This document shows, in pieces, positions 1 through 64,000 of a stretch of DNA of 64,000 nucleotides; position 1 is the first letter of the stretch; the number at the start of each line of letters is the position of its first letter. Location of the stretch: contig CAZEEI010000001.1 in the NCBI GenBank assembly GCA_964511175.1, positions 147,187 through 211,186 of the forward strand, written 5' to 3'. The position numbers were made by a program, and so were the translations under genes. The notes beneath the pieces were generated by a model, which did no database searches, was not told the origin of the DNA, and saw only the letters and a list, made by a program, of their open reading frames with translations. This DNA is from an uncultured Pseudomonadales bacterium. GTDB lineage: Bacteria > Patescibacteriota > Microgenomatia > UBA1400 > UBA1396.

Positions 1-100
1 GCCTGTTCAACTTCTGCCGCACTGAAGTGAGTTCTCTTCATAATAACTTTCCTTTCTGATGTGGGGCTAGTGTACCACAAGCGCTCACTAGCGATGAGAT

Positions 101-472
101 TTACCGGTTAAGTTCGGCGTTTACCTGCGTATCTGCAGCGTCGATTATTTGGATTGTGTCCAGAACATTTCTGGCCCCGGCAAGGATTAATCCCCATTCG
201 ATAATGAGTTTATCCGACACTTGCATGTGGGGTAATTCAATGATGCCGTTACCAAGCCAGCCCCTAATATTATCAGCCAAATAACGGAGATTGGCTAAGA
301 TTCTCACCCATTCCGGGTCCAAGTTGTTTTTCCTCCGCGGAGGAACGTTAGCAGCTTCCAAAATCGCAAAATTAGCCGTGTCAACCAAAGTTCCCAACCA
401 CTCAATTTTAAGTGGTGTTACCTCATTTACAATTTTAGCGGACTCAGGTTTTTTATCGGAATGACGTTTCAT
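101..472 (-). CDS. hypothetical protein
   Basis: 123-aa ORF, no recognisable motif. Confidence 0.4.
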   Translation of the reverse strand: MKRHSDKKPESAKIVNEVTPLKIEWLGTLVDTANFAILEAANVPPRRKNNLDPEWVRILANLRYLADNIRGWLGNGIIELPHMQVSDKLIIEWGLILAGARNVLDTIQIIDAADTQVNAELNR

Positions 473-486
473 AAGTTCTTCATTTC

Positions 487-930
487 TTAACGCCTGATCG
501 GTTGAGGCGACAAAGACAAAACATTATCTAGGAGCCGCCGCGCCGTAGCCACTTTTTCGACAACGCTATTCCAGGTGCCTAATTTGGAAAAAGGAATAGT
601 AATATCGCTCTCGACTAAATCATCGAGTTGTTGCTTTATAATAACCGCCTCATTTTGTAACGCGGTCAGATCTAAATGTTGCTTTAAGCAATCGTTAACC
701 TGTTCAAATAAAACGGTGGCCGCTTGGACTAAACGATGTGTTTGGGCTAGGTCATGCGTGGTGAGCAAGCGCGGTGCATTGTTCTCGATCGAGGGTAGGT
801 AAACCGGTTGTTCCTGGCCGACTGGCGGCACCGTTGGCGGTGGGCCGATCTTCGGCATTGTCTCCAACCCCAAATCGATTTGGCGCGTTTGTCGCTTACT
901 CATAAAACTCTCCTCTTCTTTCTTTAACAA
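487..930 (-). CDS. hypothetical protein
   Basis: 147-aa ORF, no recognisable motif. Confidence 0.4.
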   Translation of the reverse strand: MLKKEEESFMSKRQTRQIDLGLETMPKIGPPPTVPPVGQEQPVYLPSIENNAPRLLTTHDLAQTHRLVQAATVLFEQVNDCLKQHLDLTALQNEAVIIKQQLDDLVESDITIPFSKLGTWNSVVEKVATARRLLDNVLSLSPQPIRR

Positions 931-1619
931 CTTTTTCCGCAGTATAGCAGAGTGTTTAACGAATCAATATATTTTAAGATTTTGTTTGGTGTTGCAAAGG
1001 TGAGGTCGGGTTGAAATACAGTTGTATTTTTATGTCTGTAAGTTATTAGGCAAGTATGTAACCCGCTGTTTTTTGCCGGCAACAGATCAATTTCTACCCG
1101 ATCACCAATATATAATATTTCCGCCGGTGCCACTTTCATAGCATCCACTAGAACTTCAAATGCTTGGGTATCCGGTTTTTGACACTTCATCTGAGCAGAA
1201 GTAAAAATGGTTGAAAAGTTATTAATTGATATAGACAAACAATTTAGTTTACGGGTAATAGTTTCTAGTGTGTTGCTATTAGTGTGTAGAACATGAGCGA
1301 CTTGTTGATTTTGGATAAATAGTTGTTGTAAATCAGGATTCGGCTGAATATATTGTTCGAGTGGTAGTTTCAGCCAGATGTTTAGAAAAAATGCATTGCC
1401 ATTAATTCCGGCGCTATCGAGAACCTTGGTGCTGCTCTTCAGCTCCTGCTTTTTACGGGAATAATATATTTTTGCCGCGTCGACCGAACAAGATAAAGCC
1501 ATGGCCAGAGCGGATATAATTTGGTCCATAATGGCTTCGTCTAAGGCAGAGACTGACGGATAAAGAGTCCCGTCTAAATCCCAAGCTAAAACTTTAAGTT
1601 GCTTAACCCAAGTAGGCAT
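924..1619 (-). CDS. HAD-superfamily hydrolase
   Basis: Motif I DLDGTL near the N-terminus if start is taken at MPTWVKQ (internal Met of the 267-aa ORF); later GDR..D motif. Confidence 0.55.
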   Translation of the reverse strand: MPTWVKQLKVLAWDLDGTLYPSVSALDEAIMDQIISALAMALSCSVDAAKIYYSRKKQELKSSTKVLDSAGINGNAFFLNIWLKLPLEQYIQPNPDLQQLFIQNQQVAHVLHTNSNTLETITRKLNCLSISINNFSTIFTSAQMKCQKPDTQAFEVLVDAMKVAPAEILYIGDRVEIDLLPAKNSGLHTCLITYRHKNTTVFQPDLTFATPNKILKYIDSLNTLLYCGKSC

Positions 1620-2151
1620 ACATTTCTTTTTCGGAAATAGTATCGATGTTTTTATAATTTGGCCAAGAAAGCAAACCTTGCTTTTTTTTCTGTTGGAAAA
1701 TGTTATAAACTCTTTGCCACGCTTCAAAAAAAGTTTCGTTTGTGGAACGCTTCTGGTTGTCGAACTGCTTCATCCGGCCACATATTACTCTGTAGGGGGT
1801 TTTTACACAAACAAAACAAATTTGCTGGGGAGAAAGTTGAGAAAACAATGCTGTTAAAATAATTTCCCGTTTTGGCGCCTCTAAATTTGTGGCATCGACG
1901 ATAACTTTCTCCTGCTGGGCTAATTGGTCCAAAATGATTTCGCCAAGATGGATATATACCTGGTCCCGTTGGGGCGATATCGCTGCGTCGCCGCGGTTAT
2001 CATAACGACTGGATTGAAACATTTTTTCACGAACACCGTCTGATGACAAACAATAAGCTGGTAAAGTATCGGCCATCTGTCGAGCTAACGTAGATTTACC
2101 ACTACCCGGATAACCGGCCATTAAAAAAACTCGTTTGTGGTGCAGATCCAT
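1603..2151 (-). CDS. P-loop NTPase / kinase (AAA, zeta-toxin-like fold)
   Basis: Walker A GYPGSGKST near N-terminus; about 180 aa. Confidence 0.55.
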   Translation of the reverse strand: MDLHHKRVFLMAGYPGSGKSTLARQMADTLPAYCLSSDGVREKMFQSSRYDNRGDAAISPQRDQVYIHLGEIILDQLAQQEKVIVDATNLEAPKREIILTALFSQLSPQQICFVCVKTPYRVICGRMKQFDNQKRSTNETFFEAWQRVYNIFQQKKKQGLLSWPNYKNIDTISEKEMYAYLG

Positions 2152-2158
2152 GTGTTGA

Positions 2159-2878
2159 TTGTATCAAAACAGTGTGCTATACATCACACATAGTATGAGT
2201 AAACACGATCTAGTCGAACAGGCTAACCAGGTATTAGACAACTCCTTCAAAAATCGGAGCATTTTACCGGAGAAAGTTGTTGCACGCCTGGAAAGGGAAG
2301 TTGCTCATGGTCACGATGTGCAAAAATGGGTTAAAACACTTAACCCCAAGGCTTCTGATGAGCTTTTAGTTGCCGCCCTACTACATGACGTTGAACGAAT
2401 TATCAACTTAGAACACGATAGTGGTTTTACAGGCGATCGCAATAGTTCCGCCTACGCAGATCACAAAAAACAGCACGCTTTGAGGAGCGCCGCATATGTC
2501 ACTGAGCAACTTACAACCATTGGTTTACCCTTTGCCCAAATAGTCAGAATTGCACTACTCATTACTCATCATGATGATACGGGAAGTGAAGTTGAAAAGA
2601 TTAATGATCCTGATTTAAACACCCTCGTTGCCGCTGATAGTTTTTCCTTCTTTACTTCTATTGCCCCAGATATGCTGGCCAGAGAAGGAGAAGCCCGCTT
2701 GGCCGATAAAGTGTATTTTATGGTCGAAAAAATGCCTACTTTTCTGCGCAAACTTTTACAGGATCAAGATTTTACGGAAGCTCAACATGGATTAATTCCG
2801 GCCCAGGCAGTCATTATTGAAAGAGTTAAAAATAATGTTCTCGCGCAATTCATTTTCGATGATTCGACAAGAAGATAG
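2159..2878 (+). CDS. HD-domain phosphohydrolase
   Basis: LLHDVERI H..HD motif and later HHDD; true start may be the internal Met at 2192. Confidence 0.5.
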   Translation: MYQNSVLYITHSMSKHDLVEQANQVLDNSFKNRSILPEKVVARLEREVAHGHDVQKWVKTLNPKASDELLVAALLHDVERIINLEHDSGFTGDRNSSAYADHKKQHALRSAAYVTEQLTTIGLPFAQIVRIALLITHHDDTGSEVEKINDPDLNTLVAADSFSFFTSIAPDMLAREGEARLADKVYFMVEKMPTFLRKLLQDQDFTEAQHGLIPAQAVIIERVKNNVLAQFIFDDSTRR

Positions 2879-2922
2879 AGTCAATCCAGCCGAGACTGCA
2901 GATTCATCTTTTCGCCATTTTT

Positions 2923-2974
2923 ACAATAGAAGTAACTTCTAAAATAGAAGTGAAGATGTATCAATACTTCTATG
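2923..2974. repeat. conserved intergenic element copy A (ATAGAAGTAA x2 plus inverted ACTTCTA)
   Basis: About 75% identical over about 52 bp to 13863-13917, same internal repeat architecture. Confidence 0.55.
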
Positions 2975-3062
2975 TCGAAAAAACCGAAAAAGATAGAACA
3001 GTTGGCCTTAACCAGTAAGTTTTAGCTGATAACTGCTTGGGCGGTAGTGTCACGTTGTCGAG

Positions 3063-3665
3063 CTAACTTTGCCGCCGCCGTTCGACCTCTGTCCAGTTGA
3101 CCACGTGCCACCAAGCCTCAATGTAGTCCGGCCGGCGGTTTTGGTACTTGAGGTAATAAGCGTGTTCCCAGACGTCCAAAGTCAGCAGGGGCGTCAAGTT
3201 TTGGCTGATCGGACTGTCTTGATTGGTGGTAGTGATAACGCTCAGTTTTTGGTTGGCATCTTTCACTAACCACGCCCAGCCGGAACCGAAAACACCACTG
3301 GCGGCGGTAGTGAAGGCAGTACGAAATGCCTCGACACTACCGAAGGTGGTAGCTAGGGCGGCGGCCAGGGTAGCGCTCGGCTCACCGCCGCCAGGGGCGA
3401 GATTGGTCCAAAAGAGACTATGGTTGTAGTGGCCGCCGCCAAAATTGCGTACCGCAGTACGAATGTCTTCTGGCACAGCAGTCAAATCGGACAAAAGTTC
3501 GGCCAGCGGTCGCTCGGCCCAGTCCGGGTGTTTGGTCAGGGCTTCGTTGAGCTTAGTGATGTAGGTTTGGTGGTGTTTGGTGTGATGAATCTCCATCGTC
3601 TGGGCATCAAAGTACGGCTCCAGAGCGTTGTAAGCGTAAGGTAAGACGGGCAAAGTATGTGGCAT
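3063..3665 (-). CDS. sodA: Fe/Mn superoxide dismutase
   Basis: N-term [28 protein letters not shown] and C-term [19 protein letters not shown] are canonical SOD signatures. Confidence 0.9.
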
Positions 3666-3706
3666 AGACCAAACCTCTCTATAAATAATAACTTAACACA
3701 CTAAAC

Positions 3707-4264
3707 TTATTTAGCCAAGGTTGGCACGTTGGCGCGGCCGTCGGCCAAAACCTGTGCCAGCCAAAAAAACTCGTCAAGGACACGTTCCAGCCGTGGTGTC
3801 CATTTAGCCGGTTCCTGGAATCGGCCGTCGATCACTTCTTTAGTAATATTACCGATATTAAGATCTTCGCGGCAAGCCACCATACCCAGTTCGCGCACTA
3901 CTCCCACCAGTGTCTCAATCATCCGTGTCCCGCCGAACGGACCAGTCGATAGGCTGACAAATGCTACCGGTTTATGAAGATATTCCTCCTGATTGAGGTC
4001 GAGGACATATTTAAGCGAACCAGAATAACCGTGGTTATATTCCGGCGCCACAATTAAATAGCCATCAGCAGCAGCGACTTGGGCGCGCAGGGCAGGTGGG
4101 CAGGCGGCCCTACCCTCGTCTTGAAAAGTGAGACCCAACTGGCGTGGGTCGATTAACTCAAACTCGCCCCTGCCCTTTTGGTTGGCCTGTTCGAGCACAA
4201 ACTGAGCCACGTACTGCGTGTACTGACCCTGGCGCAGCGAACCGGAAAAAATCAGGAACTGCAT
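3707..4264 (-). CDS. NAD(P)H-dependent FMN reductase family oxidoreductase
   Basis: MQFLIFSGSLRQGQYT start and LIVAPEYNHGYSGSLK motif; start chosen at internal Met to avoid overlap with mutM. Confidence 0.65.
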   Translation of the reverse strand: MQFLIFSGSLRQGQYTQYVAQFVLEQANQKGRGEFELIDPRQLGLTFQDEGRAACPPALRAQVAAADGYLIVAPEYNHGYSGSLKYVLDLNQEEYLHKPVAFVSLSTGPFGGTRMIETLVGVVRELGMVACREDLNIGNITKEVIDGRFQEPAKWTPRLERVLDEFFWLAQVLADGRANVPTLAK

Positions 4265-4277
4265 TACCCCAGTGTAG

Positions 4278-5138
4278 CTACTTTTGGCAATGCGGGCAAT
4301 AATGCGTCCCCCGCCCCGCCAAGCGTGTTTTGACGATAACCGTACCACAGCGGCGGCAGGCTTCCCCCATTCTCCCATAAACAGCCAGTTTTTGCGTATA
4401 GTTGCCGGTGCGGCCATTGGCATCGCGGTAGTTGCGGAAAGTAGTGCCGCGGTGTTGGATCGCGTCTTCAAGAACGTCCCGACACGCTGCCCAGAGACGT
4501 TTGCTTTCCCCAGCAGTTAAAGTATGAATTTTACGAGTTGGCCGAACTTTAGCCTGCCAGCAAACTTCGTCGGCATAAATATTGCCTAGTCCACTGATGA
4601 GTTTTTGGTTAAGTAGCAAACTTTTGATTGGTCCGGTGCGTTTGCTGAGTAAATTGCGGAAGTGAACCAAAGTAAACTCGGGGTCGAGCGGCTCAGTCCC
4701 AAATTCGGCCAGCACGGCTGCCTTTTCTGCTGGCGAAACCAACCGGAAGAAGCCGAATTGCCGCAGGTCGTTGTAGTACAGTGTACCGCCGTTGCCGAAC
4801 TGGAGAATGAGGTGGGTATATTTGTGCGGCAGAGCCGTTTCCGCCGGCGGCCACGCGTGGCCGCCGGGTGTCTTATGACCCGATTTTTGCCAAATCACTT
4901 GACCAGTCATGCGCAAGTGGACTAAAAGAGTCAACTCGGTATCACTAAGTTCAATCAGTAGTAGTTTGCCGCGTCGCTTGACGGCTATCACAGTACGGCC
5001 GATCAAATTCGACCTAAACATTTTGGCCGGATTACGTACCACCTTGGCGAGCCGGATTTCCAGTGCAGTAATTTTTTGTCCGACCAAATGCGTTTGTAGG
5101 TCACGGCGGATGGTTTCGACTTCTGGTAGCTCCGGCAT
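4278..5138 (-). CDS. mutM: formamidopyrimidine-DNA glycosylase
   Basis: N-terminal MPELPEVE catalytic motif, C-terminal CxxC..CPHCQ zinc finger. Confidence 0.85.
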   Translation of the reverse strand: MPELPEVETIRRDLQTHLVGQKITALEIRLAKVVRNPAKMFRSNLIGRTVIAVKRRGKLLLIELSDTELTLLVHLRMTGQVIWQKSGHKTPGGHAWPPAETALPHKYTHLILQFGNGGTLYYNDLRQFGFFRLVSPAEKAAVLAEFGTEPLDPEFTLVHFRNLLSKRTGPIKSLLLNQKLISGLGNIYADEVCWQAKVRPTRKIHTLTAGESKRLWAACRDVLEDAIQHRGTTFRNYRDANGRTGNYTQKLAVYGRMGEACRRCGTVIVKTRLAGRGTHYCPHCQK

Positions 5139-5219
5139 AAGTGCATTGTACGTCCATTTTTCTTGTATTAGTACGCTACTACATGGAAAAATGAACCATA
5201 ACTAGGTGCAGAATCAGGC

Positions 5220-5248
5220 TTGACAACTTTCTTTCAGTGACTTAACAT
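5220..5248 (+). promoter_or_regulatory. sigma-70-like promoter of hsp20 (TTGACA, 17 nt, TAACAT)
   Basis: -35 TTGACA at 5220-5225, 17-nt spacer, -10-like TAACAT at 5243-5248. Confidence 0.45.
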
Positions 5249-5274
5249 TGGCACTGTCTATCTAAGAGTGCTAA
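5248..5274 (+). promoter_or_regulatory. CIRCE-like HrcA operator (TTGGCACTG-N9-GAGTGCTAA)
   Basis: Inverted repeat matching CIRCE consensus TTAGCACTC-N9-GAGTGCTAA in 16/18 positions, 30 nt upstream of the hsp20 start. Confidence 0.6.
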
Positions 5275-5304
5275 TCAGCACTAAAAACAAAAGAAAGGAA
5301 ACAT

Positions 5305-5724
5305 ATGGCTTTAGTCCGTTGGAATCCCCTTTTTTCACGCCTGCTGAGCGATTGGCCGGAAGCCTGGGGTGACGAGATGGCACCGCTAACTACTAGTGCC
5401 GGTTCTGGTTTAGAGGTTTATGAAGACGAGACCGAAGTAGTGGTTAAAGCAAACGTAGCGGGTGTTCCTGAGAAGGATATCGACATTACCTTCGAAAAAG
5501 GCATGCTGAAGATTAGTGCGCAAGCTACTAAAGAGGAAGGCGATGAAAAACGTACCCACTACGCGCGTTCTTCTTGGGACTACAACTACACTGTGGCTGT
5601 TCCCGGCATGATTGACCTCAACGCTGAACCCAAAGCTGAAGTGGCTGACGGTGTGGTGACGATTAGTTTTGCCAAATCTAAAGCATCGTTGCCTAAAAAA
5701 GTAACAGTTTCGCGCAAAGCCTAG
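5305..5724 (+). CDS. Hsp20 / alpha-crystallin small heat-shock protein
   Basis: Alpha-crystallin domain pattern; RBS AAAGGAAAC upstream; CIRCE in leader. Confidence 0.8.
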   Translation: MALVRWNPLFSRLLSDWPEAWGDEMAPLTTSAGSGLEVYEDETEVVVKANVAGVPEKDIDITFEKGMLKISAQATKEEGDEKRTHYARSSWDYNYTVAVPGMIDLNAEPKAEVADGVVTISFAKSKASLPKKVTVSRKA

Positions 5725-5786
5725 GTCAGACCTATGCCAGGGTCAGACCCTGCCTAGGGTCTGACCCATGGCGGGGTCTGACCCTT
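5721..5786. repeat. cluster of four GGTC(A/T)GACC palindromic units, 18-bp period
   Basis: ggtcagacc-tatgccagg-gtcagacc-ctgcctagg-gtctgacc-catggcggg-gtctgacc read directly. Confidence 0.75.
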
Positions 5787-5842
5787 TTGACTGGCTATAG
5801 GTTGTAGTGTATAGTCGACGGCAATACCAAAAGGGGAAACCT

Positions 5843-6679
5843 ATGGCGAAGCCTCGAACGGAACTTAGTCCAGGGATGAGGGGGGAAATTGCCCGGCTTT
5901 ACCCTCTCTCAATAGCGGAGGTGCAACGACTTTTGCCAGAGCGCCGTGGTTACCAAGTGGTAGACAAACCTATTCCTTTTGGACCGGAGTTAACCAGTTT
6001 TGTTGGGCAGCATCACATCGATCTAAATGCAATTAAGGACTATAATTTAGCCTTTTTGGGTTTTGATGCAGTGCGGCGAGGTGACAATTTTGTTACCCGT
6101 CCAGGCCGTGAAGTCAGCGGTTTTGAGCCGTACTTTTTGGGCGGAGCAGAAACGGACGGTCGCGAAGTAATTAAGGGGATTGCTCGGCTTGGTAAGGAGC
6201 AAATCACCCTCATTAACAGCGACTTTTTCGGAAAAGTTGCGTGGCAGAAGGCTAAGGCGGTTTTAGATGGTAGCGGGCCAGTGACTACCGAAGCGCTCAA
6301 GACCTTAGACGATTTGTTTGTTAGAGTTCTTAACGCAGGGCGTCGGCGCATACTTAACAACCCCGTCGCTGAACAATTCCGACAGTCTACCGCACGTTTG
6401 GTCCGAGAGGCACCGGGATTCTATTTCTATTTTCCTTCCCAATCTCAATGTTTGCACAATGCCTATTACCAGATAATGCAACGTCCGCCAATACATGGTC
6501 TAAAGATGGCGCGCTTTGAGGGTGATCCGGTTGAATTACTCAGCGATGAGGCGCCTGATTTGCTAGAAGGCTGGAAGCTGATGTCCCGCTTAGGCGTTAT
6601 GGGTCACCCGGCTGTCCGTGTAGCAACCGATTATGGTTTTTTAGGTGCTCGCTATGGCGGGGCGGTGGGAAATAGGTAG
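5843..6679 (+). CDS. hypothetical protein
   Basis: ORF with RBS AAAAGGGGAAAC before ATG at 5843; no recognisable domain. Confidence 0.45.
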   Translation: MAKPRTELSPGMRGEIARLYPLSIAEVQRLLPERRGYQVVDKPIPFGPELTSFVGQHHIDLNAIKDYNLAFLGFDAVRRGDNFVTRPGREVSGFEPYFLGGAETDGREVIKGIARLGKEQITLINSDFFGKVAWQKAKAVLDGSGPVTTEALKTLDDLFVRVLNAGRRRILNNPVAEQFRQSTARLVREAPGFYFYFPSQSQCLHNAYYQIMQRPPIHGLKMARFEGDPVELLSDEAPDLLEGWKLMSRLGVMGHPAVRVATDYGFLGARYGGAVGNR

Positions 6680-6757
6680 CCCAGTCGCACGGAATCCTTA
6701 TACCCAAAATTGTTCTCTCAGTTTGACAGCGTTATAACGGTTTGCTAGCCTGGAGAC

Positions 6758-7840
6758 ATGCCTACTGCCAACGCGCCGGTCGCGACTACCAAAGATACTA
6801 AACCTACGGTGAAAAAAGCCAAAATTAAATTGGCGATTGATAAAGATGCTCTAAAAAAAGTTAACCTGGTGGCGGTGGCCTATTCGCACGTGGAGCGCGA
6901 GTGGTTTCCTACCAAAGAAGCCTATGAAGCGGAAGTGGAGGTGGAAGATCGGGCTCAAGAGGTTTTGGATGAATTAGAGAAACTAGGTATTCCGGCGCGC
7001 GGCTATGCCGGCAACCAGTACTTTTTAACTAATTTGTTGGTCGATCAGCCCAATTTGGTTCTTAATTTGGTGGATACGCTGCGGGGCAAAGATGCCTTAC
7101 AAACTTCCGTGCCGGCGGCGTTGGAGCTGTCTAATATTCCCTACACCGGCGCAGGTATGGCTGGAATGGTAATCAGCAACAACCGCAACCTCACCAAGCG
7201 TTTGTTAATGGCCTACGATATCCCGACTCCCGATTTTCAGTTTATCCGGCGCGCCGGTACCAAGGTGACAGAAGATCTTGGTTTCCCCCTCATTGTCAAA
7301 CTCAACGAAAGCGGCGGTAGCGTTGGTATCGACAATAAGGCCGTCAAGGAAAATCAAAAAAGTGTCCAGAAGAAAGTCGACACCATGGTTTCTACTTACA
7401 AAGTGCCGGTGATTGTGGAGCGCTTCATTGCTGGCCCGGAAATCACGGTGGTGGTATTCGACGACGGTAATAAAAAACACGTCGTTATGGGCGAGAAAAT
7501 TTTCCGCAAGAAGCCAGACGGCAAATATTACTTCACGTCTTTGGAAAGCTACGACGATCTACACGCCTACAAATACAAATTTTTAGACGACGAGGCTCTA
7601 GAAAGTAAAATCAGCCGTTTAGCCGTGCGGGCTTTTAACGCCTTGCAATTTAAAGATTACGCCAAGTTTGACGTGCGTATGGATAGTGAAACCGGCGTCC
7701 CCTACTTTACCGATTGCAACGCTAACACGGCGTTTGGTCCGGATCGGGGACTGCCCATGACCGAGGTACTGGCGATGTATGGCGTGTCGTTTAGCGATAC
7801 GTTAGCGAGTTTGATCAGCAAGTATGTTAAGCAACTCTAA
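6758..7840 (+). CDS. ATP-grasp ligase (D-Ala-D-Ala ligase-like fold)
   Basis: PLIVKLNESGGSVGI and VIVERFIAGPEITVVVF ATP-grasp nucleotide-binding patterns. Confidence 0.6.
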   Translation: MPTANAPVATTKDTKPTVKKAKIKLAIDKDALKKVNLVAVAYSHVEREWFPTKEAYEAEVEVEDRAQEVLDELEKLGIPARGYAGNQYFLTNLLVDQPNLVLNLVDTLRGKDALQTSVPAALELSNIPYTGAGMAGMVISNNRNLTKRLLMAYDIPTPDFQFIRRAGTKVTEDLGFPLIVKLNESGGSVGIDNKAVKENQKSVQKKVDTMVSTYKVPVIVERFIAGPEITVVVFDDGNKKHVVMGEKIFRKKPDGKYYFTSLESYDDLHAYKYKFLDDEALESKISRLAVRAFNALQFKDYAKFDVRMDSETGVPYFTDCNANTAFGPDRGLPMTEVLAMYGVSFSDTLASLISKYVKQL

Positions 7841-8444
7841 TAATGCCGGTGGCATGCAGCGTTTTCTGCAGATTTCCGAATCGCATTGCGGGGCGGCAGT
7901 ATTACAAATGTTGCTAAGCAACTTAGGTGTACTGGTTTCTCAGGACGAAATCGCCGCGGCGGCTGGCGCCACCCATACGGTTGAAGAGTATGGTTTGCGG
8001 GTGGATCAGTTGATTCTGGCTACTCAGCGACTCGCTCCTCAGGCGCAGTTTTGGTATAAGAATGAAGCCAATCTCACTGATTTAAATACGTTGGTTAACC
8101 AGTACGGTTGTCCGGTGGGAGTAGAGTGGCAAGGTGTTTTCGGCCAAGATGAGGAAGAGGAAGAAGAAGGCGAAGAAGATTATGGCCACTATAGTATCGT
8201 GACTAAGCTTGACCTCGATTACGACACCGTAGTGCTAGTGGATCCCTACCGCGACTTTGGCCTAAAGGATCGTTACTTTAACGTTGGCGAATTTCTCGAG
8301 CGCTGGTGGGATGTGAACGAAGTGTTTGACCAAACCGATAAATATTCCCGTTTGGTGGAAGATTACCATTTATTATTTATCGTGGTGCCACGCGGCGCCG
8401 CTTTTCCCAAATTGTTAGATCTACGTCATACCTGGGACGGCTAG
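7824..8444 (+). CDS. papain-like cysteine peptidase, C39/BtrH-like
   Basis: Q...ESHCGAAVLQMLL catalytic Cys motif, later GHYSIV His; start overlaps the ATP-grasp gene by 17 nt; poly-Glu linker. Confidence 0.5.
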   Translation: MLSNSNNAGGMQRFLQISESHCGAAVLQMLLSNLGVLVSQDEIAAAAGATHTVEEYGLRVDQLILATQRLAPQAQFWYKNEANLTDLNTLVNQYGCPVGVEWQGVFGQDEEEEEEGEEDYGHYSIVTKLDLDYDTVVLVDPYRDFGLKDRYFNVGEFLERWWDVNEVFDQTDKYSRLVEDYHLLFIVVPRGAAFPKLLDLRHTWDG

Positions 8445-8686
8445 TGCCCCATCATTTTCCAAAGATGCGCGCCAATAGCAATACCAACTAGGACCCAACC
8501 CCAGAACAAAATATCGCTAACGCCAAAGTAGCTCACCACCAACAGAGCCAGCCCAGCCCCACCGATCAAATGGGTGATCCCCTTCCAACTGGCGCAGCAG
8601 CCCATCATGGTGCCACCGCCGCATTCGCCGCCGCAGCAACAACCGCCGTGCATCATCATTTTTCCAGACCTTTTTGCCATATACAT
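8441..8686 (-). CDS. Cys/Met/His-rich small membrane protein
   Basis: MMHGGCCCGGECGGGTMMGCCASWKG N-terminus followed by two predicted TM helices. Confidence 0.45.
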   Translation of the reverse strand: MYMAKRSGKMMMHGGCCCGGECGGGTMMGCCASWKGITHLIGGAGLALLVVSYFGVSDILFWGWVLVGIAIGAHLWKMMGH

Positions 8687-8792
8687 CCTCCTTTTTTGTG
8701 GCTATCTTTATGTTGCTTAACTTTTGTCCGGTAGTCAAGGGAGGATAACAACGGTTGTGTTACAATCTGAGCTAGTTAGATAAGGAGAACCT

Positions 8793-9170
8793 ATGCTGTG
8801 GGATCAGGAAGTTATTGATGGATTTGATATTGAGCCCGAAGATGTGCGCCGCCTACCACCCCTATCCGATTTTGGTTTTCCGGGTGAGGATATAAGACCA
8901 GCACAAATATTACCGCTTGAACGGCGAAAACAAGAATACTGTCGTCAGTTAACCGAATTTTTGTTTACTTCAGCGGCTTGGTCTCGAGACGTAGCTAGAC
9001 GTCTAGCCGATTTGATTGTGGCTTTTCAATCCGGTCAATACTCGCCAGCCGGGGCGCCGACAGAATATGCCGAAATGGTTGAAATGTTGCAGAGGTTAGG
9101 TGAGCAAGATTCCCACTTACTAGACCAGCTACGGACAGAGGTACAGTCGCTTTTTCCACAGACAAGGTAA
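8793..9170 (+). CDS. hypothetical protein (paralog of 9730-9969)
   Basis: RBS AAGGAGAAC; shares FLF..W...RLA(D/E)LIV...LFP(Q/R)(T/N)R with the downstream ORF. Confidence 0.45.
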   Translation: MLWDQEVIDGFDIEPEDVRRLPPLSDFGFPGEDIRPAQILPLERRKQEYCRQLTEFLFTSAAWSRDVARRLADLIVAFQSGQYSPAGAPTEYAEMVEMLQRLGEQDSHLLDQLRTEVQSLFPQTR

Positions 9171-9172
9171 GC

Positions 9173-9553
9173 TTATTTTACAGAACAGCGCAGAGTCTGT
9201 TCTAACTGCGCGCCGGCGGCGTGTACAAAATGATGTTCTACCCAATCCCAGACTGGCTGGAGAACCGGCACCAGAGTTCGACCCAAAGGTGTCAGGTGGT
9301 ATTGCGTGCGCGGCGGAATTTCGGCAAAAATACGCTTCGAGATCAATCCATTTTTGATTAGTCGCTGCAGTAGCGCTGCCACGGTTTTTTCCGCAATCTT
9401 CTCTTCTTGGGAAAGTAAAGTGCAAATTTCACCAAAACGGCGCGGTTGGGTGGCTAAAGCGCCAATAATCCGAATAGTGCGGGGATTGGTGACCAAAAAG
9501 AAAACTTCCCAGTATACTTCCTGCGCTCCAGTACTTACTTTAAAAAATTTTGG
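9173..9553 (-). CDS. HxlR-family winged-helix transcriptional regulator
   Basis: CTLLSQEEKIAEKTV...GLISKRIFAEIPPRTQYHLTPLGRTLVPVLQPVWDW matches HxlR pattern; start taken at MPKFFK. Confidence 0.7.
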   Translation of the reverse strand, partial: PKFFKVSTGAQEVYWEVFFLVTNPRTIRIIGALATQPRRFGEICTLLSQEEKIAEKTVAALLQRLIKNGLISKRIFAEIPPRTQYHLTPLGRTLVPVLQPVWDWVEHHFVHAAGAQLEQTLRCSVK

Positions 9554-9729
9554 CATCGCCAGTAACTTACCATAATTCCCCTTACTTACCAAATGGTAAG
9601 CTACTTTCCGGACAAAAACAAAACAAAGACAACTCTGCTGACTAGTATAGCTTGAGTCGCTATGTCAGAATTTGACTAAGTTATTGATTTAACCAAGGAG
9701 AATTTGATGCCGCCCCATCGATCAAAAAA

Positions 9730-9969
9730 GTGGAGGCCGTCGCTGCGTTACACCAAAGACACGAAATGTATGATGAACTGTGTAATTTCCTGTTTAATTC
9801 AACCGACTGGTTCCCAGAAAGGACCCAACGTCTGGCAGAGTTAATTGTAACTTACAAAACCGATCCTTTATCATTCACCAGTTTGTTGAACCGATTAAAA
9901 GCGGGAATAAGTTTGCTTTTCCCCAGAAATAGATATCTTACACTAAGTACAAAAATCCTGAGGGGTTGA
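9730..9969 (+). CDS. hypothetical protein (paralog of 8793-9170), possibly N-terminally truncated or frameshifted
   Basis: GTG-start ORF homologous to the C-terminal two thirds of the 8793 ORF; a different-frame ATG at 9707 carries the conserved RBS. Confidence 0.35.
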   Translation: MEAVAALHQRHEMYDELCNFLFNSTDWFPERTQRLAELIVTYKTDPLSFTSLLNRLKAGISLLFPRNRYLTLSTKILRG

Positions 9970-9978
9970 TAAAACAGA

Positions 9979-10620
9979 CTATGTTTTCTGATTTAAATCT
10001 GCAAACTTTTCTACGCCAGCAGTAGTGGCAATGAGCTCGATGTAACCTTTTACTTTCTCTTGCACTGAGGGCAATCTGTGAGATGGAGCTAGATAATTGT
10101 TGGAATTTCTGTTTGCATACTCACTCAGTAAATCTATAGCCTTTTTAACTAAAGCAGCGGCAGCCAGGTCGTCCTTATCTACGACCACTGACATCGCAAT
10201 TTTTAGAATAGCATCAACCGCCTGACCATGGATTTCCCCCTCATTGCTTTTGTCTAGCAGTTCGAGTCTTCTAGCAACCTGGTCTAACCCAGCCTCTTTT
10301 ACTTTTAAATCATCTTCTCGATCAGCGGCATCAGCGATAACGTCAACTGCCTCTTTTTGCACTGAGGGCAATCTGTGAGATGGAGCTAGATAATTGCTGG
10401 AATTTCTGACAGCATAGTCGCCAATGCTTTGCAGACCAGCTATCTTAACTGCTGCGCTACTATCTGCAGCGGCAACAATCTTTGCTAAGGCTACTAGTGT
10501 TTCTCGGTGGAGAGAACCATCATCTGAAGAATCTATTTTATCAAAGCCCTGAGCTAGAGCTTTTATTGCTTCCAGCTGAACATCAACTAATGCGTCAACT
10601 GGGCGTACTGATTCTGGCAT
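9979..10620 (-). CDS. repeat-containing hypothetical protein
   Basis: Peptide RNSSNYLAPSHRLPSVQ occurs twice; encoded by two 55-bp direct repeats. Confidence 0.45.
   Translation of the reverse strand: MPESVRPVDALVDVQLEAIKALAQGFDKIDSSDDGSLHRETLVALAKIVAAADSSAAVKIAGLQSIGDYAVRNSSNYLAPSHRLPSVQKEAVDVIADAADREDDLKVKEAGLDQVARRLELLDKSNEGEIHGQAVDAILKIAMSVVVDKDDLAAAALVKKAIDLLSEYANRNSNNYLAPSHRLPSVQEKVKGYIELIATTAGVEKFADLNQKT
10066..10415. repeat. two about 55-bp direct repeats (10066-10120 and 10360-10415) inside a CDS
   Basis: ttgcactgagggcaatctgtgagatggagctagataattg(t/c)tggaatttctg present twice, about 295 bp apart. Confidence 0.7.
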
Positions 10621-10667
10621 AAACTTTCTCCTGTAATTTTATATACTCATTGTACATCACTTAATTT

Positions 10668-11555
10668 CTATTGAAACGCTGACCACAGCTTACTGACGTC
10701 ATGGGGTCTGACCTCATCGACGAGTTCCGTGGTGGCGCCGGCGCGCGACGGATGGCGGTCCAGAAACGTCGCTTGGTCTTGCCGTTCGTACAGTACACCG
10801 ATCGCGATTTTATTTTCTAAGTCCGCCGCCGTCGCGCGCGCTTGTTCCCAGTTAGTTGGATCGTAATTTTTCATTTGGGCGATATCGTAAACCCGTTCCT
10901 GGTACCACTCATGTGGGGTCGACTTATTGTAGGTGGGACAACTTTGCAAAACCTCAACAAAGCTGAAACCTTTGTGCTGAATGGCTCGTTGGAATACACC
11001 AGTCATATGGTGGATGTCGCCAGAGAAAGTGCGGGCGGCGAATTGAGCGCCCAGCTCCAAAACCAAGCGGATTGGGTTAAGTGGGGTCGCCACTGGACCG
11101 TTAGGGGCCGAGTTCATCGCAACGCCTGGTTTAGTAGTGGGCGAAGCTTGTCCCGTAGTGAGGCCGTAGTTGAGGTTATTATGGAGGACAAAGGTGAAAT
11201 CATAGTCGTGGCGAACCGCCGTAATGAGGTGGTTGATGCCTTCCGCCAGGGTGCCGCCGTCGCCGCCAAAAGCCAGTACCTTGACCCGGCGGTTCGCCAC
11301 CGCCGCCCCGCTGGCCAGCGGCAGGACGCGCCCGTGGAGGCCGTGAATCCGGTAGCCGTCGATCTTATCCGAGTGGTTACCGTGGCAGCCGATGTCGAAG
11401 GCCAGCAAAACCTGGCAAGGATGAAGATTTTCTACTTGCAGGGCGCGCCGCAGGGCGCCGTGGATGCCGTAGTTGCCGCAGTTAGTGCACCAGGTGTGAA
11501 TATTCGGCGACAGATAATCGCCCATTTGTACTGGTTGGTCGCTGTGGCAGCTCAT
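10668..11555 (-). CDS. korB: 2-oxoacid:ferredoxin oxidoreductase beta subunit (TPP-binding)
   Basis: CxxCG..., GDGG...NN.YGLT TPP-binding signature typical of OFOR beta subunits. Confidence 0.85.
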   Translation of the reverse strand: MSCHSDQPVQMGDYLSPNIHTWCTNCGNYGIHGALRRALQVENLHPCQVLLAFDIGCHGNHSDKIDGYRIHGLHGRVLPLASGAAVANRRVKVLAFGGDGGTLAEGINHLITAVRHDYDFTFVLHNNLNYGLTTGQASPTTKPGVAMNSAPNGPVATPLNPIRLVLELGAQFAARTFSGDIHHMTGVFQRAIQHKGFSFVEVLQSCPTYNKSTPHEWYQERVYDIAQMKNYDPTNWEQARATAADLENKIAIGVLYERQDQATFLDRHPSRAGATTELVDEVRPHDVSKLWSAFQ

Positions 11556-13300
11556 GCGGACTCCTTGTTGAAGTGTTCGAGAATATCGTCCACAAAGAAC
11601 GGTCGGCCGTCGAACTTTAGCCAGCGATCGGTAAAGGTAATCCCAGTGTGCTGGGTGATCAGGCCACCCAGTTGGCCGGTGGCGTTGTTTTCCACGATAA
11701 TCAACTTTTGAGCTGACTGCGCAAATTTTTTCAACACCATCGTTTTTAACGGCCAGAGATATTCGTAGTGCAGGTAATTAACGCTGGGACCACCTTGTTC
11801 AGCCAAGGCTTGAATGGCATCCAGCACTGGTCCTTTTACACTTCCCCACCCCACCAGCGACCACTGCGCTTGCTCTGGACCATAAACCACCGGCTCCGGC
11901 AATTCCGCTGCTAAAGCATCAAGTTTGCGCAAACGTTTGGCGTACATCGCCGCGCTGGCTGCGCCATCCTCCGTAATGGAACCGTCGGTGGAATGTTCGT
12001 CGCCGTTGGCGTCATAAGTAGCGTCGGCTTGGCCTGGCAGCCAGCGCGGCGAAACTCCGGAATCGGTGAATGCGTAACGGTCGCTGGGTTTGAGTTGGTC
12101 AAGTTGATTGTCCGGCACGAGTCCCCGTTCGATCGGCAAGTTGTCCGGTATTTTACTCATTTGCCACAATGATTCCGCCACATTCTTTTCGGTCAATAAG
12201 ACGGCCGGCAGTTGGTATTTTTCGGCTAAGTTTAAGGCGTGTTGGACTAAACGGTAACTGGACTCACCATCGCTGGCGGCTAAAACTAGCCTGGCGAACT
12301 CACCGTGACCGCTGTAAATAGCGAGGTTAAGGTCGGCCGCGCTGGTCCAGGTAGGTAAACCAGTAGCCGGTCCGGGCCGCTGAGCCAGGACGCACACCCA
12401 GGGACACTCGATCATGCCTGCCAGGGAAAGCGATTCGGTCATCAGGTCAAAGCCGCCGCCGGAAGTGCCACACAGCGTCCGCGCCCCCATAAACATACTG
12501 CCGATGGTGGTTTGGGCTACACCGATTTCGTCGTCTAACTGCTGAACTAACATTCCTACTTCGCCGGCGACTTCGGCCAAATAAGTGAGGATGGTGCTGG
12601 CGGGTGTCATGGGATAGGAATAGTAGGCGCGGACGCCGGCGGCGGCCGCGCCGAGGGCAGTGAGGTGGTTGCCGCTAATAATCGCATCGTCTTGGGTGTT
12701 TGCCGATCGCGCGAATGGCCAAACCACAGGTGTAACTTGGGTTAGTTTTTGTTCAAAGCCGCGTTGAGCGCAGACGAAGTTGCCCTCTAGTACCTGTGGT
12801 TTGGCCGCAAAGACTTTAGTAAGTACTTGTTTGATCGTGGCTAAGTTTAGTCCCAGCACCTGCCAGAGAGCGCCCATTAGGACGGTGTTGGCCATGATCC
12901 GTTTGCCGCAGACTTCGATCGAAACTTGGAGGGCGTCGACAAACTCCACGGTAATCCGGTTCTCGTCCAGCCATTGTTTTTCGTCCGGTTTTAAATCGAG
13001 ACGCGGAATGTCGTGAAGGATGCGTCCGCCAGGGTTGACGGTTTTCAGGTAGTGGTGCAGGGAAAAACGGCTCAAGCTCAACAGAATGTCGCACCCTCCG
13101 GCGCTGGAATAGATTGGTCGGTCGCTTAAATCAATCTGGTGCGAAGCTTTCCCGCCTTCAATCAACGACGGATATTCACGGTAACTAAAAGTGTAACAAC
13201 CCTCCCGCTTGAAAGCGCGACCCAGCAGCTCGCCCATCGAGGTCAGACCCTGCCCGTTTTCGCCAACCAACTTAATGCTTAAACGATGCTGATCAACCAC
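11552..13300 (-). CDS. korA: 2-oxoacid:ferredoxin oxidoreductase alpha subunit (gamma-alpha fusion)
   Basis: N-terminal gamma-like GENGQG region fused to pyrimidine-binding alpha domain; 4-nt overlap with korB. Confidence 0.85.
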   Translation of the reverse strand: MVDQHRLSIKLVGENGQGLTSMGELLGRAFKREGCYTFSYREYPSLIEGGKASHQIDLSDRPIYSSAGGCDILLSLSRFSLHHYLKTVNPGGRILHDIPRLDLKPDEKQWLDENRITVEFVDALQVSIEVCGKRIMANTVLMGALWQVLGLNLATIKQVLTKVFAAKPQVLEGNFVCAQRGFEQKLTQVTPVVWPFARSANTQDDAIISGNHLTALGAAAAGVRAYYSYPMTPASTILTYLAEVAGEVGMLVQQLDDEIGVAQTTIGSMFMGARTLCGTSGGGFDLMTESLSLAGMIECPWVCVLAQRPGPATGLPTWTSAADLNLAIYSGHGEFARLVLAASDGESSYRLVQHALNLAEKYQLPAVLLTEKNVAESLWQMSKIPDNLPIERGLVPDNQLDQLKPSDRYAFTDSGVSPRWLPGQADATYDANGDEHSTDGSITEDGAASAAMYAKRLRKLDALAAELPEPVVYGPEQAQWSLVGWGSVKGPVLDAIQALAEQGGPSVNYLHYEYLWPLKTMVLKKFAQSAQKLIIVENNATGQLGGLITQHTGITFTDRWLKFDGRPFFVDDILEHFNKESA

Positions 13301-13766
13301 GCGCCTCCCCTTGGCCGCTCAGGTATGGCAAAAATTGTTGCGTCCAGGTGTCGACCAAGTTCATTTGGCCATACGGGTCACCGTTGAGTTTCAGCGGTCT
13401 GAACAAAACGGTACCGTGTTGTTGTTCCCAAACCTCACGCAGTTGATCGATGCCGGTGTTAAAAAACACGTTTTCGTAGCGGATGTCACCCAAGCCAATC
13501 AACCCGGTAACTTTGCCGGTTAAGTCCAGCTTTTTCATCTCATCTATTAACGGGATAAAAAAGGGATTAAGACTGCCGCGCGCCCAAGTGGAAGTGGCCA
13601 AAATAAAGTGGCTATTGTCTCGAATCAAGTCCGGTTTAGTTTGCTCAGTACGATGTAGCGCTACTTCCCATCCGCTTCCCCGCAGACCGGTCGCCACCCT
13701 TTCCACTACGCTTTCCACGTTACCGGAGGTGGAGGCATAGAGGCAATGAATGGTTGGATTGGCCAT
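13293..13766 (-). CDS. flavodoxin
   Basis: YASTSGN FMN-phosphate loop, GLIGLGD motif; overlaps the korA start (operon). Confidence 0.8.
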   Translation of the reverse strand: MANPTIHCLYASTSGNVESVVERVATGLRGSGWEVALHRTEQTKPDLIRDNSHFILATSTWARGSLNPFFIPLIDEMKKLDLTGKVTGLIGLGDIRYENVFFNTGIDQLREVWEQQHGTVLFRPLKLNGDPYGQMNLVDTWTQQFLPYLSGQGEARG

Positions 13767-13862
13767 AGTAAGTTGGGTGACTCGACCAGGTCACTGTAAC
13801 ACAAACCGGGTTGTGGTGCCAGTTTGCTTTCTGCTGCCCCGACTATCTTTTTTGCTGAATTC

Positions 13863-13917
13863 ACGATAGAAGTAACTTTCACAATAGAAGTAAAGCTACG
13901 TCAACACTTCTACTATG
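13863..13917. repeat. conserved intergenic element copy B
   Basis: Homologous to 2923-2974; about 65 nt upstream (minus strand) of the flavodoxin -10 box. Confidence 0.55.
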
Positions 13918-14046
13918 AAAGTAAGGAACGTTGCGTTACCCTACTTCTAGGTTAAAAAAGTCAAAAAAAGATATATAAAACTAAAGTAGCAGCCTTGTTA
14001 CCTACTCACTTCTAAAAGAATCAGCTCGGATGGTAAAAGTGTACCG

Positions 14047-14460
14047 CTAGGACCGCTTAATGTGCACGACGTTTTGGGGTAATTTTTGCAGGTAAAGACG
14101 CAGAAGTGCGTTGCACTGTGGGGTGTTCAAATTATTGATATCAATGACAAACGTGCCCCGTTTGGCTACTAACTGCCAGCCCAAATCGGGAGTAATCTTC
14201 AGGATAAAGTTAGATAATTGCGCCTCATTCCAAGCTAGTGGGTCAAGTCGGAAATCTGGTTTTTCTAGGATGAGTTGGTGCTTGCATAATAATTCGAACA
14301 TTGTCTCCACCGGATAGCTGTCGATCTCTGCAATTAGGGCATCAAGCAAACCGCGTAACCAAATAGCTTGCGCCTCTAACAAAGGACTATCTTTGAGCCC
14401 GCTCAACTCCTCGGCGCCGTTTTGGATTTCTATAATTTGTTTAGCGACTGATCTATTCAT
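14047..14460 (-). CDS. paralog family 1 member (unknown function, about 140 aa)
   Basis: Shares LL..H.L.L.K, LPW(N/D)E..L..F.L, (V/I).IDL..L, YQ..(Y/F)P with four neighbouring ORFs. Confidence 0.5.
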   Translation of the reverse strand: MNRSVAKQIIEIQNGAEELSGLKDSPLLEAQAIWLRGLLDALIAEIDSYPVETMFELLCKHQLILEKPDFRLDPLAWNEAQLSNFILKITPDLGWQLVAKRGTFVIDINNLNTPQCNALLRLYLQKLPQNVVHIKRS

Positions 14461-14469
14461 GTGTTGCTG

Positions 14470-14478
14470 ATTGTAACA
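14470..14478 (-). promoter_or_regulatory. extended -10 box TGTTACAAT, 9 nt upstream of ATG (leaderless)
   Basis: Reverse complement of attgtaaca immediately upstream of the 14047-14460 start. Confidence 0.4.
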
Positions 14479-14580
14479 CTACTTGAATCTTGATTACACG
14501 GTCCGTCTCAAAGAAAACGGCGATGGGACCTATTCCCAGCCGCTTTCTCGCAGACCAGCCGCCACCCTCTCTACCACTGT
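14476..14580. pseudogene. chimeric relic: hicB 5-prime fragment (sense) fused to flavodoxin 5-prime fragment (antisense)
   Basis: 14479-14534 matches 15881-15936 (hicB codons 8-26) at 52/56; 14533-14580 matches flavodoxin 13664-13712 at about 80%; junction at CTAYTTCCCA microhomology. Confidence 0.55.
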
Positions 14581-14605
14581 AGCATAAATGGTCAAAGTCA
14601 CCGAG

Positions 14606-15046
14606 TTAGCGACGTGGTTTGGAAGGATGCTGTAGCTGGATCTGCTGAGGGTAGTGTTCTTGGTACAGGCGCATGAGTTCTCGAGCCTGCGAGACGTTCA
14701 AGCTACCCAGGTCGATGGTGACCGGACCACGACTGGCCGCTAAACTAAACCGCTCGGCAAAACCGACAATCAGGTAGAACTCACCTAGTTTGTGAAGATT
14801 CCATTCGAGGTTAACTGGCTGTCCACTGTAGAAAGTCGGCCAAGCCAAGAGTAAGTTGTGTTTAGCGAGTAAATTGATGAGGACCAAGGTTGGATTAGCG
14901 CTAATATTTTCCACCAGACCCTCGAGTAGGCCAATTAGGTAAAGGGCATTGGCAGCCGAGGATGCTGGGTCATGGTCTCTGGTTAAATCCTGGAAGACTC
15001 CGGCAATCTCGGTTAATCGGTCCGTATTGTTGGTTGGTCTCTTCAT
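14606..15046 (-). CDS. paralog family 1 member
   Basis: Family motifs as above. Confidence 0.5.
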   Translation of the reverse strand: MKRPTNNTDRLTEIAGVFQDLTRDHDPASSAANALYLIGLLEGLVENISANPTLVLINLLAKHNLLLAWPTFYSGQPVNLEWNLHKLGEFYLIVGFAERFSLAASRGPVTIDLGSLNVSQARELMRLYQEHYPQQIQLQHPSKPRR

Positions 15047-15095
15047 AATGCTGACACCCTATAACATTTCAAATAGTATAACTACTTAACATAAC

Positions 15096-15542
15096 CTAAA
15101 GAGGTAGCCGGAAGGGATTGCGGGAGAGAATCTGTCCGGGATATTTATTTTGATAAATTTGATGTAGTTGTTGGGTTTGGATATCCAAGGCGCCTAAATC
15201 AATTTCCACCGGACCGTTTTTTTCGGCTAAGTGCCAGGCCGGAACAATCAGGTTAAATTCGGCCAGAGCCTCTTCGTCCCAAGGAAGGAAGGGGGTCATT
15301 TTTCCTGGTTTAAACACCAGTAAGCCGCAAAAAGTGAGCAACTCCAGCAGGGCCATACCGGGATCGGCATCAACTTCACTGATTAATTGATTAAGGAGAT
15401 TACGCAAGAGAGCCGCTTCCGCAACCAACCTTTCTGGGAATCGATTACCGGCTTGTTCATGTAAAAGGTAAACATCTAGGTTTGCGGTTTGTCGCTTGAT
15501 AGCGGCAATGCGCTTAGTGTGGCTAGACTCAATTTTACTCAT
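15096..15542 (-). CDS. paralog family 1 member
   Basis: Family motifs as above. Confidence 0.5.
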   Translation of the reverse strand: MSKIESSHTKRIAAIKRQTANLDVYLLHEQAGNRFPERLVAEAALLRNLLNQLISEVDADPGMALLELLTFCGLLVFKPGKMTPFLPWDEEALAEFNLIVPAWHLAEKNGPVEIDLGALDIQTQQLHQIYQNKYPGQILSRNPFRLPL

Positions 15543-15546
15543 ATCT

Positions 15547-15555
15547 CGATTGTAA
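15547..15555 (-). promoter_or_regulatory. extended -10 box TGTTACAAT, 6 nt upstream of ATG (leaderless)
   Basis: Reverse complement of attgtaaca adjacent to the 15542 start codon. Confidence 0.4.
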
Positions 15556-15625
15556 CATTTTTAATTTTTCGACAAGCTTCGATCCACTTGAATATTAGTA
15601 CTACGAGTGGTACTATTAACACTAA

Positions 15626-15877
15626 ATGACTAAAAGGGACAAAAGAATTCGCAAACTTTTTACCAATCCTAAGACAATTAGTTTTGCCAAACTTGATTCT
15701 ATTCTGGATAACTTAGGATTTGAGTGCCGACAGCCACGATCAGGGAGCAGCCACTACGTCTATACTAAAGGTCAGATCCAAATTACCGTGCCGTATAAAA
15801 AACCGTACGTTAAGGAGATCTACATTAAACGTATAACCGAAATAATTGAGGAGATATATGAGCCAAAAGAATCTTAA
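15626..15877 (+). CDS. hicA: HicA-family mRNA interferase toxin
   Basis: GSSHYVYTKGQIQITVPYKKPYVKEIYIKRI resembles the HicA/YcfA core; immediately followed by hicB. Confidence 0.6.
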   Translation: MTKRDKRIRKLFTNPKTISFAKLDSILDNLGFECRQPRSGSSHYVYTKGQIQITVPYKKPYVKEIYIKRITEIIEEIYEPKES

Positions 15878-16205
15878 ATACTACTTGAATCTTGATTACA
15901 CGGTCCGTCTCAAAGAAAACAGCGACGGGACTTATTTTGCCGAAGTTGAGGAACTACCAGGTTGTTTAACCGAGGGCGATACCAAGATTGAAGCCTTACA
16001 AATGATTGATGATGCTAAACGGGTGTGGCTGGAAGTAGCTTTAGAAAAAGGTTTGAGGATTCCGGAACCAGCCAGCGACGAGTTTAGCGGTAAATTAAAC
16101 GTGCGTTTGCCCAAATATTTACACCGTCGGTTAAGTTACCGCGCTAAACAAGAGGGAGTGAGTCTCAACACGCTGATCAGTACCGGTTTATCGACACTGG
16201 TGTGA
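15858..16205 (+). CDS. hicB: HicB-family antitoxin
   Basis: YTVRLKENSDGTYFAEVEELPGCLTEGDT...GKLNVRLPKYLHRRLSYRAKQEGVSLNTLI is a canonical HicB with RHH tail; RBS GGAG. Confidence 0.8.
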   Translation: MSQKNLKYYLNLDYTVRLKENSDGTYFAEVEELPGCLTEGDTKIEALQMIDDAKRVWLEVALEKGLRIPEPASDEFSGKLNVRLPKYLHRRLSYRAKQEGVSLNTLISTGLSTLV

Positions 16206-16231
16206 ACCGTCAACAACTTACAATCCAACAT

Positions 16232-16681
16232 TTACGCCACGGAATCATCATCAGGATCGCCGGGAGAGATGAACACCACTTTGCTGGGAAAGTTGGTCTG
16301 GTAGATACTCAGCAAAGACACTAGGTCGGTACCGGTTAAAGGACGCAAATCGATCCTAATATGCTGTGGTAGATTAACCAAATAATATCGATCGTGACCA
16401 TCGGGCTGATTGTTATAAATAGCTAAGGTAAAACCGGCCAACGTTTTTTCATTCCACGGCAACATCGGCCGCCCAACCACCTTTTTGTCCAAGACTAAAT
16501 GATGTTGCCCTAGTAAGTTGAGGGTATTTTGTAAATCGGCCGCCGCCAAATCCTCGGCCAATTCGTCAACTAGGGTGCGCAGATACTGTACCTTCGCCTG
16601 CCAGACGCGGCTCGATTCTGTCTCTTGCAACTCCTGCGCCGACTCAATAATTGCTGATAATTTATGTTGACGCGATATCAT
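16232..16681 (-). CDS. paralog family 1 member
   Basis: Family motifs as above; 4-nt overlap with the next member. Confidence 0.5.
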   Translation of the reverse strand: MISRQHKLSAIIESAQELQETESSRVWQAKVQYLRTLVDELAEDLAAADLQNTLNLLGQHHLVLDKKVVGRPMLPWNEKTLAGFTLAIYNNQPDGHDRYYLVNLPQHIRIDLRPLTGTDLVSLLSIYQTNFPSKVVFISPGDPDDDSVA

Positions 16682-17073
16682 TTGTTTTTCCGTTGATAGA
16701 AATTACACAACCAATCGGTATTGGCTTCATCCAGTGGGCTTAAATCGAATTTTATTTTTCGGCCAAAATTAATTAGCCGCCAAACACCGTCACGAATGTT
16801 GGTTAAAGTAAACTGCGCCAGCATCTTCTCATTCCAAGGTAGGATTTTGCCGCCCGACTGACCCGCGTCCGCAGTTTTATCCAGTAGTAAATGTTCTTGC
16901 CGCAGACGGCGGATTAAATAGTCTCGATTAGTCTCTGAATTAGCCAGCCAATCGTTAATCATGCCTAGTAGGGTCAGACCCAGACCCCGTTGTTCCTCGG
17001 GATCTTTTTTTCCAGCCAACTCTGCCGCAGTTTTCCTAATAGTTTCCAGCGAAGGTGCGTTTACCATGACCAC
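16678..17073 (-). CDS. paralog family 1 member
   Basis: Family motifs as above. Confidence 0.5.
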   Translation of the reverse strand: MVMVNAPSLETIRKTAAELAGKKDPEEQRGLGLTLLGMINDWLANSETNRDYLIRRLRQEHLLLDKTADAGQSGGKILPWNEKMLAQFTLTNIRDGVWRLINFGRKIKFDLSPLDEANTDWLCNFYQRKNK

Positions 17074-17086
17074 CAGATTATAACAT

Positions 17087-17095
17087 TCCTTTTCT
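17087..17095 (-). promoter_or_regulatory. extended -10 box TGTTATAAT, 9 nt upstream of ATG (leaderless)
   Basis: Reverse complement of attataaca adjacent to the 17073 start. Confidence 0.4.
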
Positions 17096-17145
17096 GTACA
17101 ATACCGATCCAGTTTGTTACACTGCCGCCAATAGAAAGGGGTTTT

Positions 17146-17478
17146 ATGGGTGAGGATTTAGGTGATGCCGAGCAGGAACAGTTAGTAGAAACTAAACAAG
17201 GCAGGATCATGACTTTTGAGGAAATCCAAACACTAGTGCGGCACGCCGAACAATTAGCCAGGCAAATCGGTTTTTCCACCAACCTATTAGTGCAGGGTGA
17301 ATTATTACGAGATTTGACGGAGACGGATCGTCAACTAACCGACTTGGTCGAAAAACGGACCGGTATTGGTTTTACCGACGTACCGGATGTGTTCAGAATG
17401 TATGGCGAAATTATTAGTTTTCACGAACAGATTAGCGATTTAGTGTCAGGACAACCAAATCTGGTTAACCGGCGTTAA
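17146..17478 (+). CDS. hypothetical acidic protein
   Basis: Internal ATG with AAAGGGG RBS; longer ORF version overlaps paralog 5. Confidence 0.35.
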   Translation: MGEDLGDAEQEQLVETKQGRIMTFEEIQTLVRHAEQLARQIGFSTNLLVQGELLRDLTETDRQLTDLVEKRTGIGFTDVPDVFRMYGEIISFHEQISDLVSGQPNLVNRR

Positions 17479-17514
17479 TTACCCGATCCTAGTACGTTCC
17501 GGTTTGGCCACCAA

Positions 17515-17724
17515 TCAACGGTTAGCTTTACTAGTATCGTATTGGGACTTAACTTTGCGCCGCAAAGCGCTGACCTCTTCGCCTAGTTTAGCCAATTGTT
17601 CCGCCAATAAAGCCGGGTCATATTTAGACAACGTATTGGTTAAACTCTGTATAGAGAAAATACCGTCTTGGATATCGGTGTTAACCATTTCGCCCAGTTC
17701 AACCCTTTTTAGTTTTTTAGCCAT
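17515..17724 (-). CDS. hypothetical small coiled-coil protein
   Basis: 69-aa ORF with upstream TGTTATAAT box. Confidence 0.3.
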   Translation of the reverse strand: MAKKLKRVELGEMVNTDIQDGIFSIQSLTNTLSKYDPALLAEQLAKLGEEVSALRRKVKSQYDTSKANR

Positions 17725-17758
17725 AACTCTTGCTTTCTAGTTTTCCTGTTCGGCCCGA

Positions 17759-19867
17759 TTATAACACGTGTTTGGTTGGTTTAATCCGTAACCGTGCATC
17801 CAAAATCCGCACTCCCCTGCCCTGCGGCAAGACAACCACCGGATTAAGATCCAGCTCGCTAATCTCCGGATGATCGTGGAGTAGTTGGGAAACTCGACCC
17901 AGACATTCGATTACGGCTTTACGATCAAGCTTGGGTTGCCCGCGCATTCCCTGAAAGATGGGACTGAACTCGACGTGATCAACCAGACGAATTGCGTCGC
18001 GCCGCGTCAGTGGTATCAAACCAAAGCGAGCCGACTTGAACACCTCCGTGTAGATACCACCCAGACCGAATAGCAGATAAGCCCCTACTTCTGCCTCGCG
18101 TTGTCCACCGATGATTGTTTCAAAACCGTGGTCGATTTGTTCGGCTATCAGGAAGCCGGTGATTTTGGCCCGCGGCGCGCGGTGGGCGACGTTTTTCATT
18201 AATTTAAGAATGCTGGCCAGCGCGTTGTCTGGCGTGACGTTGAGCAGTACCCCACCTACGTCGCTTTTATGAAGGATGTCGGGCGAAACAATCTTGAGCA
18301 CACAGGGTGCGCCGATTTGTTGGACAGCGGCGGCCACTTGGTTTTCGCTGCGCACTAAACGGTGCCGCAGAATTGGCAAACGGTAGGCTTGGAGCAGGGC
18401 CAAAATGTCCGGTTCTAATAAATAACCGTCTTGTTTGGCGCGGTGCAGGATTCGGTGGACGGCACGTTTGTCGACGCCGCGGAAACGGAATATTTCGCGC
18501 GGCTTAAGGCGTTGCCAGGGACGCCAGCGCTGCAGAGCGGCCAGGGCCTGGATGCCGGTTTCCGGGAAGGAAGCAGTGGCGACGCCGCCTTGTTCGAGGG
18601 TGTTAACGCCTGGTTCAACCAGCTCATCGCCGATAAAGTTGACGACCAGTGGTTTACGGCTGGCGCGTTTGCACTCAACTAGGGCGCGCGCGGTGGCGGT
18701 GACCTGGGTCATGGACTGGGGAGTAAGAATGACGAGGAGGGCGTCAACTTGCGGATCAGAGAGCACCGCGCGCGCCACCGCTTGGTAACGTGACGCGTCG
18801 GCATCGCCAAGAATATCTACCGGATTAGTAATGGCCGCTGCCGCCGGCAATATTTTTTTCAATTGTCGAATCGTAGCGGGAGTTAAGGCAGCTGGTTTGA
18901 GATCTTCTGCGGCCAGCTGGTCAGCGGCAATCACCCCGGCGCCACCGGCGTTAGTGACCACCGCCACGCGGTTCCCTTTGGGTAAGCGGTTGTGAGCGAA
19001 ACAATCGGCCAACAAGAAAAACTCCTCCAGCGACTGCGCCCGGATCAGACCGCTTTGGGCAAAGAGAGCTTGGTAAATGGCCTCGCTGCCACCGATCGCC
19101 CCGGTGTGAGAGCGGGCCGCGGCCGCGCCGGCCGCGGTGCGGCCGGACTTTAAGACGATAATCGGTTTCGGCCGCGGCCCGCTCTGAATCGACCGCGCCA
19201 ACCGCAATAAATCCGGCAAATCGTTGAGCTGTTCCACGTACAACATGATCACACTCGTATCAGCGTCGTGCCAAAGATAGGTCAGAATTTCTTGTTCGCC
19301 AACCATCGCTTTGTTGCCAATGCTGATAAATTTGGAAAAACCCAGATTCAAACCCCGCGCGTAATCCAGCGCCGCTGTCCCCAGTGCGCCGCTCTGCGAC
19401 ACAAAAGCAACCCGCCCTGCTGGCGGTAAAACCGAGGCAAACGAGGCATTCATTTTTAACGCCGGGACAATCACTCCCAAACAGTTGGGGCCGATCAAAG
19501 TGATATGGTAGTGTTTGGCGATTTTAACCAGTTCCGCTTCCGCCCCCTGGTTGCCGCTCTCGCGGAAGCCCGCGCTGATCACCACTGCGGCCGGGATTTT
19601 TTTCCGTCCGGCTTCGGCCAAAACGATTGGCACTACGGCTGCTGGCACGGCAATCACCGCTAAATCGACGTGCTGGGGAATGGCCTTAAGATTAGGCCGA
19701 ACTGCCAAACCGTAAAGTTCGCCCCCCTTTGGATTAACGGGAAAAACTTTGCCGGCATAACCTTGTGTTGCCAAGTTTTTCACCAAGTCGTTACCCACAC
19801 TGCCCACTTCATGTGAGGCGCCGATGACGGCGATCGATTGGGGGGCAAAGACGGCGTGCAGGTTCAT
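17759..19867 (-). CDS. acetyl-CoA synthetase (ADP-forming), fused alpha-beta
   Basis: CoA-binding N-terminal domain, succinyl-CoA-synthetase-like middle, ATP-grasp C-terminal region; about 700 aa. Confidence 0.85.
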   Translation of the reverse strand: MNLHAVFAPQSIAVIGASHEVGSVGNDLVKNLATQGYAGKVFPVNPKGGELYGLAVRPNLKAIPQHVDLAVIAVPAAVVPIVLAEAGRKKIPAAVVISAGFRESGNQGAEAELVKIAKHYHITLIGPNCLGVIVPALKMNASFASVLPPAGRVAFVSQSGALGTAALDYARGLNLGFSKFISIGNKAMVGEQEILTYLWHDADTSVIMLYVEQLNDLPDLLRLARSIQSGPRPKPIIVLKSGRTAAGAAAARSHTGAIGGSEAIYQALFAQSGLIRAQSLEEFFLLADCFAHNRLPKGNRVAVVTNAGGAGVIAADQLAAEDLKPAALTPATIRQLKKILPAAAAITNPVDILGDADASRYQAVARAVLSDPQVDALLVILTPQSMTQVTATARALVECKRASRKPLVVNFIGDELVEPGVNTLEQGGVATASFPETGIQALAALQRWRPWQRLKPREIFRFRGVDKRAVHRILHRAKQDGYLLEPDILALLQAYRLPILRHRLVRSENQVAAAVQQIGAPCVLKIVSPDILHKSDVGGVLLNVTPDNALASILKLMKNVAHRAPRAKITGFLIAEQIDHGFETIIGGQREAEVGAYLLFGLGGIYTEVFKSARFGLIPLTRRDAIRLVDHVEFSPIFQGMRGQPKLDRKAVIECLGRVSQLLHDHPEISELDLNPVVVLPQGRGVRILDARLRIKPTKHVL

Positions 19868-19989
19868 GGGCAGGATCCTGTGGTTAGTGTAACAAAATTA
19901 TAGCCCGGCTGGTTATGGAAGCAAAAACAATGCGTTCCAGATTGATGCGATATAGTCATATATGCATATATGTTGTACAATAAGCGCCT

Positions 19990-20835
19990 ATGCCAAATCA
20001 ACATCGCTACGATATACCAGAAGGTACGATTGATATCGAAGATAAAGATCTGAAGGCAATACGCCAAAGAACTGAGGCTAAACGCATTCGGGGTCTAGCT
20101 GATGGTTTTCTAACGCAAGTTAGTAGACGTCCCCTGACCAGTTTTAGCCCTGCCGAACTAGATTTATTATTGGCTAGCTGTGAATTTTCTGATTTTTCGG
20201 CACAATTAAGCGAAGAAAGAGGTTTGGCAGATGTGGTTGAGGTTACAGTAAGTATTGGTATTATGGTTGTAATAATTGCTTTTGTTTACGCCCATTTCCA
20301 AGTTGCCGAACGTCAGGCGTCGCTGTTTACCACTGATTTTTTAGGAGCAATATCGGTAGCGATGCTGGCTACAGTTGGTGGTCTTAGTATTCATACCTTA
20401 AAAAAGAAGCTAGCCAGTATGTCAGAGCAGTCTTCTTTTCGTGGGGTTGTTTTGGATCATCAAGCACTTAATTTAGATGAGATTTCCGATTTTGTTGATT
20501 CTGATGCTAATACTGCTCACCTTAATCGCCTGCAGCAAATTGTTACCGCCACTGCTAAATTGGTTGACGAGGAAATAAAATCGGGACGAACTATGGGTCT
20601 TACTCTGGAACAAGCACCAGTTTTTGCCCAGGCTGTGGCCGCCAACCTCAACCGTGATCAGCGGAATTTCTTGCGTTCAGAATTAGAGCACAGGCAAAAG
20701 AAAGTGGCACCGACTAGTCCAGCGGTAGACGACCAAAGCTCCGGACAAGAAAACGATCAAGATCGTTTGACTGAGCTGTATTATCGGTCAATACGGCAGC
20801 GTCATGCGGCGTTGAGTTCGAATGAGTCTCGTTAG
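19990..20835 (+). CDS. membrane paralog family 2 member
   Basis: SPAELDLLLASCE motif followed by TM helices; C-terminal A.AAANLN motif. Confidence 0.45.
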   Translation: MPNQHRYDIPEGTIDIEDKDLKAIRQRTEAKRIRGLADGFLTQVSRRPLTSFSPAELDLLLASCEFSDFSAQLSEERGLADVVEVTVSIGIMVVIIAFVYAHFQVAERQASLFTTDFLGAISVAMLATVGGLSIHTLKKKLASMSEQSSFRGVVLDHQALNLDEISDFVDSDANTAHLNRLQQIVTATAKLVDEEIKSGRTMGLTLEQAPVFAQAVAANLNRDQRNFLRSELEHRQKKVAPTSPAVDDQSSGQENDQDRLTELYYRSIRQRHAALSSNESR

Positions 20836-20842
20836 ATGCTAA

Positions 20843-21556
20843 TTGACTAGAGTCAAATTTGCTACAATAACCATGACTATGGTTAGGTTGAGACGGTCGG
20901 TTAAAAACGAAGCGGATCTAGGTGGTTTAGATTCCCTTTTCCCCTCCGCTGAGCAATCGGCCGAAGCTTTTTTTCAGCAAATTCAAGCCACGCCGATTGA
21001 AGAATTATCGCGTGGACAAGTAGACTTACTGCAGGCTTGTCGGGAGCTGGTCGAGCGAACCGAAAATAAGCCGGTTGATTACCTACTTTTTTTGCTTCTA
21101 ATCGCCAATATTGTCTATTTGGTGGTCGGTTTAGCGGCGCTGGATCCTCGGGCTCCTACTGTCGAGTACGTGGCTGTGCTGGCTCTCCCCTTCGCTAGTG
21201 TATTATTAGCTGCCTTGGTTGCCTTGATCACCGGTTTACACGAAGCGCCACCTTTTTTCGATGATATCGATTGGGACCGGGAATTAAGTCAATCAGCACC
21301 GACCTTTCATCGTAAAGCCAGATATTTAGCAACCGCCGCGGCCGCCAATTTAAATATTGATTTTGTTCCCGCCGACGCCGAAATTTTTGCTAAAAAACTA
21401 ATGTCGCTGGTGCCGCCGGAATGGGGTAAACCACTGCGCCAGTCGGCTATTCGTCATCATCGGCAGGTTAAGCAAGATAAGCGGATCGAATCTTTAGCGA
21501 GGGATGATAGTAGTATTGTTCAGGCCGTTAAGCGACGTCTTCGTAATCACCGTTAG
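20843..21556 (+). CDS. membrane paralog family 2 member
   Basis: QVDLLQACRE motif, TM helices, ATAAAANLNIDF. Confidence 0.45.
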   Translation: MTRVKFATITMTMVRLRRSVKNEADLGGLDSLFPSAEQSAEAFFQQIQATPIEELSRGQVDLLQACRELVERTENKPVDYLLFLLLIANIVYLVVGLAALDPRAPTVEYVAVLALPFASVLLAALVALITGLHEAPPFFDDIDWDRELSQSAPTFHRKARYLATAAAANLNIDFVPADAEIFAKKLMSLVPPEWGKPLRQSAIRHHRQVKQDKRIESLARDDSSIVQAVKRRLRNHR

Positions 21557-21625
21557 CCAGATCATGCGGTATAATCTGATCTAGATAACAATCCATCTTT
21601 TTACTGTGTATCACTACACTACTAC

Positions 21626-22270
21626 ATGAAAAAAAGTAACTATCGATGGTACTATAGGACTATGAATAAACCGTCTTCCCACCCCGACACTGAGCCTCGT
21701 TTCACCGAGTATACGGTACAGAGTCAAACCGAAGCCTGGCTCAAAAGAATTCAGCGTGCCAAGTCCATATTTCAGTTGCCATCGCCGGATTTTACACCAG
21801 CGGATCTTGATTTGTTGCGTGCCTGTTGGGAACATACCCGCGTTTTAGATCGTGAATCGACGGGCAGAACAATCGTTGCCCTTTTAGCGATTAATTTGAT
21901 TTTGTACTTAGCCGGTACTGGTCTGGATCCCGCTATGGTCGAAAAAGTGATTGGTGTTTTACCAGTAGTCAGCACTACAGCCGGAGGGTACTAGGCCTTA
22001 AGGAAACATTCGTATCAAAAACCCCTCGCCCACCGGATTCTTACGGCACCCTGGGACGAGGAGACTGGATTTAGTGACCAAGAAGCAACGCGAATAGTGG
22101 TGGCAAGATTGGCCAACCAGGTGAAGGAATTCCAAAATGCTGGCGTGAGTGTGAGTGTCTGGAGTAATCAGGCAACGGAATTAGCCCGTCGAGTAGTAGC
22201 GGCCACCGCTAATCGCCGCCAAGAATTGCAGGTTCTTAATCGCGGTGCCCATCAGCATAACCGTAACCGT
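21626..22270 (+). pseudogene. membrane paralog family 2 member interrupted by in-frame TAG at 21992-21994
   Basis: ORF 21626-21994 continues in the same frame after the TAG for 92 more codons whose sequence (VVAATANRRQEL) is homologous to paralog C-termini. Confidence 0.5.
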
Positions 22271-22282
22271 TGAAATTTGATC

Positions 22283-22930
22283 TCACTCCCGTAAAAAATG
22301 GAACGAACTGAGGATGCGGTCAAACTCTGCCTGGCCGTCGGGGTAGTTTTCCAGGTTATAGCCAGCCCGCAATTGGTAAGTTTGGCCGCCTTTTTCCAAA
22401 CGCACCTCCAGTAATTGGCCGGAAACGGTTGCAGGATTAGTGAAAACAAAATAGGTTCCGCGCGCCCCGTCCAACACTACGTCTTTTTGTTCAGCGATGG
22501 CCCCGGCCGGCTGGGGATCAACGCTTAACGGTTGATTTAGCACGTGTACCTGCAAGTCGATCCCAGCCTGGTAGGTGAAGCGATTAGTAATTCCCTCCCG
22601 CGGCGTAGTGACCTTAGTGCGGTAGTCCGGGCTCTGGGCGAATAGGCTGGAAAGGGCAAGTTGATCAGCTTTGTCTAAGGCAACTTGCCAATCAGCCGGC
22701 AACTGGAGAGAGTACAAACCACCGGCGTCCTGAATAGTTTGGCGGGGTGAGGCGGAATCGGTAGCACTAAAACCGAAGTCAGTATTGGCTACGGCGGTGG
22801 GGGTTGGTGTCGGTGTAGTCACTACGGCAGCCGGCGGCGGATTAGCTCCCCAGTGGCCCAACCCAAAACCAACACCCAAACCGACCAAGAGCAGGCCAAT
22901 CGTGCCCAGAACCAAACCCATTTGTTTCAT
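22283..22930 (-). CDS. secreted hypothetical protein
   Basis: Signal peptide, Pro/Thr-rich linker, globular C-terminal domain. Confidence 0.45.
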   Translation of the reverse strand: MKQMGLVLGTIGLLLVGLGVGFGLGHWGANPPPAAVVTTPTPTPTAVANTDFGFSATDSASPRQTIQDAGGLYSLQLPADWQVALDKADQLALSSLFAQSPDYRTKVTTPREGITNRFTYQAGIDLQVHVLNQPLSVDPQPAGAIAEQKDVVLDGARGTYFVFTNPATVSGQLLEVRLEKGGQTYQLRAGYNLENYPDGQAEFDRILSSFHFLRE

Positions 22931-22997
22931 AATTTTCCCTGTGCTTCTAATAATACCTCTTTATCGAATTTAAAAAAGTAAAGGCGGAAAAGGTAAG

Positions 22998-24815
22998 CTA
23001 TATTTTCATGGCACTAGCGATACTAGCCGCATCAATCCCTGCCGCTGCCAGGTTTTCGGCCGAAGTACCGCTGTGGGGCAGACCGCGCACGGCTAAGTGG
23101 GTTAGCTTGACCGGTTCGTTGCCCAGAGCCGAACGCACCGCCTCGCCCATGCCGCCGGCCGCGTAGTGGTCTTCGACGACAATTAAGTGTTTGGTGTTGC
23201 GGACGGCTTGGACTAAAGTTGCGGTGTCGATCGGCTGAATACTATATAGGTCGATAACCCGTACGGCTATCCCCTGCTGCGCCAACCGATCCGCTGCCTT
23301 CAAGGCTTCGTGGAGGGTAATGCCTGCCGCCACAATCGTCGCTTGGTCATGGTCACTGTGGCGCAAAGTGTGGCTACCGCCCACTTTGAACTCAGTGTCA
23401 GGAGTGTATAAGACCGGCACCGCTTGACGGGTAGAGCGCAAATAAACCATACCTGGATAGGCGGCGGCTAATTCGACTAATTTCAACATCGAAGGGTAAT
23501 CGCTGGGATAGAGTACAGTGCAGCCAAATAAGGAGCGGAACAGGGCGATGTCCTCCAGACCCATTTGCGATACGCCGTCTGCGCCGATCGCCACGCCCGC
23601 GTGCGAACCGCACAATTTTAGGTTGGCTAGGGAGTAAGCCGCCATGCGGAGCTGGTCGAAGGCGCGCGGCCAGAAGGCGGCCAAGGTACTAAGGAACGGT
23701 ATCTGGCCGCGCGCCGCCAATCCTGCCCCCACTCCCACCATGTTCTGCTCGGCGATAAACATTTCGTAGAAACGGTGTGGGTACTTTTGTTGGAATCGAT
23801 CGCTAAAAGTCGAGTTGCTCAAATCGGCATCCAAAACCAGCAACTCTGGATAGGTGTTGGCTAAACGAACTAAACCGTCGCCGTAGCCTTCGCGCACGGC
23901 GGCCAGCTGGCTGGCGGGTGGAATCACAGGTGGCAAAGTGGCACGTTGCGGCGGGGCAATTAAGGCTGCAGTAATTGGTTGCGCCAGCTGGCCGCGCCAC
24001 GATTGGTCGACCGGTCCCAGTTCGGCCAAAGCGGTCGCCAGCCGTTCCGGCGGCACAACCTTAGCGTGGCGATTTTCCCGATCCTCGAGAACGGCGATTT
24101 CCTTCCCTTTCAGTGTATGGGCAATAATCATTACCGGTTGGTCGGTACTTTGCCGTGCCGTGGCGTAGGCTTGGCTGATGGCGGCTAAATCGTGGCCGTC
24201 GATCACTAGGGCCTGCCAGCCAAAAGCGGTCACCCGCTGCTGGTAAGCCACAACTTGGTGGCCAAACTGAGTGGGGCCAGTTTGTGCCAAGCGGTTGACA
24301 TCGATAATACCGATCAAGTTGCCCAAGCGGTAATGCGCTGCCAGTTGAATTGCCTCCCAAATACTGCCTTCGGCCATCTCCCCGTCGCCGAGCAGGACAA
24401 AGGTGCGGTAATCCAGGTGCTGCCGCTGAACCTGCAGTGCCATGCCTAGTCCTACGGAAAGTCCCTGTCCCAATGAGCCGGTGGCGACTTCCGTCCACGG
24501 GAAGTCCGGCAGCGGGTGGCCCTGGAGTGGGCTGTTGAGCTGACGCAGGGTGGTGAGTTTTTCAGCAGGGAAAGCGCCGGCTGCCGCCCACAGCGCGTAC
24601 AACAGCGGGGCCGCGTGGCCTTTGGAAAAAATCAAGCGATCATTGTTGGGATAATTGCGTTCGTCCAACCGAAAGCGGAAGTGGCCGTCAAAAAACAGGG
24701 AGGCTATCAGGTCGGCGGCCGAAAGACAGGAGGTAGGGTGACCCGAGCCAGCCGCCGTAGTAGCGGTGAGCGACCAGTAGCGCAGCAGGCGAGCCAATTC
24801 GGCAGTGGTGGGCAT
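22998..24815 (-). CDS. tkt: transketolase (fused N- and C-terminal halves)
   Basis: TPP-binding N-terminal region and HSGTS.. pyrimidine-binding half; start set at MPTTAELARLL so the palindromic repeat cluster lies upstream. Confidence 0.8.
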   Translation of the reverse strand: MPTTAELARLLRYWSLTATTAAGSGHPTSCLSAADLIASLFFDGHFRFRLDERNYPNNDRLIFSKGHAAPLLYALWAAAGAFPAEKLTTLRQLNSPLQGHPLPDFPWTEVATGSLGQGLSVGLGMALQVQRQHLDYRTFVLLGDGEMAEGSIWEAIQLAAHYRLGNLIGIIDVNRLAQTGPTQFGHQVVAYQQRVTAFGWQALVIDGHDLAAISQAYATARQSTDQPVMIIAHTLKGKEIAVLEDRENRHAKVVPPERLATALAELGPVDQSWRGQLAQPITAALIAPPQRATLPPVIPPASQLAAVREGYGDGLVRLANTYPELLVLDADLSNSTFSDRFQQKYPHRFYEMFIAEQNMVGVGAGLAARGQIPFLSTLAAFWPRAFDQLRMAAYSLANLKLCGSHAGVAIGADGVSQMGLEDIALFRSLFGCTVLYPSDYPSMLKLVELAAAYPGMVYLRSTRQAVPVLYTPDTEFKVGGSHTLRHSDHDQATIVAAGITLHEALKAADRLAQQGIAVRVIDLYSIQPIDTATLVQAVRNTKHLIVVEDHYAAGGMGEAVRSALGNEPVKLTHLAVRGLPHSGTSAENLAAAGIDAASIASAMKI

Positions 24816-24837
24816 TGGTTCTATTGTACAGGGTCTG

Positions 24838-24883
24838 ACCCCGGCATGGGTCAGACCCTGCCATAGGTCTGACTCGGCCACCA
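24838..24883. repeat. cluster of three GTC(A/T)GAC palindromic units (17-bp period)
   Basis: gggtctgacc-ccggcatg-ggtcagacc-ctgccata-ggtctgac read directly. Confidence 0.7.
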
Positions 24884-26155
24884 TTTCTGCACAAACAATC
24901 TCAGCCGATAAACAAAACCAATTTTTTCAGGCTCCAGTACAGCATCTTGTCTCAGCTCACTCCCGCGGGCAATGATCATATTTTGCCCAGAGGTTTTATA
25001 TTTATTGCCGCCAATTACCAACTCAACCGTGCCGGCTGGTAGGTTAAGGGCATAGTATCCCTGTTGGTCTGTAGTCGTACTATTGAGACCATCGCTGGTT
25101 TTAACCGGGATATCACTCAGTCGGTCGCCTAAAGTATTAGTGACCGCTCCCCCCACCTGTCCGGGAAGGAAGTAATTCCGCAGCACTTCCATAGCTAACC
25201 GCTCCGTGCCATTATTGTTCAGTAGTTTGGTAGTCCCGATCGTCAAAACGTTGTAATTAATCCCCAAGACATTAGCCTTGTTTTGGTAAAGCTGTTGTAA
25301 AACCTGATCAATAAACCGTGCTTGTTGTTTTTCGTCCATATCGCCGTTAATATCCGGATTCGGTGCCCCAAATTCCCCCAACAGCACCTTAGTCTGCCAT
25401 TTTTGGGAAAAATAATTAATATATTGACTCATCGAGGTTGGATCTTTGGCGTAATGGTCGATGGTTACCAAGTGATCCAAAGCGGCAAAAGTTGGCTGAT
25501 CCAAAACTTCTTTGGCTCGGCCACCGATAATCGAAAGAATATTGGTGGAGACTTTTTTATCAATCTTGCCGAAAGCAGTGCCGAGCAAAACCCTCTGGCT
25601 GCGGACAAATTGATTGTATTCGTTATTCCTGTCCGGCTGCGGCCAGAATCCCGCGTTCTCACATTCGGGACAGGGGTCAAAGATATCCCCGTCGGCAAAA
25701 AGGTTGGCGTGCGTTTCGATAAAAGTGGCCGTTTTTGCCTGGTGTTGAGCCGGTGTCAAGTTTTTAGGGTAATCGAACCAACCTTCCCAGTTGCACCAGT
25801 TGCCACGGAACCAAACTTTTAGCCCAGCCTGACGAGCCAGTTTTACCCAGCGTTCCAAGTAAGGTAGGAATTCGTCGTCGTAAGGTGTATCGATCGCTAC
25901 GTAGTTGGCGCCCAAACTTTTAATGGCGGTTAATTCACTCATTATTTCTTGGTCGAATTTCCGGTCTAACAATTTAGCCCGCGCCAAATCGCGGGAAGTC
26001 TTCATGGTGTCGACCGACCGGATCGGCCATAAATCACGCGGTTGCTCCGGTGGGTTTAACGCCGGTTGGGGTCGAGGAGCCAGCCAAAAAAGGAGAAGTG
26101 CCACGGCAACACCTAAAAACAACAGGATAAACAGTAACCGCAATTTCGTGATCAT
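24851..26155 (-). CDS. membrane-anchored putative glycoside hydrolase (TIM-barrel) with C-terminal beta-sandwich
   Basis: N-terminal TM, GANYVAIDTPYDDEF...WFRGNWCNWEGWF pattern reminiscent of GH5/GH113-like hydrolases; C-terminal carboxypeptidase-regulatory-like segment. Confidence 0.35.
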   Translation of the reverse strand: MITKLRLLFILLFLGVAVALLLFWLAPRPQPALNPPEQPRDLWPIRSVDTMKTSRDLARAKLLDRKFDQEIMSELTAIKSLGANYVAIDTPYDDEFLPYLERWVKLARQAGLKVWFRGNWCNWEGWFDYPKNLTPAQHQAKTATFIETHANLFADGDIFDPCPECENAGFWPQPDRNNEYNQFVRSQRVLLGTAFGKIDKKVSTNILSIIGGRAKEVLDQPTFAALDHLVTIDHYAKDPTSMSQYINYFSQKWQTKVLLGEFGAPNPDINGDMDEKQQARFIDQVLQQLYQNKANVLGINYNVLTIGTTKLLNNNGTERLAMEVLRNYFLPGQVGGAVTNTLGDRLSDIPVKTSDGLNSTTTDQQGYYALNLPAGTVELVIGGNKYKTSGQNMIIARGSELRQDAVLEPEKIGFVYRLRLFVQKWWPSQTYGRV

Positions 26156-27660
26156 CGGCGCTGGTAAATACCAAACTTTTCGTAGCTGTAAACTAGAACA
26201 TAATTTTTCTTAAAATCGGGATTGTTTTTTATCGCTTGATAAACCAGGTCGGCGGGATAAGACATGGTGGCGATATACTCCACGTTAGCGGACGGTTGTT
26301 TCAAAGCATTATCCCAATACTCCCGTGTGCCTTCGTGGACGTAAAGTTTCATAGGCAGCTGGGCGCGGGCCACAAAAGCATCGTGGGAGGCCAAACTGGT
26401 TAGGATCAAACCATCCTGGTAATGGTCGGCCAACCACCGGCTGGCCTCAACGGTGTAACGCGTATTGGCCAAACCCCTCAGACCGTCGACGAGGGTGATC
26501 GGTAAACCCTGATGAACAAAGATTATTGACTGTAAGATCAATATACCCGCTACCACAGGGAATATTTTTTTCCGTGAGGCCAAAATACCCAGCACCACCG
26601 CTAAAGCTGGCAGGGTCAATAGCCCGTAGCGGATGTTAAAGAGGCCGGGATTTTGTGCCGCTTGTGGCACGTTCATGGCCGATTGACCCAGGTATAAGGC
26701 CAACACGTTAAACGCCAAAGGAGAAAGTATGGCTAACAAAATGACCAATTGTTGTTTGGATTTAATCAGCCAAGGCGCGGCTAGTAAGCCAGCCAGTGAC
26801 AATAAGGCAATAATTAAACCATTGTTGGCAACTACCGCCCAAAGATAATAACTGAGTGATAACCACAGGTTGCCTTGGGTAGGTAGCTGGCCAGCGCTTT
26901 CTAAAACTTTTTGCTGGGCATAAGCCGAATAAGGGCCGCGGATGAAATATAAAGCGTCGCCAAAAATGGTTAAGTTCCATAAAAACCACAACAATATTCC
27001 CAAACCACCCAGGCTGACAAATAGGACAATAATTCCCTCAGCTTTTTTTCTGCCCAGTACTACCCAACTCCAGATTAACAGCAGTGCCGTGGTGCACAGC
27101 AAGAAAAACCAACCATCATACCTAATGAGCGTGGCGGCCATGATACAAACACTCGCCAAAAGCAAATGGAGTATTTCTTTATCCTGGATAAATTTAGCCA
27201 GGAAATAAGTGGCCACAATAAAGCTGGCGATCAGTAGTGTTTCCGTCATAGGAGTGGTGGCCAGGTAGAGCAAATTAGGATTAAGCCCCAGTACGAGGGT
27301 GCCTAGTGCCGCGGCCGGTTTATTTTTCGTTAGCAGCAGAATTAGCTGGTAAGTAAAAAATACGGCGGCAACGTACGCTGCCAACGAAACAATACTGCCC
27401 GCTAAAGCGGTGTGCCACATCATGTCATTCCAAGCCAGCGGTAACATCAGTAAGTGAGGTAGGGGTAGCCAAACGGTACCGATCTGTGCGAGTCCAGGAG
27501 TAAGGTTATCAATCATCCGGCGGGCAATATTGAGGTGGGAAGCGGCGTCATTATAAGTAAGGACATAACCATGGGAAAAAGAAAAGTACCAAGCGACTAA
27601 CGCCGCAACCACAGCGAACAACAATAAAAATTTGTCGTTACGACCGATTTTTTTGAACAT
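26152..27660 (-). CDS. polytopic membrane glycosyltransferase, GT39/GT83 (PMT/ArnT)-like
   Basis: About 12 predicted TM helices then soluble C-terminal domain. Confidence 0.4.
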   Translation of the reverse strand: MFKKIGRNDKFLLLFAVVAALVAWYFSFSHGYVLTYNDAASHLNIARRMIDNLTPGLAQIGTVWLPLPHLLMLPLAWNDMMWHTALAGSIVSLAAYVAAVFFTYQLILLLTKNKPAAALGTLVLGLNPNLLYLATTPMTETLLIASFIVATYFLAKFIQDKEILHLLLASVCIMAATLIRYDGWFFLLCTTALLLIWSWVVLGRKKAEGIIVLFVSLGGLGILLWFLWNLTIFGDALYFIRGPYSAYAQQKVLESAGQLPTQGNLWLSLSYYLWAVVANNGLIIALLSLAGLLAAPWLIKSKQQLVILLAILSPLAFNVLALYLGQSAMNVPQAAQNPGLFNIRYGLLTLPALAVVLGILASRKKIFPVVAGILILQSIIFVHQGLPITLVDGLRGLANTRYTVEASRWLADHYQDGLILTSLASHDAFVARAQLPMKLYVHEGTREYWDNALKQPSANVEYIATMSYPADLVYQAIKNNPDFKKNYVLVYSYEKFGIYQRR

Positions 27661-28543
27661 AAGGTTTGGCTGGTAGTGAAAATAGCAGTGAACCTAGAAT
27701 GCCAGGAATAATGGTGTCAAAAAGAAACAGCAACAAACTTACACTCACCGCCACTTCAGCAGCCACACCAAACGGAGCCAGCAAATAAATCGCGACCCCT
27801 TCCCGAATACCCAGACTGCCAATAGTGATTGGTACCAAATTAGTCAGGAGGACCAGCGGGAAAACCATTAGTACCGTTGCTACAGTTACGGACTGGAAAG
27901 CGTTCAGCAGTAAATAAGCCTGAAGGAAGTAAACCGACATGGTGAGGAAAGAGAGAATCAGGAGAATATTCGACAGCGGCCAAGAAACTAAGGTGAATCC
28001 CCGGAGGATATTTTTAAGCAGTTCAAAAGGAATGAGGTCGGTAAGGGCTTTATTAAGACGGCGGAACTGGTAAAAGAAAAGTAAAATTACAGCCAAGATA
28101 CCGATAATCACGATAGAGTTTGCCTGCGTGAGCAGTCTTTGACCGCCCAGTAAGACAAAGAAAATGACGATCCATAGTTCGGATACTTTATCGACGAAAG
28201 TCAGTGAGCCAAGTTGGAGTTTGTTGCCCTTCATGCCTATTACGCGACCCAGCTCCCCGATTCTAGAGGGGGTGACGAGTCTGGTTCCTCGAAGATAGGA
28301 TTGCATTGCCCCCCAAAAAGTATTGTCTGAATGCAGTTGTTTTGATAATAAATACCATTTGTAACTTTTGATAAGGATATGAATGATGATTAATATCATG
28401 GCTAATAAAACATTTTTTTGTTGAACTGAAAGCAGGGATTGCCAGACGGAATAAGTAGCAACTTTACCAAGAATAAAAATTAACAAGATAATGGTTAACA
28501 ATAATCGGCTGAAAAATAAAAAATTTTTTTCTTTCACATCCAC
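27638..28543 (-). CDS. flippase-like (UPF0104 / LPG-synthase TM-like) membrane protein
   Basis: Multi-TM pattern typical of flippase-like proteins co-encoded with GT2 enzymes. Confidence 0.45.
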   Translation of the reverse strand: MDVKEKNFLFFSRLLLTIILLIFILGKVATYSVWQSLLSVQQKNVLLAMILIIIHILIKSYKWYLLSKQLHSDNTFWGAMQSYLRGTRLVTPSRIGELGRVIGMKGNKLQLGSLTFVDKVSELWIVIFFVLLGGQRLLTQANSIVIIGILAVILLFFYQFRRLNKALTDLIPFELLKNILRGFTLVSWPLSNILLILSFLTMSVYFLQAYLLLNAFQSVTVATVLMVFPLVLLTNLVPITIGSLGIREGVAIYLLAPFGVAAEVAVSVSLLLFLFDTIIPGILGSLLFSLPAKPYVQKNRS

Positions 28544-28560
28544 GCTTCTTTCTTAATTAT

Positions 28561-30162
28561 TCATTTATTGATTTTGTACAGCTTCCAATCCTCAAATGCC
28601 TTCTCTAGAGTTGTAAAATCTGTTCCATTTTCAAATATTCCTGGGAACCTTCTGTTTATAGCATCCAAATCTCCTACTCCACCTAACTTATGTACCAAAA
28701 TATAACCAACCTCATCATTTATGACTGGGTCCAAAAGAACTTCTTCAAAGTTATCATCAATAGTTTCAATGAATATAGATGGTTTTTGCGTATAATACAC
28801 AATAGGAAAACCCATAAAATCGTCAACCAAGATTTTCTTCGGCCATGTATTGTTTTTAATATATTGTGCTATATGCATGTCTTTCTGATAACTCCAATCT
28901 TCAATTTGTGATAAATCACTGTATAAGGTAGCTTTGACTAATTGATTTTCCTCCCTTCCTATTTTTGGATTAGCCATCGCATACAGCGAGCTAACAGACG
29001 AAATAACGATAATTATAACAGCACACAAAAGAGTTATATAAAAATATGTCCTTTTTTTAATATTAGCAATAATATATCCAAGAAATATGTAAGCAGAGGG
29101 TAATACATAAATGAAGAATCTTAACCAACCGAAAGATTGTCCTTTATATAGCAGTATGGCGTGAAATAACAGTACCGACATTGTTGGTAATAGTAAACTT
29201 ATACATAACAAGTGTTCTTTATTTTTTATTCCCTTAATAATCGCAAATATACAAAACACTAAATAAGCGGGAAATAAAAGGATCACTCTTTGTAAGAAAA
29301 ACAAAGATATTTTTCCAAAGTTATATTGCATATTTCTGAAAGTATTATCACTTTCGATAAGTTTTTCTGACTGGGCGGTATTCGAATAAATACTTGTTAA
29401 AAAGTAAAACGGATCACCCATGATTATCCAGTTGGCCAGAATCCAAATTGAAATTATAAAAAACACTGGTGTTAGAAATAAAAGAATCGTTCCTTCGATT
29501 TTTTTAAAACAATTTTTTTGATAATTAAGAAATACAGAGATGCCAATTATCAACATAATTACTGGAATTAATGCTGCTAATTCCCAACGAGTCATTACGG
29601 CTAACGATGTCGAAATACCTAACTTTAATACGTAAGACAGACTTCTTGTGCTTAGGTATGCGACTAAAAAATAAGTTGTAGTTGTAACAAAAAGAACAGC
29701 AATTGCTTCAGACATTCCGTTCGATCCAAAAAATAAAATCATTGGGTTTAAGATAAACATAAAAAGAAATAGTAATCGTAATACAAAGCCGATATTGAAA
29801 TATTTATAGATCTTATTTAGATAGACTGCCGTTAATGCCATGAATATAGCGCTAACAACATTGCCGGCAAACCCAAGATTATTGAGTGGGTTAAACAAAA
29901 CTAGGGGTAGTTGAACAAGTGTAGGAATGGGCGGCCAAACGAAACCTATGGCTGTAAGTTTGGGTTGATTGCCAAAGAATACGCTATATGCATGGAAACT
30001 TCTGGAGAGAGCGTCTCCGTAAACAAACTGTAATTTAAAAACTAGTACGTAGGCAGCAGCGATAAAGACCGTAAATGGCGTCAAAAAAAATAAAATATTC
30101 TCAATATTCTTTTTTATCATGTTGCCAGCTGTGTAATGCAATTTATTTATCCACTTTTGCAT
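28561..30162 (-). CDS. polytopic membrane protein, second GT39-like paralog (AT-rich gene)
   Basis: Multi-TM N-terminal region plus soluble C-terminal domain; markedly lower GC than neighbours. Confidence 0.4.
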   Translation of the reverse strand: MQKWINKLHYTAGNMIKKNIENILFFLTPFTVFIAAAYVLVFKLQFVYGDALSRSFHAYSVFFGNQPKLTAIGFVWPPIPTLVQLPLVLFNPLNNLGFAGNVVSAIFMALTAVYLNKIYKYFNIGFVLRLLFLFMFILNPMILFFGSNGMSEAIAVLFVTTTTYFLVAYLSTRSLSYVLKLGISTSLAVMTRWELAALIPVIMLIIGISVFLNYQKNCFKKIEGTILLFLTPVFFIISIWILANWIIMGDPFYFLTSIYSNTAQSEKLIESDNTFRNMQYNFGKISLFFLQRVILLFPAYLVFCIFAIIKGIKNKEHLLCISLLLPTMSVLLFHAILLYKGQSFGWLRFFIYVLPSAYIFLGYIIANIKKRTYFYITLLCAVIIIVISSVSSLYAMANPKIGREENQLVKATLYSDLSQIEDWSYQKDMHIAQYIKNNTWPKKILVDDFMGFPIVYYTQKPSIFIETIDDNFEEVLLDPVINDEVGYILVHKLGGVGDLDAINRRFPGIFENGTDFTTLEKAFEDWKLYKINK

Positions 30163-32419
30163 TTACTGTAGATAATTCGATCGGATAGGTAGTTAATTCC
30201 TGATCCACCAATTCATTGCCGATCGCCCCACTCGCTTGTTTCACCACCTTAGCGTGACTTAAGTGTAAGCCATGCTTAGTCTTAGACCAATAATGCGGAT
30301 CGCGGATAATCTTATAAACCGCGTGCCACGCTGCCATGCTCATGCCCAGCCAGTAGAAAGGCACTAGGAAAACGTACTTAATAATATCGTCGTACTCCCG
30401 CTTGGCACAACCGATCATGTAGTAGTACATGTAGAGGAAGTTGCCAAACACCAGGGAGAACACCGCCATGTACAAAACCGGCGCGGGGAAGAACGACTCA
30501 ATGAAAACACCAATGATCGGCCGGAGGGCAAAGTAAGAAATAGTGATAATCCACATTACTGGATTGATAAACATGGACATAATCTTGCCGCCGACCACTA
30601 GTTGAAAAGTAATCACGTGCGGCTCCTGCCAATCTCGCATAAAATGTTTGGGATTGCGCATGTGCACGAGGTAAGTTTGGATATAGCCCTTAATCCAGCG
30701 GGTGCGTTGTTGGAACCAGTTGAGCAAATCGCTATTGGCTTCTTCCATGGTCATGGAATTAACTACCGCCGTACGGTAACCATGCTTAACCAGACGCATA
30801 CCTAAATCACAATCTTCCGTGACATTGAAAGCATCCCAGCCCTTGAGCTCGTGCAGATCCTGGGTACGGAAGTGGTTGGAAGTGCCGCCTAGCGGAATCG
30901 GAGCGTGAATGGACTGTAGACCCGTAAGCACTAAGTCAAACCAGAGTGAATATTCGGCAGTGAAGACTCTGGTTAAAATGTTTTGGTGCGGGTTGTAGAA
31001 GTTTAGTTTGGCTTGGATGCAAATGGTACGGTCGTCGGTATTTTTGAACGCCAAAAACGCTTTCTTTAATTGTTGCGGATCAGGTACATCTTCGGCGTCA
31101 TAAACCACGGCATACTCCCCGGTCGCATAATTCAGGCCGTAATTGAGAGCCTTGGGTTTAGTTTTGGGGAAAGAATGCGGGATAACCACTACTTGGAAAT
31201 AACTTGGCAGTCGGTAAGCCTTAGCCCGCTTCACTGTTTCCGCATAGTCCTCTTCTAAAAGGAGAATAACTTGCATTTTTTCCCGAGGGTAATCCAGCCG
31301 GCTCATGGCGGTGACAAACTGCGGTAAGACTTCCCACTCCTTATAGAGGGGGCAAAAAATAGTATAAGTTGGCCATTCTTTTTGAGCCGCGATTTGGGCA
31401 GCAGTAATTTGTACTTCCGGCGACTTGGAAAAACTGCGGAAAATTAGGAAGAAGTTAAATAATAAGTCCACAAAGTACAAGACCGTTAAGATAGCAATAA
31501 GGATTGTGATGGTGGCGTGCCAATTACTCATGGCGTTAAATACGAGTAAAGCCAGCAGTAGGACAAAGAAAACGATCTGCGGCCCAGAAAACCGGTGGAA
31601 AGCGCTTTCGCTCTGGCCGAGGGCGGTATGTGGGATGAACTCTTTTCCCCGGTAGTGGAAACCAACCCCTTTTATTTTTTGGGTTTTAGGCAGAAAAGGC
31701 ACAATTTCCGGACTAATGAAGGCCAGCTTGAGGGCGGCCAAGCCCATTTCCAGTGAGGCAGTGACTAAACCGATTTTTGGTGCGCCAGCATGACGTTTTT
31801 GGAAAATGATATTAACCGTTTTAATTTGGTAACCGGCATTTCTGGCCTTGACCAGAAACTCCAAATCAAAAGTCCACTGCAAAGGGTGCAGTTTAATTCG
31901 CTCGACAATCTCTTTGCGGAAAACTTTTAGGCCGGATTGGACGTCACAGTTAAAGCCGTGGAGGAACCGACCGAACAGGTGGCGGAAAGCGTGGCTGAGG
32001 ATTTTGCGCCGTAAGCTTACTTGATGTTCTCGCCGGTTGGCAACGACGATGTCACTGTCAGGGCCAATTTTGGCGATCAAATCGGGAAGGGCGTCGGGCG
32101 GATACTGCAAGTCGGCATCAATCATACCAATTAGTGGGTACTTAGCGTGGGCGAATCCCTCCAGCAGTGATTGAGCTTTGCCGCGTTGGCCTTTTTTGGT
32201 GTAAATAGAAAGAGGATAAGATTTTTTTAATTTTTCCACGATCTTAGGAGTCTGGTCAGTGGAATGGTCATCGATAACGATGATTTCGTAGGTGATTTTT
32301 TGGGTCTGTAGTGCCTGATCGATTTTTTTGATCAAGAGCTGAATGTTGTCTTCTTCGTTCCAAGTAGGAACGACTATTGAGATTTTATTCATATTCGATA
32401 AATAGAAGTTATGGGGCAA
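30143..32419 (-). CDS. bifunctional family-2 glycosyltransferase (DPM-synthase-like GT2 fused to processive CesA-like GT2)
   Basis: N-terminal IVVPTWNEEDNI...VIDDHSTDQT; second domain with DAED (DxD) and QQRTRW (QxxRW) motifs and TM helices. Confidence 0.7.
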   Translation of the reverse strand: MPHNFYLSNMNKISIVVPTWNEEDNIQLLIKKIDQALQTQKITYEIIVIDDHSTDQTPKIVEKLKKSYPLSIYTKKGQRGKAQSLLEGFAHAKYPLIGMIDADLQYPPDALPDLIAKIGPDSDIVVANRREHQVSLRRKILSHAFRHLFGRFLHGFNCDVQSGLKVFRKEIVERIKLHPLQWTFDLEFLVKARNAGYQIKTVNIIFQKRHAGAPKIGLVTASLEMGLAALKLAFISPEIVPFLPKTQKIKGVGFHYRGKEFIPHTALGQSESAFHRFSGPQIVFFVLLLALLVFNAMSNWHATITILIAILTVLYFVDLLFNFFLIFRSFSKSPEVQITAAQIAAQKEWPTYTIFCPLYKEWEVLPQFVTAMSRLDYPREKMQVILLLEEDYAETVKRAKAYRLPSYFQVVVIPHSFPKTKPKALNYGLNYATGEYAVVYDAEDVPDPQQLKKAFLAFKNTDDRTICIQAKLNFYNPHQNILTRVFTAEYSLWFDLVLTGLQSIHAPIPLGGTSNHFRTQDLHELKGWDAFNVTEDCDLGMRLVKHGYRTAVVNSMTMEEANSDLLNWFQQRTRWIKGYIQTYLVHMRNPKHFMRDWQEPHVITFQLVVGGKIMSMFINPVMWIITISYFALRPIIGVFIESFFPAPVLYMAVFSLVFGNFLYMYYYMIGCAKREYDDIIKYVFLVPFYWLGMSMAAWHAVYKIIRDPHYWSKTKHGLHLSHAKVVKQASGAIGNELVDQELTTYPIELSTVNAKVDK

Positions 32420-32546
32420 ACTTTTTAATTAGCCTGACCCGAACTATTACTAATAATAAGAGTGCTAATAACTATCTTTTCCTTGATGATCCGGTTAATT
32501 TAATATTCGCTTATCGTATCTTACTATAAGACTTCTCAATTTCAAT

Positions 32547-32645
32547 CCCCCGCTCTGGGGTCAGACCTCTGCCCGGGTCAGACCTCTGCCCGGGTCAGAC
32601 CTCTGCCCGGGTCAGACCCGGGCCTAGGTCTGACCTATGGCAGGG
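32547..32645. repeat. four perfect 18-bp tandem units GGTCAGACCTCTGCCCGG followed by two inverted GGTCTGACC units
   Basis: Read directly; lies in the divergent promoter region between the GT2 gene and dcd. Confidence 0.8.
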
Positions 32646-32672
32646 TCTGACCCCTACCGCTATACTATTCTC

Positions 32673-33203
32673 ATGATCCTGTCCGACCGCGATATTTTGG
32701 CGGCTCTAACCACCGGCGACCTAGTCATTACCTCCTTCCGGCCGGAGCGGCTCAAACCCGGCAGCTACGGCCTCACTCTGGGTAATCAGGTTTGGCGCCC
32801 TAAAGACCAAGGTGTAATCGACGCCCGCCGGCCGCAAGTGGCCTATGACGAAATTGAGATTTTTCCGGATACCGGCTACGTGCTCAACCCCGGCGATTTT
32901 ATTTTGGCGCAAGCGCAGGAAAGTCTCAGCCTCAGCCGTAACTTGGCGGCAGTTAGCGACACCCGCTCCACCCTCGCCCGCCTAGGTTTGCAGGTAATTC
33001 TCTCTTCCTCTTTTATCGAACCAGGCCAGAAGGAAAGTCACGAAACCATGGAGATCGTCAACCACGGTCCGCAGCCCGTCCAGATTTTCCCGGGTATGCC
33101 GGTCATGAAAGTAATTTTCCACCAACTAAAAACGCCTGCCAGTTTTGATTACGCCGCAATCGGTTCCTACGGCCGGCAGAATAAACCTTACCCGCGGTGG
33201 TGA
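32673..33203 (+). CDS. dcd: dCTP deaminase
   Basis: MILSDRDILAAL...PGSYGLTLG...VLNPGDFILAQ matches the dCTP deaminase/dUTPase family; start at MILSDRDI downstream of the repeat cluster. Confidence 0.8.
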   Translation: MILSDRDILAALTTGDLVITSFRPERLKPGSYGLTLGNQVWRPKDQGVIDARRPQVAYDEIEIFPDTGYVLNPGDFILAQAQESLSLSRNLAAVSDTRSTLARLGLQVILSSSFIEPGQKESHETMEIVNHGPQPVQIFPGMPVMKVIFHQLKTPASFDYAAIGSYGRQNKPYPRW

Positions 33204-33220
33204 AGCGGTGAAGGAGATAT

Positions 33221-33249
33221 TGCTTAAATTGGGTTTGTTTTGTATAATC
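33221..33249 (+). promoter_or_regulatory. near-consensus sigma-70 promoter (TTGCTT, 17 nt, TATAAT) with no downstream ORF
   Basis: Sits inside the loop of a 15-bp inverted repeat (33190-33210 / 33283-33301); followed by AGGAGGA then TTG-TAA. Confidence 0.3.
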
Positions 33250-33294
33250 TGACCATCACGATAGGAGGACTACCAAAGGTTGTAAGATTCGTCT

Positions 33295-33828
33295 TCACCG
33301 CGGGAATGCCTCCTTTTTTTGTGGTCGTTTACTTTCTACCTTATTTCTAAACAAACTTACTTGGACAATTTTATCGGCAAATTTCCTCAATAGTGAAGAA
33401 TAATGACGGTTGGGTACAATAATTTTTTCGAGTTTATGATTATCAGATAAATGTTCAATTAAACAATAAAAGTCACCATCGCCAGAGACAATAATTGCCG
33501 TGTCGAAGCTAGGCCACTCAATCATGGTATGTAACACTAGTTCAGCATCGACGTTACCCTTAGTAATTGCCTGTCGATTCTTTTTATATTCCAGTGTAGG
33601 TTTAAAAACTAGTATATAGCCGCATTTTTGTAAAAAAGTATAGAGTCCCTCGTTGCCGGCAACGTGGCCAATAAATAAAAAAGCTTTAGAGACATGGTAT
33701 TTAGTGCGAAGGTATTTAAGAAATTCACGGAAATCTAAAATCCAGCCAGAACTTTTAACACCAAGGTTGAGATTTTGACTGTCGATAAAGGCATAAACTT
33801 TATTTTGGGTTTTATTCGCATTTACCAT
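33295..33828 (-). CDS. NYN-domain (LabA-like, PIN-fold) nuclease
   Basis: FIDSQNL, GNVDAEL, SGDGDF motifs of the NYN/LabA family; AT-rich gene. Confidence 0.65.
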   Translation of the reverse strand: MVNANKTQNKVYAFIDSQNLNLGVKSSGWILDFREFLKYLRTKYHVSKAFLFIGHVAGNEGLYTFLQKCGYILVFKPTLEYKKNRQAITKGNVDAELVLHTMIEWPSFDTAIIVSGDGDFYCLIEHLSDNHKLEKIIVPNRHYSSLLRKFADKIVQVSLFRNKVESKRPQKKEAFPR

Positions 33829-33867
33829 GAAACGAGTATAACAAAAGGGATTTGATAATCAACAACT

Positions 33868-34260
33868 TCAACGATCATTGGTTGGTTGATCCTGGGCTGC
33901 CAATAACTGTTGCCGAGTCAAGATCAACCGATCGTAAGTAACAAATAACCAGTACGGTTGGTGCTGGTGTATAGTGCTAGGCCATCGTTGATCCAGCTCT
34001 CCAATCACCTGACTCAAATTGTTGAGCAGGGTTTGTCTGACATCCGCATCGCCCCGGTTGAAGCGTTGTTGTAGCTCGGTCAGCAAAATATCCAACTTAG
34101 TTTCAATCGACGCGCCAACTTTAGGTAGCCGGGACAGTGCCTGCCAATCCTGAGCCCCAAAAGTAAAATCAGCAAAACCGCGCACCAAAATCTGTTTACT
34201 TTCGGTAGTTCTGGCCTCAATGGCTAAACCAACGCGGTCTACGTTTTCAAATAACATCAT
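33868..34260 (-). CDS. paralog family 3 member (unknown)
   Basis: Shares C-terminal W(L/A/M)(T/E)....(E/D/S)RL..xY..L motif with the next three ORFs. Confidence 0.4.
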   Translation of the reverse strand: MMLFENVDRVGLAIEARTTESKQILVRGFADFTFGAQDWQALSRLPKVGASIETKLDILLTELQQRFNRGDADVRQTLLNNLSQVIGELDQRWPSTIHQHQPYWLFVTYDRLILTRQQLLAAQDQPTNDR

Positions 34261-34269
34261 GGTTCCTTC

Positions 34270-34629
34270 CTAGCGCGGCAACTGGTGACACAGAGCCTGA
34301 TAAGCGGTCAGCAATCGCTCCTGGGTAATAGTTAGCCATTGAGGTGGATTGTCGGGCATATTGCGGGTTAGAAAAGTGATCGTCTCGGCGTAGGTTTGCA
34401 GGAAGGCGTTTTGATCATCCCCAGCCCGCCTACGTTTAAAGGTAGCTTGAGCGTCTTTTAGGATGTTATCCAGAAGACGGTGGATGGCCGCCCGGGTGGT
34501 TAACTGGTCAATTTGGTCGAAACGATAATCAAGCTGGTCGGTTAATCTTTTTTTATACGCTGCTTCGATTAATAGCCCGAAATCTAATTCGAGGGGTTGT
34601 CCGACGGTTAATTGATCAGCTCTAAACAT
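34270..34629 (-). CDS. paralog family 3 member
   Basis: QWLTITQERLLTAYQAL C-terminal motif. Confidence 0.4.
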   Translation of the reverse strand: MFRADQLTVGQPLELDFGLLIEAAYKKRLTDQLDYRFDQIDQLTTRAAIHRLLDNILKDAQATFKRRRAGDDQNAFLQTYAETITFLTRNMPDNPPQWLTITQERLLTAYQALCHQLPR

Positions 34630-34649
34630 ATATACTTTCTGATTAGTTT

Positions 34650-35033
34650 TTAACGATTAGTTTCTGGCAATCCCAACTGTTCTTTAAGACTTTCGTGCAT
34701 GGCGGCAAAAGACTGATAAGCCAGTTCCGCCCAATCCGGAAAATCGTTTCCTCCGACGATACGGGCTATGCCCAAACCACGGATGACGTTGGCTAGTTTA
34801 GTAAAGATGATCCAGCGTTCCTCAGTACTGTTGGTACTGCCTATTTGGAACTTATTTCTCAATACAAACTCCACTTCCCGCAGAAGAGACACTACTTCTT
34901 GGTTCGATTGCAGTTTTGGCAGTTGCCAGAGCCGCCAATCAAGATCGGCTAAGGGGGCGACTAGTTCTCTATCCGGCTGGGAATAGAACAGCAAAGCTTC
35001 AACTTTGTAACCAAGTTTGCGGATTGTACCCAT
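34650..35033 (-). CDS. paralog family 3 member
   Basis: DWAELAYQSFAAMHESL C-terminal motif. Confidence 0.4.
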   Translation of the reverse strand: MGTIRKLGYKVEALLFYSQPDRELVAPLADLDWRLWQLPKLQSNQEVVSLLREVEFVLRNKFQIGSTNSTEERWIIFTKLANVIRGLGIARIVGGNDFPDWAELAYQSFAAMHESLKEQLGLPETNR

Positions 35034-35049
35034 ACGATGCTCCTAAGAT

Positions 35050-35478
35050 CTACCGTGTTGAATCGCTGATCCCCATTCCTACAAGATTGTCCTGCTGATA
35101 CCAAAGCTCGTTATATTTATCCACTAAACGGCTGTGCATGGTAGTCATCCATAAGGGCACCTCTCCTCTTTTACCAATGATCGCATTTTGGAGTCTGGCG
35201 TAAGCGGTGGCTAGTCTCAATAGTAAGATATGTTGTTTTTCTGAACCATATGATTTGAGGCGTTCACTATAGCCAGGTGATTTAAACATTTTTTCTAATT
35301 TACCGAGAAAATCATCAAGTCGTAGATTAAGGGTTTCGCTAGACAGGGCTGGCAGTTCTTGCCATTCCAAATAAGTGAAGATTCCAAGATCAGCAAAAAT
35401 TTCGTCTAACTGGCCAAGCACATCCACTCTACGGCTTAACCCGAGCTCTTGCCTAATCTTTCTTACCAAAGCCGACAT
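35050..35478 (-). CDS. paralog family 3 member
   Basis: LWMTTMHSRLVDKYNEL C-terminal motif; TATAAT box just upstream. Confidence 0.4.
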   Translation of the reverse strand: MSALVRKIRQELGLSRRVDVLGQLDEIFADLGIFTYLEWQELPALSSETLNLRLDDFLGKLEKMFKSPGYSERLKSYGSEKQHILLLRLATAYARLQNAIIGKRGEVPLWMTTMHSRLVDKYNELWYQQDNLVGMGISDSTR

Positions 35479-35634
35479 ATCTTCCTCCCCATTTTCCGCG
35501 ATTATAGGCTAGCAAGCGCACTACGTCAAAGAGCGTGTTGGTCGAGGTTATACTCCGCAAGCACCACTGGCCGCAATTATGGCGTTATGCTAGAGTAAAA
35601 AGGTAAGCTGAAAAATTAAAAAAAAGGAATCAGT

Positions 35635-35919
35635 ATGATGGGCTGGTACGGTGGTTGGGCAGGTGCTTCCTGGTTTGGGTCGCTGATGGTTATTTTTTCG
35701 CTATGGAGCGTTTTTTGGAAAGGCCTGGCCCTGTGGCGCGCCGCCCGTAATGGCGAAAAGTACTGGTTTATTGGCTTGCTGGTGATTAACACCGTCGGCT
35801 TACTGGAAATCCTCTACTTGTTTGTCTTCACCAAAGGCGAAAAGGGTGTTTCACTGGAGTCGCTGGGGGTGAGTGCTAAGCCGGTAACCAAGGCCAAGCC
35901 GCGCCGGCGCCGTAAATAA
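35635..35919 (+). CDS. small Trp-rich membrane protein
   Basis: Two TM helices, basic C-terminal tail. Confidence 0.4.
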   Translation: MMGWYGGWAGASWFGSLMVIFSLWSVFWKGLALWRAARNGEKYWFIGLLVINTVGLLEILYLFVFTKGEKGVSLESLGVSAKPVTKAKPRRRRK

Positions 35920-35971
35920 CCACTGGCGTCTATTCAGTTTCAGAATAATTTGGTTTTTCCGTTAATCGAAG

Positions 35972-36340
35972 TTAGCGGTTCGTTAGCGCTGGCCACACAA
36001 CCAACTTCATATATTTGTAGGGGCGATATAAAACGTCAAATTGTTGCTTAGGATCTAACTGAGTATCACTAACGTACAAGGAAGGTGGTTTACCTTCTGA
36101 TCCATCAGATACAATGCTAACGGCAAAGTTATAAGGACTGTCGTTGCTCATATCCAGTATAGCCTCGGCCACGTCATAAACATCGAAGCCCTCATTGCTC
36201 ATCATCGTGGCAATTTCACTGCCCACTAAAACTGGTTGACCCTGTCCAGCTAGCTCGGCGAAACGCTTTGCGGCTCGTCGCCGGCTGTTTTCTCTTGTCT
36301 CGATAATAGGTTTTGTTTCGTGTCGTTGAGGTTTAGCCAT
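35972..36340 (-). CDS. hypothetical protein
   Basis: 122-aa ORF with upstream TGTTATAAT box. Confidence 0.4.
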   Translation of the reverse strand: MAKPQRHETKPIIETRENSRRRAAKRFAELAGQGQPVLVGSEIATMMSNEGFDVYDVAEAILDMSNDSPYNFAVSIVSDGSEGKPPSLYVSDTQLDPKQQFDVLYRPYKYMKLVVWPALTNR

Positions 36341-36435
36341 AAAAATATCACTTTCTATTTTTGACCTTATTTTGCCAGGATTATAACATATCGTGAGAAG
36401 CTGGCAACACTAGCTCATCGGCAATTTGCACTAAT

Positions 36436-36681
36436 ATGCTACACTGTGACCATATGTCAAAATCAGAACAGGCACTCAGTGCCGCACAGATTCAGTCGTT
36501 GGAAAATAAATCGGACCGTATGCTGCTCCTGTTTTGGGCGGGTTTGGCCGCCACGATTGCTGGGCCTTTAATTCCTTCGACATTAGTGACGTTGGGTGGT
36601 ATTGGGGCGATGGCTGAATCTTGGCGTCGCGGTGGTAAGTATCGCGAGCAGATTGAACAGTCCAATAATCAGGTTCGCTAG
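36436..36681 (+). CDS. hypothetical small protein
   Basis: 81-aa ORF with one TM helix. Confidence 0.3.
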   Translation: MLHCDHMSKSEQALSAAQIQSLENKSDRMLLLFWAGLAATIAGPLIPSTLVTLGGIGAMAESWRRGGKYREQIEQSNNQVR

Positions 36682-36750
36682 TGCGCTAACCATCTAACCC
36701 AAAGATGGTATAGTGCAGAGGTAAATCATACTTAATTGAATGGAGCGAGT

Positions 36751-37023
36751 ATGACAGACAGGAAAACGGTTGAAGGTTCGCGATCTCTAGACGATGTGCG
36801 CGCCGAGCGTATTCGGCACGCGCGCCAAAGTAGGTTTTTTAAACATTGCCAAGCGGGTGATTTTTCTCCGTGTGATCAGTGTAAGTTTGGCGATGGCCCG
36901 GATATGGATCAGTGCATCCGTCCTGATCAGCGGCAGCACGCTGAACATTGGCGCGAAACGCACGAGACCACTGAAGCTAATTTACCCCCGCTGCCCTATA
37001 CACGGCAGCAACCGTCCGCCTAG
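36751..37023 (+). CDS. hypothetical Cys-containing protein
   Basis: RBS GGAG before ATG at 36751; HCQAGDFSPCDQCKFGDGPDMDQC. Confidence 0.35.
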   Translation: MTDRKTVEGSRSLDDVRAERIRHARQSRFFKHCQAGDFSPCDQCKFGDGPDMDQCIRPDQRQHAEHWRETHETTEANLPPLPYTRQQPSA

Positions 37024-37567
37024 CCCATTGCTGTGCTAGCTCTGTATCACTCCTTTTGGCATCAACCCAGGTGAAGCCATATTCGGCGGAGATCTCCCGG
37101 TAAATGGGGTCATCATCGATTAGGATTAGTGAATCCAAGAGAAAAGGAAATTTGATTGCCTCTTTTTTTAATAGGCGCAGCGCTGTCTGCCAGCGCTCCT
37201 CCGACACACGATGTTCATGGGCAAAATTGCCAAAAGTAGGTTCAAATTGTCCTTTACCAATTTGCCAAATAGTTCTGCCTGGTAAAACGTACTTCTCCGC
37301 GTGAGTCAGCCAAGCCCAAAGTTCCTGATCCACGCACAGTAAATGGTCCATAAAATCATTGATCCGATCCTCGCCTGAGCAAGAAAAAAGAACCGGCACT
37401 ACTTGCTTGTCTCGAAAAAGTGTTTGCAAAAACTCGATACTGCCGGGAAGAAGTTTAACAGAATTTTTATCCATTACCGCAATCAAGGTTCCATCAACGT
37501 CGATAGTAACCCTGGGTTTATTCGGTTTTGGCTCAGATTCTCGTTGCTCGGCTGAAGCTAAGGACAT
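36977..37567 (-). CDS. HAD-like hydrolase
   Basis: VTIDVDGTLIAV motif I. Confidence 0.45.
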   Translation of the reverse strand: MSLASAEQRESEPKPNKPRVTIDVDGTLIAVMDKNSVKLLPGSIEFLQTLFRDKQVVPVLFSCSGEDRINDFMDHLLCVDQELWAWLTHAEKYVLPGRTIWQIGKGQFEPTFGNFAHEHRVSEERWQTALRLLKKEAIKFPFLLDSLILIDDDPIYREISAEYGFTWVDAKRSDTELAQQWARRTVAAVYRAAGVN

Positions 37568-37689
37568 ATTGGTTTAACAGTGTTTAGTGGTCGAAAGGTA
37601 AATTCTCTTGAGTATAGCAGAAACTGATTTTTTCTGGCAACCTGCTACACTACTAGTAGTAGTATTAATCAAAATACCTAGGAGTATTT

Positions 37690-38139
37690 ATGGCTAAAAA
37701 AGCCCGCCCGTCCAGTTCGAATAATACCAATGTCGGTATGATGTTAGTGACCACTTATTTTATGTTGTGGTTGGTTAATAGTCTGGTGATCTATTTCGCC
37801 AACGTTTTCTTCCCGCAAAGTGTAGTGTTGGGCACATACAGCATCAAGCCGCTCTGGGCGCTGCTTAATGGTATGGGTCTGTTGGCGTTAATCGGTACGC
37901 TGGCGGTGCCGGTCATCCATGTTTGGGAACAGAAGCGTAGCCGGATGCTGTCGCGTAAGGAGTGGTTTGTCGAATACTTCCTGCTTAACTTTGTGGCTTT
38001 GTGGGTGATTGCCCGTTTGGCCGATCAACTGGGTCTAGGGATTAGTTCCTGGCGCATCGTGGCCATCCTAGCTCTAGTTCTAGGTATGGTCCAAAGTATG
38101 GCTATAGAGCAGGTGAAGAAAATGCGTCTCAAGATTTGA
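37690..38139 (+). CDS. membrane protein
   Basis: 4 predicted TM helices. Confidence 0.45.
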   Translation: MAKKARPSSSNNTNVGMMLVTTYFMLWLVNSLVIYFANVFFPQSVVLGTYSIKPLWALLNGMGLLALIGTLAVPVIHVWEQKRSRMLSRKEWFVEYFLLNFVALWVIARLADQLGLGISSWRIVAILALVLGMVQSMAIEQVKKMRLKI

Positions 38140-38162
38140 GAGCCGATTTCAAACTAGGTTGA

Positions 38163-38729
38163 CTACTTTACGGTGCCGCAGTCGCCGTTGAAAACTAAAA
38201 CTTGTCCTGGATCCTGCCAGTCTGGATGCTTTTGTTGCCAGACTTGCGCTGCTTCTGGATTGTTCTTGGCCAGTATTCCCACTGCCTGCGCCGAGTCAAC
38301 CAAAAAACAATACTGATTGTCGCCGCGCTTCTTAATTTTTGCCAACTCGGGTCGGAAGGACACAAGCCGGTCAGTGACGAAGACCATGGGGCAAGTTTTT
38401 TGATCCCGCTTAAATAGTGGCAGGGTCAATCCCACCCAAACCTTAGCCGAGATTTGCTCATCGGCAAAAGTCAGCGGTTCGTGCTGTATTTCTAATGCTT
38501 TAGGGCGACGTTCCTTAACAAAGTTCCACATTTCCGTCAATTGTTCCCAAGTGTTTGGCACCCGCTCTGGAGGTAAATTACTCAGGAAAAGTTGCTCGTC
38601 GATTAGGCTAGCCTTGGCAGTAGGTTGCTGTTCAAGATGGCGCAAAAAAGCATCCGGATTAGAGAATTTTTTCTTCCAGGTTCTACGCCAAGTTTCCAAC
38701 TGATCTTCGGAATAATGTCTAGACATCAT
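38163..38729 (-). CDS. hypothetical protein
   Basis: 188-aa ORF. Confidence 0.45.
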   Translation of the reverse strand: MMSRHYSEDQLETWRRTWKKKFSNPDAFLRHLEQQPTAKASLIDEQLFLSNLPPERVPNTWEQLTEMWNFVKERRPKALEIQHEPLTFADEQISAKVWVGLTLPLFKRDQKTCPMVFVTDRLVSFRPELAKIKKRGDNQYCFLVDSAQAVGILAKNNPEAAQVWQQKHPDWQDPGQVLVFNGDCGTVK

Positions 38730-38753
38730 GGTACATATGATACTCTAATAGAT

Positions 38754-39056
38754 ATGAAAGATCCCAAATATCTTGACGAAGCTTTTGCGGCGGTTTGCCA
38801 AGAAATGCTCGAAACCTTCATTAAAAAGCATAAAGATTACGGCAAAGGCAATATCCTTTCGATCAAAGAATTGGGCATGGCTTTTCGTACTTCGGAAAAA
38901 ATCGAAAGAATTAAAAATTTGCTCATGAAAGCTGGCGATTCACCGGTCAATGAGTCGCTGGACGATAGCTGGCTGGATATTGCCGTGTATGGGGTGATTG
39001 CCCTACTCTACCGGCGCGGTTGGTTCGAAAAACTGAAACTAGACCCCAAAAAATAA
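38754..39056 (+). CDS. hypothetical protein (possibly DUF1599-like)
   Basis: KHKDYGKGN motif; start at internal ATG to avoid overlap with the convergent gene. Confidence 0.35.
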   Translation: MKDPKYLDEAFAAVCQEMLETFIKKHKDYGKGNILSIKELGMAFRTSEKIERIKNLLMKAGDSPVNESLDDSWLDIAVYGVIALLYRRGWFEKLKLDPKK

Positions 39057-39066
39057 GCGAATTGCC

Positions 39067-39585
39067 ATGTCTACTACTGCTCTCAATCTCACGATCGACA
39101 CCGAACTTAAGCTGAGAATGATGATTTACAGCTTGGCCTATGTCTTACCGATATGTTTAGCCCATCCCCAATGGTTAACTGGGACGCTGGTTAATTGTTG
39201 GTTATTTTTGGCCGCCGAAAAATTAGATCGACGCGAATTATGGCCGGTACTGGTGCTGCCGAGTCTGGGTGCGCTTAGCCGCGGCTGGCTCTTTGGTTCG
39301 CAAACGGTGTTTCTGTTTTACTTCCTCCCTTTCATTTGGGTAGGCAACTATGTTTTGGTGGCAGTGTTTCGCGGCTTGGCTGGCCGATCCTGGTTTACCC
39401 GGGTTGGTTGGGCGGCCTTGGTCAAGTTTGGCTTACTCGCTTTAGCCGCCCTGATTTATTGGCGCTTAGGAACGGTGCCGAGTATTTTTAAGCAATCGAT
39501 GGGGTTGATGCAACTGGTTACGGCACTAGCTGGTGGCGCAGCAGCCTGGCTGGTTAACCGCAGTTGGACGGGTAGCCATGAATGA
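39067..39585 (+). CDS. membrane protein
   Basis: 5-6 predicted TM helices; 8-nt overlap with the following gene. Confidence 0.45.
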   Translation: MSTTALNLTIDTELKLRMMIYSLAYVLPICLAHPQWLTGTLVNCWLFLAAEKLDRRELWPVLVLPSLGALSRGWLFGSQTVFLFYFLPFIWVGNYVLVAVFRGLAGRSWFTRVGWAALVKFGLLALAALIYWRLGTVPSIFKQSMGLMQLVTALAGGAAAWLVNRSWTGSHE

Positions 39586-40372
39586 ATTAAACGAATTAGT
39601 GCGGGCTTTACGTCAGCGCGAACCGCTGGTGGCGATGGTGGCGCCTTCCTTTCCTATTGTCTTTCCTTTTCCGGCACTGGTAAGTATGCTGCGCCGCCTT
39701 GGTTTTGCTTACGTGGTGGAAGTGGCCTTAGGGGCGGAGCGGACGAACGCTGAACTGGTTGCAGCACTGCAAAGTAACCCGACCGCCCGCTACATTACTA
39801 GTCCCTGTCCCAGTGTGGTACGGCTAATTCGCCAGCAATTGCCAGAGTATGCGCAGTACTTTCCCCCCGCCGTCGACTCGCCGATGGCCGCTACCGCCAA
39901 AATCGTGCGGGAAAAATATCCCGGCCACCGACCGGTGTTTATTGGTCCCTGTATCGTTAAAAAATTGGAGGCGTCCCAGGACGTGCCGGAGCTGGATATT
40001 CTGGTTGTGACCTACGACGAACTAAATCGCATTTTTACGGCCTGCAGTTTGCCAGTCACTGCCGAACCAGGTGACGACTTTGACCTAAAAGCTACCGGGC
40101 CCACCCGCTTCTACCCAATGGACGGTGGTTTGGCTTACACCAGCGGTGCGTTCGCTCAACTGGGGTCGGAGGCAGTACAAATTGTTTCCGGGTGGCAGAA
40201 TTGTACGGCGGCGATCAAAAGTTTTACTACTAACACGCAAGTGCGACTGCTCGACATCTTGTTTTGCGAAGGGGGTTGCATCAGTGGTCTGGGAATCAAA
40301 AGCTCGTTGTTGATGGCGGAGCGGCAACAAAAAATTAAGGACTACGTTTTTACGTCAAGTGGTCAGAAATAA
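39578..40372 (+). CDS. [FeFe]-hydrogenase H-domain-like protein (truncated, single domain)
   Basis: VAMVAPSFPI...LRRLGFAYVV; TSPCPSV (L1, proton-relay Cys replaced by Pro); GPCIVKKLEA (L2); FCEGGCISG (L3); only about 265 aa, no F-cluster domain. Confidence 0.5.
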   Translation: MNELNELVRALRQREPLVAMVAPSFPIVFPFPALVSMLRRLGFAYVVEVALGAERTNAELVAALQSNPTARYITSPCPSVVRLIRQQLPEYAQYFPPAVDSPMAATAKIVREKYPGHRPVFIGPCIVKKLEASQDVPELDILVVTYDELNRIFTACSLPVTAEPGDDFDLKATGPTRFYPMDGGLAYTSGAFAQLGSEAVQIVSGWQNCTAAIKSFTTNTQVRLLDILFCEGGCISGLGIKSSLLMAERQQKIKDYVFTSSGQK

Positions 40373-40790
40373 TTTCTCTAGTGAATTGATAAACATTTTC
40401 CGGTCGAGCTCCATTTTCAGAGGCGCTGGCGACCACTGTTGCTAAAGTGTACATTTTATCAAAACTAAGGTTGTAGTCGATATCATGCAGTCTGAGAAAA
40501 ATATGAGAAAAAATAATCGCCATTCGTTTATTGCCATTTTGGAAGGGATGACCGGTACATACTTTATAAAAGTAACCTGCTGTTGCCTCGGCGATAGTAG
40601 GAAAAACTCGCACGCCAAAGGCATGTTGTTTCACCGAACCAAGGATACTTTCTAGTTTTTCTGGGTAGCGCGAATCAAAGGGTGGCAGAGGTCCGAGAGT
40701 CACCTGAAATTCGCGAAATTCGTTGTAAATGATTTCGCATGTCTCTAGACTCAGCCAGTAAGTTGGGATCTGTTGTGCCTTCTCGATCAT
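40350..40790 (-). CDS. doc: Doc / Fic-family toxin
   Basis: HPFQNGNKR Fic motif. Confidence 0.75.
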   Translation of the reverse strand: MIEKAQQIPTYWLSLETCEIIYNEFREFQVTLGPLPPFDSRYPEKLESILGSVKQHAFGVRVFPTIAEATAGYFYKVCTGHPFQNGNKRMAIIFSHIFLRLHDIDYNLSFDKMYTLATVVASASENGARPENVYQFTREIISDHLT

Positions 40791-40993
40791 ACTTTTCCAA
40801 TAAACGGTAGGTTTGACCGTATTTATTTATACTATAGTGAACCTCCTTCTTAACAGCTCGAGGATTCACCTTTTTCCGATTAACCAACCATTGCCAGAAC
40901 ATGTTGCTATTGTAACGTTAAACGATTGAACGGATAAGTACCGATTTTAGTCTTTCAGCTAATTTTCAGCTATTTAGTAGTAAAATATGCCCC

Positions 40994-41671
40994 ATGCGTT
41001 TGCTGGTGGTAGAGGATGAGACCAAATTGGCTAAGGCAATGCAGCGTGCGCTGACGCTTCAGCATTATGCCGTCGACGTGGCTAGTGATGGCCAGACCGG
41101 TTGGGAGTTAGCCTCGGTCGAACCTTACGATCTGATTATTCTCGATTTACTCCTACCTAACCTGGATGGCCGGGAAATATGCCGCCGCTTACGAGCTGAT
41201 CGGCTGGAAACTCCAATTCTTATGCTGACCGCTTTGGGTGAAATTGCCGATCGGGTGATTGGCTTAGATGCTGGCGCCGACGATTATTTAGTGAAACCAT
41301 TTGCCTTGGTTGAATTGTTTGCGCGGGTACGGGCTTTGCTGCGGCGCGGCTTACCCAACCGGGAAACTAAACTACAGGTGGCCGACTTGACTCTGGATCC
41401 GGTTAATGCCCAGGCAACCCGGGATGGGCAACGGCTGGATCTTTCTCCCAAAGAATACGCCATTTTGGCTTATTTACTGTATCACCACAATCGGCCGGTC
41501 TCTAAGGAACAGTTACTGCGCCACGTTTGGGACTATCAAGCTGATGTTTTGCCCAACACGGTGGAGGTGCACGTGCGCAATTTACGTCGTAAGGTTGATG
41601 CGCCGTTTAAGCAAGCGTTAATTACTACCGTACGCGGTTTTGGCTACCAGATTGGGGGTCAACATGTTTGA
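40994..41671 (+). CDS. OmpR-family response regulator
   Basis: Receiver domain with D-D...K pattern and winged-helix output domain. Confidence 0.9.
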   Translation: MRLLVVEDETKLAKAMQRALTLQHYAVDVASDGQTGWELASVEPYDLIILDLLLPNLDGREICRRLRADRLETPILMLTALGEIADRVIGLDAGADDYLVKPFALVELFARVRALLRRGLPNRETKLQVADLTLDPVNAQATRDGQRLDLSPKEYAILAYLLYHHNRPVSKEQLLRHVWDYQADVLPNTVEVHVRNLRRKVDAPFKQALITTVRGFGYQIGGQHV

Positions 41672-42668
41672 ACAGGCGCGCTGGAAACTGACGGCTTGGT
41701 ATGTGGCGATTATGATGGGCATCACCCTCTTGTTTAGCGTCGCTTTTTACCAGTTAGCTACGCAAGAATTGCGGCGGGTGATTAACCGTTTTGAAGTGAT
41801 GGAAAGACGTACGCCGCCCCCGGTTGCTACCCTACCCTACTTACCGCCAAATCCAATTGAAGTGATGGCTGCAGCACAGCAGCGCCTCCAAATTATTCTT
41901 TTAGTAGTTAACGGATCTATCCTGGTTTTAGTAGGTGGTGCGGCTTATTTTTTGGCCGGACGTACTTTGCGACCTATTCAACTAATGGTCGAACAGCAAA
42001 ACCAGTTTGTCGCTGATGCCTCCCATGAACTGCGTACACCGCTGGCTGTTCTCCGGGCGGAATTAGAAGGTAGTTTGCTGGAAAAACGGATAACCGAAAA
42101 ACAGGCTCGCCAATTAGCCACCAGTAATTTGGAAGAAGTGATTTCTCTCCAGAAGTTGACCGATAATTTACTGCGTCTCACGCGTTACGATGTCGATCAC
42201 ACTCCCCTTTCTCGCGAAGAAGTGCCGCTACGGGAACTGGTTTTAGCTGTGGAAAAGAAGTTAAACAAACTTGCCCAAGCGAAAAAAATTACCTTCCGTA
42301 ATAAACTTTCGGTAGTTAGTGTTCGCGGCTGTCCGGCCGAGCTAAGCGAAGTCTTGGCAGTAATTTTCGATAACGCTATTAAATACAGTCCGGCTCAAAC
42401 CAAGATTAGCGTTACTTTACGAACTAACGATCACCACGCAGTAGTCACCATTGCCGACCAAGGGATTGGTGTTACTGCCGCTGACCTGCCGCATATTTTT
42501 GAACGTTTCTACCGGGCAGATCGATCGCGTTCGCAAACCGCCGGTTTTGGTTTGGGCTTGGCGATTGCCCGCCAACTGGTTGCCGCTCACCAAGGAACCA
42601 TCACCGCCCAAAGTAAGCCTGGCCGCGGAACCACCTTTACGATCCGGCTTCCCTTAAGCAATTCTTAA
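41664..42668 (+). CDS. sensor histidine kinase
   Basis: HELRTPL H-box and N/G1/G2 boxes (DNAIKYS, DQGIGV, GLGLAI); ATGTTTGA overlap with the regulator stop. Confidence 0.85.
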   Translation: MFEQARWKLTAWYVAIMMGITLLFSVAFYQLATQELRRVINRFEVMERRTPPPVATLPYLPPNPIEVMAAAQQRLQIILLVVNGSILVLVGGAAYFLAGRTLRPIQLMVEQQNQFVADASHELRTPLAVLRAELEGSLLEKRITEKQARQLATSNLEEVISLQKLTDNLLRLTRYDVDHTPLSREEVPLRELVLAVEKKLNKLAQAKKITFRNKLSVVSVRGCPAELSEVLAVIFDNAIKYSPAQTKISVTLRTNDHHAVVTIADQGIGVTAADLPHIFERFYRADRSRSQTAGFGLGLAIARQLVAAHQGTITAQSKPGRGTTFTIRLPLSNS

Positions 42669-42691
42669 GTTTGGGGTTATAAACTACCCCA

Positions 42692-44068
42692 ATGCTATCG
42701 CTTACTACCCTTACTGCCACGAGCCGAGCTTGGCTGAATAAACTGTTTGATCTTTGGCGGCAGAGCCCCCTCTGGCAAAAAGTTTTGTTGTTGGTTATCG
42801 CGTTAGGTTTAGGCTGGTTGGCTTGGACACAGCGGCCTAGTCAGAACGCGACTACTTCCACTTACCAAACGGCAGTGGCCGAAAAAGGCACACTGGTTAC
42901 TTCGATTACCGGTTCAGGCAGTATTACGGTAGGTAACAGTACTAACCTAACCACCAGTGCCACTGGTGTGGTGACCAAAGTACTGGTTTCGAACGGTGAC
43001 CAAGTTAAAAAAGGTCAAGCCATTGCCACCCTGGAATTAGATGACGATTCCCGTGCCAAACGCGCCGCCGCTTGGGTGGCTTACTTGGATGCCAAGGAGG
43101 CGGTGAAAACTGCCCAAAAAACTAAAGTTGATGCCGATATTGCTATGTGGAATGCCCGCCAAGCCATCTTTACCGCGCAAGACGACATTGATTACAAGAA
43201 TAGCCACGATACCAATCCAACTACCGGTAAAGCTTACACCGATTCACAGCGAGTGGTTGTCGATAAGACGCTGGATCAGGCCCGTGCGGCTTTTATGGCT
43301 GTGGAACTTAAGTACCAGAATGCTGATTCAGAAATTCAGAGCGCCCAAGCTAAAGTTGCTACTACTTGGCAAGATTACGGCGATTTGTCCCCCACCATCA
43401 CCGCGCCCGTAGCGGGTGTAATTAGCAATTTATCTTTGGCGCCAGACGTCACGATTACGCAGGCCGAAAGCAGCGACGAGAGTTCGACTACCACTACCGT
43501 TACGTCGCAAAAGATCGGTCAAATTGATAATCCTAACGGCCAGTTCCAAGCCTCAGTCAGTTTGACCGAAATTGATATCGTTAAGGTACAAGCCAACCAA
43601 AAAGTGAATTTGACGCTGGATGCTTTTCCAGATTTGAGTTTTACCGGCAAGGTTTTAGCGATCGATACCAGCGGTGCGGTTAGTTCAGGAGTAACTAGTT
43701 ATCCGGTTACTATTTTGCTCGATCAAACTACCGCGCGGATTTACCCGCGTATGGCCGTGAGCGCCACCATCATTACGAATATTAAAGACAATGTAATTCT
43801 GGTACCCAGTACAGCGGTACAAAGCAGCAACGGCAGTACTACGGTCCAAGTGATGCAGGATGGTCAGCCCAAGAGTGTCGCGGTCGAGGTGGGTGACAGT
43901 AACGATAGCCAAATCGAAATTAAATCTGGCCTTAATGGTGGGGAAACAGTAGTGACCAGTTCGGTTAGTGCCACTAGCCAAACGAGTAGTGTCCGCAATA
44001 GCAATACCGCTTCTCCTTTCAGTAGTAGCTTTGGTGGTGGTTTTGGTGGTGGACCGATGTCTAGGTAA
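42692..44068 (+). CDS. HlyD/MacA-like periplasmic adaptor (membrane fusion protein)
   Basis: N-terminal TM, coiled-coil, beta-barrel pattern; Gly-rich tail. Confidence 0.65.
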   Translation: MLSLTTLTATSRAWLNKLFDLWRQSPLWQKVLLLVIALGLGWLAWTQRPSQNATTSTYQTAVAEKGTLVTSITGSGSITVGNSTNLTTSATGVVTKVLVSNGDQVKKGQAIATLELDDDSRAKRAAAWVAYLDAKEAVKTAQKTKVDADIAMWNARQAIFTAQDDIDYKNSHDTNPTTGKAYTDSQRVVVDKTLDQARAAFMAVELKYQNADSEIQSAQAKVATTWQDYGDLSPTITAPVAGVISNLSLAPDVTITQAESSDESSTTTTVTSQKIGQIDNPNGQFQASVSLTEIDIVKVQANQKVNLTLDAFPDLSFTGKVLAIDTSGAVSSGVTSYPVTILLDQTTARIYPRMAVSATIITNIKDNVILVPSTAVQSSNGSTTVQVMQDGQPKSVAVEVGDSNDSQIEIKSGLNGGETVVTSSVSATSQTSSVRNSNTASPFSSSFGGGFGGGPMSR

Positions 44069-44070
44069 AT

Positions 44071-44799
44071 ATGACTAAGCCAATTATCCAAGTTCAGCAT
44101 TTAGGCAAAACTTACCAAATCGAAACGGTGTCTACCGTGGCTTTGGCCGATATTTCTTTCACCATCAATAAAGGTGAGTTTGTGGCCATCATGGGTCCCT
44201 CCGGTTCCGGTAAATCAACTCTGATGCATATTTTGGGGGCGTTGGATTTGCCAACGAGCGGTTCTTATGTTTTGGACGGGCGCAATGTCGAAAAATTATC
44301 GGACGAAGAGCTGGCCGATATCCGTAACCAAAAAATCGGTTTCATCTTTCAGGCTTTCAACTTGTTACCACGGATGAGTGCTCTTAAAAACGTCATGTTG
44401 CCGATGATTTATGCCGGTTTACCGCAGGCGGAGCGTCAGGAACGAGCCCGCCGCTACTTAACCATGATGGGTCTAAGTAACCGTTTGGAACATACGCCAG
44501 GACAACTTTCCGGTGGCCAGCAGCAGCGGGTCGCTATTGCCCGGGCGCTTTCCTTAGATCCCGCTCTCCTGCTGGCGGATGAACCCACCGGGAATATTGC
44601 TTCTTCCCAAGCCGAAGAAGTGATGGCCATTTTTCAGCAAGTGCACCGTAAGGGTCACACCATTGTCATGATCACCCACGAACCCGACATTGCCCAGCAC
44701 GCGCAGCGGATTATTCAGATCCGCGACGGCAACTTAGCCAGCGATCATCCTAACCGAAAACCTAAGATAGCCAAAATACATTTAGCGCAAGACGAATAA
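44071..44799 (+). CDS. ABC transporter ATP-binding protein (MacB/LolD-like)
   Basis: Walker A GPSGSGKST, LSGGQQQRVAIARAL signature, Walker B LLLADEPTG. Confidence 0.9.
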   Translation: MTKPIIQVQHLGKTYQIETVSTVALADISFTINKGEFVAIMGPSGSGKSTLMHILGALDLPTSGSYVLDGRNVEKLSDEELADIRNQKIGFIFQAFNLLPRMSALKNVMLPMIYAGLPQAERQERARRYLTMMGLSNRLEHTPGQLSGGQQQRVAIARALSLDPALLLADEPTGNIASSQAEEVMAIFQQVHRKGHTIVMITHEPDIAQHAQRIIQIRDGNLASDHPNRKPKIAKIHLAQDE

Positions 44800-44802
44800 A
44801 CT

Positions 44803-46026
44803 ATGGAGTATCGCGAAATCATTAGCGAAGCTGTCAGCACGTTAGTAGTTAATAAACTACGGACCGGTCTGGCGGTTTTGGGCATAGTAATTGGTATCGG
44901 CAGCGTAATTGCCCTGCTCTCTTTAGGTGCTTCCAGCCAACAGGCGGTCCAATCCCAAATTCAATCGATTGGTGCCAATTTGTTGACAGTTTCGCCAGCA
45001 GCAGCCAGTAGTAACGGTGTGCGCGGGGCTGCCGGCGGCGGCACCACTTTAACTAACGAGGATGCCCAAGCCATTAGTAATTCGCCGCTGGTGGACACAA
45101 TCAGCGCGGTAGCGCCGGTTTACAGCGGCCGCTCCCAAATTATTGCCGGCCGCAACAATACCAACACCCAAGTCGAAGGGGTTACCCCGACCTATGCCAG
45201 CGTGCGTAAAGTGGAGTTAAGTGCCGGCACCTTCATTAGCGAACGCGACCTTAGCGCCATCAGCCGCGTGGCGGTTTTAGGGTCGCAGGTGGTAACTGAT
45301 CTGTTTGGTGAGGGAGCCAGTGCCGTGGGTGAAACCGTGCGGATCAATGGCCAAAACTTTCAAGTGATTGGCGTGACCAAAGCCAAAGGTGGTACTGGAC
45401 CGCAAAGCCAAGACGACACGGTGTTAATTCCGCTTACCACTGCCCAAAAACAAATTTTTGGGGTGAAATATTTAAGTACAATTTACTTGGAGGCTACCAG
45501 TCCTGACGTTATGACTCAGGCGCAAAATCAGGTCGGATATCTTTTATTGGATCAACACCACTTAACTGATCCTACCGCAGCCGACTTCCGTATTTTTTCG
45601 CAGGAAGATATTTTAGAAGCGGCTTCACAAGTAACTGGGACCTTCACTACTTTGCTTTCCGGTGTGGCCGCTATTTCATTACTGGTAGGTGGCATCGGCA
45701 TCATGAATATTATGTTAGTGACAGTGACCGAGCGTACCCGTGAAATCGGTTTGCGTAAAGCCTTGGGGGCAAAAAAGAAAATCATCATTACCCAGTTCCT
45801 CATCGAATCGATTATTCTGACTTTTACTGGCGGTTGCTTGGGAGTACTGCTCGGAATGCTCATTTCTTACGGTTATGCGTTGTATGCCGGTTCACCGCTG
45901 GTGGTTTCGGTCAGCTCCATTTTGTTGGCCTCTGCCGTTTCCGTGGTGATAGGGATCGTGTTTGGTTGGTATCCGGCGCGCCGCGCGGCCAACCTCCAGC
46001 CGATTGAAGCTTTGCGCTATGAGTAA
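44803..46026 (+). CDS. ABC transporter permease, FtsX/MacB family
   Basis: N-terminal TM, large extracytoplasmic loop, C-terminal FtsX 3-TM bundle. Confidence 0.85.
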   Translation: MEYREIISEAVSTLVVNKLRTGLAVLGIVIGIGSVIALLSLGASSQQAVQSQIQSIGANLLTVSPAAASSNGVRGAAGGGTTLTNEDAQAISNSPLVDTISAVAPVYSGRSQIIAGRNNTNTQVEGVTPTYASVRKVELSAGTFISERDLSAISRVAVLGSQVVTDLFGEGASAVGETVRINGQNFQVIGVTKAKGGTGPQSQDDTVLIPLTTAQKQIFGVKYLSTIYLEATSPDVMTQAQNQVGYLLLDQHHLTDPTAADFRIFSQEDILEAASQVTGTFTTLLSGVAAISLLVGGIGIMNIMLVTVTERTREIGLRKALGAKKKIIITQFLIESIILTFTGGCLGVLLGMLISYGYALYAGSPLVVSVSSILLASAVSVVIGIVFGWYPARRAANLQPIEALRYE

Positions 46027-46516
46027 AACCAAAACAAACGAAAGGACCAGCGTGAAAAATAATTACGTTGTGATATTAGTGATAGTGGCGGTTGTGGCCG
46101 GCCTATCTTTTTATGGGGGAATACAGTACCAACTGCGCCAAACGCCGAGTCGCGGTAATTTGGCCCAGTTCGCCAATGGTAGCCCAGCGATTGGCCAAAA
46201 CGGTACTAAAACTAATGGCAGTAACCGTTTTGCCCAAGGCAGCCGACCTCTGTCCGGCGAAATCACTGGTCGCGATGGTCAGAGTTTAACGCTTAAGTTA
46301 GCCGACGGCAGCAGCAAGACGGTTATTATTTCAGACCAGACGGCAATTAACCGTACCAGTGAAGCCACAAAAGAAGACTTGGCTACCGGCACCACGGTCA
46401 CCGTATTTGGTGCAGCGGATGCTAGTGGTACCATCACGGCGCAAAATATTGGGATTGGTAATAACCTATCAGCCTTTGGTAACCAGCCAGTACCGGATGC
46501 CCCCGCCCAGCCCTAA
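46019..46516 (+). CDS. secreted hypothetical protein
   Basis: ATGAGTAA overlap with the permease stop; signal-anchor then soluble domain. Confidence 0.45.
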   Translation: MSKTKTNERTSVKNNYVVILVIVAVVAGLSFYGGIQYQLRQTPSRGNLAQFANGSPAIGQNGTKTNGSNRFAQGSRPLSGEITGRDGQSLTLKLADGSSKTVIISDQTAINRTSEATKEDLATGTTVTVFGAADASGTITAQNIGIGNNLSAFGNQPVPDAPAQP

Positions 46517-46520
46517 GCGG

Positions 46521-46820
46521 TTAGGTTTTGGCCTGTCCCTGATGTTTGAAAAACTCCACTTGCCGCAGCCGCTTTAAGGCTTGGTCGCGGGTGGTGTAAG
46601 GGCCGCCTAAGTTGCGGCGAGTTTTTTTAGAAAGAACGTAGTAGCCGGCTTTACGTTTAACGATCATAATGGCTTGATGTTTTGGGTTGGCTTTTGATGT
46701 TTTTTGTCGTACTATGGTTGTTCTATGACTCATACCGTTGAACTTAATTCCCACCAAGCCATCGAAATTCGTCTTATTGGCGCAGTCAATGTCCAAGATG
46801 TGGCGACGATGGGCAAGCAA
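46521..46820 (-). CDS. hypothetical basic protein (true start may be the internal Met at 46667)
   Basis: ORF only. Confidence 0.3.
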   Translation of the reverse strand: MLAHRRHILDIDCANKTNFDGLVGIKFNGMSHRTTIVRQKTSKANPKHQAIMIVKRKAGYYVLSKKTRRNLGGPYTTRDQALKRLRQVEFFKHQGQAKT

Positions 46821-47090
46821 ATAATGAATCTGATTATCCGATTAGAAGACCAGGGCCAACCGGTGAATATTTTGATTGACTATTCCCAGCAAAGCGGTAT
46901 TGAGTCTTTGGCTAACTCTTTAGCTAAGCCGATTGCTCGTGATCTGCATTTGCACAAATTAGCGGTTTTCCAGCTCGGTCAGGAGGCGATCGATCGTTTT
47001 GAGGAAGTTAGGCAGGATAACGGTTCTGCTAAAAAGATGCGTATTTTCCCTGATCGGCAAGCAGCGGAAGAGTGGTTGTATAGCGAATAG
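46725..47090 (+). CDS. hypothetical protein, possibly STAS-like
   Basis: Weak resemblance to anti-sigma antagonist fold; uncertain. Confidence 0.3.
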   Translation: MTHTVELNSHQAIEIRLIGAVNVQDVATMGKQIMNLIIRLEDQGQPVNILIDYSQQSGIESLANSLAKPIARDLHLHKLAVFQLGQEAIDRFEEVRQDNGSAKKMRIFPDRQAAEEWLYSE

Positions 47091-47092
47091 CT

Positions 47093-47353
47093 TTGCGGTA
47101 CGCTATCGCCAGTATGGCAAAACTTCGATCCGACGAAAACATTTTGCAACAGATTGGTACACCGCCCAAGCATGATAATCCCCACCATGCCAGTATGCAC
47201 AGTCATCGACAGCGGGCGGCGGCTAGTTTAGGTGATGAAGATTGGTTGGATGAGGTCGAACAGGGTGTGCAGATTAAAACGCCGATTAAAGGTGTAACCC
47301 GTTTAGGACAAAAGCGGTATCGTGCTCCTAAACCAGCAGCGGACGAATTTTAG
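47093..47353 (+). CDS. hypothetical protein
   Basis: ORF only. Confidence 0.3.
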   Translation: MRYAIASMAKLRSDENILQQIGTPPKHDNPHHASMHSHRQRAAASLGDEDWLDEVEQGVQIKTPIKGVTRLGQKRYRAPKPAADEF

Positions 47354-47401
47354 CCCCAATTTATTTTTTCCGACACTAACGAGTTTCCTATAGAAGGCAT
47401 A

Positions 47402-47647
47402 GTGCACGAGCTGCAAGCGGATGGTTTTATTAGTTCGCATAGAGCGCTCACTACTGAACAATGGGTTTGGTTGGCCAACCGCGGGCCAATTTCCGCAGCC
47501 GAAATGCAGCGGCGTGGCCAAAGTGTGGAAGATACGGTGGGTGTTTATGCCAATGCCGAAACTCCAGATAGTCGCCTGGACGGTGAGAAACGGCAATGGG
47601 TTGTTGACTGGGAAAGACGCGGCCACGTTCGGGTTGAGGGCGATTAG
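47402..47647 (+). CDS. hypothetical protein
   Basis: ORF only. Confidence 0.3.
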   Translation: MHELQADGFISSHRALTTEQWVWLANRGPISAAEMQRRGQSVEDTVGVYANAETPDSRLDGEKRQWVVDWERRGHVRVEGD

Positions 47648-47685
47648 TTGTTTTAGCAGTGATTTTGTTTCATACTAGCGTCATT

Positions 47686-48168
47686 ATGAGGAATTGGTCT
47701 AGGCTATTGTTGTCGATAGTTGGTTGCGAGCTAGTAGGTTTGGTCGGTACCCCGTTTACGGCCGCCGCTATCCCGAGTTGGTACGTTTTTCTGGTTAAAC
47801 CAGTGTTTGAGCCGCCCAGCTGGATATTTGCGCCGGTCTGGACGATTTTATACGCTTTGATGGGTATCTCTTTTTACTTAATCTGGCAGCGCGCTGGGCG
47901 GCGCGGCCGACGCTCACTCCGCTACCAGGTGGCCGCGCACTATTTTGGCGGTCAATTACTGCTCAACCTCACGTGGTCGCTGGTTTTCTTTGGCCTGCAC
48001 TCGCCGTTTTTGGGTCTCGTGAATATTGTAGCGCTCTGGGGTCTGATTATTCTCACCATTGAACATTCCCTACCCCTGTCCAAATGGGCTGGTTACCTAC
48101 TAATCCCCTACTTAGCGTGGGTTAGTTTTGCCGCCATCTTAAATGCAGCGATCGTGGTGCTCAATTAA
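47686..48168 (+). CDS. tspO: TspO/MBR tryptophan-rich sensory protein
   Basis: 5-TM pattern with Trp-rich loops typical of TspO. Confidence 0.75.
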   Translation: MRNWSRLLLSIVGCELVGLVGTPFTAAAIPSWYVFLVKPVFEPPSWIFAPVWTILYALMGISFYLIWQRAGRRGRRSLRYQVAAHYFGGQLLLNLTWSLVFFGLHSPFLGLVNIVALWGLIILTIEHSLPLSKWAGYLLIPYLAWVSFAAILNAAIVVLN

Positions 48169-48172
48169 TTTC

Positions 48173-50692
48173 CTAAAGTTCATAATGGTGGTAAAACCAG
48201 TGCTTAGCTGCCTCCGTGGTGGCAAAATAACTGAGCAGAACCGCCGCGATCCAACCCCACAAATAGACTGGCAAAGCGGCAAACTCGAATAAGGAGGTGC
48301 CAAACCAGGTCAACGGCAGCACCACTACTCCCAACATGGAAATCGCGCTGAGGATCATTAACTCCCGGCCAGGCATACTACGGTAAAACGGCAACCGGGT
48401 ACGGATCGCAAAAGTGATCAGCATTTCGGAAAGCGAAGACTCCACAAACCAGACTGTCCGGAAGATATCGGTAGGTACATGCCAGACGAAAGCCATTGGC
48501 AGAATCGTGAGTAGGTCAAAGAACGAGCTAATCAGGCCGAAGTACAGCATAAAACGGCCGATGGCTTTAATGTCCCAGTGTTTGGGTTGGCGGACATATT
48601 CCACGTCCACCCGGTCGGTAGTTACAGCAAACAAGGGGATGTCGCTAATGAAGTTGTTCAGCAAAATTTGGGCGGGCAGTAGTGGGATAAACGGCAGAAA
48701 CAAGGAAGACAGCGACATAGTCAGCATATTGCCGTAGTTGGCACTAATGGTGTTAAGGATGTATTTCATGATGTTGCCGAAAGTTTGGCGGCCGGTCTGG
48801 ATACCTTCAGCCAGGACTTGCAGGTCTTTTTCCAACAAAATAATGTCCGCTGCCTCTTTGGCCACGGCCGCGCCACCGTTCACAGCAATGCCTACGTCCG
48901 CTGCCTGGAGGGCTGGGGCATCGTTGATACCGTCGCCTAGAAAGCCGACTACGTGGCCTTCCTTATTTAGTGAGGCGACAATGCGGTATTTTTGTTCCGG
49001 GGTGAGACGGGCAAAAAGCTGGGTTGCCCGCACTTGTTTTTCCCACTGTTCGGTTGGCAGATGATCCAACTCCTCACCGGTCAGGATGTTATCGACGCCA
49101 GCAAAGCCGACTTGTGCCGCCACTTGAGCGGTCACTAATTTACTATCGCCGCTGAGAATTTTCACCTTAACACCCAATTCCCGCAGGGCTGCCAGCGACT
49201 GGGTAGCATCCGGTTTAATTGGGTCGCTAAACAATAAGAAACCCAGGAAGTGACTACCGTTTTCGTCCGTCGCATGGGAATCATCCTTAGTCATTGGTTT
49301 GGTACCAATCCCAATTACCCGGTAACCCTGATTTTCCCAGGTGGTGGTTTGATCCTGAATAGTTTGTCGGTCGTGATCCTTAAGGTTGCAAACTTGTAAC
49401 ATCGATTCAATTGAACCTTTGACGATTAGCGATTTTTGGCCGTCTTTAACCACTAAAACGCTTACGCGGCGCCGTTCAAAATCAAACTCATTTTCATCGA
49501 GCACTTTAAACTTAATTACCTCAGAAGACAGTTGTTGAGACTGACCATAGGTTAAGATGGCTTGATCGACTGGGTTGGTTGTCAGGATGTTGCCGCCTAC
49601 CCAGTCGCCGCTCAAGCACAGCATCGCCTTGATTACTAAGTCTTGGTCTTTTTTCCCGTCTAGATTTTGGTACTCAACTAAACTGAACTCGCCTTTAGTG
49701 AGCGTGCCGGTTTTGTCGGTGCAAAGGGTGTCAATGTTACCCAGGTCTTCCACCGACATCAGTCGTTTAACGATCACCTTCTTTTTAGCAATTTTGAGCG
49801 CGCCGCGGGAGAGGGTAATGGTTGTGATGGCCGGTAATAATTCCGGCGCAATACCCACTGCTAAAGCTACGGCAAAGAGGAATGATGGTAGCAGACCTTT
49901 ATCCAGCCAGGCGTTGACGACAAACACAAAAATCGTCATGACCAGGATAATTTTGAACAGGAATTTACTGAAGTTTCTGGTTTGTTTTTGGAAGGCAGTT
50001 TCGGGGGCCGGCCGGGAGAGCAAAGCAGCAGTTTGGCCGAAGCGGGTGTCGGTACCAACGGCCACGATGATCCCCTCCCCCCGGCCGGCCGCCACGTTAG
50101 TACCCATTAGTACCACGTTAGCTAGGTCAGTTGGCTGGTCAGTAGTCGATGGTGTGGCGTTTTTACCAACCGGCGCCGATTCGCCGGTAAGAATGGATTC
50201 GTTAGTGGTTAGATCGTCGGTACTCAGTAAAACAATATCGGCCGGGACGATGTCGCCCAGGCGCACCTCCACCCAATCGCCGGTCACCAGAGTTTGACTG
50301 TCCACGCTAACCCAAATACCGTCGCGTTTTACCCGTGACTGATGAGCAATGTATTTAGTAAGCTTAGCCAAGGTTCGGCGAGCGTGGTATTCCTGGACAA
50401 AACCGAGGATACCGCTCATGAGAATTAGGCCGGCAATAACTGCGGCTTCCAGGCGTTCTCCCAGAAAAAAGGAGACAGCTGCCGCTGCCAGTAAGGCAAC
50501 CATTAGCCAGTTGCGGAACTGAGCTAAGAAAAGGGAAAGAGCAGGCTCCTCTTTTTTGGCGGTGAAGAGATTTTTACCCGGTTGGCGTTGACGTTCTCGA
50601 ACCGCCCCCGCCGTAAGACCGTCGCGCGAGGTGTCGAATTGGCGCAACAACTCAGTGGCGGATAGTTGGGCGCTGGTTGCTAAGTTGGGCAT
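48173..50692 (-). CDS. P-type cation-transporting ATPase (Ca2+/Mg2+ type IIA/IIIB-like)
   Basis: DKTGTLT phosphorylation motif, GDGINDAPAL hinge, 10 TM helices. Confidence 0.9.
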   Translation of the reverse strand: MPNLATSAQLSATELLRQFDTSRDGLTAGAVRERQRQPGKNLFTAKKEEPALSLFLAQFRNWLMVALLAAAAVSFFLGERLEAAVIAGLILMSGILGFVQEYHARRTLAKLTKYIAHQSRVKRDGIWVSVDSQTLVTGDWVEVRLGDIVPADIVLLSTDDLTTNESILTGESAPVGKNATPSTTDQPTDLANVVLMGTNVAAGRGEGIIVAVGTDTRFGQTAALLSRPAPETAFQKQTRNFSKFLFKIILVMTIFVFVVNAWLDKGLLPSFLFAVALAVGIAPELLPAITTITLSRGALKIAKKKVIVKRLMSVEDLGNIDTLCTDKTGTLTKGEFSLVEYQNLDGKKDQDLVIKAMLCLSGDWVGGNILTTNPVDQAILTYGQSQQLSSEVIKFKVLDENEFDFERRRVSVLVVKDGQKSLIVKGSIESMLQVCNLKDHDRQTIQDQTTTWENQGYRVIGIGTKPMTKDDSHATDENGSHFLGFLLFSDPIKPDATQSLAALRELGVKVKILSGDSKLVTAQVAAQVGFAGVDNILTGEELDHLPTEQWEKQVRATQLFARLTPEQKYRIVASLNKEGHVVGFLGDGINDAPALQAADVGIAVNGGAAVAKEAADIILLEKDLQVLAEGIQTGRQTFGNIMKYILNTISANYGNMLTMSLSSLFLPFIPLLPAQILLNNFISDIPLFAVTTDRVDVEYVRQPKHWDIKAIGRFMLYFGLISSFFDLLTILPMAFVWHVPTDIFRTVWFVESSLSEMLITFAIRTRLPFYRSMPGRELMILSAISMLGVVVLPLTWFGTSLFEFAALPVYLWGWIAAVLLSYFATTEAAKHWFYHHYEL

Positions 50693-50698
50693 AACCGA

Positions 50699-50965
50699 TC
50701 AGCGAGGCGGTTCTCTATCTACCCCGCCCCATTGTTGCTTTCGATTAAAATATTTTTGTAAGCGTTCTCGTATGCCGTCCCAATCGATCATTTCAACCGC
50801 TGGAGTCGGAACTCTACCGCGGCCATAATCATCATCACCGGGGCCGTAAATTTCGGGTGGTTCCAATGGTGTGTCAAGGATCGGGAATTTTTGTACGAGT
50901 GGCCCATACATCGCATTCATTTCAACGTCTGGACCACGATCTTCATGAGGTTCGAGTTCGGACAT
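50699..50965 (-). CDS. hypothetical protein
   Basis: ORF only. Confidence 0.35.
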   Translation of the reverse strand: MSELEPHEDRGPDVEMNAMYGPLVQKFPILDTPLEPPEIYGPGDDDYGRGRVPTPAVEMIDWDGIRERLQKYFNRKQQWGGVDREPPR

Positions 50966-51146
50966 AAGATTCCCTTCTTGCCCTCATTGTATACTAATCA
51001 GCAGGTGGTGCCGCGTTTAGGTAGTTTTTACTTCTTTTCTCGAAATTTTACGATGAAAGTTACTTCCATGTTAAAAAATAGTGTTCGGCGCCAATCAGTA
51101 AGGACTGATATGATACAATCCGATTTATAATGTAGGAGGAAATAAT

Positions 51147-51413
51147 ATGGGTCGGTTAGAGTTTGAAACAGCGATGGCTGGTGCGGCAGACTTGGCCGCA
51201 GCAATGATGCCCACCAAGGAAGAAAATTTAACCTGGAAAGAACTGGCTGAAATATTGGGGGTGCGGCCAAACGCAGCGGGAGATTTTGATGGTGCTACAT
51301 TGGTCAATGCCTGCATGAATGTTCAAAGTAATCCGGCCGTATTAGCCCTATCAGAAAGCGAGCGCCTGCGAGTGATTAGAAGTGCTAGCGCTGCGCTCAG
51401 CAACCTGCTTTAA
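51147..51413 (+). CDS. hypothetical protein
   Basis: ORF only. Confidence 0.35.
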   Translation: MGRLEFETAMAGAADLAAAMMPTKEENLTWKELAEILGVRPNAAGDFDGATLVNACMNVQSNPAVLALSESERLRVIRSASAALSNLL

Positions 51414-51420
51414 AAAAGTG

Positions 51421-51990
51421 TTAGTTTCGATCTCTTAATTTTTCCTGTAAAGGATCAAACAGGGCGAATTCGATGCCGCCCGCGACCGCTTCATCGATGT
51501 TCAGTTGACCGCGCAAATGGGCTTCCTCGTGTTGGTACAGTCGAGCCAAAAAGCCGTCAAACCGCTGCTGTTGTTTTTGGCCTTGTTCGTCGGTCCACGC
51601 CATAATAATCCACTCTGAACGTTCCACGTCGGCGGACATGATGCCGGAACTTAGACATAACTCCCGGTAAAAATTAGTCCGTTTTGATCGTCGAATAATT
51701 TTGGGATTGAGAAAAATCTGGATTTGATCATCGACAAAAGTCACAAACACGGCTTTACTCGCGCCGATTTGTGGCGCGGCCAGACCGCGACCATAGCCCG
51801 TTATTTGACGATAGCGTTGTAGGACATCGCCCAGTTTATGGCCGAGGCGAGCGCCTTCTGTTACGGATACCGCCTGTGTCGGTTGTCTCAAAATCGGATC
51901 GCCGGCATACCTAACAGTGGGGAACTGCCGCAAAATGGTCTGGAATTTTTTCACCTCGTTGGCGAGCTTGCTAAGCATAGTACCTATCAC
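51421..51990 (-). CDS. def: peptide deformylase (variant motif 2)
   Basis: GRGLAAPQIG (motif 1), ELCLS (variant of EGCLS), QHEEAHLRG (HExxH). Confidence 0.7.
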   Translation of the reverse strand: MIGTMLSKLANEVKKFQTILRQFPTVRYAGDPILRQPTQAVSVTEGARLGHKLGDVLQRYRQITGYGRGLAAPQIGASKAVFVTFVDDQIQIFLNPKIIRRSKRTNFYRELCLSSGIMSADVERSEWIIMAWTDEQGQKQQQRFDGFLARLYQHEEAHLRGQLNIDEAVAGGIEFALFDPLQEKLRDRN

Positions 51991-52133
51991 TATATCAATA
52001 TTGGTTGCTTAGTTAATTTGTACATATGTACAAATAAATCGAACAAGCTGATGAGATAGTTACCAAACGTCAACAACTCGCTAAATAAAAGTTTCTGCAA
52101 TCGGCTATTTCAATTATAAAAACCAACCTAATT

Positions 52134-52532
52134 TTACTCGGTTGTCACGCCATCAAAATGTTCTTCGCTAGCCATGGCCTCAGCCTTAGTGGCGCGCACC
52201 ACTTTGTCCTGATGTTCAGCGGGACTATAGATGGTATAAAGCTTAAGCGCTTCGGAATCAGAAGTGTTAATCACGTTGTGTTGGGCGCCCGCCGGGACAA
52301 TCACCGCGTCGCCATCTTTAACCAAGTACTCATGACCATCAATTACACATTTCCCCTGCCCCATTTCGAAACGGAAGAATTGATCGGTGTCGGTATGAAC
52401 TTCCTGGCCAATTTCCTCGCCCGGCAGTAGGCTCATCAGCACTAGTTGGCTGTGTTTGCCGGTGTAGAGCACGCGGCGGAAATCAGTGTTGACCCGCGTG
52501 GCCGCTTCAATACCAGTGAAAAATCCCTGCAT
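52134..52532 (-). CDS. cupin-domain protein
   Basis: Two-His/Glu cupin motifs. Confidence 0.5.
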   Translation of the reverse strand: MQGFFTGIEAATRVNTDFRRVLYTGKHSQLVLMSLLPGEEIGQEVHTDTDQFFRFEMGQGKCVIDGHEYLVKDGDAVIVPAGAQHNVINTSDSEALKLYTIYSPAEHQDKVVRATKAEAMASEEHFDGVTTE

Positions 52533-52581
52533 AAACTATCCCCCTTTATAGAGACATAATAGCTTACTTGGACGGTATTGT

Positions 52582-53781
52582 TTAGTCGATAAACGTTAGC
52601 GCCACGCCGGTATGGTTTAACCGCCCGGTCCGGCCAATCCGATGGATGTAATCCTCGTAAGTTTCCGGCAGTTCGTAGTTAATCACGTGGGTAACTTGGT
52701 CAATGTCCAATCCGCGGGAAGCTACGTCGGTGGCCAACAGAATCTGCACTTCGTTGCGCTTAAAAGCGTTAAGGGCGCGTTGACGCTGGCTTTGCGACTT
52801 ATTGCCGTGAATGGCCGCCGCTTTGAAACCGCGGGCAGCTAAAGTTTGGCTCAGACGTTCCATGCCATGTTTAGTGCGGCCAAAGACCAACACTTTGGCA
52901 AATTCTGGCTGGATCAGTAAATCATGTAAAACATCGATCTTGTTGCGGCCTTTAAGACGAACGATGTCTTGGTCGACGTTTTCCGAAGCGCGCTGGGAGG
53001 CCACTTCCACCGTGACGGGGTCATGGAGGAACTCGCGAGCCACAGCCTTACCGCGGGCAGACATAGTTGCCGAGAAAAACAGCGAGTGCCGTTCGGACGG
53101 TAGTTGGCTGATCAGCTGACGGATATCGTTGATAAAACCCATATCCAGCATGCGGTCCACTTCGTCCAGGACAATGGTATGAAATTCACCCAAGCGGAGA
53201 ACACCGCGGTCGGCCAAATCTTTTAGCCGGCCGGGAGTACCCACCACAAAAGAAGGACGCTGGCGTAACTCGTGAATTTGTCGATTCATATTAACGCCAC
53301 CAATCACCAACGAAAAGTAAATACGTAGGCCAGTAGCCAGGCTTTTACCCTCGTCAACAATTTGGACGGCCAACTCGCGGGTCGGGATCATAATGAGCAC
53401 CTTTTCCGCCGGGTTGTGGATCACTTTATCTAGGAGAGGAATGAGAAAAGCAGCAGTCTTGCCGGTACCGGTCGATGCCAAACCGATCACGTCATGACCG
53501 GCCAAAATCTGGGGAATGACCCGATCTTGAATTGGTGTGGGCGTGGTGTAACCTTTACGCGCAATATTTTGTTGCAGGCTAGATTGCACGGCAAAGTCGG
53601 CAAAGGAGTGCTCGGCCAAGTAGGCTTGTTCAACCAGTGGGGTTGCCTTTTTGATCAACATCTGCGGATTGACGTCCATATACTTGATCCGAAAGGCCGG
53701 ACGTCCACCGCCTGATCGATAATTATGTGGTCGGTGGGTATAGGACCCACGACGCTGATAGTCGCGTGGCGACATAATCAC
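52582..53781 (-). CDS. DEAD-box ATP-dependent RNA helicase
   Basis: Q-motif, GKT (ASTGTGKTAAF), DEVD, SAT, HRIGRTGR. Confidence 0.9.
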   Translation of the reverse strand: MIMSPRDYQRRGSYTHRPHNYRSGGGRPAFRIKYMDVNPQMLIKKATPLVEQAYLAEHSFADFAVQSSLQQNIARKGYTTPTPIQDRVIPQILAGHDVIGLASTGTGKTAAFLIPLLDKVIHNPAEKVLIMIPTRELAVQIVDEGKSLATGLRIYFSLVIGGVNMNRQIHELRQRPSFVVGTPGRLKDLADRGVLRLGEFHTIVLDEVDRMLDMGFINDIRQLISQLPSERHSLFFSATMSARGKAVAREFLHDPVTVEVASQRASENVDQDIVRLKGRNKIDVLHDLLIQPEFAKVLVFGRTKHGMERLSQTLAARGFKAAAIHGNKSQSQRQRALNAFKRNEVQILLATDVASRGLDIDQVTHVINYELPETYEDYIHRIGRTGRLNHTGVALTFID

Positions 53782-53970
53782 TACTTTCTCTTTGACTATT
53801 AGGAAAGATCTCGGGAACAGGATGCGCTCAAAATCTCGCGCCTAGATAGCGTGGTGTAAGCGAACTTACTTCAGTAGTATAACACAGTTTCTGGTAAATA
53901 CTATTATAGGATTAAAACTAGGTTATGATTTAGTCTTTACGAGAACGGTAGTCTTTGTTGTAATGCAGAG

Positions 53971-54720
53971 ATGTTTGCCGAATACCCATATCAGGTTGAT
54001 CTACATTCTCATTCGACTTTTAGCGATGGGAAAAATTCGGCCGAAGCCATGTATCAGCGGGCCGTTGCTCTGCGATTGACCAGCTACGCGCTCACCGATC
54101 ACAACACCCTAACCGGTGTATTGCACTTATTACAACAAAATAATCTACCGATCCGCCGTCATCCTGATGAATACCCTGATTTACCACTACTTGTTCCCGG
54201 TGTAGAGTACTCTTTCCGCAAAGGTCATTTTTTAGCCTTAGGTATCGAGCCGCGCCGGCTGGCTCAACAGTTGGAGAAGTGGCAGATCCCAGCCGGTAGT
54301 ACCCGCTATAAACAGCCGTGGCACAAGATCGAAGATTACCTCCAGTGGACGGTCGATCAGGGTGGTACGGTGATTGCCGCCCACCCCGGTATTCCTCTGG
54401 GTGTGTTGTCGGTAGGCCTGGATAAATTAGTTGAATTATGGGAGAAGGGGCTAATTCAGGGGGCGGAGTTTCATAATGATTCGCTCGAAAGAAAAATGAA
54501 AAACTTTGCCGGCAGAAAAGTTGCTAAACTTTGGTCTCTAATGGTATTGAAGGTTTTAACTGAATATAAGATTCCGGCGTTTGCTTTCAGCGATGCCCAC
54601 CGAGTCGAACATTTAGCCAACTGGTGCACGGTTGTACCAAGTTTAACGGCGGCGTTTGATCTAAAACAATTAGCCGATCCGAGCACACTGCACCAACCCA
54701 GCCGGCTAGCCAAGCGCTAG
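53971..54720 (+). CDS. PHP-domain metal-dependent phosphoesterase
   Basis: VDLHSHSTFSDG N-terminal PHP motif. Confidence 0.65.
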   Translation: MFAEYPYQVDLHSHSTFSDGKNSAEAMYQRAVALRLTSYALTDHNTLTGVLHLLQQNNLPIRRHPDEYPDLPLLVPGVEYSFRKGHFLALGIEPRRLAQQLEKWQIPAGSTRYKQPWHKIEDYLQWTVDQGGTVIAAHPGIPLGVLSVGLDKLVELWEKGLIQGAEFHNDSLERKMKNFAGRKVAKLWSLMVLKVLTEYKIPAFAFSDAHRVEHLANWCTVVPSLTAAFDLKQLADPSTLHQPSRLAKR

Positions 54721-54723
54721 TGT

Positions 54724-55380
54724 CTACTTCCTAAATGTGTTCGCCTGGTGAAGCAGTTTTACCACCTCTTCATCTTCCGTTTGGTCAAATTGTTCATACC
54801 AAGTTCCCACGGCGGCAAAATTAGCGGGTGTGGCTAAACAAACTAGCTGATCAACTTCTTTTTGTAATGCTTGTACTGTGTCGGCTGCGCCAACTGGTGT
54901 CGCCAAAATTAACTGCCGCGGTTGCTGCTTTTTCACCGCGGTGATGGCGCCGCGCGCCGTAATACCGGTGGCCAAGCCGTCATCAACTAAAATGATGGTT
55001 TGGTTCCGTAGCGATGGTAGAGGCCGGCCGCCGCGGTAAACCTGAACTCGGCGCATTAACTCGGTTTTTTCTTGGGAAATCAGGTTGGTAATAGCTGTTG
55101 AGTCGGTTCCCAGGGTTTCGATTAACTCTTGATCCAGAATCAGCGTGTCTCCTTCTGCCACGGCCCCAATGCCAAACTCCGGGTTATTTGGTTCCCCGAT
55201 CTTGCGTACCACGATTACCTCCAGCGGGGCGTGCAGCTTTTGCGCAACCTGGTAGCCCACCGGTACCCCACCACGCGGCAGAGCCAGGATGATGGGTCGG
55301 GCGTCGGCATACTCGGCTAAACGTTCAGCCAGACGGTTGCCAGCCTCAGTACGGTTGCGGAAAAGGATTAGGTCAGCCAT
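54724..55380 (-). CDS. phosphoribosyltransferase-domain protein
   Basis: ILVDDGLATGIT PRPP-binding motif. Confidence 0.65.
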   Translation of the reverse strand: MADLILFRNRTEAGNRLAERLAEYADARPIILALPRGGVPVGYQVAQKLHAPLEVIVVRKIGEPNNPEFGIGAVAEGDTLILDQELIETLGTDSTAITNLISQEKTELMRRVQVYRGGRPLPSLRNQTIILVDDGLATGITARGAITAVKKQQPRQLILATPVGAADTVQALQKEVDQLVCLATPANFAAVGTWYEQFDQTEDEEVVKLLHQANTFRK

Positions 55381-55458
55381 CGTTACTATTTATCCTACTA
55401 CTATCTCGGTAAGACCCAAGGGCTGGCTTCTTAGATTGTCTTAGATTATATTGAAGTA

Positions 55459-55956
55459 ATGACCTTTCCCCTTTTGGGATCACGGGTCCGCCGGTCTCGT
55501 CCGGAAGACGTTGACCAGCTGGCGGACCTCTTTTTTGAGTTTTATACCCGTTTTAATCTGGAGCAGACCTTGTCTGGAGTACCCAAAGAACTAATTCGCG
55601 TGGACAATGCCCGGCAATTTTCGGTCGATACTATTAGTTCTTACTTTACAGCAGACCATTTAATGTTTGTGGCGCAGCAGGGTGCCAAGCTGGTTGGTTA
55701 TATTGCAGGTACAACTAAGGTTGAACCGCATTACGTTTATTCGCCGGAGGCGGAGATTATTGACTGGTTTGTTACGGAAAACAGCCGTAGTCAAGGAGTG
55801 GGGCAACAATTATTCCAGAGTTTTGTCGACGAAGTTAAAGCGCAAGGTTGTAAAGCTTTAGTGCTGGAAGCATTCTCCCAAAATGTCCGCGGCATTCAAA
55901 CCTACGAAAAAATGGGTTTTGTGCAGGATAGTGTGATTCTTAAGAAAATACTGTGA
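55459..55956 (+). CDS. GNAT-family N-acetyltransferase
   Basis: R/Q-x-x-G-x-G/A acetyl-CoA loop (QGVGQQL). Confidence 0.65.
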   Translation: MTFPLLGSRVRRSRPEDVDQLADLFFEFYTRFNLEQTLSGVPKELIRVDNARQFSVDTISSYFTADHLMFVAQQGAKLVGYIAGTTKVEPHYVYSPEAEIIDWFVTENSRSQGVGQQLFQSFVDEVKAQGCKALVLEAFSQNVRGIQTYEKMGFVQDSVILKKIL

Positions 55957-55989
55957 CCGTTTATTTTTTGTGGACAAAACAAGTTTCGT

Positions 55990-56352
55990 CTATGTCAAGA
56001 ACACCACTGGTTTTAGTAGAAGCCGTATTTGTACCCAGCAATAGGTTGCGCCGGCAAAGCTTTGGGGTGGTTTTCCGCAAAATGTTCCCTTGGCGAGATC
56101 ACGACAGGTGCCGCACACCGGTGTACTGTGGGCAATGATACGGTCAAAGGAATGAGGGCGAAAAGGCAAATTAGCTGATCCGGCCACGACTACCGTACCA
56201 GCCTCCCTGAGACGGGTCAAGTTGCCTCCACCGTCACTGCAAACAAAATCCGGACTTAAAATATGAGGTAGGTTGCACTGTATGGCACCAACTTCGCTCG
56301 GTGTTCCCTCCCCGCCCAAAGCCAGCACCATTATTTCACGACTTTGCCGCAT
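55990..56352 (-). CDS. hypothetical Cys-rich protein
   Basis: ORF only; C-terminal CGTC...CG. Confidence 0.3.
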   Translation of the reverse strand: MRQSREIMVLALGGEGTPSEVGAIQCNLPHILSPDFVCSDGGGNLTRLREAGTVVVAGSANLPFRPHSFDRIIAHSTPVCGTCRDLAKGTFCGKPPQSFAGATYCWVQIRLLLKPVVFLT

Positions 56353-56399
56353 GGAACGGAATTGTAATGATGATCGACATTGATGTCAATTAGTTTATT

Positions 56400-57443
56400 T
56401 TAGTTCTCTGTCCGTTCGCACCCGCTATCCCGATTAACCAGTGGGCTATCGATATCTTTTTCGTAGTTTAGAATAAACACCGCATTGGCTGTTTCTAAAT
56501 CGCTCAAACTATCGGTAGAAAAATCAGGATCAACGCTGTACCAGATCTGGTCGGCAAAATAACAGGCCAAATCCTGGTGGACAAACTCCCGGCCATGGCG
56601 AGCGTAGATTTCGTTGCGTGCCACTTTTAGTTCCCAGGGAGACAAATCGGTTAGGTCAGCCTTAGTCACTTTTTTGGTATCAGAAGCAGGCAAAATGTAA
56701 GTAGGCATTCCGGCGTCCTGATCAGAAGGTGGCTCATCTGGCGTGGGCGGCTCAGTGGTAGTCGGTTGATTAAAGGTAGAATCACCCCCCTGATTATCAT
56801 AGGTAGCCACAACCTGGAATTTGGTATTCTCACCATCACTGTCTGTTTCGTCGAAGGTAATCGTGGCGGAGAAATCCGGTTGTTCAATCTTAATCGAAGC
56901 CGTTTGTTGCTTAGTTAAGTGGTTAACGGCTTCTATTTCCCAGTCGTTTAATTTAGCCATGGCCACGTAGTAGTCGTAAATGGTTTGAGCCGAATCAGCT
57001 GAAGTTACTGTGATGTCAAAAGATTCAGGCAGACCGCCTTTATTTGAGACGGCAGTGCTGTTTGGATAGCGGAGACCATCTCTTATTTCTTTTGCTCTTT
57101 TAGTAATGAGGTAAGTGACACCCTCTGGCTCGCTAGTTGGTTGTGGGGAGGCTGATTCGGGAATCGGCTGGGGAGTAGCACTAACCAGCTTGCTGGTGAC
57201 ATTTTTCGGCAAGACTTGTAAAAGGTTGCCACCAAACTGTTGTTCGGCTCGTAATCCCAAGACGATGGCCACGGCCAGCAGGGCTACAAAAATTACGGCC
57301 ATAATTAACCAAGTTGTAGTGGCTGACTGGGTGGTGGTGTCAGCGGCTTCAGTTTCCGTTTCTTTGATGTCCGTTTCAGTTACCACTGGTTCAGTTTTTT
57401 CCTCAATTGCTGAAGTGGTTTTTTTGGCCGAATCTTTTTCCAT
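56400..57443 (-). CDS. membrane-anchored protein with C-terminal YARHG domain
   Basis: Acidic/Thr-rich N-terminus, TM, C-terminal NEIYARHGREF..YF. Confidence 0.55.
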   Translation of the reverse strand: MEKDSAKKTTSAIEEKTEPVVTETDIKETETEAADTTTQSATTTWLIMAVIFVALLAVAIVLGLRAEQQFGGNLLQVLPKNVTSKLVSATPQPIPESASPQPTSEPEGVTYLITKRAKEIRDGLRYPNSTAVSNKGGLPESFDITVTSADSAQTIYDYYVAMAKLNDWEIEAVNHLTKQQTASIKIEQPDFSATITFDETDSDGENTKFQVVATYDNQGGDSTFNQPTTTEPPTPDEPPSDQDAGMPTYILPASDTKKVTKADLTDLSPWELKVARNEIYARHGREFVHQDLACYFADQIWYSVDPDFSTDSLSDLETANAVFILNYEKDIDSPLVNRDSGCERTEN

Positions 57444-57448
57444 ACGCT

Positions 57449-57733
57449 TTACGAAACCTTTCTATTTGGAATAAACACCAACTCTTTATTATCCATAGTC
57501 TGCAGATCTTCAATTTTCAGGTTTGCCAGCGTGACGCCGACCACTAGTTGGGTAACCTTATCCCCTGATTTTCCCTCTACCTTGGTAACAGTGCACTTTT
57601 TATCCTGAATGATGGTTGTCATGCCAGGCATAATTTCGCCGCTAGTCACCTGCCCCATGAGGACAGCTTGCCCCCCAACCGCAAAAACCGACTGCAAACT
57701 GAAATGTGCCGGCCCGGGAGGATTAGTAGGCAT
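57449..57733 (-). CDS. hypothetical protein
   Basis: ORF only. Confidence 0.35.
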   Translation of the reverse strand: MPTNPPGPAHFSLQSVFAVGGQAVLMGQVTSGEIMPGMTTIIQDKKCTVTKVEGKSGDKVTQLVVGVTLANLKIEDLQTMDNKELVFIPNRKVS

Positions 57734-58274
57734 AGTAGAACCGATCCAACAAACTATTAACGATAAGTTTTAAGGCCTCTTGGAAAAAAGTAGGACTAAT
57801 GAGTAGCACTGCCACTAAAGAACCGCCGGCAATCACAATCGACAGCCACTTAGTGTACGTTCCGTAGGTTCTAAAGACGAGAATGACTGACAGGACAGCG
57901 GTTAAGAGTGGTCCAAAAACCTTGATGTCACCCAGCGGCAAGGTATAACCGGCAATGTATTTTTCTGATTCGCCAAAGAAGTTGGCCAGATCATAGTTAA
58001 CGCCAAAAAGAATGAGGATAAGCTCAAGGACAATAATACCCAACAGCATGATCGAGCTAATCTTGGTGGAAGCCCCCTCTTCCGTGCGAATTACTTCGTA
58101 GATAACGGCCGGTAGGAGGAAAAACAAAGCTAAAAAAGCGCTGTGTAGGACTAGGGCCAGCATGCTCCCAATTACGGCGATGACGGTTACTACCAGGCAA
58201 ACATCAAAGGGTTTAAGGGAGTTAAGATCGAATTTACCTTTCGCGGTTGGTTGAGTTTTTTCCATATAGATCAA
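57723..58274 (-). CDS. membrane protein
   Basis: 4-5 TM helices. Confidence 0.45.
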   Translation of the reverse strand: MIYMEKTQPTAKGKFDLNSLKPFDVCLVVTVIAVIGSMLALVLHSAFLALFFLLPAVIYEVIRTEEGASTKISSIMLLGIIVLELILILFGVNYDLANFFGESEKYIAGYTLPLGDIKVFGPLLTAVLSVILVFRTYGTYTKWLSIVIAGGSLVAVLLISPTFFQEALKLIVNSLLDRFYYAY

Positions 58275-58276
58275 TC

Positions 58277-59335
58277 CTAATTTTTATTTTTTAGAGCGTC
58301 AATGACCGTTGTTAAGATTAGGCTGACTTGTTCGCGGTTGGCGTAGCCTTCGTTGGCGAGGGTACTGGCTACCGGGATCAAGTGCTTAGTGGTGTACATT
58401 TTCCCTTCAACCTTTTCTTTTTCCACGTAAGTGTCGGTTTTAGTTAGGCTTTCGTGGAAAGTTTTACCACTGGGCAGCACGTTTAGCATGGATAATAAAT
58501 CGCCCATTAATACATAGCGTCCTACCTGGATGGCCAAGCAACTTTTGATTTTTTTGGCCGGTGGTTCTGGTTTGGGTTTTTGCGGCAGTACGCCTTTACC
58601 GGCTAAGGGGTCAAAGCCACCTCCCTGAAACTTACTTTTATCCGGTACGTATTTTGGTTTTTTCTTAGCCTCTTCTTGCCGAAGATACTCTGGGTTATCC
58701 ATTTCCGTGACCACCGCGGGGTAGCCCAGCACCGTGCCTAGAGAAGTTTTCATACCGGCGACGACGGTTTGATCTTTGTATTCGGCCGTTGCTTTTTTTA
58801 ACATGGCCTTGACGCTTGCTAGCTGTTCGGCGGGAATATGCTGTTTAACTTGTTCATTGTCAAGGTAACTGGTTAATTTACCATCGCTGCCGGGAAGTTT
58901 GAGATCGCCAAAGCCGCCCGTACGAAGAGCTAACTGTTGTTCCAGAGCCTGTTTGGCCCCGGCCGCATCTTCATAGCGGGTGATGGTGAAAAAAGCCAAA
59001 ACATCGTATTTTTCATCCCGCAGCTTATTAAATTGTTGACGCAAGTTTGCTACATCGGTGGGGGTATAACCCTTCATCCAGCCGGACTCGGCCATTTTAG
59101 TCATGCCTTCAAAGAATTTGGTCATGGTGCCCCGTGGGGTAATACCATGGACGGACACAGTTTCGCCGTCTACCGTAGCGGTGGGGTTGCCGCTAGTCAA
59201 GAGTGGGTTGGCCTGGTTTTCGGGATCCAGATGGCCGAGTTTAAAAGCGACTTGTACCTCAGTGCTTTCCCGTGAAATCTCTGCCCATCCTTTGGGTAAC
59301 CAGTTACTGGCCAGAGCAACGGCCAGTTTACTCAC
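58277..59335 (-). CDS. hypothetical protein
   Basis: 352-aa ORF, operonic with neighbours. Confidence 0.45.
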   Translation of the reverse strand: MSKLAVALASNWLPKGWAEISRESTEVQVAFKLGHLDPENQANPLLTSGNPTATVDGETVSVHGITPRGTMTKFFEGMTKMAESGWMKGYTPTDVANLRQQFNKLRDEKYDVLAFFTITRYEDAAGAKQALEQQLALRTGGFGDLKLPGSDGKLTSYLDNEQVKQHIPAEQLASVKAMLKKATAEYKDQTVVAGMKTSLGTVLGYPAVVTEMDNPEYLRQEEAKKKPKYVPDKSKFQGGGFDPLAGKGVLPQKPKPEPPAKKIKSCLAIQVGRYVLMGDLLSMLNVLPSGKTFHESLTKTDTYVEKEKVEGKMYTTKHLIPVASTLANEGYANREQVSLILTTVIDALKNKN

Positions 59336-60158
59336 AGTATTCCTGCTCCTCTACACCAGCCTCGTTGAAAGCGTAGGTGCACTGGCGGTCGTTCTTTTTA
59401 ACTTGAGCGCCAATTGGCAAGTAACGACCATCCGTTTTTTGGAAAACAATTGAGCTGTCCTCCGGCTGATCGATTACCATACACACCTTCATACCAGTGA
59501 CATCGTCAGTAGTTTCATACCCGGTGGCTTCCCAGCAACAGGTTTCGTAACCAATGCCACCCAGCGTGATCCTCTCCTTGCCGGTGACGGTAACTTTTCC
59601 CTGAACGGACTGATAGAACGTGCCAGTTTTGCATTCCCGTAGTTCCTGGTTGTCTGGTTCAGAAGAAGTATCCTCTCCTTCTCCGCCCGTTCCCTCTTCC
59701 GGATTAGCGCCCCCACCACCATTGCCATTTTCGGCGAAAGAATCCTCAAAGGACTTCTTTAGTTCAACTGCACCGGTCTCACAAGCTTTTTTGTCTGGAG
59801 CCTTTTGGCACAGGCTGAGGTCATTAAAAGAAACGGCGATCAGGGCATAACATTCCGTGCTACCGTTGAGCTGGCAGGTGGCCAGTCCCTCCTCTTTGCT
59901 TTGGACAGTTGAACCCGGCGGCAGACCGGGTACTTGTCCACCCATTTTCTGCCAAGCCTCCAGTGGGTTTCCCGCCGCCGACTTCCCCCCAACCAAATTC
60001 TGGAGGGCGGCAATACCGGTAAGGACTTGATGATTAATTCTGGATTTAACAAAGGAATAACCAAACGCCCCCACGAAGGCTAAAACAACAATAATCACTC
60101 CTAAACTAAGCACCAATTTATTAGGAGAGGTTGATGAATTTTTGCCGGATTTTTTCAT
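59328..60158 (-). CDS. membrane-anchored Cys-containing extracytoplasmic protein
   Basis: N-terminal TM anchor, Gly-rich linker, multiple Cys. Confidence 0.45.
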   Translation of the reverse strand: MKKSGKNSSTSPNKLVLSLGVIIVVLAFVGAFGYSFVKSRINHQVLTGIAALQNLVGGKSAAGNPLEAWQKMGGQVPGLPPGSTVQSKEEGLATCQLNGSTECYALIAVSFNDLSLCQKAPDKKACETGAVELKKSFEDSFAENGNGGGGANPEEGTGGEGEDTSSEPDNQELRECKTGTFYQSVQGKVTVTGKERITLGGIGYETCCWEATGYETTDDVTGMKVCMVIDQPEDSSIVFQKTDGRYLPIGAQVKKNDRQCTYAFNEAGVEEQEYCE

Positions 60159-60290
60159 ACGCTACCCTTTCTTACTATGTTGTCAGTGATTAAAACACAC
60201 TCACAAAAAAGAACTACGCATTCAGTATAAAGTGTTATATATTAAAGATAAAGTCATTAGCAAAACATTTTGCTAGTTAAGGAGGCGAGT

Positions 60291-60767
60291 ATGTTGGATT
60301 TTTTAACCGGAAAGCCAGCGGTTAAATATATGGACCAGGTGGGTCAAGTATTTAAGCAGATTCCGCATCTACCTAAAGAAATTGTTAACTTGTTGGTTAG
60401 TGTTGTTCCTTGGTTAGCTCTTTTAGGTGGAGTTTTGGGGGCGATTGGGGCAGTGACCACAGTTTTGGGTGGGTCGGCAGTGTATCGAGCCAGTTGGATG
60501 ATGGCCGGAGTTGGTTCTGGCTACTCCCTCTACATAATCATTGCCGCCGTTTTTTCCGCTGTTATGGCAGCCTTGCTGCTCATGGCTTTTGCTCCGCTCA
60601 AGGACAAAAAAGCAGCCGGTTGGGCTTTCCTGTTTTGGGCTAACGTAATCAGTATTGCCCAAAATTTGGTTGGTCTAGTGCTTTGGCACGGTAGTATCGT
60701 TGGCATCATTCTAAGTGTTGCCATCGGTCTTTACCTGCTCTACGAAGTCCGGCCAATGTACAAATAA
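60291..60767 (+). CDS. membrane protein
   Basis: RBS AAGGAGG before ATG at 60291; 4 TM helices. Confidence 0.45.
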   Translation: MLDFLTGKPAVKYMDQVGQVFKQIPHLPKEIVNLLVSVVPWLALLGGVLGAIGAVTTVLGGSAVYRASWMMAGVGSGYSLYIIIAAVFSAVMAALLLMAFAPLKDKKAAGWAFLFWANVISIAQNLVGLVLWHGSIVGIILSVAIGLYLLYEVRPMYK

Positions 60768-60830
60768 ATGTACTGATTTCAACAACGCCCCCCATATCCA
60801 TGGGGGGCGTTTTGTTAACTGTCGCTATTT

Positions 60831-61793
60831 TTATCTGTGCCAGGTAATAACATTCTGATGCAGCAGTATTTCGGTACCCAAAAATAAGATGTAGAGTATT
60901 AGCAGAACCGATCCTTCCCAGCGGGATACCGAGTTCTTAGTTCTGGCAAAGTAGTAAAAAGCCAACAAACCGACAATGAGAAAAAGCAGGCTTACCAGAT
61001 AGCTGTTAGTTAAAAAGACAGGCTTATCGTAAATAAACGTTAACAAACCAAGCAGGAAAGTATTGAAAGCCGCTGACCCAACGTAATCACCAAAGGCAAC
61101 TTGGTGGTTCCGCATGCCGGCTGAACGAACAGCTAGGGATAATTCGGGTACATTAGTCCCAATCGCAATTAAAAGCAAACTGATTAAGAACGGCGAAACC
61201 CGCAGGAGGTCAGAAAAATAGAGAGTTTGCTCCACTACAAAGCGGCTGGCTACAAAGATTGTTAACACACCGAACAGGATTTTTAATAATTCCTTACCAA
61301 TTCTAATACCTGATTGTTTATTAAAACGCTTGAGGCGTTCAATCAATCCCTGCTTGGCCTGAACGCTGATTAAAAGACAACCAAAGAATAATAAGGCAAT
61401 AACACTGTCGGTTCTACTTACTCTTCCGTCCATGGCCAAAATAACCGGCAGAGCAATCACTACCAAGGAGGCCGGCAGATTAAATCCTTGGAACTCAGGA
61501 GTAATACGGATCGATTTTCCCGCGATAGCTAAAATCGGGATAATCAGCATAAAAATGACGATGGAAGCGCCAATGAGGTTACCTACGTAAATTTCGGGGT
61601 CACTCGCCAAAATAGCATTAATTCCCACCGACAGCTCGCTAATCGAGGTGAAAAAACCAAGCACCACAAAAGATACCGCAAACGAAGAAACCCGCAGAGT
61701 CCGCGACAACCGCTCCACCGACTTAACGGCTAGGCCTGATCCTACCCAGATGCCGGCAAAAGATAAAAGGTAGATGAGCAGGTGAACTAGCAT
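60831..61793 (-). CDS. Na+/Ca2+ exchanger (CaCA family, YrbG-like)
   Basis: Two alpha-repeat regions (GNLIGASIV..., GTNVPEL). Confidence 0.75.
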   Translation of the reverse strand: MLVHLLIYLLSFAGIWVGSGLAVKSVERLSRTLRVSSFAVSFVVLGFFTSISELSVGINAILASDPEIYVGNLIGASIVIFMLIIPILAIAGKSIRITPEFQGFNLPASLVVIALPVILAMDGRVSRTDSVIALLFFGCLLISVQAKQGLIERLKRFNKQSGIRIGKELLKILFGVLTIFVASRFVVEQTLYFSDLLRVSPFLISLLLIAIGTNVPELSLAVRSAGMRNHQVAFGDYVGSAAFNTFLLGLLTFIYDKPVFLTNSYLVSLLFLIVGLLAFYYFARTKNSVSRWEGSVLLILYILFLGTEILLHQNVITWHR

Positions 61794-61856
61794 ATGTTTG
61801 CCTGATTGGAGTATAGCAAAGGCAAGGTTTCTTTGGCCGCACTTTTCTCTAAATCG

Positions 61857-63704
61857 CTAATCGCCGGCCGAACAATCCTGAGAACAATTTTCCTGGTTCT
61901 CTCCTAATTTTGGTTCACAATAACTATTACCACAACTGTCTTCAGTTATAGATCGATCCTGCTGTTCCGTTGCCGGTTTGGACTTAAAAATATTTTTAAA
62001 GAAATCAACAATCTTTTCCCAAAAATTCATTTTTTGCACCAACCGGGTGACAATTGAGTTATTTTCAACATTAATATTATTGTTTTGTCTGACTTGATCT
62101 TCTGGCACCGGTTCGATCACCGGCTTGCAGGGAAAAACTTTACCCGCTTGATCTTTATTAAAGCTTTCAAAAAAGTAAGTCGAACCAGAAGTGCCGGTGG
62201 CAACATACTGGCCGTTGGCCGACACATCAATTTCCCCAATATATTCTGCCAAAACAACTTCTTGGTGGAAGTTTTTATCTAGTGGATGATAGACATGAAC
62301 TTTACTGTCTGATCCACCAACAGCCAGCACTGCACCATCATCACTAATCCCCACTGCTCCTAAAGCACCTCGTAAATTCCAATTGGCCACCGGACGACTG
62401 GAGTCTTGGTTAAAAACATAAATCTGGCCATTCATTGTGGCGGCACCAATTTGTTGACCATTATTAGTTATTGCCAAAGCCCGGATCGAACTACCGCCCG
62501 GAGTGTTAAATCGCCATACCGGCTCGGGCGAGTCGTTGGTTAAAAGCACGAGTCCACCGCCATCTGATTCTAGACCAAACGCTGCCGATTTACCGTCCCC
62601 GGTAATCTGGGCTTCATCTACTGGTGAATCGCGCGTAAGCATTTCAGTCTTAACCAGTGGTTGGTTAGTGTTGCGGGAGAAAATATAAGCCCGTCTATCC
62701 GGACAGCCGGTAGCGGCCGCTAAAAACTCGCCGTTATCCGACAGCGAAACTTCGTGAAAATTTCCCGTGGCGTGGTATTGCCACAAAGGTTTATTGGATT
62801 TTTCCTGCCACAAAATTACCAGATTAGAATTTGGGTCAGACTCGGTGCCGGCCGTACCGGCTGCTAGATATTTGCCGTCTTTAGAAATAGTTACACTGTA
62901 AGCGCTATTGTTGCCGACACTGGCCTGCCAAATAGGTTGATTGGACTTTTTGCCAAATAATAGAATCTGACTACCAATAGCCGCGGCAATTTTTTCGCCA
63001 TCACCGGAGATAGCGACCCCACCTTTAACGTCACCACCAATTTCTGCTCCAATGGTTGATTCGTAAACCCAGAGTGGCTGAGATTGGTCGGTGGTAAACA
63101 GATAGACCTTACGGCTACTTTGTGCTGCCAGATACCTACCATCAGCGGATAAAGCTATGCCACCCACCCATTCCTCCCCCACCGGATAACTCCAGATTTT
63201 TGCGCCACTGTGGCCATCGATCAAGACGATTTCGTTATCTTTAAAATCACCCTCAAACAGCACTGGTCCATTATCTGGTGAATCAATAATGGAAGTTCGG
63301 GTTTTACCTAGACCATTGGAAGCCTCAAAGTAGTAAAAATTAGAGCCTAATTTATTAGGGACAAACTGGTATTCATAGCGCACGCCTTGCTGGTAATTAG
63401 TGTTTTCGGAGTCGGCGCTTTTTAAATCGAGCATTTTACCGTTGAAGTACATTCTTACATATTCTGGTGGTCGACCCTCACGATCACGGTAAACCACCGA
63501 ATAGGTGTACCGCTGACAGACTGGACCCCAAAAGGGATAAACATGACCGTCGGATAGTTCAGGGTCATTGGCAGTTTTGGGTAGTTTGGGAATTAAATTG
63601 CTCGCGGGAACTTTGTCTTCGGCCAAAGCCAAACTAGGGATCAATGCCAGGAAAATCAGCGGCAGAAGCAGGAGGGATAAAACGCAACGCCAACGCATCC
63701 CTTC
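61857..63704 (-). CDS. secreted beta-propeller repeat protein (PQQ/WD40-like)
   Basis: Signal peptide; repeated YLAAG/YVATG/FLAAAT blades. Confidence 0.5.
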   Translation of the reverse strand, partial: EGMRWRCVLSLLLLPLIFLALIPSLALAEDKVPASNLIPKLPKTANDPELSDGHVYPFWGPVCQRYTYSVVYRDREGRPPEYVRMYFNGKMLDLKSADSENTNYQQGVRYEYQFVPNKLGSNFYYFEASNGLGKTRTSIIDSPDNGPVLFEGDFKDNEIVLIDGHSGAKIWSYPVGEEWVGGIALSADGRYLAAQSSRKVYLFTTDQSQPLWVYESTIGAEIGGDVKGGVAISGDGEKIAAAIGSQILLFGKKSNQPIWQASVGNNSAYSVTISKDGKYLAAGTAGTESDPNSNLVILWQEKSNKPLWQYHATGNFHEVSLSDNGEFLAAATGCPDRRAYIFSRNTNQPLVKTEMLTRDSPVDEAQITGDGKSAAFGLESDGGGLVLLTNDSPEPVWRFNTPGGSSIRALAITNNGQQIGAATMNGQIYVFNQDSSRPVANWNLRGALGAVGISDDGAVLAVGGSDSKVHVYHPLDKNFHQEVVLAEYIGEIDVSANGQYVATGTSGSTYFFESFNKDQAGKVFPCKPVIEPVPEDQVRQNNNINVENNSIVTRLVQKMNFWEKIVDFFKNIFKSKPATEQQDRSITEDSCGNSYCEPKLGENQENCSQDCSAGD

Positions 63705-63807
63705 CATTGAATCACGGTGTTCTCCAGATAGCAAGCTTAATTAACCAGTTAAAAAATACAAAAAAGTTTGATTCGTATCCATATTTCTAATTATGCCAAA
63801 ATGTAGT

Positions 63808-64000
63808 ATGGTAAAGATTGTGATAACTTTTTGGCGCAAGTTATTAATCTGTTTCCTGGGTGTTAGTTTGCTTTTGTTTTTCCGTGGAGGATTGGTTTTG
63901 GCGGCAGAACCCCCTCGCGTGGTTCGGGTGGGCGTCTATGAGAACAAGCCAAAAATTTACCGGGACGAGAACGGCAAAGTAACCGGATTGTTTGGCGATA
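63808..64000 (+). CDS. partial: signal peptide plus substrate-binding (SBP_bac_3-like) N-terminus of a larger sensor protein
   Basis: ATG at 63808, hydrophobic signal, VVRVGVYENKPKIYRDENGKVTG; runs off the window end. Confidence 0.4.
   Translation, partial: MVKIVITFWRKLLICFLGVSLLLFFRGGLVLAAEPPRVVRVGVYENKPKIYRDENGKVTGLFGD

Follow-up and report, generated by a model that had tools for sequence, protein, structure and literature searches.

The window, a 64-kb stretch of DNA that was analysed as a whole, carries a short gene whose product resembles the catalytic domain of [FeFe] hydrogenases. The question raised by this locus is whether a protein of this size, which lacks the proton-relay cysteine, is a complete enzyme or a relative with another function. 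A first-pass annotation of the DNA had described the protein as truncated and had considered it sensory or Nar1-like rather than catalytic. The features that bear on the question are listed in Table 1.

Table 1. Positions of the hydrogenase gene, its motifs and associated genes in the window
Feature	Position	Strand	Evidence
Stand-alone H-domain [FeFe] hydrogenase gene, 264 aa, group E-type, CPR short subclade	39578..40372 (stop codon included)	+	PF02906; AF2/Foldseek; >800 homologs; tree
L1 motif TSPCP, residues 74-78	39797..39811	+	HMMER alignment to CpI; homolog conservation
L2 motif GPCIVKKLE, residues 123-131	39944..39970	+	CpI alignment; homolog conservation
L3 motif DILFCEGGC, residues 226-234	40253..40279	+	CpI alignment; homolog conservation
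Six-helix membrane protein gene, 172 aa, hydrogenase partner	39067..39585	+	AF2; Foldseek; locus comparisons
Overlap ATGAATGA, 8 nt, partner stop codon/hydrogenase start codon	39578..39585	+	Sequence read directly
Flavodoxin, POR alpha/gamma and POR beta genes, outside the hydrogenase operon	10668..13766	-	Pfam Flavodoxin_1, POR/POR_N, TPP_enzyme_C/PFO_beta_C
ADP-forming acetyl-CoA synthetase gene	17759..19867	-	Pfam CoA_binding, Succ_CoA_lig, ATP-grasp_5

Gene boundaries, domain content and fold

The product of the hydrogenase gene has 264 aa and a mass of 28.9 kDa. A GTG codon at 39533 offers an alternative start; since Met1, encoded by the ATG at 39578, was kept in 117 of 120 homologs, the ATG was taken to be the real start. 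The Pfam profile PF02906 (Fe_hyd_lg_C) was matched from position 2 to position 244 of 245 (E=1.1e-33), a family match that is far above chance. The NCBIfam profile TIGR04105 was matched at positions 211-458 of 462, and TIGR02512 gave 57 bits against a cutoff of 406. PF02906 was the sole domain, which agrees with the earlier description of a single-domain H-cluster protein. The absence of ferredoxin-like F-cluster domains and of a small-subunit-like C-terminus, also claimed in the first-pass annotation, was confirmed by a Pfam scan, which detected neither Fer4 nor Fe_hyd_SSU (PF02256) domains in the protein. Pfam and NCBIfam scans also found no output domain in it, whether PAS, MCP, phosphatase or another type.

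Structure prediction, which had been suggested as a check on the assignment, gave a confident and compact AF2 model (pLDDT 91.8). When this model was compared with the PDB by Foldseek, the matches were exclusively to H-domains of [FeFe] hydrogenases, with E values down to 3e-13, and superposition on the H-domains of CbA5H, CpI and TmHydA gave TM scores of 0.80-0.84. Identity to the matched group A enzymes was only approximately 20% at the structural level.

The short length did not prove to be the result of truncation. More than 800 homologs were found, hundreds of them proteins of 255-280 aa from Patescibacteria, and at least 120 homologs, drawn from many CPR lineages, keep this length. The chance that the gene is what remains of a longer HydA after decay or truncation, either a pseudogene or a frameshift product, is negligible. 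The protein is indeed far shorter than group A enzymes and has no F-domain or small-subunit-like C-terminus, but this reading was refuted by the conservation data, in which both the length (more than 120 homologs from a wide range of lineages) and the residues of the catalytic site were maintained; coverage of the full Pfam H-domain profile and the quality of the model also argue against it. Production of a full-length HydA by joining with an adjacent ORF was excluded, because the flanking ORFs encode an unrelated conserved membrane protein and, on the opposite strand, a Fic protein.

Active-site residues and relationship to other groups

The H-domain alignment that had been drawn motif by motif was reproduced in full, with VAMVAPS, LRRLGFAYV, TSPCP, GPCIVKKLE and FCEGGC all present. 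HMMER alignment to CpI placed Pro76 at C299, the proton-relay position, and Cys77 at C300, a [4Fe4S]H ligand. In the L2 motif, Gly123 corresponded to M353, Cys125 to C355, Lys128 to K358 (which contacts a CN- ligand) and Glu131 to E361; in the L3 motif, Asp226, Leu228, Cys230 and Cys234 corresponded to E495, M497, C499 and C503, respectively, the last being the bridging Cys. The replacement of the relay Cys by Pro and the retention of the four cluster-ligating Cys residues were thereby both upheld. Cysteine occurs in the protein only at positions 77, 125, 156, 209, 230 and 234, none of them N-terminal, and only the four H-cluster residues (C77, C125, C230 and C234) are conserved.

Conservation was assessed in 120 homologs that were 53-63% identical overall. 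The four H-cluster Cys and the Pro76-Cys77-Pro78 segment were invariant in all 120, as were the [2Fe]-pocket residues A22-P23-S24, S101-P102-M103, K128 and E131. Such invariance in proteins of this overall identity indicates strong purifying selection. The CpI residues A230-P231-S232, S323-P324 and K358, which contact the CN-/CO ligands, were kept; Q325 is Met in the window protein and also in all near relatives. The hallmarks of group A were not seen: P76, G123 and L228 stand at C299, M353 and M497, there is no small-subunit-like C-terminal domain, and the group A proton-pathway positions (E279/E282/S319/R286) are represented by A63, P96 and one deletion. As a separate observation, the Leu at the M497 position is invariant in the CPR hydrogenase family, and an M497L substitution in CpI is reported, in work cited in PMC10055695, to impair [2Fe] integration; this residue counts against a [2Fe]-loaded reading of the CPR family.

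Homologs of the protein came from CPR and DPANN organisms. All stand-alone H-domains of 259-309 aa, namely the family of the window protein, a longer CPR type and proteins from Nanoarchaeia and Iainarchaeota, formed one clade with every multidomain relative outside it (bootstrap 0.845 in a simple NJ tree, numpy implementation, 200 bootstraps, in which the published references Fm and Na were not included). The taxa, protein size and architecture of the archaeal set agree with those published for group E, and the set has the same active-site shell, with Y at F417, L at V423, D at E495, L at M497 and K358 kept. None of 119 archaeal relatives carried a proton-relay Cys at the C299 position; its absence is therefore a trait of the clade and no sign of inactivity. 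The characterised group E enzyme Fm, from Ca. Forterrea multitransposorum, contains one [4Fe4S] cluster and [2Fe]adt, displays H-cluster states by FTIR and catalyses H2 turnover in both directions, H+ reduction being favoured (Greening et al. 2024; PMC11216029).

Like the group E proteins of DPANN archaea, the window protein consists of an H-domain only, predicted to hold a single [4Fe4S] cluster plus the [2Fe] site, and is without accessory clusters or an SSU domain. Both have a non-Cys residue at C299, L at M497, D at E495 and Y at F417 and keep K358 and E361, and both belong to ultra-small, genome-reduced and probably fermentative symbionts. The differences are that group E is archaeal whereas the window protein is bacterial (CPR), and that identity between the two is only 31-37%. 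The CPR type is also smaller, at approximately 262 aa compared to 278-330 aa (published average 286), and it lacks a C-terminal tail of approximately 20 aa (...G.I.Y.EGIDFS..F) that is present in archaeal group E. It has an invariant Pro at C299, where archaeal group E has mostly Val, and Gly rather than Ser or Ala at M353. Literature searches returned nothing relevant on the TSPCP motif, on group E in Patescibacteria or on CPR [FeFe] hydrogenases.

Nar1 and NARF are eukaryotic proteins of approximately 450-500 aa with an additional N-terminal four-Cys cluster. They share with the window protein the PF02906 fold, the cubane-ligating Cys residues and non-canonical surroundings of the [2Fe] site; in the window protein, by contrast, no Cys other than the four of the H-cluster is conserved, and its place in the tree is among prokaryotic hydrogenases. 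Its bacterial source and its invariant [2Fe]-contact residues (APS, SPM, K128 and E131) also speak against the Nar1-like identity that had been proposed, which was ruled out by the missing N-terminal cluster and the placement in a prokaryotic clade.

A membrane protein gene coupled to the hydrogenase gene

The 8-nt overlap with the gene for a polytopic membrane protein, noted in the first-pass annotation, is present and is suggestive of translational coupling. Across loci an overlap, or a gap of no more than 30 nt, was typical. The partner gene lay directly upstream in 70 of 83 hydrogenase-anchored loci, and the hydrogenase gene came next in 71 of 73 loci that were anchored on the partner. This operonic partner is nearly obligatory in the CPR type, whereas none was seen beside the archaeal group E genes examined. 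In one DPANN archaeon a homolog of the partner adjoins a group A3 hydrogenase. A promoter and terminator scan around the gene pair gave nothing usefully above shuffled expectation, and an Rfam scan of the window gave no match.

The partner is the newest element of the locus. Members of its family have approximately 170-190 aa and six transmembrane helices, and the AF2 model (pLDDT 88.8) has the same six helices. The only full-length Foldseek matches were ThiT (4muu and 3rlb), 5edl and TmRibU, with TM scores of 0.51-0.60, probabilities of 0.75-0.97 and weak E values of 0.5-2.6; the modelled fold thus bears a weak similarity to that of ECF S-components, which are six-helix proteins of similar size. 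There was no corresponding match at the sequence level, since Pfam, NCBIfam and PDB profile searches of 44 partner members returned nothing, including for any S-component family, although one JGI record names a partner homolog 'riboflavin transporter'. No EcfA, EcfA' or EcfT genes were found beside the partner, and ABC genes were not consistently adjacent across loci. By description the partner resembles hyd6TM (Greening et al. 2024), a small polytopic protein encoded beside DPANN [FeFe] hydrogenase genes, and it probably belongs to that family.

Two other identities were considered and rejected. The partner has no conserved Cys or His residues and so is not a haem or Fe-S electron-transfer subunit of the kind represented by the cytochrome b-like subunits of [NiFe] enzymes. 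ABC_tran and ABC-3 genes precede it in a single locus (L092), and there is no pattern to suggest that it is part of a metal ABC importer.

The partner may help to account for how CPR bacteria make or use their hydrogenase. One proposal, which we consider quite unlikely as it stands, is that it is a dedicated cross-group accessory factor for [FeFe] hydrogenases in maturase-less CPR and DPANN symbionts, acting as an S-component-like importer or membrane dock that would supply an H-cluster building block, such as a pre-formed [2Fe] precursor, scavenged from the host or the environment. If true, this role would explain active hydrogenases without HydEFG in ultra-small symbionts. Because it is near-obligatory, translationally coupled and also found beside a DPANN group A3 hydrogenase, the partner is a clonable candidate for studies of hydrogenase maturation without HydEFG and of the way in which cluster-less hydrogenases connect to the rest of the cell.

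Function and genomic context

The earlier suggestion of a sensory rather than a catalytic role held up only in part. The next-nearest relatives by profile score were the group C/D sensory hydrogenases, such as TmHydS and TamHydS, and the protein shares with them a non-Cys residue at C299 (Ala, Pro or Ser), a small residue at M353, Leu/Ser at M497 and the absence of the canonical group A proton pathway. Pro occupies the C299 position in approximately 10% of group C, the residue at M353 is Gly, the Leu at M497 is as in group D, and an MCP-fused relative from Synergistota has ITSPCP. Response-regulator and histidine-kinase genes were located within 10 kb in approximately 8 of 42 long loci, as well as in the window. 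An H2 sensor akin to HydS, in which an H2-induced change in conformation or redox state would be relayed through the partner or a nearby two-component system, is nevertheless improbable. Group C/D sensors have 480-1000 aa and carry ferredoxin-like clusters at the N-terminus; their C-terminal part holds a further cluster and a PAS, MCP or other output domain. The window protein has no accessory clusters and none of these domains (a contrasting locus, L079, encodes an MCP-fused protein of 669 aa). Many of the sensors also have an L3 motif that is shorter by one residue (C-x-GC), which is not so here. The tree grouped the protein with stand-alone enzymes of group E, away from the multidomain sensors, and catalytic competence has been shown for the characterised stand-alone relative, which turns over H2 both ways (PMC11216029). 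The regulatory genes are part of an efflux (HlyD-ABC-MacB) cluster whose adjacency is inconsistent, and the fold of the partner is transporter-like rather than receptor-like. TmHydS itself, a group C protein with Ala at the C299 position, is active, and mutation of this residue to Cys lowers its activity (PMC10055695).

No HydE-, HydF- or HydG-like genes were found among approximately 40 ORFs scanned within the 64-kb window, and most archaeal group E genomes also have no HydEFG maturases (PMC11216029). These results, together with the transporter-like fold of a tightly coupled partner that has no redox ligands, are consistent with a protein that carries only the cubane in vivo. Its role would then be that of a small Fe-S protein with a redox or scaffold function, comparable to Nar1 in what it does and not in its ancestry, and it might serve the partner, for instance if the latter is a transporter that it gates or energises. 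We regard this as unlikely, albeit the most credible of the rival readings. The residues that serve only the [2Fe] subsite (K128, equivalent to K358, A-P-S and S-P-M) do not vary among CPR and archaeal relatives, so that an empty pocket would be unexpected; the Nar1-type N-terminal Cys cluster is missing; and active [FeFe] hydrogenases have been reported from maturase-less organisms (PMC11216029).

The gene probably encodes a complete, functional ultraminimal group E-type [FeFe] hydrogenase of Patescibacteria, one that would evolve H2, depend on ferredoxin or flavodoxin and work with its partner. In such an enzyme C77, C125, C230 and C234 would hold the [4Fe-4S] cubane, with C234 bridging to a [2Fe] subsite in the invariant pocket formed by A22-P23-S24, S101-P102-M103, K128 and E131. 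The group A proton relay is unusable, since the protein has no counterpart of C299, E279, S319 or R286; protons would need a different path to the amine bridge, as they do in groups C, D and E, and the invariant D226 and D182 are candidate residues for it. The absence of accessory clusters implies direct entry of electrons from a soluble carrier, either ferredoxin or flavodoxin, that may be reduced by pyruvate:ferredoxin oxidoreductase (POR). A functional analogy for this electron input is provided by HydA1 of Chlamydomonas reinhardtii (group A, M1), which also consists of an H-domain only and receives electrons directly from soluble ferredoxin; unlike the window protein, HydA1 has 457 aa, TSCCP, M353, M497 and the full proton pathway, and it needs HydEFG. 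The hydrogenase may dock on the six-helix partner or depend on a substance that the partner imports.

If this reading is true, group E-type ultraminimal hydrogenases are widespread in Patescibacteria and not an archaeal peculiarity. The CPR form would lie approximately 20-25 residues below the smallest characterised enzyme (29 compared to 33 kDa) and would set a new lower bound for the size of an H2-producing scaffold, and a probable source of H2 would be added from a very abundant bacterial group.

The POR and flavodoxin genes of the window are a probable source of low-potential electrons, and the acetyl-CoA synthetase would complete a fermentation of pyruvate to acetate and ATP, in which the hydrogenase would discard electrons as H2. 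Genes for POR, ferredoxin, acetyl-CoA synthetase, rubrerythrin, Nramp, enolase, response regulators/histidine kinases, MacB, DUF1599 and Fic each occurred in at most 9 of 80 loci. Few loci had POR close to the gene pair; in three of these (L002, L007 and L012) the pair was flanked by POR, ferredoxin and acetyl-CoA synthetase genes.

A conserved short [FeFe]-hydrogenase family

In 117 of 120 homologs both Met1 and the N-terminal helix are conserved, which identified the ATG at 39578 as the true start of the hydrogenase gene; the product has 264 aa (28.9 kDa). The Pfam profile Fe_hyd_lg_C (PF02906) matched this protein over positions 2-244 of 245 (E=1.1e-33), and no ferredoxin or small-subunit domain was found in the Pfam scan. 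The top NCBIfam match was to TIGR04105 ('monomeric [FeFe] hydrogenase'), of which it covered the C-terminal half, positions 211-458 of 462; every NCBIfam match fell far under the subfamily cut-offs. An AlphaFold2 model, built from an alignment of 57 sequences, was confident (pLDDT 91.8, pTM 0.90) and its top PDB matches were without exception [FeFe]-hydrogenase H-domains (CbA5H, TmHydA, CpI, HydABC and HDCR; TM 0.80-0.84, E down to 3e-13). The H-domain motifs reported in the first-pass annotation proved genuine when the protein was aligned by HMMER to CpI, a group A enzyme, and HydA2, and the other features that it had listed were all recovered as non-random by profile, alignment, model and reading of the sequence. 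The protein has the H-domain fold, the four conserved cluster ligands and a conserved [2Fe] pocket.

A homology search returned 832 matches. The best 120 were all 255-280 aa in length, carried PF02906 alone and were 53-63% identical, their named sources being Roizman-, Levy-, Beckwith- and Gottesmanbacteria and other Microgenomates. A genome scan, sampled at one genome per species, gave 79 loci, for the most part from Patescibacteria lineages (Woese-, Pace-, Shapiro-, Staskawicz- and Peribacteria included). Mean column identity within the family was 67%; by contrast, (near-)invariant residues made up L1 (T74-S75-P76-C77-P78, with P76 in all 120), L2 (G123-P124-C125..K128-K129.E131), L3 (D226.L228.C230.G-G-C234) and the APS and VDSPM segments. 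The earlier description of the protein as truncated was not upheld by these conserved motifs and lengths, and a truncated remnant is so improbable, given the length of the homologs, that it can be set aside. Nor can a longer HydA be obtained by joining adjacent frames, as had been considered, since the upstream ORF encodes an unrelated membrane protein and the downstream Fic/DOC gene lies on the opposite strand.

Relationship to group E and the active site

When 1.84 billion cluster representatives were searched by profile, the matches fell into three tiers: the CPR family (329-457 bits, three representatives), further stand-alone H-domains 259-309 aa long (185-240 bits), and proteins of 480-1000 aa with about 60 residues before the H-domain and long C-terminal regions after it (190 bits or less). 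Sensory groups C and D are built in this last way; a role as an H2 sensor is very doubtful for the window protein, which has no output domain. Over the three tiers K358, E361 and the four cysteines (CpI numbering) were constant, the M353-equivalent was mostly G or S, and the C299-equivalent was one of P, A, T, S, N and V, with C only occasionally.

Relatives from the genome scan included Woesearchaeota and Nanoarchaeia proteins of 281 aa, with the motif ITSPCP and 36-39% identity, and CPR proteins of 283-285 aa that have a C-terminal tail in common with them. Homologs of the archaeal protein came from Nanoarchaeia, Iainarchaeota/Diapherotrites and unclassified archaea, carried PF02906 alone and measured 278-330 aa, apart from a few shorter ones that are likely partial; in taxa, size and architecture this set is the same as group E, the 'ultraminimal' DPANN hydrogenases (Greening et al. 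2024, PMC11216029). When 68 H-domains were placed in a neighbour-joining tree (200 bootstraps), all the stand-alone proteins grouped in one clade (support 0.845), made up of the window family, the archaeal set, the long CPR type and 15 anonymous representatives, with every multidomain sequence outside; the short CPR family of the window was a subclade with 0.97 support. Identity of the window protein was 54-60% with members of its own family, 32-40% with the long CPR type and 31-37% with the proteins from archaea. The C299 equivalent of 119 archaeal group E-like sequences was V in 84, P in 17, T in 13 and A in 5, and never Cys; these sequences and the window family have in common Y at F417, L at V423, D at E495 and L at M497, and K358, S323 and P324 are invariant in both. 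The family and clade assignment, as a stand-alone, group E-type enzyme, is made with high confidence.

Group E enzymes average 286 residues and have no accessory clusters; the 33 kDa member Fm (Ca. Forterrea multitransposorum) contains 4.2 Fe per protein, takes up [2Fe]adt, shows the states Hox, HoxH and Hred', and works in both directions, biased toward H+ reduction, and sensory group C is described as the sister of group E (PMC11216029). Most archaeal genomes with [FeFe] hydrogenases, the closed Fm genome included, are without HydEFG, from which an alternative maturation route was inferred (PMC11216029). Within the literature library searched, no paper ties group E, or any such [FeFe] hydrogenase, to Patescibacteria. 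The window enzyme is a bacterial, still smaller addition to the type described in 2024, and of little surprise to a specialist.

Residue equivalences between the window protein and CpI, from HMMER alignments to CpI and HydA2
Window protein	CpI
A22-P23-S24	A230-P231-S232
P76	C299
C77	C300
S101-P102-M103	S323-P324-Q325
G123	M353
C125	C355
K128	K358
E131	E361
L228	M497
C230	C499
C234	C503

Further positions of the group A proton pathway are also lost: R286 corresponds to A63 and S319 to P96, and the E279 equivalent falls inside a 4-residue deletion. At the C299 position, group C has Cys in only 17%, Ala in 43%, and Pro and Ser in about 10% each, with Gly, Ser or Thr at M353; TmHydS (Ala131) is active and its A131C mutant less so (PMC10055695). 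In group D protons follow another, Glu-based path, and the group D enzyme TamHydS carries Leu where CpI has M497 (PMC10407848, PMC11803613). Since non-Cys residues and activity are documented in such groups, loss of the relay Cys is a known group C/D/E trait and is no argument against catalysis. That the protein binds a cubane alone, as a simple Fe-S protein, is unlikely, because residues serving only the [2Fe] site are invariant.

The conserved membrane partner

The hydrogenase is probably translationally coupled to a conserved, non-redox six-helix membrane protein of 172 aa, the end of whose gene (...AGC CAT GAA TGA) overlaps the hydrogenase start (ATG AAT GAA) by 8 nt. The tblastn and HMM census of 83 hydrogenase-anchored loci placed a homolog on the same strand, directly upstream, in 70, typically with a 4-nt overlap or a gap of at most 30 nt. 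In the reverse sampling, 80 metagenome loci were fetched by the partner motif FLPFIWxGN; 73 of these extended at least 300 nt beyond the partner, and in 71 of them an H-domain gene came directly after it. In the exceptions, L092 and L141, there was no adjacent hydrogenase; in L092 the genes directly ahead of the partner encode a metal-type ABC ATPase and an ABC-3 permease (Zn/Mn/Fe-type), an order unique among 170 sequences (169 loci and the window). Comparison of neighbourhoods revealed no further conserved neighbour of the pair.

In L086 the partner accompanies a 283-aa 'long' H-domain, and in L084 (Candidatus Micrarchaeia) a homolog with 43% identity is divergent beside a HydC-HydB-HydA operon with a group A3-type HydA (563 aa, with an SSU domain), so that members of the partner family go with [FeFe] hydrogenases of more than one group. 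An uncharacterized 4- to 6-helix transmembrane protein, hyd6TM, adjoins group A genes in DPANN (Greening et al., PMC11216029), and the partner, found beside other hydrogenase types too, fits as a candidate hyd6TM.

Neither Pfam nor NCBIfam matched the 172-aa protein, and profile searches with all members against Pfam, NCBIfam and PDB returned nothing. Across 44 sequences the polar intramembrane residues Q35, N43, N94, K120, Q149 and T152 were invariant and no Cys or His was conserved, which rules out a haem or Fe-S electron carrier. The AlphaFold2 model was a six-helix bundle (pLDDT 88.8), and its sole full-length PDB matches were ECF-transporter S-components (ThiT 4muu and 3rlb, 5edl, TmRibU; TM 0.51-0.60, probability 0.75-0.97, weak E-values of 0.5-2.6). 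One homolog is labelled 'riboflavin transporter' in a JGI record.

Proposed function and genomic context

The window protein would carry an H-cluster, receive electrons from ferredoxin or flavodoxin straight to the cubane, by analogy with algal HydA1, and evolve H2 during pyruvate fermentation. Protons may take a non-canonical, possibly water-mediated route, for which the invariant D226 (E495 in CpI, E289 in TamHydS) and D182 are candidates, and the partner may tether the enzyme to the membrane or import something that it needs. Catalytic H2 evolution in vivo is predicted with moderate confidence. The near-obligatory partner, present across groups, is the part worth pursuing, as it recasts how maturase-less CPR and DPANN make or use [FeFe] hydrogenases as a question of two-gene co-expression.

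The flavodoxin, POR and acetyl-CoA synthetase genes are the usual CPR fermentative core, which makes low-potential reductant that needs disposal. The window also encodes a transketolase, and in L002, L007 and L012 the gene pair is flanked by POR, a ferredoxin and acetyl-CoA synthetase. Of about 40 ORFs scanned in the 64-kb window, none was identified as a radical-SAM or HydF-like gene.

Coordinates of features in the window and in comparison loci
Feature	Sequence	Position	Strand	Basis
Fe/Mn superoxide dismutase	window	3063-3665		
Flavodoxin, POR alpha/gamma, POR beta operon	window	10668-13766	-	Pfam
Four ORFs without Pfam match, 137-149 aa	window	14047-14460, 14606-15046, 15096-15542, 16232-16681	-	
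ADP-forming acetyl-CoA synthetase	window	17759-19867	-	Pfam
Low-GC island	window	28000-30200		GC 0.34, about 0.48 elsewhere
Unannotated 533-aa ORF	window	28561-30162	-	
DUF1599, 'nucleotide modification associated domain 1'	window	38625-39056	+	
Membrane partner	window	39067-39585	+	
Hydrogenase	window	39533/39578-40372	+	PF02906
Fic/DOC	window	40350-40790	-	PF02661, E=1.8e-8
Response regulator, histidine kinase, HlyD-like adaptor, ABC ATPase, MacB/FtsX permease	window	40994-46026	+	
ABC ATPase, ABC-3 permease, partner	L092	2398-4513		
Partner homolog, HydC-HydB-HydA	L084	4620-8585		
Peptidase_U32, hydrogenase, radical-SAM	L088	3858-8148		
Peptidase_U32, hydrogenase, radical-SAM	L089	4712-8026		
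669-aa H-domain/MCP protein	L079 (Synergistota MAG)	9773-11782		

The DUF1599 gene ends 10 nt upstream of the partner gene, and a three-gene transcription unit is therefore possible in the window; elsewhere DUF1599 occurs near the pair in one locus, L041. The Fic/DOC gene is convergent, its 3' end overlapping that of the hydrogenase gene by 23 nt, and none was found near the pair in the other loci. Of 42 long loci, about 8 have homologs of the response regulator and histidine kinase, encoded just downstream in the window, no more than 10 kb from the pair, which is probably shared synteny and not a functional link.

In the archaeal group E loci L088 and L089, the Peptidase_U32, hydrogenase and radical-SAM genes follow one another on the same strand, an order to be read in the light of the close relationship of the two loci (65-71% identity) and unmentioned by Greening 2024 (PMC11216029); both flanking genes are absent from CPR loci. 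The radical-SAM protein (368-376 aa) has an N-terminal CxxxCxxC and a Cys-rich SPASM/twitch-like C-terminus. The L079 protein, a group C-like H2 sensor coupled to chemotaxis, combines two [4Fe4S] motifs, an H-domain (ITSPCP, with L3 shortened to CEGC) and the signalling domain of a methyl-accepting chemotaxis protein. P0126, from the representative library, has seven Fe_hyd_lg_C plus Fe_hyd_SSU units with flavodoxin and FAD-binding domains in a predicted 4122 aa, and probably represents either a tandem array or a eukaryotic gene that was called wrongly.

An Rfam search over positions 1-64000 gave no family at the gathering threshold and no tRNA, rRNA or riboswitch match. The four 137-149-aa ORFs may be a small paralogous family. 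The low-GC island spans the 533-aa ORF amid a glycosyltransferase and LPG-synthase-TM-like gene cluster, which may represent horizontally acquired cell-envelope genes.
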